From: Pirellula staleyi DSM 6068
Lineage (GTDB): Bacteria; Planctomycetota; Planctomycetia; Pirellulales; Pirellulaceae
NCBI GenBank assembly: GCA_000025185.1
Contig: CP001848.1
Coordinates: 3,930,001-3,962,000 of the forward strand
Direction of reading: 5' to 3'
DNA length: 32,000 nt
Program-made: the position numbers and the translations under genes
In this document: one piece after another, positions 1-32,000 of the stretch
Position numbering within the stretch: position 1 is the first letter of the stretch
Layout: the number at the start of each line of letters is the position of its first letter
The notes under the pieces: model-generated
The model's input: only the letters and a program-made list of their open reading frames with translations
What the model was told of the DNA's origin: nothing
Databases searched by the model: none

Positions 1-1518
1 CACCGATGCTTCGGTCGTTGCATTGCCACCATAAGCCGCAAGCAATGCCTTTTTAGAGCCCTCTTCACGACCTGTCAGTGCCATGCCGATCGAAGGAGCC
101 ACAATATCATCGGTGGCATTAATGGCATCGAGTTCCATCATCTCCACCATTGGTGGAGCAGCAAAAGGATCATCGACCGGTTTGCTATCGAGCGCTAAGG
201 CCGGGTCGATAATCTCCATATTCAAAGATTCAGGAGATTGAAGCGTGTCGTCTAATACCTGTTCGCCAAGTTTCTCGGCGTACACAATTTCAATTTCAAC
301 CTGATTGGGTGGCGGCGTCACAATGTATAAGAGTGCCAGCACGACAATTGCCACCATATGCACCAGCATGCTCACCATCCAAGGTGGCGCTGATTTCACG
401 ACCTTTTGGGCGGGATCGTTTGCGCCTTCCTCGTCGGCGAGCTCTGTATCGACCTTCGGGGCGCTGGTGATCTCACCTGCTGGTGCCAGCAGCACCGGAC
501 GCGCGACCACCGGCTGAGGTCGCAGCGGCATGGTCATCATTGGCGACGGAAGTGGCTGCATGGCCGCTGGCGAGGCTGCGGCACTGGAAGCCGCTGCAGG
601 CGTGGCTGGCCTAGCTGGCAGGGTCGGCGGCACACTTGGCGCAGCTACCGCTGCTCCAGCTGGCGGCGAAACTGCTCCCGCCGATGGCACTGCTGATGTT
701 GTGACCGCCGATGTTGCAGCCCCCTCTTTGACAGGCTTGGGGCGTTTGGTCTTGGTCGGAGTGGGCTGAGCCGCTCCCGATTCGCCACTCACCGGTGTGG
801 GGCGCACGGGAGTCGGTCGGCTTGGTGTCGCCCCAGGGGCTGCTGGAGCCGGCGTCGCGCTGGCTGCGCCTCCCGGGGTAGCCGCTTTGGCCGTCACCGG
901 AATCGGCCGGAGCGGAGCCACGCTCTGAAACGCCGACAGCGGAATCGGAGCCGCACCGCCACCTCCATCAGCCGACACCTGCGGAATCGTCATCGGCGTC
1001 GACGGAAACGGCATCGCTGTTTGAGGTTGCGTCGGCTGCTGTGGATATGCTTGCTGCGGATACCCAGGCTGCGGAGCGTACTGACCTTGCGGGTAGTACG
1101 GCTGCTGCGGATAAGCGGGCTGCTGATACTGCGGCTGAGCGGGTGGGTATCCAGGCTGCGGGTAGCCCGCCGGTGGATATTGCTGCTGCGGATAGGCCTG
1201 CTGAGGATAGGCCTGCTGAGGATATCCCGCTGGTGGATACTGCTGTGGAAACCCTTGCGGCGCTTGTGGAAAGGGCTGTTGCTGGTAACCCTGAGGATAG
1301 CCCGGCGCGGCCCCTGGATAGCCATAGCCCGGAGGTGGACTGGCGACCGGAATGCCGGCGAACTGCGGAGCAGCAGGTGGTACCGCACCGGCTGGATAGC
1401 CAGGTGGTGGCGGATAGGGCGGGGCCGATGGCGGCGCAGGTGGGGAGGGGCCGAAGCCGCCTTGAGGCGTCCTCGCTGAATCTCCTCCGCGCGTAGAATC
1501 GGACTCACTCATGCCCAT
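1..1518 (-). CDS. Membrane-anchored protein, N-terminal part only (3' end runs off the left edge). It has a Pro/Gln/Tyr-rich N-terminal region, one TM helix, then an extracytoplasmic region.
   Basis: Absent from the ORF track because there is no stop in the window. Reading the reverse complement from the ATG at 1518 (second ATG at 1512, purine-rich GGGGGAA just upstream) stays open to position 1. Translation: [83 protein letters not shown] (TM)..[24 protein letters not shown]. About ten 60-nt blocks were hand-checked and showed no stop. Confidence 0.75.
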
Positions 1519-2361
1519 GTTCCCCCCATGCCCACTCAGCCTCAGCACCTACACGCCTCAGAAGCCACAGGCTCTGACAAATCCCAGCGGATTCGAGCTT
1601 TCTAGTGCCAGCAATAATCTAGGTGCTAGTAACTTTGCCGAGTCGTCCCTTCCCAGTGGTGGTCCCTAAAGCCAGGAAAATCCCTGCCCGTAAGCCCCCC
1701 AAATGGTGCTGGTAAAACGCCGGAAAGTCTGCCGTCCCAAACTCTTACGAGTCTATCCGTCGATCCGCTACGAAACAAGCAAAAGATTCCCCGAATCGTT
1801 AAGCGTACCTTGTAACTCAGCCCTGGGCGGAGATCTGTTCACCCCACCCAAGCACTTGCTAATCCGCCCAAATCATGCTTTTGTAAGTCACGACTGGCAA
1901 TCGAGTTACGGTATCCCTGAACAGGGGGCTCTGATGAGTAGCTGGACTCGGCTGGCAGGCCTTGCCAAGCGGCCCAGTACACGAGAAACGAACGGCGAGG
2001 CTGATTGTCTCCATGAAAATCCCTGCACCTAGCGAGGAAGTGGTTCGCAGCAGACGATTTACGCCCGAAGCATCTCTCCACTTACGATTTCCACTTCAGC
2101 CCCCTCGACGACACCGAAAGGCTTGATTATGATTACGAGTCTTCCAAGGAAATTCATCTCGCCTACATAGCCTGATGAGTCGTTCGAAAGTGCTTTTTAA
2201 TAGCACCTTCGAGCAATCCAGCTGACTTCAAAAAGCCTAGTTTTTTGAGATCAGCAGCGATCAGAAAAGCTTCGAGCCAAAGCTCAAGTTTTTCGCGGTG
2301 CCCTTTATGAAGGCTCCGAACCTTTTCGGTGATCGCACACTCCTAGAAGCACCCAACACAT

Positions 2362-2435
<74 letters not shown>

Positions 2436-2442
2436 CTCGAAA

Positions 2443-2475
2443 CCCCAGTAGTCACTTCGCCTGCTGGGGTTTTTT
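2443..2475 (+). terminator. Rho-independent terminator of the tRNA-Met transcript
   Basis: Stem CCCCAGTAG (2443-2451), 9-nt loop, stem CTGCTGGGG (2461-2469), followed by T6. Confidence 0.65.
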
Positions 2476-2574
2476 CGTGCGCCGGCCGCAGCATCCGGCG
2501 TTCCATAGTTACTTGAGCCATTCGCCGGTCCGTCTGTATCCATGCTCCCGGTTTTCCTTGGACGGCCCAAGTTC

Positions 2575-2605
2575 GCCCCGACAGTTTTTCGTCTTCAGTC
2601 GGGGC
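2575..2605. terminator. Hairpin between the convergent tRNA and the 2640-3137 gene (possible terminator, no U-tract)
   Basis: GCCCCGAC (2575-2582) pairs with GTCGGGGC (2598-2605) around a 15-nt loop. There is no T-run on either strand. Confidence 0.25.
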
Positions 2606-2639
2606 CGCTGCTATTGGAAATTCGTGGGTGGAGCGGGAT

Positions 2640-3137
2640 TCATTGTTTATCCTTCAGTCCCTGGATTACCTTGTCTTCGGGAAAAATCTTCTGCATCAGC
2701 TTCACCAACTGTGGGCGCACATCGTCAAAGTCTTCGCTGCCGACGGGCTTGCCATCTACATACACCTGTAGAATATCGCATTCGAAGCAGAAGCATACAT
2801 TCGTCGACTTGTCACCCTGGATGAATTCCAGCCGCACACCGAAGATAGGGTCGCAGGCCTTGCCCACGTCCCATAGGTAGCTTTTCTCGTCCAGCAGCAA
2901 TTGGCCCACGCTCTTTGCCAGCGCGTCGTCGACGGCGACCGGTCCGGCAATTACTTTGTATTCCTTGGCAGTTGGCTTGTAAAAAGAGTGGTCCGCCAGG
3001 CGATAGGCCTGCACTTTCGTGGGTTTGGCGACGACGGATTGCGCTTCTTTGTCGCCGAACAGGGAATCTAAGCTCTCGGCCGCCTGACAGTGGGCCGCCG
3101 ATAGTAGGATCACAAGAAGGATTAGAGCTGCTTTCAT
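2640..3137 (-). CDS. Secreted hypothetical protein (165 aa)
   Basis: ORF track entry. The N-terminus MKAALILLVILLSAAHCQAAE is a classic signal peptide with an A-x-A type cleavage context. The remainder has a coherent globular composition with 4 Cys. Confidence 0.7.
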   Translation of the reverse strand: MKAALILLVILLSAAHCQAAESLDSLFGDKEAQSVVAKPTKVQAYRLADHSFYKPTAKEYKVIAGPVAVDDALAKSVGQLLLDEKSYLWDVGKACDPIFGVRLEFIQGDKSTNVCFCFECDILQVYVDGKPVGSEDFDDVRPQLVKLMQKIFPEDKVIQGLKDKQ

Positions 3138-3516
3138 AGCGCCTACTTTCGGTAAAACCGGTCACCTTGGATTTCAAATCGCGATTGAGCCAAGCTGAGC
3201 CTGAGCCTGAGCCCGTCCAACCGTAACATGGCGCCAGCCCCAGCGTCTAGCTTCTGTCGAATTGTCCGAAATTTTCTTGCTTTTGCCGCAGCTGGAGGCA
3301 CGTCGGGGCAACGTCGAATAGACGGCCTAAACACTGCAGGCCGTCGACGAACTGAAGAGTTGCTTGACTGAACCAAAATCGCCCAACCAAGTTTGCGGCG
3401 CTGTGCAGATTTGATCGTTTAGAAAAGCGAATCGCGTTTGTTTGCTGCCACAGGGGCAGGGTAATGTCTCGATGATCATTTCCCGGATTTGCGAGATTGT
3501 TCGAAAGAAGTGCGAA

Positions 3517-3568
3517 CCGCTCAACTCAGAACCCCAGTAGTCACCTCGGCTACTGGTTTTTTATGCGC
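3517..3568 (+). repeat. Second, orphan copy of the tRNA-Met 3' flank, including a functional-looking terminator (stem 3534-3540 / 3550-3556, T6 at 3557-3562)
   Basis: ACCGCTCAACTCAGAACCCCAGTAGTCACCTCGGCTACTGGTTTTTTATGCGC aligns with 2429-2480 CCCGCAACTCGAAACCCCAGTAGTCACTTCGCCTGCTGGGGTTTTTTCGTGC. No intact tRNA or plus-strand ORF lies upstream of it. Confidence 0.6.
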
Positions 3569-3984
3569 TGCTGTCATCCTGGGCCTTCTCTTGGTCTGCA
3601 GCAGGCACCGCGAAGCAGTGAGAAATTAATTCTCCTTGTAAACCTGCTCCCAAATATCCATCGATTCCTTGCATCAAGATTATGATGGTAGTTCTCAGGC
3701 TTAACGCCTCGCTTGATGAGTTCTTGGGAAGTAAACGCAAGTATGCAGAAAGTACAAAAATGGTTTGATCAAAGAGATTTGTCAGCAGGTTCGATCGCAT
3801 CTAGCATCAAATCGACGACAGAGGGTAGCGTTCTGGAGATTGTAGTGAAAGTTGTAGTGTCAGTGCCATTATAACATTATAAGATTCGAATGATATGCAG
3901 AGTTGAACAGTATAATAATAAGGCATAAGATGTAACGCCTCACTGCTCGTTGAATCTACATTCAATCAGTCGAATCTGGCTGTT

Positions 3985-5015
3985 CTATATCCGATCGAGT
4001 GGCTTTGCACACTTGTAGCTCCAACTGCATTGAAGTGCGTATGAATCATCGTCGTACTCACATCGGCATATCTGAAAAGTTCTTGTATTCTCCAGATGCC
4101 TTTTTTGGTCTTCTAGCGAGTGTGTCGCAAAACTGTGTCTTAAAGAATGGCATGTCGCTCGCTTTGTCAGCCCAGCCTTCCGTACTGCTGTTGCCACCAC
4201 CTTTTGCACACTCATATCGTGCACATGATGTCGCCGCAGCTGCTCTGCTCCCTCGTTGTCATTCGCTCCAAGCCGGAGCCCTTCAGCAGCCTCTCTCGGC
4301 CGTGGATCGCGACTTAACTGCTTGGCTGGAAACAGGTACTGCCATGTCAAAGTACGGCCAGCCTCGGGGTATTTGCGTGCGAGTGCTTAGGGTAACCAGG
4401 CCCAGCCAGCACCTGCCTCCAGATCGAGCTCGTGTCGCCTCTCTACTGTTTCCAGCTGTCGAAGCAACCCTTCCACCAATCGCCCTGGCAGAGGTACCGC
4501 CCGATCCTTCTCCCCTTTGCCATCCCGCATCATCAGCTGCAGACGATCGAAATCAACATCTTGCACCCGCAGCCGACACGCCTCCATCAAACGCAATCCG
4601 GCTCCGTAAATCAGTCTCGCCATCAAGCGAAAGGGCTGCAGCGGAATCTCCGGCAGCACCCGCCGCACTTCTTCGACGGTCAGCATCACCGGCAGCTTTG
4701 TGGGGCGTTTGGCGCGTGTCTCATTGATCTCCAGCTTCTGCACAAGTACTTGGGTCTACAGAAAGAGAATCGCCGAGAGTGCTTGGTTTTCGTACTGGCT
4801 GCCACGTTCCGCTCAATTGCCAGGTACGAAAGAAAAGCATTCACCTCCTTGCTTTCCAGCTCTTCAGGGTGTCGCCACCAGCCCGCCAGCGCTTGATGAA
4901 ATCGGAGGAAGTCGACAATCCAGCTGTGGTAAGCCTCCTCAGTCCGAATTGACATAGGTCGCGCCCGGATTTCTCGCCGCACTAAGTCAAGCAGTTATAA
5001 TATTATTATTTGCAT
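3985..5015 (-). pseudogene. intI: Integron integrase (IntI-type tyrosine recombinase), inactivated
   Basis: Fragments at 4686-4982, 4387-4743 and 3985-4350 read LLDLVRREIRARPMSIRTEEAYHSWIVDFLRFH..EVNAFLSYLAIERNVAAST / NQALSAILFL*TQVLVQKLEINETRAKRPTKLPVMLTVEEV..LIYGAGLRLMEACRLRVQDVDFD..MMRDGKGEKDRAVPLP.. / WLP*ALARKYPEAGRTLTWQYLFPAKQ..RRHHVHDMSVQKVV..HSLRHSFATH. The ALxRKYPxA..W.WQY.FP segment is the IntI-specific insertion. Lesions are listed in the findings. Confidence 0.85.
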
Positions 5016-5119
5016 AGCAGCCAGTCGCCAGGCAAATTCGAAAAATCAGCCATCGGCTCAAATAGAAATAACCCGCGATCTAGATATTAGCGTTCCTCCC
5101 CACTTTGAGCAAAGTTTTC

Positions 5120-5148
5120 TTGACACCACCCCCTGAGGTATGCAGAAT
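5120..5148 (+). promoter_or_regulatory. Candidate cassette-directed promoter (Pc-like)
   Basis: TTGACA (5120-5125), a 17-nt spacer, then CAGAAT (5143-5148), oriented toward the cassettes in the intI/attI interval. This is a sigma70-style match only; promoter rules for this lineage are uncertain. Confidence 0.2.
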
Positions 5149-5187
5149 AATCCCGAAGTGGAATATGCAGATTTCTTTATAATAATT

Positions 5188-5194
5188 GTTCGGC
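5188..5194 (+). promoter_or_regulatory. Candidate attI recombination core
   Basis: GTTCGGC has the same core as the attC right ends (GTTCGC/GTTCGG). It lies 22 nt upstream of the first cassette ATG (5216), matching the 11-32 nt spacing seen at the other cassettes. Confidence 0.3.
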
Positions 5195-5215
5195 TCCTGA
5201 TGAATTTATGCCTCA

Positions 5216-5690
5216 ATGGCAGCACAGCGAATGAACGAAGAAGTGCGACAGGTTTCAATTTCGACTTCAGAAACGGAGGCCGCAGGGGTGTTGTTGGCTC
5301 TTGGTGCGATGTGCCTAGCGGTCGGTGTCGCATCTGTGACGAGGCAATTCGCGATACTGGACAAGCCGCTTCCCTGGCTGTTTGCGGGTGGGGCATTTGC
5401 GCTGATTGCATCAGGAATATGGTGGTGGCGTCTGAAAGTGGAGATTTCGCAGCGTGGCGTAGTCTTTCTCCCGCAGGCTCTTCATGGAAGAATTCAACTT
5501 CTTATGGTCGGACGTTCAAGGGTGGTGCTGGCGCTCGAATTCGTTCACGGATTCTGACGGCGGCGTGCAGGTCGACAGAGAACTCATTCTCGTGTTTACG
5601 AATGGACATGAGATAGCGATGCCTTATCCTTACTGCTGTAAAGAGCTGGTGGATTCTCTTTCGTGCAGAATTGGTCCAGAGTCGCGGTGA
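5216..5690 (+). pseudogene. Cassette 1: frameshifted membrane protein, paralog of the 6441-6950 product
   Basis: ORF 5216-5557 (2 TM, ..WWWRLKVEISQRGVVFLPQALHG) and ORF 5484-5690 (EEFNFLWSDVQGWCWRS..DGGVQVDRELILVFTNGHEI) lie in different frames. Joined together they align with 6441-6950 (..YWLFRRRLLLTEEGVRHYPFLAYHTNDFFWKDVLSWGSRV..DDGGHEY..QLINGRII). The frame switch falls between about 5463 and 5500. Confidence 0.55.
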
Positions 5691-5698
5691 AAGAATCC

Positions 5699-5787
5699 GC
5701 CGAACAAAGCGTTGGACACGGAGCCGCGGATCGGGCGGCTTTGAAATGGAAACTTTACTTCCCGCGGCCCGGTCAACGCGGTCGTCC
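5699..5787 (+). repeat. attC-like site (type A centre), right core GTCGTC
   Basis: Left arm CCGAACAAAGCGTTGGACACGGAGCCGCGG, right arm CCCGCGGCCCGGTCAACGCGGTCGTCC. The arms are complementary with bulges. The centre is GGCGGCTTTGAAATGGAAACTTTACTT. Confidence 0.55.
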
Positions 5788-5801
5788 CCTGAGTTGCGAC
5801 G

Positions 5802-6326
5802 ATGGGCTGTGACATCCATGTCAATGTCGAATATCGCCATCCTGTCCTTGGCTACCAACCGGTTGTCGCAGGCGGATACTTCGTTGAGCCAAGGTACGAA
5901 CTCTTTTCTGCTCTTGCAGGTGTTCGCATGGAACCGGAGGAGTCTTGTTTGATTCCAGCACGCGGATTTCCATGTGATGCTTGTTTTCCAATCTTCGCGA
6001 TCGCACACCAGTTGGTGGTTGCCGATGCGAATTCGCAACTTGCTAGGCTGGTGACTGATTGGGTCCTTGCCTCTGAGGTTCCTCCGGGCTCTGACGTTTT
6101 TGAGGCGGAAAAAGAATTGGTTGGCATGGCTCGATGGATTCGCCATCCAGACTATCATCATCCTTCGTATCTGTCACACTTGGAAACAATGGAATGTCTT
6201 CGACATTTCGGTTTCGATAGCAATTCTACCCCACCAGTGTTTCTGGTGCTTACTGATTTGTTGGCATCGATAGATTTCAGGTTTGGATATCCTAGTGCCA
6301 GACTTGTGTTCTGGTTTGACAACTAA
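5802..6326 (+). CDS. Cassette 2: hypothetical protein (174 aa), N-terminus MGCDIHVNVEY
   Basis: ORF track entry. It starts 15 nt after the attC right core and is the only plus-strand ORF filling the cassette. I assign no family. Confidence 0.6.
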   Translation: MGCDIHVNVEYRHPVLGYQPVVAGGYFVEPRYELFSALAGVRMEPEESCLIPARGFPCDACFPIFAIAHQLVVADANSQLARLVTDWVLASEVPPGSDVFEAEKELVGMARWIRHPDYHHPSYLSHLETMECLRHFGFDSNSTPPVFLVLTDLLASIDFRFGYPSARLVFWFDN

Positions 6327-6339
6327 AACAAAAATAAGA

Positions 6340-6428
6340 TGAACAAATCTATGCGCCCCGAGCATGCGATCGGCTGTTGTTTTGCTGGACGATTTCCTTA
6401 TGCGGCCGGATGATGGATACCATTCGTC
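6340..6428 (+). repeat. attC-like site, degenerate (right core ATTCGTC)
   Basis: TGAACAAATCTATGCGCCCCGAGC...TGCGGCCGGATGATGGATACCATTCGTC parallels the type B consensus GCGAACAACCGCATGCACCGG...GGCGGCCGGTGATGCAGAACGTTCGC. Confidence 0.45.
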
Positions 6429-6440
6429 AGATTTAAACTC

Positions 6441-6950
6441 ATGAAGATGATTGACGACATCGAAGCAAAAAGGACTGCGGTGGCTTTACTGCTTGCCGCC
6501 GCTGTTTCCGCGATTGTTTCCAATGCGAATTTTGGGCGGTCTTTATCTGCGGCGCTGAGCATTTGTTTTATGGATCGTTCCCTTAAAGATCGTCAGTTGA
6601 TTCCTGCAGATGCGGAACCGTTTTTTGCCCTCTGCGCATTTATTCTGTTGGTTTGTGCCAGTTGCTACTGGCTGTTTCGCCGTCGCCTCTTGCTAACGGA
6701 AGAAGGGGTGCGTCATTATCCGTTTCTCGCCTACCACACGAACGACTTTTTCTGGAAAGATGTCTTGTCGTGGGGTTCAAGGGTCACTTTGTTACAAGAT
6801 GACGGCGGTCACGAATATCCAAGTACACAATTCTATGTTCAACTCATAAACGGCAGAATCATTGAAGAGCCCGGATTCTCTGAAATCGATTTGGCCGCTG
6901 CACTTGAGAACCAAGTCGGCCAGCGACTCGATATTCACCCCGACAAATAG
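6441..6950 (+). CDS. Cassette 3: membrane protein (169 aa), 2 TM plus a small C-terminal domain
   Basis: ORF track entry with hydrophobic segments AVALLLAAAVSAIV and FFALCAFILLVCASCYWLF. It is the intact paralog of cassette 1. Confidence 0.7.
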   Translation: MKMIDDIEAKRTAVALLLAAAVSAIVSNANFGRSLSAALSICFMDRSLKDRQLIPADAEPFFALCAFILLVCASCYWLFRRRLLLTEEGVRHYPFLAYHTNDFFWKDVLSWGSRVTLLQDDGGHEYPSTQFYVQLINGRIIEEPGFSEIDLAAALENQVGQRLDIHPDK

Positions 6951-6966
6951 GTTCTCAGCAGAGTAT

Positions 6967-7058
6967 GGACGTACAAGCCGATGCTCGAGATCTGTGATGT
7001 CAGGCGGATTTGAAATAGACAATCTCTTGTCGCCGCCCTGTGAACGGTGACGTTCGCT
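6967..7058 (+). repeat. attC-like site (type A centre), right core GTTCGCT
   Basis: GGACGTACAAGCC...CAGGCGGATTTGAAATAGACAATCTCTTGTCGCCGCCCTGTGAACGGTGACGTTCGCT. GGCGG pairs with CCGCC, and GGACGT.CA pairs with TGACGTTC. Confidence 0.55.
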
Positions 7059-7080
7059 TGCCTCTGTCGAACTGGTTTTA

Positions 7081-7485
7081 ATGAGTAACGCGATTTTTGC
7101 CCCTGGCTTCCGGCTATCCATCATTGATGTATTGGTACTTGTTGTTGGCACTGCGGCGATCATTTTCCTTTCGATGTACATTTGGTGGTGGGGCTTCGTT
7201 CCTGCTTTTGTGCTCGCTCATTTCTTTCTGTTCTGCAATGTTGTGCGGATGGCGAGACCCCTCGAATTGATTTGGGCTGTTGTGTTTGTCGGTCTTGCAG
7301 GGGCAACGATTGCAACTGATTCGCCTGGTTGGTTGGTCACTGCAGTCGCGTCGTTGCTTGTGACCGTGGTCGTCGTTATCGTGGAGATGCGGAAGCCTTC
7401 GTATCACGGCGTTGGCTGGCAGTGGATTAATCCCGGTCTAACAGCGTGGTGGCAAGCAAATGTCGCCAAGAGGGACGACGGGTAA
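7081..7485 (+). CDS. Cassette 4: small integral membrane protein (134 aa, about 4 TM)
   Basis: ORF track entry. It has four hydrophobic stretches and starts 23 nt after the GTTCGCT core. Confidence 0.7.
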   Translation: MSNAIFAPGFRLSIIDVLVLVVGTAAIIFLSMYIWWWGFVPAFVLAHFFLFCNVVRMARPLELIWAVVFVGLAGATIATDSPGWLVTAVASLLVTVVVVIVEMRKPSYHGVGWQWINPGLTAWWQANVAKRDDG

Positions 7486-7505
7486 AGCCCTGTTGCAGTT
7501 CCTCG

Positions 7506-7593
7506 GCGAACAACCGCATGCACTGGGCCGCCGTTCGGCGTTGGTTTCACAATGGGTCATCGCCAGCGGCGGCCGGTGCTGCATGACGTTCGC
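7506..7593 (+). repeat. attC site, type B (88 nt)
   Basis: GCGAACAACCGCATGCACTGGGCCGCCG..loop..CGGCGGCCGGTGCTGCATGACGTTCGC. The outer pair is GCGAAC/GTTCGC. The inner stems carry unpaired bases, as expected of attC. Confidence 0.85.
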
Positions 7594-7610
7594 GTGCGGA
7601 ATCATTATTT

Positions 7611-8021
7611 ATGCCATGGAATTGCTTGCAATGCGACGAAGTCGCTGATGATATTTACGATGCTTGCTGGGCGTGCTGAGCATCACGCACAGGCACTGCG
7701 AGCCTCGATTTCCAGCATGCCGACCACTACGAGCCGACGATCTCGCCCGAAAAAACTCAATACCTACTCTGGGATCTCATGCGTTTGGTAACTGCGATGT
7801 GCTTGATTTTTGCATTCATCCGTTCGCCAAATGTGGTGACAATGATTGTAGGATTAGGTGCGATTGCGTGGCTGTTTCTCCACCTGCTCAGTTGGATCTC
7901 AACAATGCAGGTTTTCCACTGGCAACTCCAGTTCCGTGCGAGTCGAAATCGCCAACAAAGATCGCTAGAGGAAGGCGTTTCGGGTGGCGTCGAAGCGACT
8001 GAGGCGAGTTCATCCGCGTAA
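7611..8021 (+). pseudogene. Cassette 5: zinc-ribbon plus 2-TM protein interrupted by an in-frame TGA (7677-7679)
   Basis: 7611-7679 encodes MPWNCLQCDEVADDIYDACWAC*. The same frame stays open through ASRTGTASLDFQHADHYEPTISPEKTQYLLWDL into track ORF 7779-8021 (2 TM). The W-x-C-x2-C-x10-C-W-x-C spacing is that of a small zinc ribbon. Confidence 0.5.
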
Positions 8022-8121
8022 CTTGCCTTACCAAACTACCCCATCCAAGATTTGTTGCCGTGTCAACTACGCTCTGATATCTTAGTTCTCGTCGTAATCT
8101 GCATTCTTACTGCTTCGACCC

Positions 8122-8209
8122 GCGAACAAACGCATGCACCGGACCGCCGTTCGGGGTTGGTTTCACAATGGTTCATCACAAGTGGCGGCCGGTGATGTAG
8201 AACGTTCGG
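8122..8209 (+). repeat. attC site, type B (88 nt)
   Basis: GCGAACAAACGCATGCACCGGACCGCCGTTCGGGGTTGGTTTCACAATGGTTCATCACAAGTGGCGGCCGGTGATGTAGAACGTTCGG. Confidence 0.85.
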
Positions 8210-8231
8210 ACTTTGAATCCAAGAATATCGT

Positions 8232-8720
8232 ATGAACCATGATGCTTCGATCCTCGCACTAATTCAGAAGTACCAAGCGCATGTCGCTGACGCGGTTTCG
8301 CTATTCCGTCAAATGGGTATCAAAGGCAACATACTTCGTGCTTGGCGACGCTCTGCGATTCCGACATGGGCTGATGAAGGCGATAATTCGGACCCCATAA
8401 TTCCGCAACGAGGTCTGCTTAGTGACGCCCGATCGATTCGGTACTCTTTTCACGGGATAGGCTGTTCTGTCGAGTATGGCTCAGTTGTGGTCGATTTCGA
8501 TTTCGGACCAAATGGTCGTTTCGACGGCTTTGACGCATGGTGTCTTCATCTGTTTGCCGAGTCATTTCCGGAGTTCTCTGCTTTTGCGGATATCGACCTC
8601 GTCCGGACGTGCTTGTCGGATCTTGCTGAATCGGGAACAATCGCGAAAATCGAGGGCGTTGTGGGATCACACTTATACTACTTCATTGACGGGATGAGCG
8701 CTGACATAAGTCGTACGTGA
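8232..8720 (+). CDS. Cassette 6: hypothetical cytoplasmic protein (162 aa)
   Basis: ORF track entry. The ATG is 28 nt after the attC core. The motif YSFHGIGCSVEYGSVVVDFDFGPNGRFDGFDAW looks like a conserved small-domain family, possibly immunity-protein-like. I cannot name the family with confidence. Confidence 0.7.
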   Translation: MNHDASILALIQKYQAHVADAVSLFRQMGIKGNILRAWRRSAIPTWADEGDNSDPIIPQRGLLSDARSIRYSFHGIGCSVEYGSVVVDFDFGPNGRFDGFDAWCLHLFAESFPEFSAFADIDLVRTCLSDLAESGTIAKIEGVVGSHLYYFIDGMSADISRT

Positions 8721-8730
8721 ACGGCGGAGT

Positions 8731-8819
8731 CCGAACCATCGCATGCACGGGAGTGGCGGTGGCCAGCGGATTTTGGAATAAACTTCAACTCCCGCCGCCC
8801 CGTGATGCAGAACCTTCGC
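8731..8819 (+). repeat. attC-like site, chimeric (type B arms, type A centre), right core CTTCGC
   Basis: CCGAACCATCGCATGCACGGGAGTGGCGG..AGCGGATTTTGGAATAAACTTCAACTCCCGCCGCCCCGTGATGCAGAACCTTCGC. Confidence 0.7.
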
Positions 8820-8828
8820 ATTTGTACG

Positions 8829-9485
8829 ATGAATAAGAAGTCTCAACTAGACGCGATCATTCTCGCCGAGGTTCTTCGCTTACAGCGATGGGCAGGTGGA
8901 GAGCATGTTCCAGCAGATCGTATTTTCGGACTCATGAACGGATTTGAGTCCGTTGTTGATCAGGAATCGGAATCATTCGGTATCAGTCGCGATACTCAGG
9001 ATAAGGTCGAAAACCTTCTTGAGGACGTTGAGTACGGAACGCAGTCTACCGATGGAATGGCCATCAAGGATCGTCTACGTCGCGATCATGTTGCTGAATC
9101 GGACGCGGGGCGCGTCATGCAACTATGTCGGTTGCAAAGCCGATTTGTTGATAGTGTAAATGCGATTGCAAACGGCGTTGGTTCGGTGTTTGCATACATC
9201 ACTCGTCGTCGGCAGCCAGAACAGAATTGGTTTGGCTCGCTTCACTATATTGAACTGGTTGATTGCACTGAAGGCGTTCGCAAAAAACTTCACGCCGTCT
9301 TTGCTCCTGCAATCCCAAGGGTTGGGGAATATGTTACACCAGAAAATGGGCCAGCCATGCGAGTCGTAGGGGTCGATCATGTTGTTGCTTCCCAAGGCGA
9401 TGATGAATCGGTTGTACACAATATACTCATCCCACATGTCCTGCTAGAGATGGATGACAACGACGAAGTCGCGAGCAACGAATAG
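8829..9485 (+). CDS. Cassette 7: hypothetical protein (218 aa), acidic
   Basis: Track ORF 8802-9485 begins with a GTG inside the attC. The first ATG (8829, MNKKSQLD..) lies 15 nt after the core and is the more likely start. Confidence 0.6.
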   Translation: MNKKSQLDAIILAEVLRLQRWAGGEHVPADRIFGLMNGFESVVDQESESFGISRDTQDKVENLLEDVEYGTQSTDGMAIKDRLRRDHVAESDAGRVMQLCRLQSRFVDSVNAIANGVGSVFAYITRRRQPEQNWFGSLHYIELVDCTEGVRKKLHAVFAPAIPRVGEYVTPENGPAMRVVGVDHVVASQGDDESVVHNILIPHVLLEMDDNDEVASNE

Positions 9486-9494
9486 CAGGAACTG

Positions 9495-9585
9495 GCGAAC
9501 AACCGCATGCACCGGACCGCCGTTCGGGGTTGTTTTTTTAAAAATGGTTCATCACCAGTGGCGGCCGGTGATGCAGAACGTTCGC
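9495..9585 (+). repeat. attC site, type B (91 nt)
   Basis: GCGAACAACCGCATGCACCGGACCGCCGTTCGGGGTTGTTTTTTTAAAAATGGTTCATCACCAGTGGCGGCCGGTGATGCAGAACGTTCGC. Confidence 0.85.
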
Positions 9586-9590
9586 TGCAT

Positions 9591-10004
9591 ATGGTCACTG
9601 ACGTCTATCACCTCAAGGCGTACAACTCGGAACAAGGGCTCCACAACTTGACGTTGGCGGTGCGCGAGGTCGACGATGATTACATCATCACGTGCAAGCT
9701 TCCCGACTCCGATGACTTGCTAACCGGCCAAGCAGGCGATTGTTTTGCAGCCCTACAAATCATGCGCCGAGAAGCTGAAGGACGTAACTGGAAGATTTGC
9801 TGCAAAGGGGCACGTCGGAATGTATGGCCGTCGGCAATGTCTCGGTCGATGGGCGGCGGAGTAAAGGCATACGTGCTAGAGATGGGACGGCAGGGGCGGG
9901 TGGATTCGTTGGTGGACATCTTCGATGATGACGATCCTGAATCGTATTCGTCCGTATCGGATCAAGAGGCCTTCGCTAGCGCGTGGCTTGAATCGCTTCA
10001 ATGA
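9591..10004 (+). CDS. Cassette 8: hypothetical protein (137 aa)
   Basis: Track ORF 9507-10004 starts inside the attC. An in-frame ATG at 9591 (MVTDVYHLKAYN..) lies 11 nt after GTTCGC. Confidence 0.6.
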   Translation: MVTDVYHLKAYNSEQGLHNLTLAVREVDDDYIITCKLPDSDDLLTGQAGDCFAALQIMRREAEGRNWKICCKGARRNVWPSAMSRSMGGGVKAYVLEMGRQGRVDSLVDIFDDDDPESYSSVSDQEAFASAWLESLQ

Positions 10005-10010
10005 AAGTCA

Positions 10011-10099
10011 GCGAACAACCGCATGCACCGGACCGCCGTGCGGCGTTGGTTTAACAATGGCACATCAGCGGCGGCGGTCGGTGATGGTGAGGGTTAAGC
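10011..10099 (+). repeat. attC site, type B arms, canonical right core GTTAAGC
   Basis: GCGAACAACCGCATGCACCGGACCGCCGTGCGGCGTTGGTTTAACAATGGCACATCAGCGGCGGCGGTCGGTGATGGTGAGGGTTAAGC. The right core fits the classical GTTRRRY. Confidence 0.8.
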
Positions 10100-10103
10100 A
10101 CGC

Positions 10104-10727
10104 ATGACAAGTCGCTGGCAGTTCGATGACCCGCCGAATACTGCGTCGTTCACGACGAGTTTCGTACTCGACGGCGCGCCGATATTACGCGTCTACCACG
10201 ATTACGATGGCGGCTGGCAACTCCACGGACCGCCGGATAATCTCGCTACACCAGACGTTGCCCGCATCGTATCGCTCGGAAGCATGATTGCGCATGATCC
10301 GTCACTGTGCGAATTGCACGATCTGCCCAATGGTTGGCTGGCGTTTCGTAAGTCGACTAAAGATCGTTGGAAACGGCAGAAGAACAACCCGTTTCCAGCG
10401 TACGCGGAGAATGGATACTACCTCGAAGATGCCGTTTGGATGACTAAGCATCGCGACGATGTTCACCCACCCTCGGAAGAGCGACGAGACAACCTCGAAG
10501 TCGGCACTTACGTCAAGCTGCTTTTTCGATTCGCCGCCGAAGATGCCCAGCGGCGGGACAAGCAAACCGAACGGATGTGGGTACTCATCACGCACATCGA
10601 TGAAGACGGCAACTACATCGGAACTCTCGCAAGCGATCCGTACAACTCCAGCACGCTTACCTGGGGAGACACCATACAATTTCATCCGCTCCATGTCATG
10701 GAAATTCTCGAAGAGGACGGCGCATAA
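10104..10727 (+). CDS. Cassette 9: DUF2185 (Imm33-like) N-domain plus DUF2314-like C-domain protein (207 aa)
   Basis: SFTTSFVLDGAPILRVYHDYDGGWQLHG..VSLGSMIAHDPSLCELHDLPNGWLAFR matches my recollection of the DUF2185 pattern. ERMWVLITHIDEDGNYIGTLASDPYNSSTLTWGDTIQF matches the DUF2314 pattern (E.MWV..G.L.N.P..GD). These matches are recalled, not searched. Confidence 0.75.
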   Translation: MTSRWQFDDPPNTASFTTSFVLDGAPILRVYHDYDGGWQLHGPPDNLATPDVARIVSLGSMIAHDPSLCELHDLPNGWLAFRKSTKDRWKRQKNNPFPAYAENGYYLEDAVWMTKHRDDVHPPSEERRDNLEVGTYVKLLFRFAAEDAQRRDKQTERMWVLITHIDEDGNYIGTLASDPYNSSTLTWGDTIQFHPLHVMEILEEDGA

Positions 10728-10806
10728 CAAACCGTTGCACCCGTCCGCCCAACGAGTCTTGCCGCGTGGTAGAATCATGGTCTGGCGGGTGATTGCGAAC
10801 GTTCGC
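10722..10806 (+). repeat. attC-like site (divergent), left core overlaps the stop codon, right core GTTCGC
   Basis: GCATAACAAACCGTTGCACCCGTCCGCC...TCTGGCGGGTGATTGCGAACGTTCGC. GGCGG/CCGCC and AAC/GTT pairings are present; the arms are less complementary than in type B. Confidence 0.55.
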
Positions 10807-10832
10807 TAGTCGAGAGTGAGGAGCGTCGGAGG

Positions 10833-11693
10833 ATGCGTCGCACGACCATTTCGCTCGTTTTTGCCATGCTCACGGCTCTCCTAGCGTTTCCTGGCTCCGG
10901 TCAGGAACCAGAATCCGCAGCGGCACCTAAGGCGAAGGCCCCGTCGATCGACGAACTGTTGCTCTTCTTCCCGTCAAAGTACCCCAGGGGTGAATGGAAG
11001 CCCCAGGATCTGCAGTTCGAGGATGTATTCTTTGCTGCTGAAGACGAGACGAAACTGCATGGATGGTATTGTCCCGCCAAAGAGCCACGGGCCGTGCTGC
11101 TTGTCGCTCATGGAAACGCAGGGCACGTTGCTTCACGAGCGCCCTGGCTACGCTATTTGCAGACCCGAGCGAAGGTTTCCGTCTTCATGTTCGACTATCG
11201 GGGTTACGGGCGGAGCGAGGGAACGCCAACGGTTGAAGGGGCACTCCAGGATGCGCGGGCAGCTCGGGCAAAGCTGCGCGAACTAGCGGCCATCCAAGAC
11301 TCGGAAATGGTTCTCATGGGCGAGTCGCTAGGTGGTGCGATCGTCATTCAGTTGGCAGCCGACTCTCCGCCGCGAGGATTGATCGTGCAAAGTACTTTCT
11401 CGTCGCTGCGCGATGTTGCCGACGTTCACTACCCGAAATTATCCTGGCTCGTTCCAAGGGGCAAGCTGGACTCGGCTTCACAGATCACTCGATACCGAGG
11501 TCCGCTACTGCAAAGTCATGGCAGCGCGGATCGAACGATTCCATTCTCGTCGGGCGAAAAACTGTTTCGGTCGGCCAGTGAGCCAAAACAGTTTGTTACC
11601 ATCGACAACGCCGATCACAACAACTGGCTCACCGACGCCTATCTAAAACAGCTAGACGAATTCCTCACCCGCCTTTCCGTCGCTCGAAAATGA
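10833..11693 (+). CDS. Cassette 10: secreted alpha/beta-hydrolase (BEM46 / serine aminopeptidase S33-like), 286 aa
   Basis: Signal peptide MRRTTISLVFAMLTALLAFPG. Other motifs: HGNAGH, FDYRGYGRSEG, nucleophile elbow GESLGG, and C-terminal ..SHGSADRTIPF..DHNN, which supplies the Asp and His candidates. Confidence 0.85.
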   Translation: MRRTTISLVFAMLTALLAFPGSGQEPESAAAPKAKAPSIDELLLFFPSKYPRGEWKPQDLQFEDVFFAAEDETKLHGWYCPAKEPRAVLLVAHGNAGHVASRAPWLRYLQTRAKVSVFMFDYRGYGRSEGTPTVEGALQDARAARAKLRELAAIQDSEMVLMGESLGGAIVIQLAADSPPRGLIVQSTFSSLRDVADVHYPKLSWLVPRGKLDSASQITRYRGPLLQSHGSADRTIPFSSGEKLFRSASEPKQFVTIDNADHNNWLTDAYLKQLDEFLTRLSVARK

Positions 11694-11696
11694 GCC

Positions 11697-11730
11697 ACCA
11701 ACCATCGCGTCCACGGAAGCGGCGTTAGGG
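11697..11730 (+). repeat. Possible minimal attC (34 nt), right core GTTAGGG
   Basis: CCAACCATCGCGTCCACGGAAGCGGCGTTAGGG. The left part resembles the type B/chimeric left arm CCGAACCATCGCATGCACGG. It ends 8 nt before the next ATG. This is far shorter than any attC I know of. Confidence 0.3.
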
Positions 11731-11737
11731 AGCACCA

Positions 11738-12196
11738 ATGGAATCGATTGCTCACGAACTTCGTCAGGCCGCTGCCAAGCTCCGGCTGTCGCCCTCTGAA
11801 ATGCGCGAATTGCCCGAGCCGGAAAATGCCGATGTCGTTACCGCCGTACTCAGCAACTTTGTGAAGTCCGGACATCGACGCTGGTGGTGGGAAGATTTTC
11901 GAGAACCAGGAGTCGCTCGCAGATTCCACGAGGGGGATGGATGGAAACGCATTCCTGGCATTGTGCCTGACTGCATGGAACGAATATGGTTCATGGCAGA
12001 GGACGGTCGGGTGGCTCCGTATCGTGTGTATGAAACAACGGCTGAGACGGCCTCTGCTCTTGTTGGCGAATGTTCCGGTTTCGAGTATTACCTGGTCGCC
12101 AAGAATCTGAGTTGGCTAATCTGCGAGAACCATCACCATGTGGTAATCGCGATTGGTGACCAAGTAGAGCAACAGCTCGCCGCTAGTGCAGGCTAA
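11738..12196 (+). CDS. Cassette 11: hypothetical cytoplasmic protein (152 aa)
   Basis: ORF track entry. Motifs RRWWWEDF and YYLVAKNLSWLICENHHHVVIAIG suggest a conserved small-domain family that I cannot name. Confidence 0.65.
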   Translation: MESIAHELRQAAAKLRLSPSEMRELPEPENADVVTAVLSNFVKSGHRRWWWEDFREPGVARRFHEGDGWKRIPGIVPDCMERIWFMAEDGRVAPYRVYETTAETASALVGECSGFEYYLVAKNLSWLICENHHHVVIAIGDQVEQQLAASAG

Positions 12197-12283
12197 CGAG
12201 AAAATGCACCCGAGTTGCCGTTGGTGCCGGATTGGGAGTCGAGAATCGCTCGCGCTGGCTGGGGGGGATTTTGGTCGTTGGCC
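12191..12283 (+). repeat. attC-like site with classical cores GGCTAAC ... GTTGGCC
   Basis: The reverse complement of the left arm (GGGTGCATTTTCTCGTTAGCC) aligns with the right arm GGGGGATTTTGGTCGTTGGCC. The left core overlaps the stop codon of 11738-12196. Confidence 0.65.
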
Positions 12284-12369
12284 AGAAACCATGGTGAAAT
12301 CCACAGGGGCTCTCGCCCCCTCGTGAGGCGTGAAGGCTGGGTGGCAGAGGGGAGTGAGTGACGCATCTG

Positions 12370-12882
12370 ATGGACTTGAGCCAGTTGCTAGAGGCCCGAC
12401 AGGGCCGACCGACTGAACGTCAGGCGGCGCGGAAGATCGCCACCTTCGCCGTCATTCCTGCAGCGATTTTGGGGCTGCTCACTGGGACTCAGCTGGTTGA
12501 TGTGGCCGACCCGATAGGGCGACTGCTGTGGGTCTGCACAGCGACCGCGCTGGGGGCTGGCTTCGGCGCCGCGTTCCTGGTGCTGGGGCTGTTTCACCTG
12601 TTTGGCTTCCGCTTGGTCGCCCTAATCGCCGATGCACTGGTAGGCAGTTTCATCGGCCTACTCTGCGGGGGTGCGCTAACCATGTTGCTCCTCTGGAGCA
12701 AGCTGGTTCATCCTAACCATGCGCTACTAGCGCTACTTTTGATCCCGCTCGGCGCCGTCGTTGTTCCACTCTGGCGAGCTTGGAGTGGAAACTCGCCTCC
12801 TTGCGCTGCTGCAGGGCAAGCCGCAGCAGCCCCCGATGGCGAACCAGACGCTGAGCAGGATCCTCCCGGGAGGCGGATTTAG
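12370..12882 (+). CDS. Cassette 12: integral membrane protein (about 170 aa, about 4 TM), Ala/Pro-rich tail
   Basis: The track ORF starts at GTG 12358; the first ATG is at 12370. It has several long hydrophobic segments. Its 3' end overlaps the next attC-like site. Confidence 0.55.
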   Translation: MDLSQLLEARQGRPTERQAARKIATFAVIPAAILGLLTGTQLVDVADPIGRLLWVCTATALGAGFGAAFLVLGLFHLFGFRLVALIADALVGSFIGLLCGGALTMLLLWSKLVHPNHALLALLLIPLGAVVVPLWRAWSGNSPPCAAAGQAAAAPDGEPDAEQDPPGRRI

Positions 12883-12958
12883 AAATCTTCACTATTTGTG
12901 CCTCTGTTCCTGCTGTCGCCCCTGTTACCGACAGCGTGATGCCGGCGCTTCGTTCTCG
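12839..12958 (+). repeat. attC-like site (type A centre), right boundary uncertain
   Basis: GCGAACCAGACGC..GGGAGGCGGATTTAGAAATCTTCACTATTTGTGCC..CTGTCGCCCCTGTTACCGACAGCGTGATGCC..CGTTCTCGC parallels 6967-7058 (..CAGGCGGATTTGAAATAGACAATCTCTTGTCGCCGCCCTGTGAACGGTGACGTTCGCT). The right core could be GTGATGC (12936) or GTTCTCG (12952). Confidence 0.4.
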
Positions 12959-13787
12959 CTACCGCAAAATTTGGTTAGCCAAAAATCTCGAAACCCCCTC
13001 AGCGTGGTTTTTTCTCGTGAAATCACTCGGACTCACGTACTGGCAAAAGACCATTCTGAGATCACTCAGGAATGCTGTCCTGCTCTATCTCATCGTCGTG
13101 ATCGCCATGTTTCTGTTACAGCGTCAGTTACTTTACTTCCCTTCGCATGATCCACCGAAGGGTGATTTGAAGCCTTGGCTGGCCGAGGATCGTTTGATCG
13201 GTTTTTGCCGCGAGGTTGCTGAGCCAAAGACGATCTGGCTGATGATGCATGGCAATGCGGGGCAGGCTGCCGATCGCGACTATGTACTCGAGCGATTGGC
13301 TGATAGCGACTCGCTTTACGTCCTAGAATACCCGGGCTATGGCGCCCGGGAAGGTAAACCGACGAAGCTGTCCATTGATCTCGCGGCGGCTGAGGCCTTT
13401 CGAGTTCTTCGGGCTAAGAACCCGAGCAGACCCATTTGTGTACTGGGAGAGTCACTCGGGAGCGGTCCCGCGTGCATGCTGACCCACGAGCCATCCCCTC
13501 CCGAGAAAGTGTTCCTGGCTGTTCCCTACGACACACTACCCAATGTGGCAGCGAAGCGTTTCTTTTTTCTTCCTGTACGTCTCTTAATGCTGGACAGGTG
13601 GAATAACGTGCAGGCACTACAAGGCTACGAAGGTGAGGTCGAGATTCTAGCCGCATCCGAGGATGAAGTGATCCCACCGACCCACGCCGAAGCCTTGGCA
13701 CGTCAAGTTCCTCATGCAAAGTTGATCCGCATACGTGGTGGCCATAATGATTGGTCCTTCGATCGCTCCATTCAGATTCGAAGGTAG
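12939..13787 (+). CDS. Cassette 13: membrane-anchored alpha/beta-hydrolase, paralog of 10833-11693 (about 282 aa)
   Basis: TM segment AVLLYLIVVIAMFLL, then HGNAGQ, LEYPGYGAREG, GESLGSG and ..ASEDEVIP..GGHND. The start could be ATG 12939, or GTG near 13016 if the attC core is the one at 12952. Confidence 0.8.
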   Translation: MPALRSRYRKIWLAKNLETPSAWFFLVKSLGLTYWQKTILRSLRNAVLLYLIVVIAMFLLQRQLLYFPSHDPPKGDLKPWLAEDRLIGFCREVAEPKTIWLMMHGNAGQAADRDYVLERLADSDSLYVLEYPGYGAREGKPTKLSIDLAAAEAFRVLRAKNPSRPICVLGESLGSGPACMLTHEPSPPEKVFLAVPYDTLPNVAAKRFFFLPVRLLMLDRWNNVQALQGYEGEVEILAASEDEVIPPTHAEALARQVPHAKLIRIRGGHNDWSFDRSIQIRR

Positions 13788-13807
13788 TGTCGAGGTTAAA
13801 TTCACGA

Positions 13808-13871
13808 GCGAATCATACGCGACTGAAGTCTTGGATCGCTTAGCCTCGGCCGGGTGATCCTAGGTATTTAC
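13808..13871 (+). repeat. Degenerate, centre-deleted type B attC remnant
   Basis: GCGAATCATACGCGACTG...CTCGGCCGGGTGATCCTAGGTATTTAC compared with GCGAACAACCGCATGCACCGG...GGCGGCCGGTGATGCAGAACGTTCGC. The GTT core is lost. Confidence 0.3.
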
Positions 13872-13882
13872 TGGAAGGTCAG

Positions 13883-14170
13883 ATGCTTAAGGCGACGACA
13901 ACTACGAGGGCTCGTGTCTGGGGAACAGAGAATGCGTGGAGTCTCTCTCCAGTGCAGACTGCCGATGAGCCGAATCAGCTATGCGATATCGAATTGGAAA
14001 TCCAAGGCGACGACCAGAACGGTTATCACTTGGTGATGAGTCCGCGTGGATTCTTCCCAGCCGACACATGGCATCAAACGAAACAGGACGCTCTCGATAC
14101 GGCCAGGGAACTACTCGGCGTGCTTCCCGAAGTTTGGTCGAAGCCAATCCGAAGAGGACTTGACAAGTGA
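13883..14170 (+). CDS. Hypothetical small protein (95 aa), cassette-like
   Basis: ORF track entry. Same strand and size class as the cassettes, with coherent composition (..NGYHLVMSPRGFFPADTWHQTKQDALDTARELLGV..). Confidence 0.5.
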   Translation: MLKATTTTRARVWGTENAWSLSPVQTADEPNQLCDIELEIQGDDQNGYHLVMSPRGFFPADTWHQTKQDALDTARELLGVLPEVWSKPIRRGLDK

Positions 14171-14279
14171 ATAAGGCAATGGGGTACTGAGCGGCGAAGC
14201 GGGTTCGCAGTGGATTAAACGGTATTTAGTTGCTGCTGCGTTATGCTGGGGCATTATTGATGAAGATGGGATAGCTCCT

Positions 14280-14606
14280 ATGAAAGACAGCCGACGACCA
14301 TTGATATTGCCTCCGGCGGCTGAATCCGACATGAATGCCATCGAAATGGCACGGATTTGGATTGCGGAGAATCAACTTCATTGCGTTTTGAATGTTGGGT
14401 ATTGGCAGCAGGCATCAGGAATCGATGAGCGACATGCTTGGGGTATCTTGCTGGCAGATATTGCTAGACATGCCTCGTTTGCACTCGGAAATGCAATGGG
14501 GAGTGATCCGCGTGATAACCTAAAAATGATTCTCGAATCCCTCCAGACCGAAATTGCTCACAAAACATCCGAGCATGTCGGAGAGTGGCGTGAAGGCAAG
14601 CCTTGA
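14280..14606 (+). CDS. DUF5076-like protein (108 aa), cassette-like
   Basis: AIEMARIWIAENQLHCVLNVGYW..ERHAWGILLADIARHASFAL matches my recollection of the DUF5076 signature (E..R.W....L.v.l....W.....WG.lLaD.arH.a.A). Recalled, not searched. Confidence 0.65.
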   Translation: MKDSRRPLILPPAAESDMNAIEMARIWIAENQLHCVLNVGYWQQASGIDERHAWGILLADIARHASFALGNAMGSDPRDNLKMILESLQTEIAHKTSEHVGEWREGKP

Positions 14607-14694
14607 TCGTCGCCGCCGATCTTGCGTTTGGAGAAGTCAACATCACTCATGTTGGCAGAGTTTTCGCCGTGTTTGAAAGGTCAATTGCACCTAT

Positions 14695-14952
14695 ATGTCA
14701 GACTTGGAACATAATCCACCCAACACGATTGGGTGTACTTGGGGTGTCGTGTTGTTTGGCGGCGGTTTCATGGGTGGTTGGTTTCTCGCTTCGGCGATCT
14801 TCTATTATTACGTTGGTGATGTCGATCTTGGGCCAGACCGAAATCTTGTGTTGGCGAGCCTTAGCGTGGGATATCTGTCGGGCTTGCTCTGTCTGATGGT
14901 TGGTAGGCGTTTGCTATTAAAACATGCTCATCCACCGCGCAGGGCCTCGTAA
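14695..14952 (+). CDS. Small membrane protein (85 aa, 2 TM), cassette-like
   Basis: ORF track entry with hydrophobic segments WGVVLFGGGFMGGWFLASAIFYYYV and LVLASLSVGYLSGLLCLMV. Confidence 0.5.
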   Translation: MSDLEHNPPNTIGCTWGVVLFGGGFMGGWFLASAIFYYYVGDVDLGPDRNLVLASLSVGYLSGLLCLMVGRRLLLKHAHPPRRAS

Positions 14953-15018
14953 TAAGATGCATCTTATAAGAGTGTCATGGCGTACGATGATGGGCACTAC
15001 CGCACGGTTGTGGAGTGA

Positions 15019-15143
15019 GACCTAGTACTCGGTCTAGCGGTTAAAGTCATCCTCAGCTGCGATTCACACTGCTGGACAAGCCAGCTAGTAGCCACCCCGT
15101 TTTGCCTGACATTGATCGCTAGACGGACCACTAGTAGTAGGTC
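15019..15143 (+). mobile_element. MITE-like non-coding element, copy A (125 bp) with about 35-bp imperfect terminal inverted repeats
   Basis: Left end GACCTAGTACTCGGTCTAGCGGTTAAAGTCATCC. The reverse complement of the right end is GACCTACTACTAGTGGTCCGTCTAGCGATCAATGTCAGG. The whole element recurs inverted at 22104-22222. Confidence 0.6.
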
Positions 15144-15382
15144 GTTTATCATTTCATTTCAGGTAATCATCTAGTGTGACACTGGGCTCCGACCAGTGAG
15201 AAGTGCAAAAGGCTCTCTGTTCGGGGAGATTTTTGCGAGCAACATCGCTTCGAGCTTCTGCACTGGCAAGATGCCAGTGGCACCCAAAAAATGACATCGA
15301 GTGTTAGACGGGTTAGTAGCTTCGAGTTGATGTCTGTAGGTGGTTGCGGATCGGCTCAAGGGGGACGGAATCGCTCGGGAGG

Positions 15383-16633
15383 TTAGGGAGTGGGGTGGGG
15401 GGAGGTTGCGAGGGATTCGGCGAGGCGGCGCTGTTTGCGATAGTGGCTGGGAGTGACGCCGACTTCGCGGCAGAAGACTTCGTAGAGTTGCATGCGGTCG
15501 CTAAATCCGACGTCGCGGGCGATCTCGGTGAGGCTGCGATCGGACTGGATGAGTTCTCGCTTGGCCCGTTCGGTTCTGACGCGGCGAATTTCGTCGGCTA
15601 TCGGACGGTCGAGGACCTGCCGAAAGCGTCGCTGCAAGGTGCGGGTGTGGACGTGCAGCGACTCGGCGACCGTGTCGCAGTTGATGGGCAAATGCGAGTG
15701 GGAGGCAATGAACTCGAGGGCTTGGGCGATGAGCTTGTCTTCGACGGCGTAGAAATCGGTTGATTCGCGAACGATCATCCCTTGGGGTGGCAGGATCAGA
15801 TGCGGTGGCTGTGACGGTTTGCGTGCTGATGGTTGGAGGTGGCTCAGCCGCTTTTTTGATCGCGACCGGAGCGACTGCTGATGCATCAGTTGGTCGAGCA
15901 GCCGCGCAGCTTCGTAGCCGATGCGCTCGTAGCCGATTTCCACGCTGCTGAGCGACGGACGTGGGTGGGTGCAGAGGGTTTCTTCGTTCATGCCCGCGAC
16001 GATCGCCACATCGCCAGGAATGCGCCAGCCGCGCCTCCGGCAGAGCTGTACGACAAGGCGGCCCATCACCTCGGTGCAGATCGAGACACCGATGGGGGGC
16101 TGCCAGTGGTCCATCCAGGAGTCGATCAGCCGCTCCGTTTTCTTCCAGGTGGCATAGCTGCGACTCGGCACCAGCGGCAGTCGCTCGACGATGCAGGGAA
16201 AGCCCGCCTCGCTCACCACGGCGCGAAACGCGGCTGCTTGTTCGAGCTGAGCTTTATCTTTGCGGGTGAGCACGGCAAATTGGCGGAGGCCGCGCGCGAG
16301 GAGATGTTCGGCTTCGAGACGTCCGACAGCAGCGGCATCGTGAAACACCCCGGGGAGGGGGGCGCGAACGGGGGAATTGAACCAAATGTTGACCAGCGGA
16401 ATGGGGAAGCGGCTTTGCAGTTCGGCGAGTCGAGCCGGAATGCGTCCGATCACACCGTCGTAGAGGCGGGCCTGTTTCGGCTGTTCGAGCAGATGCTCGG
16501 CGACGTACTCGTCGATGACCGATTCCCATCCCTTTTCGGCGGCATAACGCTGCGTCCCTGCAAAAATATCGGCGTGCCGCTTAAGGGGCCAGCGAAGATC
16601 GAGCATGATCGCCACGCGGCGAGATTTAGGCAT
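15383..16633 (-). CDS. AraC-family transcriptional regulator with a periplasmic-binding-protein-like sensor domain (XylR-like), about 416 aa
   Basis: The C-terminus has an AraC HTH (..TLQRRFRQVLDRPIADEIRRVRTERAKRELIQSDRSLTEIARDVGFSDRMQLYEVFCREVGVTPSHYRK). The N-terminal and middle parts are a LacI/PBP-like fold (RVAIMLDL..). Track ORF 15383-16807 extends upstream, but M at 16633 (MPKSRRVAIMLDL) leaves a 172-bp divergent promoter region, so I prefer it. Confidence 0.85.
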   Translation of the reverse strand: MPKSRRVAIMLDLRWPLKRHADIFAGTQRYAAEKGWESVIDEYVAEHLLEQPKQARLYDGVIGRIPARLAELQSRFPIPLVNIWFNSPVRAPLPGVFHDAAAVGRLEAEHLLARGLRQFAVLTRKDKAQLEQAAAFRAVVSEAGFPCIVERLPLVPSRSYATWKKTERLIDSWMDHWQPPIGVSICTEVMGRLVVQLCRRRGWRIPGDVAIVAGMNEETLCTHPRPSLSSVEIGYERIGYEAARLLDQLMHQQSLRSRSKKRLSHLQPSARKPSQPPHLILPPQGMIVRESTDFYAVEDKLIAQALEFIASHSHLPINCDTVAESLHVHTRTLQRRFRQVLDRPIADEIRRVRTERAKRELIQSDRSLTEIARDVGFSDRMQLYEVFCREVGVTPSHYRKQRRLAESLATSPHPTP

Positions 16634-16805
16634 CGGGCACCTGTCGTCAAAACCTGCTTTTTTGTCGTAAAAACAATCTTTTGGCTCACTATACTTGGAA
16701 AGAGGTCGGTCGAGCAACTTAACGCTGCGTTTAGGGCTTGAGTGAACCACTGTTGCCTCCGCTGAGCGGTCGGCTCTGCTGCATACGAAAAGTAGGCTCT
16801 TGGCC

Positions 16806-19334
16806 ATGCGATTTTTAAGCCCTCTGTACGCCTGTTGTTTGATCTTGATCGGTTCGCTCGCGCAGGCCGAGAGCTCGCTGGCGATTCCCGAGCATGTCAG
16901 CCAGACTTTGGCGCGCTTCTGCGGCGATTGTCATGCAGCCGAGACAAGCGAAACCGACGTTCGTCTCGATGGACTGGGGAAGCTTGATCGCGGCGATCAA
17001 CTCGAACTGCTCAACAAGATGCAGGATCAGTTGTTTTTTGGGACGATGCCCCCGGGAGATGCGGAGCAAATTCCCGACGGGGAGCGAGCGCCGCTTGTCA
17101 GCTGGCTGCGAACCGAATTGCGTAAAGCCAACGCTTCGCGGCTCGATGAGAAGCTGCGTTATCCGGCGTATGGCAACTATGTCGAACACGAGCTGCTGTT
17201 CCGTCCGACGGCAACAGCCGCCGCGTACACACCAGCGCGACGCTGGCTCGTAAGTCCGCAAATTTTTACGGAGCGCGTGCTCGATGTTTTTCGGCTCGAA
17301 GGGCGCGAGCGCGAGGGGATGCGGCAGCAGGGATTTGTCGGGGTAACCAATCCGTTGGTGCTGCCTGATCAATCGGGTGTGCGCTACTACGATCATGGAA
17401 CGCTCGACGGCGGCACGCTGCTGGTGATGCTCGGCAACGCCCAGTGGATCGCCGACAAGCAAATCCGCGCGGCGCGGGTGAAGCATGGCGAGCTCGCTGC
17501 CGATGAGTTCGAAAATATGCGAGACCGCTGGTATCCCAAAATCACTCCCGCGCCACTCGAGGCGATTATCCTGAGCGACGCACCACCCACCGACGAGCAA
17601 CTGGTGGCCGCTATCGAATCGCAGTTTGCTTGTGCGTTGCAGCGCTCTCCCACCGAGGCTGAACAGCGCCGGTATCTCGAACTTGCGCGTGAAGCGATTC
17701 AGCTCGGAGGAAACACGGAAGGCTTACGGCAGATGCTGGTGACGGTGCTGCTGGAGTCGGAGTTTCTTTATCGACTCGAATTCGGCGCTGGCAAACCCGA
17801 TGAGCATGGTCGACAGCTCCTTGCGCCGCAGGAAGCTGCGTTCGCCATTGCCTATGGACTGGGGGACCGTGGTCCCGACGCCACTTTGCTGAAGGCTGCG
17901 AGTGAAGATCGGCTGAAGACGCGCGACGACTTTCGCCGCGAGGTCGAGCGTTTGCTGGCCGATCCTAACTATTATCGAGCCCCGGTCGATCCGTCGCTGA
18001 GTGGCAACCATATCAAGTCGCATGTGGTGTCGCATCCCAAGCTCGTCCGGTTTTTCCGCGAGTTCTTCGGCTATACCGGCGCGCTGAAGGTGTTTAAAGA
18101 TAGTGCCCGCAGCGGCGGCTATTATCAAAACCCCGATCGCGGACATACCGGCACTCCCGGCTGGCTGATTCAAGAAGCGGACGAACTGGTGATCTGGTGT
18201 TTGGATCGGGATCAGCAAGTGTTTGAAACGTTGCTGACGACCGACCAATATTTTGTCTACCACAATCTTGATACCAAGTCGGGGAAGGCATGCATTGCCG
18301 AGTGGCAGAAGGTGTACGAGGCGCTGCAAAACACACCCTGGAAAACCGATCCCGAACTGGTGATGAGCGAGCATCGAGAGTTGCTCGGGGCGGCGAAGAT
18401 CATCGACAGCCGCGAGAAAGAGCTGTGGAAGCAAAAGCGATCGTTCCTGTCGTACATGTATTATTTTCAGGACACGTTTGGTCGCGGAACGATCCCGTTC
18501 ACGCGGGGGCCGTTCACGCACGGCTATTCCTACACGCATGCCGCGAGCTACAGCCTCCCTCCGTTTCCGGGACGCGAGCGCTATATCGGTGTTGAGCTCG
18601 ATCGATACAAAGAGCCCGTGGATAAACCGATCTACTGGAGCTATCCGGTCGAGCAGCCGTTCACAATCGCGCATCGCAAAGGTCTACTGACGCATCCCGC
18701 CTGGCTCGTCGCGCACTCGAGCAATTTTCATACAGACCCGATTCGTCGCGGGCGCTGGATTCGCGAAAAGCTGCTTGCTGGCCGCGTGCCCGATGTGCCG
18801 ATCACGGTCGATGCGCAGGTCCCCGACGATCCGCACAAGACGCTGCGCGAGCGGGTCGAACAAGTGACGCAAAAAGCGGAATGCTGGAAGTGTCATCAGC
18901 ACATGAACCCGCTGGGTCTCCCCTTTGAAAGCTTCGACGATTTTGGCCGATTTCGTACCGAAGAGAGTCGCGAGCATCCCGAGAATTTGATTCGTAAAGG
19001 CAACGGCAAAGATCTACCCGATCTCTACGAAGTGAGTCCGATTAATACACGCGGCGCACTCAGCGGCACGCGCGACCCGCAGCTCGATGGCGAGGTGCAA
19101 GATGCTTTCGAAATGATCGATCGGCTCGCACGCTCCGAGCGCGTTCGTCAGTCGATCATTCGGCATGCGTTCCGCTTTTTCCTCGGCCGTAATGAAATGC
19201 CTTCCGATGCGCAAACGCTGCTCGATGCCGATCAGGCCTACCTTGCCAGTGGCGGCAGTTTTCGCGCTGTCGTCGTCTCGCTCTTAACCTCCGATTCCTT
19301 CATCTATCGCAAGCCCAGTCAGGATCAACCATGA
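16806..19334 (+). CDS. DUF1592/DUF1595/DUF1588/DUF1585-family protein with an N-terminal planctomycete cytochrome-c-like CxxCH motif (842 aa)
   Basis: Signal peptide MRFLSPLYACCLILIGSLAQA. Further motifs: FCGDCHAAE, THPAWLVAHSSNFHTDPIRRGRWIREKLLAG..P and ECWKCHQHMNPLGLPFESFDDFGRFR. Start taken at ATG 16806; the track uses TTG 16800. Confidence 0.9.
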   Translation: MRFLSPLYACCLILIGSLAQAESSLAIPEHVSQTLARFCGDCHAAETSETDVRLDGLGKLDRGDQLELLNKMQDQLFFGTMPPGDAEQIPDGERAPLVSWLRTELRKANASRLDEKLRYPAYGNYVEHELLFRPTATAAAYTPARRWLVSPQIFTERVLDVFRLEGREREGMRQQGFVGVTNPLVLPDQSGVRYYDHGTLDGGTLLVMLGNAQWIADKQIRAARVKHGELAADEFENMRDRWYPKITPAPLEAIILSDAPPTDEQLVAAIESQFACALQRSPTEAEQRRYLELAREAIQLGGNTEGLRQMLVTVLLESEFLYRLEFGAGKPDEHGRQLLAPQEAAFAIAYGLGDRGPDATLLKAASEDRLKTRDDFRREVERLLADPNYYRAPVDPSLSGNHIKSHVVSHPKLVRFFREFFGYTGALKVFKDSARSGGYYQNPDRGHTGTPGWLIQEADELVIWCLDRDQQVFETLLTTDQYFVYHNLDTKSGKACIAEWQKVYEALQNTPWKTDPELVMSEHRELLGAAKIIDSREKELWKQKRSFLSYMYYFQDTFGRGTIPFTRGPFTHGYSYTHAASYSLPPFPGRERYIGVELDRYKEPVDKPIYWSYPVEQPFTIAHRKGLLTHPAWLVAHSSNFHTDPIRRGRWIREKLLAGRVPDVPITVDAQVPDDPHKTLRERVEQVTQKAECWKCHQHMNPLGLPFESFDDFGRFRTEESREHPENLIRKGNGKDLPDLYEVSPINTRGALSGTRDPQLDGEVQDAFEMIDRLARSERVRQSIIRHAFRFFLGRNEMPSDAQTLLDADQAYLASGGSFRAVVVSLLTSDSFIYRKPSQDQP

Positions 19335-20752
19335 CGACGACTCGTCGAACCTTCGCCCAGCAAGCGCTGCTCGGAACCGGTGCCCTGGCTCTGCTTCCTT
19401 CGGCTCTGCTCCCCTCCCCGCTGCAGGCCGAAGCTCAGCCGACCAAGCCCCCGATGCGCTTCATCTTTCTGCATCGCGGGAACGGTCTGTTTCCCCATGT
19501 GCTCGTGCCACCGACATTCTCCCCCGAGCTGAAGGAGAAGGAGCAAAAGAAAGAGGCGTTCGAAGTCGATCTCGATCAGCACGACCTTCCCGACTGGCTC
19601 CGTCCGCTGTCGGCTCACAAAGAGAATTTGACCCTCCTGCAAGGGCTTTCTGGCAAGATGTGCACCACCGGGCATCACTCGTGGTGCTCGTCGCTGGGAG
19701 TGTTTAAAGCCAACGAGCGCGTCAGTTCGATTCGCTGGGCAACGGTCGATTTTGAACTGGCGCGGCTCTTTCCATCGCCCCTCGAGCATATCGAGCTGGC
19801 CTGTTTTCCACTCGATGGCGGCAATCCGCGCGGCAGCCTCAATGGCATTGCGCAAGGCTTTTCAGCTCGCGGTCCTCAGCAGCCGAACTATGCGTTCGGT
19901 TCGCCGCGCGTGGCGCTGCAGGAACTGTTTAAGTCGGTTTCGACCAATGCCAACGAGCAGGTGAAGTATCAGTTGCAGCGCAAGGTGCTCGAGTTTGTCT
20001 CGCAGAGCGAGCAATCACGCCTGCAAGCGGTCACTGGTGTCGAGCAGGCCAAGATCGAGCGCTACTCCGATGCGGTCGAAGCGATTCGGGAGCGCGACCG
20101 GCAAGTCGATCTGATGACCGATGCCTTGCGTCAGCACATACCCAAACTGGACGACAAATATTTAAGCGACGAGATGACGACGTACGACCGACAGGCTGGC
20201 CATACGGAAGTTTTATTGTCCGCGCTTATCTCTGGTCTGACCAACGTCGTCGCTTTCACGCTCGATGAGCTGGGACATCATTACACCGGTATTCCAGGGC
20301 TCGAAAACGAGAAAGTCAACATGCACGATGTGGGGCATGGCAAGATGATCGGCGGTGTTGCCGCTGAAGTGATCCGCGCCCGGTCCGAAGAGTATCACAT
20401 GACGCTGGTAGACCGGATCGTGACCCGCCTTAAGAGTGTCCGCGAAGGCAATGGGACAATGTTCGACAACACGATGCTGCTCTACTTCCCCGACAGTGGC
20501 GAGACCCATCACAGCCTCGGACTCGAATTTCCTTTTGTCGTCGTTTCGGGCCGCAATTGTCCGCTGAACATCGCCCGCCGCTACATTCGACTCCCAGGCT
20601 ACGGCCAGCCAGGACACAAGACCCTCGGCAACTGGTACACGTCGATTCTCAACGCCTATGGCAACCCTATCGCGCACTATGGCGATCTCGACGCTGGGCT
20701 CGCCAAATTCCATATCGACCAAAAAGGCCCCATCCCGCAGCTGATGAGCTAA
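19331..20752 (+). CDS. DUF1552 domain protein with a Tat-type signal (473 aa), partner of the DUF1592-family gene
   Basis: MTTTRRTFAQQALLGTGALALLP is twin-arginine-like. An ATGA start/stop overlap with the upstream gene (19331-19334) indicates translational coupling. The size and pairing are typical of DUF1552. Confidence 0.9.
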   Translation: MTTTRRTFAQQALLGTGALALLPSALLPSPLQAEAQPTKPPMRFIFLHRGNGLFPHVLVPPTFSPELKEKEQKKEAFEVDLDQHDLPDWLRPLSAHKENLTLLQGLSGKMCTTGHHSWCSSLGVFKANERVSSIRWATVDFELARLFPSPLEHIELACFPLDGGNPRGSLNGIAQGFSARGPQQPNYAFGSPRVALQELFKSVSTNANEQVKYQLQRKVLEFVSQSEQSRLQAVTGVEQAKIERYSDAVEAIRERDRQVDLMTDALRQHIPKLDDKYLSDEMTTYDRQAGHTEVLLSALISGLTNVVAFTLDELGHHYTGIPGLENEKVNMHDVGHGKMIGGVAAEVIRARSEEYHMTLVDRIVTRLKSVREGNGTMFDNTMLLYFPDSGETHHSLGLEFPFVVVSGRNCPLNIARRYIRLPGYGQPGHKTLGNWYTSILNAYGNPIAHYGDLDAGLAKFHIDQKGPIPQLMS

Positions 20753-20771
20753 TCGCGCTCGGAGGTTTCTT

Positions 20772-20918
20772 TCGATTTATGTCATGCAAAATGGGTGGCT
20801 ACTAGCTGGCTTGTCCAGTAGTGAGCAGTGCGAATAAGCCAAAACTGTGTTGAGCTTCGCCGAGCACAGCCACCCCATGAACCTGACATTTGATTGCCAG
20901 ACAAAGTAATAGGTCAGG
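20772..20918. repeat. Composite of partial MITE-like copies plus a second short repeat module
   Basis: 20778-20835 matches the copy B left half (ATGTCATGCAAAAtGGGTGGC..CTGGCTTGTCCAGtAGTG). 20849-20876 GTTGAGCTTCGCCGAGCACAGCCACCCC recurs at 22391-22417. 20871-20918 matches the copy A right half (GCCACCCC..CCTGACATTtGATtGCcAGAC..GTAaTAGGTCAGG). Confidence 0.5.
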
Positions 20919-21155
20919 CCAATTTCGTCGTCGGGCCTTTAGCCTACCTCCAAGCATCCCTGCAGCTGATCCTGTCGACATCCTCCTTGGCCGAGTGTTA
21001 CAACTCAGCGAAGATGAGGGTGCCTCGTCGTGAGCTTGGGTGAGGATCGACTTGCTCCACGCTATAGTCATCCCATCGCGAATCGAGAAACAAGTGATCA
21101 CTGGCCGCGCGGTCGAGTCAAATGCTGATCCCGAGCAGCCAGCAAAGGGAAAGTG

Positions 21156-22064
21156 ATGAACGAGCGACAGCGGCGGGTGAAAGTAGCGGTGGTGCAGGCT
21201 GGCTCGATCCTCGGAAGTACGCCTAAAACGCTTGAAAAACTGGCGAATTTGGCAGTCGAGGCGCGCGCGGCAGGTGCCGAACTGGCGCTCTTTCCCGAGG
21301 CATTTCTGGGTGGCTATCCCAAGGGGAGTCAGTTCGGAATAAGCCTCGGCCGCAGGAGCGACGCCGGTCGGCTCGAGTTCCAAAACTACTTTGAGAGCGC
21401 GATCGAAATTCCAGGTCCCGAGATCGACAGCCTGTCGAGCCTCGCGCGCGAGCAGCAGCTCTTTTTGGTGTCTGGTGTGATCGAGCGCAGTGGTGGCACG
21501 CTCTACTGCAGCGTCGTCTTTTTCGCTCCCGATGGAACGTATCTCGGGAAGCATCGCAAAGTGATGCCGACGGCGCTTGAGCGGGCGGTGTGGGGGTGCG
21601 GCGATGGTTCGACGCTCGCGGTGCTGCCGACCGAGATTGGCAAACTCGGCGCGGTGATCTGCTGGGAGAACTACATGCCACTGCTCCGAACCGCGATGTA
21701 CCTGCAAGGGATCGAACTCTACTGTGCGCCGACGGTCGATGATCGCGAAACCTGGATCTCGACGATGCGACACATCGCCTGCGAGGGACGCTGTTTTGTC
21801 CTCTCCGCTTGTCAGTTCATGCCTGCGGAGGCCGGCGCTGCGGGCGACGCTGTTCCGCTCATTCGAGGTGGCAGCTGCATCGTTTCTCCACTGGGAAAAT
21901 TGCTCGCGGGACCAAGTTACGGCAGTGAGACGATCCTGACAGCGGAGCTCGATCTGGCGGAAATTGTGCAGGGAAAGTTCGACCTCGATGTCGTGGGGCA
22001 TTATGCCCGCCCCGATCTGTTTCAGCTCCGCGTGAGCGATGGAAAGCAGCACGAAGCTGAGTAG
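21156..22064 (+). CDS. Nitrilase (nitrilase/cyanide hydratase superfamily, branch 1-like), 302 aa
   Basis: Glu-Lys-Cys triad contexts are present: LFPEAF, GKHRKVMPT and GAVICWENYMPL. Start taken at ATG 21156 (the track uses GTG 21153), with AAGGGA upstream. Confidence 0.9.
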   Translation: MNERQRRVKVAVVQAGSILGSTPKTLEKLANLAVEARAAGAELALFPEAFLGGYPKGSQFGISLGRRSDAGRLEFQNYFESAIEIPGPEIDSLSSLAREQQLFLVSGVIERSGGTLYCSVVFFAPDGTYLGKHRKVMPTALERAVWGCGDGSTLAVLPTEIGKLGAVICWENYMPLLRTAMYLQGIELYCAPTVDDRETWISTMRHIACEGRCFVLSACQFMPAEAGAAGDAVPLIRGGSCIVSPLGKLLAGPSYGSETILTAELDLAEIVQGKFDLDVVGHYARPDLFQLRVSDGKQHEAE

Positions 22065-22103
22065 TAAGTAGGTCCGGTTCCTCCGGACAAGAGGTGCTCA
22101 ATA

Positions 22104-22222
22104 GACCCGTAGAACTCCGTCTATCGATCCATGTCATGCAAAACGGGGTGGCACTGCTGGCTTGTCCAGCAGTGTGAATCGCAACTGAGGATGACATTAA
22201 CCGCTGGACGGACCCGTAGGTC
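22104..22222 (-). mobile_element. MITE-like element, copy B (119 bp), inverted relative to copy A
   Basis: The reverse complement reads GACCTACGGGTCCGTCCAGCGGTTAATGTCATCCTCAGTTGCGATTCACACTGCTGGACAAGCCAGCAGTGCCACCCCGTTTTGCATGACATGGATCGATAGACGGAGTTCTACGGGTC. By eye it aligns with 15019-15143 along the whole length, with scattered mismatches and small indels. Confidence 0.6.
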
Positions 22223-22245
22223 AGGTCCCCTCACAGGGACCTGAC
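22220..22245. repeat. Perfect 10-bp-stem palindrome abutting MITE copy B
   Basis: GTCAGGTCCC ctcaca GGGACCTGAC. A related palindrome, GTCAGGTAC gga GTACCTGAC, lies at 22442-22462. Confidence 0.6.
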
Positions 22246-22390
22246 GGGAGAGGATTTCGCCAGCCGAGAGGCCGCTGTGGTTTCGAGGCCCCGCAATCTG
22301 GGCCAGGGCTGCAATTTCTCCGCATGAGAACAAGCACGAGGTCGCACAAAAATTGCCAAGCGGCTTAGCCGGCAGCATGGTCCAGGCTCG

Positions 22391-22517
22391 GTTGAGCTTC
22401 GCGGAGCACAGAGCCACTCAGGCGAAAGTGAGATAGCCGGTGTCAGGTACGGAGTACCTGACCTACTACTAGATGGCAGCCTCGTTGTTGCTCCCTGACA
22501 TTCATCGCTAGATGGTC
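22391..22517. repeat. Composite repeat: module GTTGAGCTTCGCGGAGCACAGAGCCAC, a GTCAGGTAC palindrome and MITE end fragments
   Basis: GACCTACTACTAGATGG (22460-22476) matches the MITE terminal repeat. CCTGACATTCATCGCTAGATGGTC (22494-22517) matches the copy A right arm CCTGACATTGATCGCTAGACGGACC. Confidence 0.5.
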
Positions 22518-22704
22518 TGCTCGATTGTGGGACGGATGAGTAGTTCGCGCGGGGAGTGGCTCGCGAAATTTGATATCGCATTTTTCCGCAGCTTCCTACA
22601 ATGAGCCCCGTTGTTGCGGTCTCTCCCAGATCGTCTCGCGCCAAACATCTTGCGTCACGAGACCTCCCCGCGACACGTATCCATTTCACTCGAGGAATGC
22701 TGCG

Positions 22705-23964
22705 ATGACTAAAGCTTGTTATGCGCTGCTGCTGATTCTGCTGCTGGGCAATTTGGCGTCGGCCGAGAACTGGCCTGCTTGGCGCGGGCCGACGGGGCAG
22801 GGGTTCAGCGAAGAGATAAACATTCCGCTCACCTGGGGACCGGACGAGAACGTGAAGTGGAAAGTTCCCCTCGAGAATCCAGGGAACTCGACGCCGGTGA
22901 TTTGGGGAGACAAGCTGTTTTTGACGCAGGCGAACAAAGGTGGTTCGCAGCGCAGTTTGCTCTGCCTGGCACGCGAAGGTGGCAAACTGCTGTGGCAAAA
23001 AGATGTGGCTTATGTCGAGAAAGAACGGAACTGGAACGAAACGTGGTACTGCAATGCTTCACCGGTGCTCGATGGTGAGCGCGTGATTGTTTGCTTCGGT
23101 TCTGCAGGGCTCTATTGCTTCGATTTCGACGGGAAAGAGCTCTGGAAACGGACCGATCTTGGAATGTGGGAACATCCGTTTGGTAACGGCGCGTCGCCTA
23201 TTCTCTTCGGCGATCTAGTGATTCAGTGGTGTGGTCCCAACGAATCGAAGGGCCGCAACTTTTTGCTGGCAGTCAAGAAACAAAACGGGCAAACCGTTTG
23301 GGAAACCGAGCGCACGGAAGGGTCGTGGTCGACGCCGCTGATCGCGCAAGTTGATGGCAAGGATCAACTGCTGCTGGGCCACTCGCGCGATGTGAAATCG
23401 GCGCCGGAGGAGAAGACTGGTTTTCTCTATGGCTTTGATCCAGGAACTGGCGCCGAGATTTGGAAGTGCCAAGGTCTGAACAGCTACTGCTATGCCTCGC
23501 CACTCTATAGCGATGGCATTGCGGTTGGGATGTCGGGCTATGGAGGTTCGGCCTTAGCGGTGAAGTTAGAGGGTCCGGGTGATATCACGGCGAGTCGGCT
23601 CTGGCTTCATCCACGCAACACGCAACGCGTTGGATCGGGGCTGATCGTGAAGGGCTATGTGTATGTGGTCGACGAGAATGGAGTGCCGCGCTGCTACGAC
23701 CTCAAGACAGGTGAAGAGCAATGGAAGATTGAAAAGCGGCCTGGCAGCGGCGCGTCGACTTGGGGCTCGATGGTGCATGTCGACGGTCGGCTGTACGTGC
23801 TGATGCGCAATGGTGAAACGTTGGTGATGGCTGCCAAGCCGACGTTTGAGCTGCTGGCGGTGAACAAGCTGGGAGGCTCGACGAACTCGTCGCTGGCGAT
23901 CTCGAGCGAGCAGGTCTTCGTTCGGACGTTCACCCATCTCTGGTGCATCGAGGGGAAGCGGTAG
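22705..23964 (+). CDS. Secreted PQQ-like (BamB/YVTN-type) beta-propeller repeat protein, 419 aa
   Basis: The internal start MTKACYALLLILLLGNLASAENWPAWRGPTGQG gives a signal peptide plus the ENWPxWRG motif common to this family. Repeated ..G.l.c.d..tG...W.. blades follow. The track ORF begins at 22570, inside the repeat region. Confidence 0.85.
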   Translation: MTKACYALLLILLLGNLASAENWPAWRGPTGQGFSEEINIPLTWGPDENVKWKVPLENPGNSTPVIWGDKLFLTQANKGGSQRSLLCLAREGGKLLWQKDVAYVEKERNWNETWYCNASPVLDGERVIVCFGSAGLYCFDFDGKELWKRTDLGMWEHPFGNGASPILFGDLVIQWCGPNESKGRNFLLAVKKQNGQTVWETERTEGSWSTPLIAQVDGKDQLLLGHSRDVKSAPEEKTGFLYGFDPGTGAEIWKCQGLNSYCYASPLYSDGIAVGMSGYGGSALAVKLEGPGDITASRLWLHPRNTQRVGSGLIVKGYVYVVDENGVPRCYDLKTGEEQWKIEKRPGSGASTWGSMVHVDGRLYVLMRNGETLVMAAKPTFELLAVNKLGGSTNSSLAISSEQVFVRTFTHLWCIEGKR

Positions 23965-24540
23965 CGCGAAGGTCACGCCATGGTCGCGCGGAGCAAAAAC
24001 GTGTGGGGGCGCGCGAGATGTTGCGCTTCTTGCGCCAAAGCGCGAGTTTTCAGGCTCGTGCGCGATCCAAAAGGGCCTGATGCGTGGTCATAGCCGCGCC
24101 TTGGATATAGCTCTAACGGGTGGTTTGCGATCATTCTCCCTGCTGCAGGAGTACGGACACTAGATCCATTAGAGGTAGTTGATGTGTTCGCGATACTGCT
24201 GACGGGTGGTGGCATCCCGATTAATGCGCATGAAGTATGTGCAATTTCAGATTAAGCTGTGTAGACTGCACAAGTTGCACCGGGAAGATTTTGCGCGATT
24301 TTTGTCACTCTCCACTCGATAGCCGCTCTGATTGCATGCGACTTGGTATCGCTTGCATGCAGTGTTGTTGGAAGAATGCAGGGTGTTTTGGATTTTCGCG
24401 TGACGTTTTGACCAAACGGGTCAAACGGTTGTGAAACAATCTCCCATCGGTCTCCCCCCGATGTGTGCTGCAAAACCCCGAGAATTCCCCAACCTGCTTG
24501 CAATTGCGGAGATCGCTTCGTGACCATTCGTCCTCATTCG

Positions 24541-27500
24541 ATGCGTCGTGCTAGTGCTTCGTCGAAGAAATCAGGGCGAGCCATGCATCGCCAGAATCGG
24601 CGTGTCTTTTTCGAGTCGCTCGAAGATCGCAGCATGATGGCGACAATTCCGTACATCGTTCCGCAGGGAACGGTGGGGAATCAACCATTCACTGGTTCGC
24701 TCGGGATGGACTTTGATGTCACCGCGCCGATCACGGTGACGAATCTCGGCGCGTTTGATAGCGGTTCGGATGGGATCAACGGCACGATCAATGTGCGTCT
24801 CTACGATCGCACAAATCCAGGGACTCCACTGGCCACAGCATCGCTCTCTGGAACGTCACAGCAGCTTGTCGGCGGCAGCCGATTTTTATCGCTCCTCACG
24901 CCGATCCCTTTGCCCGCCGGTTTTCAAGGTCGCATTGTGACCGATGGCTACAGCGCTGCGGAACCCAACGGAAATAGTGCGACACCGGTTTGGACCACCA
25001 ATGGTGGTGGCGCAATGAACTTTGTTGGGGTGGGAACATTCGATACTTTGACAAACGTGTATCCCACGAATAGCGAAGGTACCCCTGTTAATCGTTATGC
25101 AGCAGGGACCTTTGCTTTCGTTCCGCAAGCGATCACGACCGCTTACGTCGAAGACTCGTGGAGCGCCTTTTCGCCAGGGCATGTGATTGCCGATGCCGAC
25201 GCCGGTACGACTGGCAATCAGCCGGCAGTGATTGGAGTCGATGCCTTTGCGAGCATCTCCACCGCGCTTGCTGCTGTCCCTGCCAATGGCACGGTGATTG
25301 TGAACGACGGTACCTATGCCGAAGCCGTGACCATGAGTGGCACGAAGACGCTGGAGATCACCGGTCCCAACGGCGCGCAGTCGGTAGCCATTAACTCGCT
25401 CATTTCAGCGGTGGGGCAGAACGTCATTATCGAAGGGACATCGACATTGACTGTCGGTGACGCATCGAACAGTTCGATTGCGGGTGTGATCTCTGGCAGC
25501 GGAAATCTTGCGAAAAATGGTGGCGGCTCGCTGACCCTCTCGAATATCAACACCTACACCGGTACCACCAACATTATTGCTGGTACGTTGTCGGTGACGG
25601 GGCAACTTTCGAACTCTACCGATGTGACGGTCGGTGCTGCCGGTGTTTACAGCGTGGCTGCGAGCGACGTGATCGATGGGCTCGCTGGAACGGGCTCGGT
25701 TTTGCTGGGAACCAACACGCTGACGGTGGGTGGCGGCAATATCGCTTCAGCCAATTTTGGAGGTGTTATCAGCGGAAGTGGCGGCGTTACGAAAGTTGGT
25801 AGCGGTACGCAAACTTTTTCGGGCGCGAACAACTACACCGGAATCACCAACATTTCGGCGGGCATACTGACCGCTGCACATCCCACTGCGCTCGGATCGA
25901 CAGTCGCGGGCACAGTGATTAGCAACGGTGCTTCGCTGGGACTTTCGGGCAACATTGCGCTGGCTGCAGAAGCGATTTCGGCCGTAGGATCGGGCGTCGG
26001 TGGACTCGGCGCGATTCGCAACTTGTCGGGCAACAACAGCGTGGCAGGCGCCGTCACCATGCAGCTCGCACAGCAGCTGCGCACGCCGCTGACCACTGCC
26101 ACCTCCAGTTTTTCGCAAGGAGGTTTCACCCCTGCAGCGCTAATCGATAACAACTTCAATCTCAATTCTTTTGGCTGGGCGAATGCAGGTAATGCTGGTG
26201 GTTCGAATGCTGTGTTCGAAACCGGAACGAATCTCAATCCGGCTGGCATTCCGACGACCATCGATTTCTCGATCTTGAGTGGTGGCTATGGTCAGCACAC
26301 CATCGGCCGATTCAAAATCTATGCGACGACCGACGATCGCTCGCTTTTTGCCGATGGAGTGATCAACGGCGGTGATGTCACAGCGAACTGGATCGACATT
26401 ACGCCAGCGATTGTCACCTCGGCCAACGGCGCGACGCTCACGATCCTCGGGGATAACTCGGTTCGTGCCTCGGGAGCCAGTCCTGAGAGCGATACCTACA
26501 CGATTCGCGCAGTCACCTCGCTCGCGAATATCACTGGCTTCCGTCTCGAGACGATCAAAGACGCCTCGTTCCCAAGCAGCGGTCCTGGTCGCGCTGCGAA
26601 CGGCAATTATGTCATCGTGGAGTTCAGCGCGAGTGTGGCATCCGAACTGACGATCGGCAGTGATGCAGGTTCGTCGCTACAGATGCTCGGCACGGTCCAC
26701 AATCCATTCTCCGAGGGAACTGTTTCGCTGGTGGGGGCTGGCAATATCGGCTTCTCGTCGACAAGTGGCATCACGCAAACCAGCGGCGTCACCGGTGTGA
26801 GCAAGTCGGGAACAGGAACGGTTACGAATGCAGGTGCGCTCAATAATTTTGCAGGTGTTTTGAGTGTTTCGGAAGGTGTGTACGTTGCGGCGCACGCATC
26901 GGCTGTCGGCGCGTCGACTGGGACGACAGTCATCAACAGTGGCGCGACTCTCACCCTCTCGGGCGGCATCACGATCACTGGCGAAACCATTACGGTCAAT
27001 GGCAACGGAGCGGCTGGCACGCTCGGCGCACTGACGAGCGCGGCTGGGAACAACAGCATCGATGCTACTAGTCAGATTCAGGCCGCTCCGGCGATCACGC
27101 AGTTCAGCGTTGGAAGCACCGGCGGAACTTTCACGATTAGCGCGCCGATTGACATGCACTACGCGCGGCTGGTGGTGAATGGCGATGGCAACACCGCACT
27201 CAGTGGTGCCATCAGCGCTACGCTGCCGACCGAACCCTCGCTCGCAAATCTCAATTCACTCCCCACCGGAAACTACGAGTTTGAGGTTGGTGGTCAAACG
27301 GTGAGTGTGCGTGTCGAAAACGATGGTGTGAACTCCTGGCTGCTGGTCGGTCGCGGTCGCAATGGTTGGGAGTTCGACAACGATGGCCAGCAAGTGGCTG
27401 CTGCGGTGAACAGTGGTCTCGGCACCAACGCTGCGTTTGCTCCTGCTGCTTACTCGGCTTCGCTGATCAACGATATTCTTGGCCAGAGCGGACTTTCGAT

Positions 27501-30500
27501 GTCGAACGTCGAAGTACGCATCCGCCGCGCTCAAGATGCAGCAGGAACCGTCTATCAAGAGAATCGCTGGCGCGATTGGCCGATCACCCAGTGGTCGTGG
27601 AACTTTTCGAATCCGGGTACCAATAACAACACGGGGGGCGTGAATGTCACCCGCGAGATCGTGTCGGGGCTGGGAAGTCCGCTCACCTATGCCAGCAACA
27701 CGCGCGACTCAGGAGAGGCGGATGGGCGCCGCATTTTCACTTGGGCCTGGGATGGTCACGGAAGTCAGCGTGGCTTTTCCTACGGAAGCTCGATCGGACT
27801 TGTCGGAGGCCAGAGCGTTACGAATTTCCTGTGGGAATTGGGAAGCGAGAATCACGAAATTCCTTACTCCGAAGTCTACATTCGCACGCTCGCTGCACCT
27901 CCAGTGCAAGACAACAGCCTAATTAAGAATGGCACAGGGACGCTCACACTTGGTGGCGCCAATACCTTCGCAGGAACTACCACCGTCAACGCCGGAACCG
28001 TGGTTGCCGCTCATAGTAGCGCGCTTGGAACAACCGCCGGTGGAACTGTGGTGAGTGGCGGCGCAACACTCGCCCTCAGCGGTGGAATCACCATCGATGG
28101 TGAAGCGATTCAAATCGCAGGAAGTGGCGCTGCAGGTCAAGCTGGCGCACTGGTGAACCTCGCGGGCGCGAACACACTCGGCGCAACTACCAGCATTCTC
28201 GTTCCAGCGAATGTTCCGAATCGACTCGATGTGACTGCGGTCGGCGGTTCGCTGAGTATCGCCAGCCCGATTAATTTGCAGTACGCACGGCTGGTCGTTG
28301 GTGGCGCTGGGGACGTGGATATCTCGGGCGATATTTCGTCGACCCTCCCCACCTCACCAACCCTGGCGACACTCGGTCTCTTTCCAACTGGTGACTACAC
28401 CATCACCGCAGCTGGGCAAACGTTTAATGCTCGTATTCAAAACGATGGTACAACGTCGTGGCTCCTCATCGGTCGTGGTCGCGATGGCTGGCAGTTTGAT
28501 ACCGATGGGCAAGGACTCGTCAGCGATGTGAATCAGAATCTGGGTACCGTCGCCGGTTTTGCTCCAGCGGCTTACAGCGATGCGATCGTCAACGCACTTC
28601 TCGCGCAGGTTGGCACGAACAATACAGGTGCTGAACTTCGTATCCTGCGTGCGACCGACACCGCCGGGATCAATCCTTATCAAGAGACACGCTGGTTCAA
28701 TTTTGCCACGCCGAATTTTACCTTCGATTTCGATGTAGGCAGCAGCGGCATCCCGATGACATCGACGGTCTATGCCTCGTCGATTAACGGCATAAGTGGT
28801 CCACGCCCTACCAACACGCGCGATTCGAATCCTCCTTTTGGTAATGACGCTACTCGCATCTTCACCTGGGCGTGGGGTGGTCATAACAATCGCCAAGGTT
28901 TCTCGTATGGCACCACCATCTCGGGAATCGACAACAACAGCCCGACGTCCTACTTGTGGGAATTCACTACCGAAAATCACGCCCTCGCCTACTCGGAAGT
29001 GAGCATCCGCACTTCGACGCAAATCACCGTCGACAGCGGCGTGACTAAAACTGGAACCGGCTCACTCACCCTCAGCGGTTCCAACACCTACACCGGCACG
29101 ACGGTGGTGAATCAAGGTACACTGATCGCCTCCGATAGTAGCGCACTCGGAACAGCCGCCGCTGGAACCGAAGTGAACGAAGGTGGAACCCTCGCGCTCA
29201 CTGGTGGCATCACGATCGCGGGCGAATCACTCATCGTTCGTCCCGGCACATCGGTTGGCAACGATCACCTCGTTAACCTCGCAGGTGCCAACACCTGGAC
29301 AGGCCCAATTGATTGGCAAAATCCTCTTGCCACCACATCCACCGGTCTCTTCACTGGCGGCGACATCGGGGAAGGACTCGACCTTACCGGAACCTTCCCT
29401 TACGCGATCAATTTCGGCGGCACCGCGACCGGACCTGTGCAAGGGACAACTTTCACTAGTTCCGAAGGAGCAGGGACGCCCGGACTCAGCTACAGCATTC
29501 CTTCGGTGATTAACAGCTGGTTTGCTCCCGACTATGGAGTGTCGGCCGATGATAACAATCTCGAAGCGATCACTCAGTCCATCCGTTACGGCGGTCTAGT
29601 GAACTTCACGCTCGCGAATTTGGTTCCCGGAAGTCGCTACAAGTTGCAGCTGATTATCGACGAATCCAACGGCTACACATTGCGTGGTTCGGATCTCTTT
29701 ATCGACGGTCAGCGGGCCCTGACTGGTTACGGAACTGCAGCCTCCAGTACGGTTGCGATTGGTGGCGTGATCACGCACGAGTTCACTGCGACCACCTCGA
29801 CGGTGCGTGTGCTGCTCGACGGTAACTCGGCCACCGGTTTCTCCGATCGTAATCCGATTCTCAATGCCGCGACGCTCGAACTTCTCTCGGCAGCAGCACC
29901 CACGAGCATGCGCATTCGATCCGATGCCGGTCAGCTCACACTCGGCGGCGAGATCACCGTCGGAGCAGCCAATGGCGACATCGTTGTTGGCGGAGCAGGC
30001 AATGTTGTTGCCACGGGAACCATCGTTCGGCAAAACTACAGCGATGCGGTTACCGCTCTTTCGCCACTCAACTACTGGCGTCTCAATGATGCCGTGCTTC
30101 CCACCGCTCTCGACGAGATGGGGACTCGTAACGGCACCTATGTCAATGTTCCTGCAGGCAACCTCAACCGCCCCGGCGCTTTTCCTGGCGATTTGAACAA
30201 CTCGGTGCAATTCAACACCAGCGGAACGTTTGCGAATCAAAATCGCTATGTTTCGATTCCTAGCGACGCTGCTCTCAACGCCACTCTGCAAGGCAACTAC
30301 ACCGCGCAGATGTGGATCTATAAAGATGGTGAATCGGCCGACTGGCAACGATTGTTTGGAAAAGGTTTCGATCCCACTCGCACGTTTGGTCTCTTCGAAG
30401 AGGCTGGCGCACCTGGGCGCATTTTGTTCCAGGTCTACACATCGGGGGGCAATGTCAACCTAAACAGCACCGAGTCGCTTGCTGTGGGGCAGTGGCATCA

Positions 30501-32000
30501 CGTTGCAGTGACCAAAGATGGGAGCACCATTTCGCTCTACATCAACGGTAACCTCAGCGCGAGTACCACTTTGCCCGGCGTACCCGTGGTCGATGCAAGT
30601 CCGCTCACCATCGGCAAAGCTGCAACGATTCATCAAGACTTCCCTGGTCGCATCGATGAGGTTGCTCTCTATGGATCGGCCCTCACCCGCGCTCAAATCG
30701 CCTCGCTCTATGCCGCAGGCGCTCCTGTCTACGCCAATGGTCTCACCAAGACTGGGGCTGGCACACTCACACTCACTGCAAACAACCAGTACATCGGTGC
30801 CACGTCGGTGCTTGATGGGACTTTGCTGGTGAATAACGTGGCGGGATCGGGGACGGGGAGTGGTAACGTCACTGCTAGTGGCGATGCTGTCGTTGGTGGA
30901 ACAGGCGCTATCAGCGGCGCTCTGCTGATGACCGGAGTTTCCACCCTCTCGCCAGGCGCAAGCCCCGAGACTCTTGCTACCGGCAATTTGTCGCTTGGCA
31001 GTGGCACCACTTTCCTGGTGGAAATCGGTGGCACATCGCCGGGCAATGGCACCACGGGCTACGATCAAGTGAATGTCACCGGAACTGTGACCATCGCCAG
31101 TGGCGTGACGCTCGATCTGGACCAACTGCTTGCTTACAACGTCAGCAGCGCCTCGCTCACGAGCTTCACGATCATCAGCAACGATGGCACCGATGCTGTT
31201 GCCGGAACCTTTAGCGGGCTCGCTGAAGGTGCCAGCCTTAGCTACGCCGGTGGAACGCTCTACATCAGCTACGCTGGCGGTGATGGAAACGATGTCGTGC
31301 TGAGTAGTCAGCCGCTGATGCAAGGGACGTCGCTCGACGACACCTTCGTTGTCACCGGCGCGGGGAACATCTACACCGTCACCCGCACGAACTCGCTGGG
31401 CATAGTGACCGCGACCTACACCAATCCACCGGCCGGCATTTTGAATATTCTAGGCTCAGGTGGCGACGATACGCTGATTGTCGACAGCACGGGAACCAGC
31501 ACCGATCCGATCCCCTCGGGCGGTATCAACTACGACGGTCAATCGCAGACCATGAGTCTGCTGGGGGACATGCTCAGCATGCGTGGAACCACCGGTCAGG
31601 TAGCAACCTACCTGCCAAGCAGTTCCACACCTGGCGCTGGAACGATCACGATCGAAGACACGCTCGGGGCACCGCTGGGCGTGGTCACTTTCACGGGACT
31701 TGAGCCGGTAGATATCTCGGGATTTGCCGTTGCCAACGTCAATTTTCCGAATGCCAACGATGTCGTGGATATCATCAATGGCTTCGATGCAGCCACCGGC
31801 CTCACACCCGCGCTCATCGTAAGTGGCAACAGTGGTGGTGTAGCGTTCGAGCAGGTCCACCTCTTTAGCAACGTGCTGGTGAATATCAACACCTTTGATG
31901 GAGGCGGAAGCGACGGCGTCGATTCGGTCACCATCACGAGTGGTGCGAATGCGCATGCGAATGCGAACATCACGATTGATACGGGAGTGGGGGCCGATAC
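24541..32000 (+). CDS. Giant extracellular multidomain protein, 5' part (more than 2486 codons, open at the right edge). It carries autotransporter-associated beta-strand (PATR-type) repeats, lectin-like modules and a duplicated unknown domain.
   Basis: Absent from the ORF track because there is no stop in the window. The frame-1 reading from ATG 24541 (alternative ATG 24583) gives MRRASASSKKSGRAMHRQNRRVFFESLEDRSMMA, the planctomycete N-terminal LE.R motif. Many G(T/S)G.LTL.G.NTY.G.T.(V/I).(A/G)GTL repeats follow, and ..SYAGGDGNDVVL lies near 31290. Frame continuity was hand-checked at 24601, 26791, 27121-27900, 28261-29041 and 31981. No frame-1 ORF appears in the track anywhere in this span. 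Confidence 0.9.
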   Translation, partial: MRRASASSKKSGRAMHRQNRRVFFESLEDRSMMATIPYIVPQGTVGNQPFTGSLGMDFDVTAPITVTNLGAFDSGSDGINGTINVRLYDRTNPGTPLATASLSGTSQQLVGGSRFLSLLTPIPLPAGFQGRIVTDGYSAAEPNGNSATPVWTTNGGGAMNFVGVGTFDTLTNVYPTNSEGTPVNRYAAGTFAFVPQAITTAYVEDSWSAFSPGHVIADADAGTTGNQPAVIGVDAFASISTALAAVPANGTVIVNDGTYAEAVTMSGTKTLEITGPNGAQSVAINSLISAVGQNVIIEGTSTLTVGDASNSSIAGVISGSGNLAKNGGGSLTLSNINTYTGTTNIIAGTLSVTGQLSNSTDVTVGAAGVYSVAASDVIDGLAGTGSVLLGTNTLTVGGGNIASANFGGVISGSGGVTKVGSGTQTFSGANNYTGITNISAGILTAAHPTALGSTVAGTVISNGASLGLSGNIALAAEAISAVGSGVGGLGAIRNLSGNNSVAGAVTMQLAQQLRTPLTTATSSFSQGGFTPAALIDNNFNLNSFGWANAGNAGGSNAVFETGTNLNPAGIPTTIDFSILSGGYGQHTIGRFKIYATTDDRSLFADGVINGGDVTANWIDITPAIVTSANGATLTILGDNSVRASGASPESDTYTIRAVTSLANITGFRLETIKDASFPSSGPGRAANGNYVIVEFSASVASELTIGSDAGSSLQMLGTVHNPFSEGTVSLVGAGNIGFSSTSGITQTSGVTGVSKSGTGTVTNAGALNNFAGVLSVSEGVYVAAHASAVGASTGTTVINSGATLTLSGGITITGETITVNGNGAAGTLGALTSAAGNNSIDATSQIQAAPAITQFSVGSTGGTFTISAPIDMHYARLVVNGDGNTALSGAISATLPTEPSLANLNSLPTGNYEFEVGGQTVSVRVENDGVNSWLLVGRGRNGWEFDNDGQQVAAAVNSGLGTNAAFAPAAYSASLINDILGQSGLSMSNVEVRIRRAQDAAGTVYQENRWRDWPITQWSWNFSNPGTNNNTGGVNVTREIVSGLGSPLTYASNTRDSGEADGRRIFTWAWDGHGSQRGFSYGSSIGLVGGQSVTNFLWELGSENHEIPYSEVYIRTLAAPPVQDNSLIKNGTGTLTLGGANTFAGTTTVNAGTVVAAHSSALGTTAGGTVVSGGATLALSGGITIDGEAIQIAGSGAAGQAGALVNLAGANTLGATTSILVPANVPNRLDVTAVGGSLSIASPINLQYARLVVGGAGDVDISGDISSTLPTSPTLATLGLFPTGDYTITAAGQTFNARIQNDGTTSWLLIGRGRDGWQFDTDGQGLVSDVNQNLGTVAGFAPAAYSDAIVNALLAQVGTNNTGAELRILRATDTAGINPYQETRWFNFATPNFTFDFDVGSSGIPMTSTVYASSINGISGPRPTNTRDSNPPFGNDATRIFTWAWGGHNNRQGFSYGTTISGIDNNSPTSYLWEFTTENHALAYSEVSIRTSTQITVDSGVTKTGTGSLTLSGSNTYTGTTVVNQGTLIASDSSALGTAAAGTEVNEGGTLALTGGITIAGESLIVRPGTSVGNDHLVNLAGANTWTGPIDWQNPLATTSTGLFTGGDIGEGLDLTGTFPYAINFGGTATGPVQGTTFTSSEGAGTPGLSYSIPSVINSWFAPDYGVSADDNNLEAITQSIRYGGLVNFTLANLVPGSRYKLQLIIDESNGYTLRGSDLFIDGQRALTGYGTAASSTVAIGGVITHEFTATTSTVRVLLDGNSATGFSDRNPILNAATLELLSAAAPTSMRIRSDAGQLTLGGEITVGAANGDIVVGGAGNVVATGTIVRQNYSDAVTALSPLNYWRLNDAVLPTALDEMGTRNGTYVNVPAGNLNRPGAFPGDLNNSVQFNTSGTFANQNRYVSIPSDAALNATLQGNYTAQMWIYKDGESADWQRLFGKGFDPTRTFGLFEEAGAPGRILFQVYTSGGNVNLNSTESLAVGQWHHVAVTKDGSTISLYINGNLSASTTLPGVPVVDASPLTIGKAATIHQDFPGRIDEVALYGSALTRAQIASLYAAGAPVYANGLTKTGAGTLTLTANNQYIGATSVLDGTLLVNNVAGSGTGSGNVTASGDAVVGGTGAISGALLMTGVSTLSPGASPETLATGNLSLGSGTTFLVEIGGTSPGNGTTGYDQVNVTGTVTIASGVTLDLDQLLAYNVSSASLTSFTIISNDGTDAVAGTFSGLAEGASLSYAGGTLYISYAGGDGNDVVLSSQPLMQGTSLDDTFVVTGAGNIYTVTRTNSLGIVTATYTNPPAGILNILGSGGDDTLIVDSTGTSTDPIPSGGINYDGQSQTMSLLGDMLSMRGTTGQVATYLPSSSTPGAGTITIEDTLGAPLGVVTFTGLEPVDISGFAVANVNFPNANDVVDIINGFDAATGLTPALIVSGNSGGVAFEQVHLFSNVLVNINTFDGGGSDGVDSVTITSGANAHANANITIDTGVGAD

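Follow-up and report, generated by a model that had tools for sequence, protein, structure and literature searches.

A probable chromosomal integron in decay, with an integrase pseudogene and eroding attC sites, in Pirellula staleyi DSM 6068

The superintegron of Vibrio cholerae is a sedentary chromosomal array of more than 100 cassettes with unknown functions, and its attC sites are more alike within than between arrays. In Xanthomonas, integrons with an inactivated integrase gene (intI) occur, and integrase decay is frequent. The array described here resembles these integrons in being chromosomal, in having attC sites that are more similar to one another than to those of other arrays, and in its cassettes of unknown function. 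With about 12 cassettes, it is much shorter than the Vibrio superintegron. It differs from the Vibrio and Xanthomonas integrons in the sequence family of its attC sites and in the unpaired bases of these sites (C and T on the bottom strand), and the window (= the whole 32-kb stretch of P. staleyi DNA that was analyzed) yielded no toxin-antitoxin cassettes.

Planctomycetota are among the listed hosts of integrons (Cury et al. 2016, PMC4889954), and an attC model specific to Planctomycetes exists (Ghaly et al. 2021, PMC8352920). Clusters of attC sites without an integron integrase are termed CALIN; intI pseudogenes were found near 15 of 279 CALIN, and mobilization in trans has been proposed (Cury et al. 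2016, PMC4889954). The P. staleyi locus resembles a CALIN beside an intI pseudogene in having at least two attC sites on the same strand and the pseudogene within 10 kb. There is no essential difference; the locus is a planctomycete instance in which the platform of cassette promoter (Pc) and attI is recognizable. Both integrons of planctomycetes and attC clusters next to an intI pseudogene have been reported before, and the locus is an ordinary example of them.

Two Planctomycetota integrons with intact intI were available for comparison, L004 (Pirellulaceae MAG GCA_033762315.1) and L005 (JGI 3300071637). Their integrases are 68-72% identical to that of P. staleyi and share with it a long insertion within the IntI-specific region. 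The Pc/attI block is the same, the attC sites belong to the same structural family with unpaired bases at identical positions, and the cassettes are likewise small, co-oriented and mostly of unknown function. The P. staleyi locus differs in that intI is a pseudogene and several attC sites are degenerate or truncated, and not one cassette is held in common.

We consider it about 90% probable that the locus is a chromosomal planctomycete integron in decay. The integron architecture that had been proposed for it was recovered in the canonical arrangement: an inactivated intI, a promoter-like site, an attI-like block, and single-ORF units between attC-type hairpins. None of the outcomes that had been named beforehand as refuting this architecture was obtained.

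The intI pseudogene occupies about positions 4002-4994 of the minus strand, as determined by profile score and by tblastn against an intact relative, and it faces the plus-strand array as predicted. The stitched translation scored 324.3 bits with the NCBI integron-integrase model TIGR02249 (cutoff 265). The XerC model TIGR02224 gave 108.9 bits (cutoff 335) and the XerD model TIGR02225 gave 100.5 bits (cutoff 330), both far below threshold. The IntI-specific extra segment (DPRPREAAE...QLRRHH) can be aligned with intact relatives. By these features the gene is classed with the integron integrases and not with XerC/D. Its closest intact homologue, P0001, is 72% identical over an alignment that runs through frames -1/-3/-1 (tblastn). 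The gene is dead, as originally claimed: it contains two frameshifts (near 4795 and near 4102) and two in-frame stop codons (4758-4756 and 4389-4387), each of the latter at a conserved Tyr, and at 4043-4041 a His stands in place of the catalytic Tyr. Several further invariant residues are also altered.

Promoter-like matches between 3900 and 15500 occur at chance level (8 observed, 7.5 expected), in agreement with the claim that the cassettes lack visible promoters. The top match (10/12) is located between intI and the first cassette. It is a candidate Pc (TTGACA-17-CAGAAT, 5120-5148, plus strand) that points into the cassettes and is kept in L004 and L005. An attI-like block at 5139-5194 (plus strand), also conserved with these two relatives, consists of repeated TATGCAGA(A/T)T motifs and a terminal TGTTCGG. 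The putative attI crossover point, G|TT, falls at 5188-5190; in the three integrons compared, similarity stops right after this GTT. The R' tail at attI (GTTCGGC) is complementary to the R'' of the first attC (GCCGAAC). An attI site and a cassette promoter are thus predicted at the position expected of an integron, between intI and the first cassette.

According to the ORF list and the attC positions, the array of about 12 cassettes extends from 5189 to 12915 on the plus strand. Its ORFs, all on this strand, are located at 5216-5557, 5802-6326, 6441-6950, 7081-7485, 7611-8021, 8232-8720 (DUF6896), 8829-9485, 9591-10004, 10104-10727, 10833-11693 (alpha/beta hydrolase), 11738-12196 (DUF6756) and 12370-12882. 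The ORF at 7611-8021 is interrupted by an in-frame TGA at 7677. Four more ORFs follow on the same strand between 12936 and 14952, without recognizable attC sites: 12939-13787 (hydrolase), 13883-14170, 14280-14606 (DUF5076) and 14695-14952. The G+C content is low (0.50-0.53) from about 13000 on. These four ORFs may be decayed cassettes and are candidate members of the array.

The array had been singled out as the most likely place in the window for undescribed biology. This was not borne out. The cassette products (DUF6896, DUF6756, two alpha/beta hydrolases and several small families) belong to the usual pool of uncharacterized small proteins of cassettes. No cassette protein matched a defence system in PADLOC, NCBIfam yielded only generic hydrolase similarity for them, and a homology search with ten of them as a concatenated query gave no match. 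When the DUF6896 protein was modelled with AlphaFold (pLDDT 81), no significantly similar fold emerged from the PDB.

Two covariance models were built for the attC sites. R1 was trained on the sites beginning at 7503, 8119, 8728, 9492 and 10008, R2 on 16 sites from three integrons; both models were derived from this lineage, and the support that they lend to the five seed sites is circular. R1 found five further sites (5697, 10717, 6966, 12189 and 6336), all on the plus strand and all at predicted intergenic positions; those at 12189, 6966 and 6336 were not used to train R2 either. The sites are numbered S1 to S12 in their order along the array, and all lie on the plus strand.

S1 (5697-5793) has well formed stems and a degenerate R' (GTC instead of GTT); R1 scored it at E 2e-5 as a site outside its training set. 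S2 (6336-6431) is degenerate, with many pairs broken and ATTCGTC as R' (R1 E 0.4; R2 E 5e-3); it scores 18 bits, compared with 36 bits for the orthologous site in the close relative L007. S3 (6966-7061) is also degenerate, with TAC for AAC in R'' (R1 E 0.017; R2 E 4e-4). The five R1 seed sites follow: S4 (7503-7597), S5 (8119-8213), S6 (8728-8823), S7 (9492-9589) and S8 (10008-10102). S4 to S7 are well formed; S6 has CTT in R' and shows compensatory changes compared with S4, S5, S7 and S8. The R' of S8, GTTAAGC, is mismatched to its own R'' and fits the R'' of S9 (10717-10810; R1 E 1e-3, outside the R1 training set). The stop codon of the ORF upstream falls inside the R'' of S9, GCATAAC. S10 (11696-11730) is truncated: only the left arm, R''-L'', is left, with 76% identity to the left arm of S6, and it leads directly into the next ORF. 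The right arm has been deleted, and two cassettes were therefore fused. S11 (12189-12286) retains GGCTAAC...GTTGGCC around degenerate inner stems (R1 E 0.03; R2 E 9e-5). S12 (12838-12921) is a remnant, GGCGAAC...AGCAGGA/TCCTGCT...GTCGCC, that forms an end-to-end hairpin (z -1.6) with a retained inner stem of 7 bp; neither R1 nor R2 scores it.

The supported attC sites thus number ten, seven well formed and three degenerate, with lengths of 91-98 nt; four of them are 78-93% identical among themselves. The original prediction counted 13. Ten were scored by the covariance models, the one at 11697 is a half site, the one at 12839 is a remnant, and the one at 13808 is not supported: it has no model score and a folding z of +0.8, and it is absent from a generic AAC...GTT hairpin scan that yielded no intergenic match between 13000 and 15400. 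The cores quoted for two sites were verified (GTTAAGC at 10093; GGCTAAC at 12191-12197 and GTTGGCC at 12277). The spacing of 11-32 nt given for the start codons holds, counted from the G of R', at nine sites, and it is 21-24 nt at the remnant at 12839; after the site at 12189 it is 81-93 nt.

Loot et al. (2017) describe attC as an imperfect hairpin of 57-141 nt with conserved AAC...GTT and with R and L boxes; its central spacer is unpaired, some bases are extrahelical, and the loop is variable. The seven well formed and three degenerate sites show these features, as judged with lineage-specific models and not with that of IntegronFinder. Across the 16 sites from three integrons, 90.4% of the cells are paired, compared with 34-42% in slid controls. 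Changes on both sides of a pair (compensatory changes) were found in 25 of 30 pairs, and AAC...GTT alone is conserved, being nearly invariant. The hairpins have two single unpaired bases on the R''-L'' arm and asymmetric central spacers. Read on the bottom strand, the unpaired bases are C and T. In class 1 and Vibrio attC sites they are T and G, a difference that counts against the integron reading. Planctomycete attC sites may use another strand-selection code than those of class 1 and Vibrio, a weaker reading than the one given below for cassette 5.

Folding of the bottom strand, which had been suggested as a check, gave significant scores at two sites only, S4 (-27.1 kcal/mol, z -3.2) and S7 (z -4.0); the z-scores of the other sites are not significant, because GC-rich shuffles fold well too. 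A scan with Rfam, which contains no attC family, gave no attC and a tRNA-Met as its sole match. R2 scored no site in an array-like region of Neorhodopirellula lusitana (L009); the models are therefore lineage-specific and their negatives weak evidence. The single metagenome match to the attC left-arm pattern was rejected by the model as a chance hit.

The lineage attC model identified nine sites in L004 and L005 taken together, between the cassette genes and on the cassette strand. A third array, L008, yielded 12 sites. The only gene that L008 shares with the P. staleyi array is the DUF6896 cassette, which is flanked by attC sites in that different array. In S4 to S9 the R' tails are complementary to the R'' of the next site at 27 of 42 positions, and to their own R'' at 13 of 42. 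By this complementarity the R' tail is best assigned to the downstream cassette. The flanks of the array encode planctomycete-specific domain families. Synteny links the right flank to a Planctomycetaceae MAG contig (L001, found via the AraC-type neighbour) that stops exactly at the array edge.

Cassettes 2, 3, 4 and 6 are present at 97% identity in L007, a 2.3-kb fragment of conspecific-level similarity, and cassette 5 is lacking there; four array ORFs are intact and collinear. Presence or absence of a cassette was thus observed between relatives, as anticipated, with the qualification that the junction lies near R'' and not exactly at G|TT: the switch from S4-like to S5-like sequence occurs just past R'' (7514-7524), in a short-read contig in which repeats could be mis-joined. 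The position off G|TT means that the junction is not direct evidence for integrase action. On cassette mobility the observations point both ways: the R' tails that complement the next R'', the DUF6896 cassette between attC sites in L008 and the end of conservation at the attI GTT speak for it, and the L007 junction speaks against it. Canonical excision or insertion of cassette 5 by an integrase was rejected as an explanation, as it predicts an S4-like body for the surviving attC, and at 9 of 11 informative positions the body resembles S5. The difference looks like ordinary recombination between attC repeats. That the array kept changing after the death of the integrase, in an integrase-independent or non-canonical way, is a tentative reading of the cassette at 7515-8130, which differs between these 97%-identical lineages. 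If true, it would show how cassettes are lost from or gained by 'fossil' integrons, via repeat-mediated recombination or a top-strand-type exchange.

Three other explanations were weighed. It is very improbable that the integron still works and captures cassettes in cis, its integrase lesions being artefacts of sequencing or assembly or being bypassed. The seven attC sites that are still well formed, with the high mutual identity of four of them, and the recognizable attI/Pc block would suit a working integron, but the lesions are five and independent, the stops produced by base substitution and the change of the nucleophile Tyr to His are not products of indel-type error, and other invariant integrase residues are changed as well. 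Still less credible is the view that the repeats are genome-wide REP or MITE-like palindromes beside the relic of a tyrosine recombinase, and not integrase substrates. The view of the genome is limited to 32 kb, and most fold z-scores are unremarkable, as this explanation would have it. Against it, the ten scored sites share one strand, stand one per gene boundary and are confined to 6.6 kb (5697 to 12286), where no gap exceeds about 1.4 kb; no site was scored by R1 or R2 in the remaining 25 kb of the window or in L001, nor did R1 find a convincing attC outside the array in the window. The repeats are thus limited to the array within the window, and not scattered. The same structural family also stands at the equivalent position in L004 and L005, next to an intact intI, AAC/GTT alone is conserved amid extensive compensatory change, and the R' tails vary in step with the cassette that follows.

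More weight, though still in the range of the unlikely, is given to an array that is inert in cis and active in trans, with a second intact IntI, elsewhere in the genome or on a mobile element, keeping the central attC sites well formed. The sites from 7503 to 10810 are indeed well formed despite the heavily decayed integrase, and for half of CALIN the replicon or genome also encodes an IntI (Cury et al. 2016, PMC4889954). This has to be set against the lack of a second intI within the 32-kb window, the non-canonical junction of the sole cassette polymorphism, and the decay of attC sites at either array end.

For the preferred reading, an integron in decay, the following course of events is proposed. 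The original platform would have had the order intI, Pc and attI, cassettes. By analogy with the family, a working integrase would have acted on the folded bottom (minus) strand of the attC hairpins, with recombination at the conserved AAC/GTT triplet; promoterless single-gene cassettes would have been inserted at the attI G|TT (5188) and excised by recombination between attC sites. The integrase gene was later lost through the lesions described above. With the integrase destroyed, the array would therefore be frozen in cis. The conserved promoter-like site may still drive transcription of the attI-proximal cassettes. Erosion has reached several attC sites and one or more cassette genes: three sites are degenerate, one is a half site and one a remnant, and the ORF at 7611-8021 contains an in-frame stop. 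Any remaining dynamics would be due to an integrase acting in trans or to ordinary recombination between similar attC repeats.

In the terms of IntegronFinder the locus is a CALIN adjoining an intI pseudogene: ten plus-strand attC sites are clustered at less than 4 kb spacing with no functional intI nearby, and the array falls outside the 'complete integron' class because the integrase gene is not intact. Integrons are regarded as sedentary when most genomes of a species carry them at one and the same locus or when their attC sites number more than 19 (Cury et al. 2016, PMC4889954). The array is plausibly sedentary; the 10-12 sites counted here are fewer than 19.

The locus is a cleanly dissected case of integron decay outside Proteobacteria. 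It offers a conserved Pc/attI platform, graded erosion of attC sites, and one cassette-sized polymorphism with a non-canonical junction. Its value lies in annotation and in the testing of attC models of Planctomycetota; the knowledge of integrons is unchanged.

Fragments of a tyrosine-recombinase gene lie on the minus strand of the region 3985-13871, and the plus strand carries a run of short ORFs with imperfect palindromes of 90-100 nt between them. Three-frame translation revealed a single intI gene broken across two reading frames, in the order -1 (4994-4797), -3 (4791-4102) and -1 (4103-4002), as confirmed by tblastn with the closest intact homologue. In-frame TAG/TAA stops (4758-4756 and 4389-4387, minus strand) stand in place of two conserved tyrosines. 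Alignment with relatives shows the catalytic tyrosine changed to histidine (MIYTH to MIHTH; 4043-4041, minus strand), and several further residues invariant in the intact integrases are altered. On the NCBIfam model TIGR02249, 'integron integrase' (cutoff 265), the stitched translation reaches 324 bits, against only about 100-109 bits on the XerC/XerD models (cutoffs about 330). Homologous integron integrases number in the thousands. The closest, P0001 from a JGI metagenome (72% identical) and P0002 from a Pirellulaceae MAG (68%), share the long IntI-specific insertion DPRPREAAE...QLRRHH with the window integrase. The TIGR02249 score, the low Xer scores and the common insertion identify the gene as IntI, and the lesions show that it is dead, in agreement with the original prediction.

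The palindromes at 7503, 8119, 8728, 9492 and 10008 form one obvious family, 62-86% identical over 87 nt in an ungapped comparison, with compensatory changes in the 8728 copy. A covariance model trained on these five sites only (R1) and applied without filters to all 32 kb of the window recovered the non-training sites 5697 (E 2e-5), 10717 (1e-3), 6966 (0.017), 12189 (0.03) and 6336 (0.4). All recovered sites are on the plus strand at ORF boundaries, and no convincing match was found in the 32-kb window outside 5697-12286. Two relatives with intact integrases yielded nine R1 sites, six in the Pirellulaceae MAG GCA_033762315.1 (L004) and three in JGI 3300071637 (L005), each between cassette genes and on the cassette strand. 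In an alignment of 16 sites from three integrons, standard pairs occupy 90.4% of cells versus 34-42% with partners slid; fitting the alignment to the model biases it towards the structure, but the slid controls were fitted likewise. Changes occur on both sides in 25 of 30 pairs, and the AAC/GTT triplets are nearly invariant.

The aligned sites open with an R'' box that ends in AAC, followed by a 4-nt spacer facing a 5-nt spacer. In the L stems that come next, the R''-L'' arm carries two single unpaired bases spaced 6 bp apart; beyond the stems lie a variable loop and an R' box that starts with GTT. On the bottom strand, the R''-L'' arm is the one at the 3' side, which would be the canonical position for the unpaired bases of an attC. 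By the feature list of Loot et al. 2017, this is the layout of a textbook attC. A second model built from the 16 sites (R2) scored the non-training window sites 12189 (9e-5), 6966 (4e-4) and 6336 (5e-3); these three appear degenerate, since their R2 alignments show many broken pairs. Ten of the 13 attC sites originally proposed are thus scored by the lineage-specific models. Site 11697 is half a site: only its left arm is present (76% identical to that of 8728), and it continues into the beginning of the following ORF, which has a full-length Pfam match. Site 12839 is a remnant in which the outer boxes and a single inner stem survive, and 13808 drew no support from the covariance models, folding or a generic AAC...GTT hairpin scan.

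After insertion, the bases past the R' G belong to the downstream cassette, so the R' tail should pair with that cassette's own R''. Over seven positions beyond the core of the sites at 7503, 8119, 8728, 9492, 10008 and 10717, 27/42 bases match the R'' of the next site versus 13/42 for the site's own R'', including uninterrupted stretches of 9 nt (8204 to 8736) and 8 nt (9580 to 10016). A homologue 61% identical to the DUF6896 gene (8232-8720) occurs in another genome (GCA_036704275.1, L008), where an attC of this family lies on either side of it within a 12-site array; no other gene is common to the two arrays. Within L008 1-9800, the array begins beside a defence-like block encoding a type I restriction subunit, a KAP NTPase, an HNH protein and an SprT-like protein, and contains a second DUF6896 gene (14275-14712). 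A further DUF6896 homologue was seen among small co-oriented ORFs, including a ParE toxin, in the last 14 kb of Neorhodopirellula lusitana FXUG01000001. R2 found no site in this cassette-array-like run, which either carries attCs of another family or is not an integron array.

A Logan contig (SRR28423907, L007) is 97% identical to 5802-7592 and 8122-8764, with the ORFs at 5802, 6441, 7081 and 8232 intact; the 616 bp separating attC 7503 from attC 8119 are missing from it. Its sole remaining attC there resembles the 7503 site only to window position 7514 and the 8119 site from 8140 on; the body is 8119-like at 9 of 11 informative positions, the two exceptions being the family consensus. Because a canonical G|TT excision or insertion predicts a 7503-like body, the difference is better explained by recombination or slippage between the two repeats, which are 86% identical, by top-strand-type exchange at R'', or by a short-read mis-join of the repeats. 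It shows polymorphism at the level of cassettes and not integrase precision.

Between intI and the first ORF, the window can be aligned with the corresponding parts of L004 and L005. All three contain TTGACAC-N16/17-TATGCAGAAT, the best promoter-like match in 3900-15500 (10/12), directed into the array, followed by a second motif, TATGCAGA(G/T)T. The conserved block closes with TGTT(C/A)G, and similarity is lost just past GTT (window 5188-5190), which looks like what is expected of an attI with a G|TT crossover in three integrons with different first cassettes. The block at 5139-5190 contains the direct repeat TATGCAGAAT / TATGCAGA(G/T)T between intI and attI; an inverted TGCAGAA...TTCTGCA is also present in L005 and L004, and of the three copies that of the window has diverged most. 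The integrase or a regulator may bind at these repeats. Inside the cassette array of L005, the closest relative with an intact integrase, a gene (604-1212) encodes domains of a reverse transcriptase and of a group II intron maturase; attC-targeting group II introns are known.

Among the cassette proteins, DUF6896, DUF6756, a weak DUF2314-like C-terminus and one alpha/beta hydrolase that looks secreted could be recognised; the stretch beyond 12936, which may belong to the array, encodes a DUF5076 protein and another hydrolase, which looks membrane-anchored. The remaining cassette proteins have no Pfam or NCBIfam match, and no cassette protein matches a PADLOC defence model. The 218-aa protein (8829-9485) belongs to a small real family, to judge from its 52 representatives among 1.84 billion. 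Comparison of an AlphaFold model of the DUF6896 protein (pLDDT 81) with the PDB gave no significant match.

Signs of erosion are not limited to the integrase lesions. The attCs include three degenerate sites, one truncated site and one remnant. The 6336 site scores 18 bits versus 36 bits for its L007 orthologue, from which it diverges by 7% versus about 2% elsewhere. ORF 7611-8021, the cassette absent from L007, is probably a pseudogene, with an in-frame TGA (7677-7679) after an N-terminal CxxC-X11-CxxC zinc-ribbon-like motif; downstream, an 80-aa part with its ATG at 7779 is hydrophobic. In the four ORFs shared with L007, 17 of 30 substitutions are non-synonymous, which suggests weak constraint, although the numbers are small. 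The first cassette contains two overlapping ORFs in different frames (5216-5557, 5484-5690), which may be a frameshifted single gene.

The final model-supported attC (12189-12286) is followed by the remnant (12838-12921) and four further small same-strand ORFs (12936-14952), with GC down to 0.50-0.53 past about 13000. The covariance models and generic hairpin scan found no attC-like hairpin among these ORFs, which may be old cassettes. A 430-nt non-coding stretch (14953-15382), with an inverted repeat of 28-nt arms (15022-15049 / 15107-15134, 79% complementary), separates the last small ORF from an AraC-type regulator. This regulator and the following genes with planctomycete-specific domains make up the right flank and are syntenic with a Planctomycetaceae MAG contig (about 80% amino-acid identity) that ends at the array. 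The left flank contains tRNA-Met(CAT) (2362-2436), whose 3' end and terminator hairpin (2428-2473) are duplicated 1089 bp downstream at 3517-3562 (80% identical over 46 nt). Between the copies lies one minus-strand ORF (2640-3137, 165 aa) with a signal-peptide-like N-terminus and no family match. The duplication looks like the att-type mark of a small element inserted at the tRNA, directly left of the dead intI.

With ten of 13 attC sites and a dead integrase, most of the original observation is confirmed, and its reading as an integron or CALIN (cluster of attC sites lacking integron integrase) is supported. The term 'sedentary' is plausible, given the chromosomal context, the absence of transposition genes near the array and the same cassette order in the 97%-identical relative. 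Local GC skew over the 32 kb weakly suggests that the plus strand is leading; the attC bottom strands would then lie on the leading-strand template, as reported for most sedentary integrons by Loot et al. 2017. Planctomycetes are among the integron hosts listed by Cury et al. 2016 (PMC4889954), a Planctomycetes-specific attC model was built by Ghaly et al. 2021 (PMC8352920), and intI pseudogenes adjoin 15 of 279 CALIN (Cury et al. 2016), so the locus is a further example of a described element type and not a new one. In operational terms the locus is a CALIN beside an intI pseudogene; in biological terms, it is a chromosomal integron in decay.

What the first reader, a model, noticed from the sequence alone, without database searches (positions are those of the whole stretch)
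26797..29040. Diverged tandem duplication (period about 1,122-1,125 nt) inside the giant gene, each unit carrying an unassigned domain of about 250 aa
Units 26797-27918 and 27919-29040 are collinear. Each has a PATR-type block followed by a domain with strongly conserved landmarks. Unit 1 reads (I)D/N..YARLVV.G.G, LPT.P(S/T)LA.L, PTG(N/D)Y, ENDGVNSWLLVGRGRNGWEFDNDGQ, FAPAAYS, YQE.RW, NTRDS, RIFTWAWDGHGSQRGFSYG, FLWEL..ENHEIPYSEVYIRT. Unit 2 reads QNDGTTSWLLIGRGRDGWQFDTDGQ, FAPAAYS, RIFTWAWGGHNNRQGFSYG, YLWEF..ENHALAYSEVSIRT. The motif offsets between copies are 1122 nt (Y of YARLVV; W of WLL) and 1125 nt (FTWAW; YSEV). I do not recognise this domain as PATR, LamG, malectin, discoidin or FReD. 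The W-L-L-V-G-R-G-R-x-G-W-x-F stretch only faintly recalls fibrinogen-related lectins. A third unit starts at 29041 but switches to a different module.
Basis: seen in the sequence. Interest (0 to 1): 0.65.

Follow-up and report, generated by a model that had tools for sequence, protein, structure and literature searches.

The report
Duplicated cysteine-free fibrinogen-like domain
A giant surface protein of a planctomycete carries two old copies of an unannotated 215-residue module that is a very divergent bacterial relative of the fibrinogen-related lectin domain of animals, and it most likely serves as a ligand- or sugar-binding head on a stalk.

Summary
Units 26797-27918 and 27919-29040 are collinear: 47% identity over 373 aa, E 4e-104, with motif offsets of 1116-1125 nt. 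Third codon positions are near saturation, and related Pirellulaceae proteins keep a d1-type and a d2-type copy. The duplication is therefore old and both copies are maintained.

Pfam, NCBIfam and PDB sequence searches give nothing for the domain, so it is unassigned in the libraries tested. However, the "faint" fibrinogen resemblance is real homology.

- Iterated profile searches link the domain over its full length to actinobacterial "fibrinogen-like YCDxxxxGGGW domain-containing proteins". Some of those relatives pass Pfam Fibrinogen_C.
- An AlphaFold model (pLDDT 91.8) finds only fibrinogen-related domains as its top 30 PDB matches. Foldseek probability is 0.75-1.00, but TM is only 0.32-0.45.
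- Sequence similarity to animal domains is limited to the first ~45 residues.

The window copies have no cysteines and lack the CDM..GGGW motif. They carry their own conserved C-terminal signature.

The family has at least 427 clusters, mostly in Planctomycetota and Verrucomicrobiota. Members always look secreted or surface-exposed: PEP-CTERM proteins, giant adhesin-like proteins and one flagellin insert.

I read it as a lectin-like binding module. Function is inferred, not shown.

The parts
24583..32000 (+). Giant secreted or surface protein gene. It runs off the window; the full product is P0044, 3688 aa. The N-terminus is MHRQNRRVFFESLEDR, a planctomycete extracellular-type leader. The protein is built of PATR/beta-helix segments alternating with globular heads, and its C-terminus (outside the window) has GGxGxD-type repeats.
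   Evidence: Frame open from 24412 to the window end. P0044 has no mismatch over the window part. Pfam finds PATR x5, Laminin_G_3 and a weak Planc_extracel match. NCBIfam finds autotrns_rpt x6.
26797..27918 (+). Unit 1 of the internal duplication: stalk segment plus FReD-like head.
   Evidence: 47% identity to unit 2 over 373 aa, E 4e-104. Motif offsets 1116-1125 nt.
27919..29040 (+). Unit 2 of the internal duplication. It starts with a bona fide PATR repeat at 27919-28005.
   Evidence: PATR E 5.8e-10 at residues 1-29. Collinear alignment with unit 1.
26797..27246 (+). Gly/Thr/Ala-rich stalk segment of unit 1 (degenerate PATR plus presumed beta-helix turns).
   Evidence: Aligns with the PATR-containing segment of unit 2. 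It gets no Pfam hit of its own.
27247..27888 (+). FReD-like domain copy 1 (d1, about 214 aa, no cysteine). Landmarks: TGNY, WLLVGRGRNGWEFDNDGQ, FAPAAYS, VEVRIRRA, YQENRWR, NTRD, RIFTWAWDGH, GFSYG, FLWE, ENHEIPYSEVYIRT.
   Evidence: AlphaFold2 model m66b8ed1617c2: pLDDT 91.8, pTM 0.91. Top 30 Foldseek PDB matches are all FReDs. Family profile searches. Conservation map.
28369..29013 (+). FReD-like domain copy 2 (d2). It carries the same conserved landmarks, ending in YSEVSIRT.
   Evidence: Alignments A1 to A3. It keeps all residues that are invariant in alignment A1. Its closest relatives are the second copies of L001 and P0049.
29041..29127 (+). PATR repeat that opens the third unit. That unit's head is a different, unassigned module (about 29230-29960).
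   Evidence: Best PATR stretch at residues 1501-1529 of the 24541-based translation. No Pfam hit for 29230-29960.
30241..30702 (+). Laminin_G_3 (concanavalin-like lectin/glucanase) head further along the same protein.
   Evidence: PF13385 E 4.5e-29 at residues 1901-2054.

Best explanation
Each unit is one 'stalk segment plus head' module of a giant planctomycete cell-surface protein. The head (27247-27888 and 28369-29013) is a very divergent, cysteine-free bacterial member of the fibrinogen-related domain (FReD) superfamily.

What it keeps of the FReD:
- the N-terminal strand pair and the GGGW-T-V-I-Q-R-R-type core strand, here SWLLVGRGR;
- by my reading of the predicted secondary structure, a central sheet with flanking helices;
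- the closing strand ending in IR(T/P).

What differs: the loop-rich C-terminal third, which holds the ligand pocket in animal FReDs, has been rebuilt. It has its own conserved aromatic/His/Arg signature: TRD, R.FTW.W..H, GF..G, F.WE, E.HA.PY.E..IR.

The two copies come from an old duplication. Both are kept under purifying selection, and the same d1-type and d2-type pair is found in related Pirellulaceae proteins.

Shown here: the duplication, the homology chain, the fold-level match, and the exclusively secreted or surface contexts.

Inferred: the heads act as lectin-like binding modules for a glycan or another surface ligand. They would be held away from the cell on the PATR/beta-helix stalk next to LamG-type heads, giving the protein multivalent adhesion or substrate capture.
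For: Duplication:
- establish it.
- d1 is closest to the first copies of L001 (62%) and P0049 (56%). d2 is closest to their second copies (57% each). d1 against d2 is 47%.
- Third codon positions are 37% identical against 63% for positions 1+2.

Homology:
- The profile search gives 113 proteins. Among them are actinobacterial 'fibrinogen-like YCDxxxxGGGW domain-containing proteins' matched over 81-93% of the domain at 25-37% identity.
- Those relatives hit NF040941 at 1e-18 to 1e-23.
- Family members hit PF00147: P0031 33.3 bits and P0034 25.1 bits, against a cut-off of 22.
- The family profile hits intelectins, tenascin-R, angiopoietin-2 and FIBCD1 in the PDB over the N-terminal motif, down to E 1.3e-9.
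- hhalign against 4 FReDs gives 91% probability.

Fold:
- Model pLDDT 91.8.
- Foldseek ranks 1-30 are all FReDs: ANGPTL3/4/6, FGL1, Ang2, tachylectin 5A, M-ficolin, MFAP4 and fibrinogen chains. Best E is 1.1e-4 and probability is 1.00 for ranks 1-12 and 0.75-0.99 for ranks 13-30. After rank 30 the probability is at most 0.13.

Context:
- Stand-alone homologues have a signal peptide plus PEP-CTERM.
- Fusions occur with NPCBM, TSP3, fn3, EGF and cadherin domains, and one copy is a flagellin insert.
- Neighbouring genes encode Laminin_G_3, Lectin_C+PA14 and PEP-CTERM proteins.
- Orthologues interleave a LamG-like head between the two copies.
Against: - TM-scores to solved FReDs are only 0.32-0.45, with rmsd mostly 7-11 A. 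Only part of the fold superposes.
- Sequence and profile similarity to animal FReDs stops after about 45-55 residues.
- The window copies themselves hit neither PF00147 nor NF040941.
- They lack every FReD cysteine.
- They lack the FST.D.D.D / NCA / GGWW..C calcium and pocket motifs. I recall these motifs from memory and see them in alignment A4.
- No ligand, calcium site or binding activity was tested.
- The strong conservation of Arg/His/Glu would also fit an enzyme.
Confidence: 0.72

Rival explanations
1. Chimeric or intelectin-style domain. Only the N-terminal ~50 residues are FReD-derived. The remaining ~165 residues would be an independent fold that Foldseek drags along. In that case the domain is effectively a new fold class with a FReD-like cap.
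For: HMM and hhalign matches cover only 45-55 columns. TM is 0.32-0.45. The best PDB sequence hits for the motif are intelectins. From memory, intelectins themselves depart from the FReD fold after this motif.
Against: Most Foldseek alignments to FReDs span 237-282 columns, the whole query; three span only 125-145. They are exclusive for 30 ranks. No intelectin appears in the top 50. The C-terminal strand plus I-R-(P/T) ending parallels the FReD ending M-K-I-R-P seen in A4. The order of secondary structure elements (strand pair, core strand, helices, sheet strands, long loop region, final strand) fits the A/B/P layout as I recall it.
Confidence: 0.15
2. The domain is an enzyme, for example a polysaccharide-modifying or lytic activity, rather than a passive binding module.
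For: Arg, His, Glu and Trp residues are near-invariant across the PVC clade (Planctomycetota, Verrucomicrobiota and relatives): GRGR, E.R..RA, YQE.RWR, TRD, R.FTW.W..H, E.HA.PY.E. Catalytic domains can also sit in flagellin variable regions (my own knowledge). One family member is a flagellin insert.
Against: No match to any catalytic family in Pfam, NCBIfam or the PDB. To my knowledge, all structurally related proteins are binding domains. Several of the conserved Arg residues (GRGR, the final IR) correspond to core positions that are also conserved in FReDs. In the giant proteins the domain alternates with LamG-type binding heads.
Confidence: 0.08
3. Structural spacer with no specific ligand. 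The heads would only add bulk or rigidity to a surface fibre, and the duplication would be neutral length variation.
For: Copy number varies between lineages, from 1 to at least 5, with recent lineage-specific duplications (L017 copies are 90% identical; L011 has 5 copies).
Against: Both window copies keep every residue invariant in alignment A1 despite saturated synonymous sites. The domain also exists as a stand-alone 270-aa PEP-CTERM protein, where a spacer role makes little sense.
Confidence: 0.05

Closest known systems
Bacterial 'fibrinogen-like YCDxxxxGGGW domain-containing proteins' (NCBIfam NF040941, GGGWT_bact). These are mostly actinobacterial proteins of about 780 aa with a C-terminal DUF5122/Rax2-type beta-propeller.
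   Same: They are homologous over essentially the whole domain: 81-93% of the query at 25-37% identity, with E down to 1e-67 against the family profile. They share the GRGR, AF.P, R..RA, QE, W.W, GF..G and P(F/Y).(Q/E)V.IR(P) landmarks.
   Different: The window copies have lost both cysteines and the YCD....GGGW motif; they read V.NDG..SWLL. They do not hit NF040941, whose 46-position model covers only that motif. The PVC clade has its own tightly conserved C-terminal signature. The partner domains differ: PATR/LamG/PEP-CTERM here, propeller there. I found no paper that characterises either group.
Animal fibrinogen-related domains (Pfam PF00147): ficolins, tachylectin 5A, angiopoietins and ANGPTLs, FGL1, MFAP4, tenascins, fibrinogen beta/gamma.
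   Same: They are the only fold matches in the PDB, with Foldseek probability up to 1.00. The N-terminal strand pair plus core strand is recognisably homologous. The size is similar, about 215 aa, and both are extracellular.
   Different: TM is only 0.32-0.45. There are no disulfides. There is no detectable similarity in the B/P regions by sequence. The calcium and acetyl-pocket motifs are absent. The window copies fail PF00147.
Intelectins / X-type lectins (for example 4WMY human intelectin-1, 4WMO XEEL, 7E1E).
   Same: They give the best PDB sequence matches to the family's N-terminal motif, E 1.3e-9 to 7e-7. They set the precedent of a FReD-like start followed by a strongly remodelled lectin body. 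That precedent is from my own knowledge.
   Different: No intelectin is among the top 50 fold matches. There is no similarity beyond the motif.

Membership tests
Fibrinogen-related domain (Pfam PF00147 Fibrinogen_C) | Sequence match to the Pfam model above its gathering score. | tested here: not met
   There is no PF00147 hit at E<=10 for either window copy or either whole unit. Relatives P0031 (33.3 bits) and P0034 (25.1 bits) pass the 22-bit cut-off, but only over profile positions 11-69 of 221.
Fibrinogen-related domain (Pfam PF00147 Fibrinogen_C) | N-terminal signature C...G.Y.I......(Y/F)CDM..GGGWT with its cysteine pair. | tested here: not met
   The window copies read TGNYEFEVGGQTVSVRVENDGVNSWLLVGRGR and TGDYTITAAGQTFNARIQNDGTTSWLLIGRGR and contain no cysteine. 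The motif is intact in homologous clades of the same family. hhalign aligns the window stretch to it at 91% probability.
Fibrinogen-related domain superfamily (fold level) | Predicted or solved structure resembles FReDs specifically. | tested here: met
   The model has pLDDT 91.8. Foldseek PDB ranks 1-30 are all FReDs, with best E 1.1e-4. Probability is 1.00 for ranks 1-12 and 0.75-0.99 for ranks 13-30. Most alignments span 237-282 columns; three span 125-145. From rank 31 the probability is at most 0.13.
Fibrinogen-related domain superfamily (fold level) | Global superposition on a solved FReD at TM >= 0.5. | tested here: not met
   The best TM is 0.45 by query length (9q35, 2hod_C) and 0.45 by target length (1jc9, 6eua_C). 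rmsd is mostly 7-11 A.
Fibrinogen-related domain lectins (ficolin / tachylectin 5A type) | Calcium site and acetyl-group pocket in the P subdomain (FST.D.D.D, NCA, GGWW..C motifs and the local disulfide). | tested here: not met
   The profile-profile alignment stops after 45 columns. The window's C-terminal third has a different conserved signature and no cysteine. A three-dimensional equivalent could not be examined because no coordinates were available.
NCBIfam NF040941 GGGWT_bact (fibrinogen-like YCDxxxxGGGW domain) | Match to the 46-position model above 30 bits. | tested here: not met
   Neither window domain, nor the window's 2486-residue part of the protein, hits the model at E<=1. Relatives P0140, P0188, P0031, P0235 and P0241 score 64-80 bits.
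Intelectin / X-type lectin | Intelectin-specific body after the FReD-like start. | tested here: not met
   PDB profile hits to intelectins cover only query-profile positions 29-83. No intelectin is in the Foldseek top 50.
PATR (PF12951) stalk repeat | Pfam match at the start of each unit. | tested here: inconclusive
   Unit 2 (E 5.8e-10) and unit 3 pass. Unit 1's first 29 residues align to unit 2's PATR but give no Pfam hit.

The most novel reading that the evidence does not exclude
The cysteine-free PVC-clade domain would be a distinct, widespread bacterial lectin family with its own rebuilt binding pocket. One speculative ligand class is algal or bacterial acidic or sulfated glycans.

Together with the actinobacterial YCD-GGGW clade, it would show that the fibrinogen-related/intelectin fold has a deep and diversified bacterial history, rather than being an animal invention sporadically transferred to bacteria. 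That would bear on the origin of a major animal innate-immunity lectin fold.
Probability: 0.3. Interest if true: 0.6.

Novelty: new variant of a known kind. Interest (0 to 1): 0.42.

Why it matters
The work gives a name and a confident model to a domain that Pfam, NCBIfam and PDB sequence searches leave blank. The domain recurs in at least 427 protein clusters at 50% identity. They include many giant surface proteins of Planctomycetota, Verrucomicrobiota and related phyla, whose heads are largely unannotated.

It also extends the bacterial branch of the fibrinogen-related superfamily to a disulfide-free form. That form sits on PEP-CTERM proteins, on adhesin-like giants and even in a flagellin.

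If binding specificity were determined, it would help explain how these bacteria attach to particles, algae or other cells. It could also inform the debate on where animal FReD and intelectin lectins came from.

Tried and rejected
- Direct searches with the two domain segments gave nothing usable: Pfam at E<=10, NCBIfam at E<=1 and PDB sequences at E<=10. The few NCBIfam and Pfam rows (N4_RNAP_helical, DUF2625, Firmicu_CTERM, PRK14678) are far below their cut-offs. I treated them as noise.
- The first AlphaFold run used only 11 close homologues and was poor (pLDDT 54). I did not use it for fold search. Adding 84 more diverse homologues fixed this.
- Foldseek against viral structures gave nothing below E 1e-3. 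The best match was a Synechococcus phage 'sericin 1-like' protein at E 4e-3 with TM 0.36.
- Tandem Repeats Finder and blastn show no useful DNA-level repeat. The duplication is visible only in protein.
- Literature searches found no paper on this bacterial family: YCDxxxxGGGW, bacterial FReDs, and fibrinogen with Planctomycetes. The Doolittle 2012 FReD evolution paper is not held.
- Gene neighbourhoods of four stand-alone or short homologues show no conserved operon. The only recurrence is lectin-like and PEP-CTERM neighbours.
None is supported by any search. LamG is a separate head elsewhere in the protein.


Full report
**1. The observation**

The region lies in one long open frame that is open from 24412 and runs off the window end. 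The encoded protein is identical, over the part in the window, to database protein P0044. P0044 is 3688 aa, starts at window 24583 with MHRQNRRVFFESLEDR, and ends outside the window in GGxGxD-type repeats.

Unit 1 (26797-27918) and unit 2 (27919-29040) align collinearly: 175/373 identities (47%), E 4e-104. The offsets are 1122 nt (YARLVV, WLLxGRGR, FAPAAYS), 1125 nt (FTWAW, YSEV, YQE.RW) and 1116 nt (NTRDS).

The duplication is old.
- Codon positions 1+2 are 63% identical, but position 3 is only 37%.
- blastn sees a single 168-nt piece.
- Tandem Repeats Finder sees nothing, although its longest period in this run was 500.

Pfam PATR passes at the start of unit 2 and of the third unit (29041), but not of unit 1, whose block is degenerate.

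**2. What the libraries say directly**

The two head domains give nothing in Pfam (E<=10), nothing credible in NCBIfam (E<=1), and nothing in a sequence search of the PDB (E<=10).

**3. Relatives**

A single-sequence search found only 10 proteins. Most are about 270-290 aa with an N-terminal signal peptide, the domain, and a C-terminal PEP-CTERM anchor. One is from Roseibacillus. A profile of these found 42 proteins. A profile that included the most distant ones found 113.

The exhaustive search of 1.84 billion representatives gave 427 clusters at E<=1e-3 and 164 at E<=1e-30. Many are proteins of 1000-6500 aa.

A scan of one genome per species found 323 stretches that encode a relative.
- Most of the 77 loci kept come from Planctomycetota (Pirellulaceae, Planctomycetaceae, Gemmataceae, Phycisphaera) and Verrucomicrobiota (Roseibacillus, Akkermansiaceae, Rubritalea, Luteolibacter).
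- Others come from Kiritimatiellia, Victivallales and Omnitrophota.
- Some come from Alphaproteobacteria, Myxococcota, Bdellovibrionales and Actinomycetes.

**4. The link to fibrinogen-related domains**

The distant members match over 81-93% of the domain at 25-37% identity. They are actinobacterial proteins of about 780 aa that NCBI names "fibrinogen-like YCDxxxxGGGW domain-containing protein".

In these proteins the stretch before GRGR reads SCWxIKQxxPxSxDGVYWLxTPxLxxPxQFYCDMTTDGGGWVLVGRGREGW.
- It hits NCBIfam NF040941 at 64-80 bits, but that model has only 46 positions.
- Family members P0031 and P0034 pass Pfam Fibrinogen_C (33.3 and 25.1 bits, cut-off 22) over profile positions 11-69.

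The window's TGNYEFEVGGQTVSVRVENDGVNSWLLVGRGRNGWEF is the cysteine-free, degenerate version of that stretch.

A family profile searched against PDB sequences hits the following, always over the same 30-55 N-terminal positions:
- intelectins: 7E1E at 1.3e-9, XEEL at 2.4e-9, human intelectin-1 at 1.9e-7;
- tenascin-R;
- angiopoietin-2;
- FIBCD1.

It aligns to the family profile with 91% probability over 45 columns. Beyond that point no sequence method sees similarity.

**5. Structure**

With 11 close sequences the AlphaFold model was poor, pLDDT 54. With 95 sequences it is confident: pLDDT 91.8, pTM 0.91, and only residues 132-135 fall below 50.

The order of secondary structure elements is:
- a strand pair (16-22, 25-33);
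- a core strand (38-45, SWLLVGRG);
- helices (59-63, 79-88);
- sheet strands (96-103, 111-117, 141-148, 154-159);
- a long, mostly irregular region (160-215);
- a final strand (216-222, SEVYIRT).

As I recall the FReD layout, this is the order expected for its A, B and P subdomains, with the last strand returning to the central sheet.

Foldseek against the PDB returns only FReDs for ranks 1-30: ANGPTL3, ANGPTL6, FGL1, angiopoietin-2, tachylectin 5A, M-ficolin, MFAP4, fibrinogen chains and ANGPTL4. The best E is 1.1e-4. Probability is 1.00 for ranks 1-12 and 0.75-0.99 for ranks 13-30. Most alignments span 237-282 columns. After rank 30 the list collapses to noise, with probability at most 0.13.

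TM-scores, however, are only 0.32-0.45. No intelectin is in the top 50. My conclusion is a FReD-superfamily fold that has been strongly remodelled. The viral structure library adds nothing.

**6. What distinguishes the window's clade**

I split the 95-sequence alignment into 34 sequences without the CDM..GGGW motif (PVC-type: Planctomycetota, Verrucomicrobiota and relatives) and 61 with it.
- Both groups keep W.L.GRGR..W, AF, R..RA, G...QE, W, GF..G and P(Y/F).(E/Q)...R.
- Only the PVC-type group also conserves, at 80% or more, TRD, R.FTW.W..H, F.WE and E.HA.PY.E..IR in the loop-rich C-terminal third.

In animal FReDs that third holds the ligand pocket (my own knowledge). A conserved aromatic/His/Arg set there suggests a rebuilt but specific pocket. 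This is inference, because I had no coordinates to map it. The PVC loop GW.FD.DGQG is Asp-rich and could bind calcium. That is untested.

**7. History of the duplication**

d1 is closest to the first copy in a Pirellulaceae MAG (L001, 62%) and in P0049 (56%). d2 is closest to their second copies (57% each). The two first copies are 68% identical to each other and the two second copies 73%. The duplication therefore predates the split of these lineages, and both copies have been kept.

In those orthologues the two copies are not adjacent. A unit of about 390 aa, made of a PATR repeat plus a LamG-like head by my reading of the sequence, lies between them. So the exact tandem arrangement in the window reflects loss or rearrangement of that unit.

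Elsewhere duplication has recurred independently.
- L011 has five copies at about 1.68 kb spacing.
- L017 has two copies that are 90% identical.

Among the 275 proteins in hand, 223 have a near-full-length domain: 213 have one copy, 9 have two and 1 has three.

**8. Context and likely role**

Every context is secreted or surface-exposed:
- PEP-CTERM proteins;
- giants with PATR, LamG, TSP3, cadherin, fn3, EGF or NPCBM domains;
- a flagellin with the domain in its variable region;
- neighbours encoding Laminin_G_3, Lectin_C+PA14 and PEP-CTERM proteins.

The window's upstream genes are typical planctomycete ones: a PSCyt3/PSD protein with a DUF1552 partner, a PQQ-type propeller, and an AraC-type regulator.

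I therefore read the two heads as lectin-like binding modules displayed on a beta-helical stalk next to other binding heads. No ligand is shown. An enzymatic role cannot be excluded but has no support.

**9. Comparison and verdict**

The nearest named group is the uncharacterised bacterial YCDxxxxGGGW family. The nearest characterised group is the animal FReD lectins. The window's copies fail the sequence-defined membership tests (PF00147, NF040941, the cysteine motif, the calcium and pocket motifs). They pass the fold-specificity test and are linked by unbroken full-length homology through intermediates.

This is a new, disulfide-free variant of a known superfamily, not a categorically new domain. 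It is moderately interesting.
- It annotates a recurrent blank in giant proteins of the PVC phyla.
- It broadens the bacterial side of the FReD and intelectin story.

Function remains to be tested.

Noticed in passing
P0185 (867 aa, metagenome), residues about 143-404: A flagellin (Flagellin_N at 14-140, flagellin C-terminus at 717-795) carries this FReD-like domain plus a cadherin domain in its variable region. That implies display of the domain on the flagellar filament.
   Followed up: partly
L001:6769-7941 (uncultured Pirellulaceae MAG) and P0049: Orthologues of the window's giant protein keep d1-type and d2-type copies in the same order. They have an extra unit of about 390 aa (PATR plus a LamG-like head, by my reading of the sequence) between them. 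The strict tandem in the window therefore looks like a secondary loss or rearrangement.
   Followed up: partly
L011 (uncultured Planctomycetaceae MAG) 937-7590; L017 (Gemmataceae MAG) 3934-6747: L011 has five copies of the domain at about 1.68 kb spacing. L017 has two copies that are 90% identical. These are independent, lineage-specific amplifications.
   Followed up: partly
P0032 (495 aa, metagenome): P0032 has one family domain, then a laminin-type EGF, then a second FReD-like start (SGSYRITP...VYCDMTTDGGGYSFF). What follows looks to me like a C-type-lectin-like sequence. This is a different bacterial use of the same N-terminal motif.
   Followed up: no
window 27364-27393 and 28486-28515 (d1 residues 48-57 and the d2 equivalent): The conserved PVC-clade loop GW.FD.DGQG is Asp-rich and resembles DxDxDG-type calcium loops. 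It has no counterpart in the actinobacterial clade consensus.
   Followed up: no
window 26029-26580 and 29230-29960: Two further globular-looking modules of the giant protein have no Pfam match at E<=0.1. The N-terminal module 24640-25200 has only a weak DUF4082 match (E 1e-4, below cut-off).
   Followed up: partly
window 16800-19334 (+) and 19331-20752 (+): An overlapping gene pair typical of planctomycetes: a PSCyt3/PSD2/PSD4/PSD5 (DUF1588/1585/1592/1595) protein followed by a DUF1552 (HXXSHH) protein. The stand-alone homologue P0001 lies just downstream of the analogous PSCyt2/PSD1 plus DUF1501 pair (L078). This is probably coincidence, given how common I believe these pairs are.
   Followed up: no
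window 15383-16807 (-), 22570-23964 (+), 10833-11693 (+), 12936-13787 (+): These ORFs encode an AraC-type regulator with a periplasmic-binding-protein-like sensor domain, a PQQ_2/BamB-like beta-propeller protein directly upstream of the giant gene, and two alpha/beta-hydrolase ORFs.
   Followed up: no
window 24541-24582: An in-frame ATG lies 14 codons upstream of the database start (MRRASASSKKSGRA-MHRQNRR...). The true start of the giant gene is ambiguous between 24541 and 24583.
   Followed up: no
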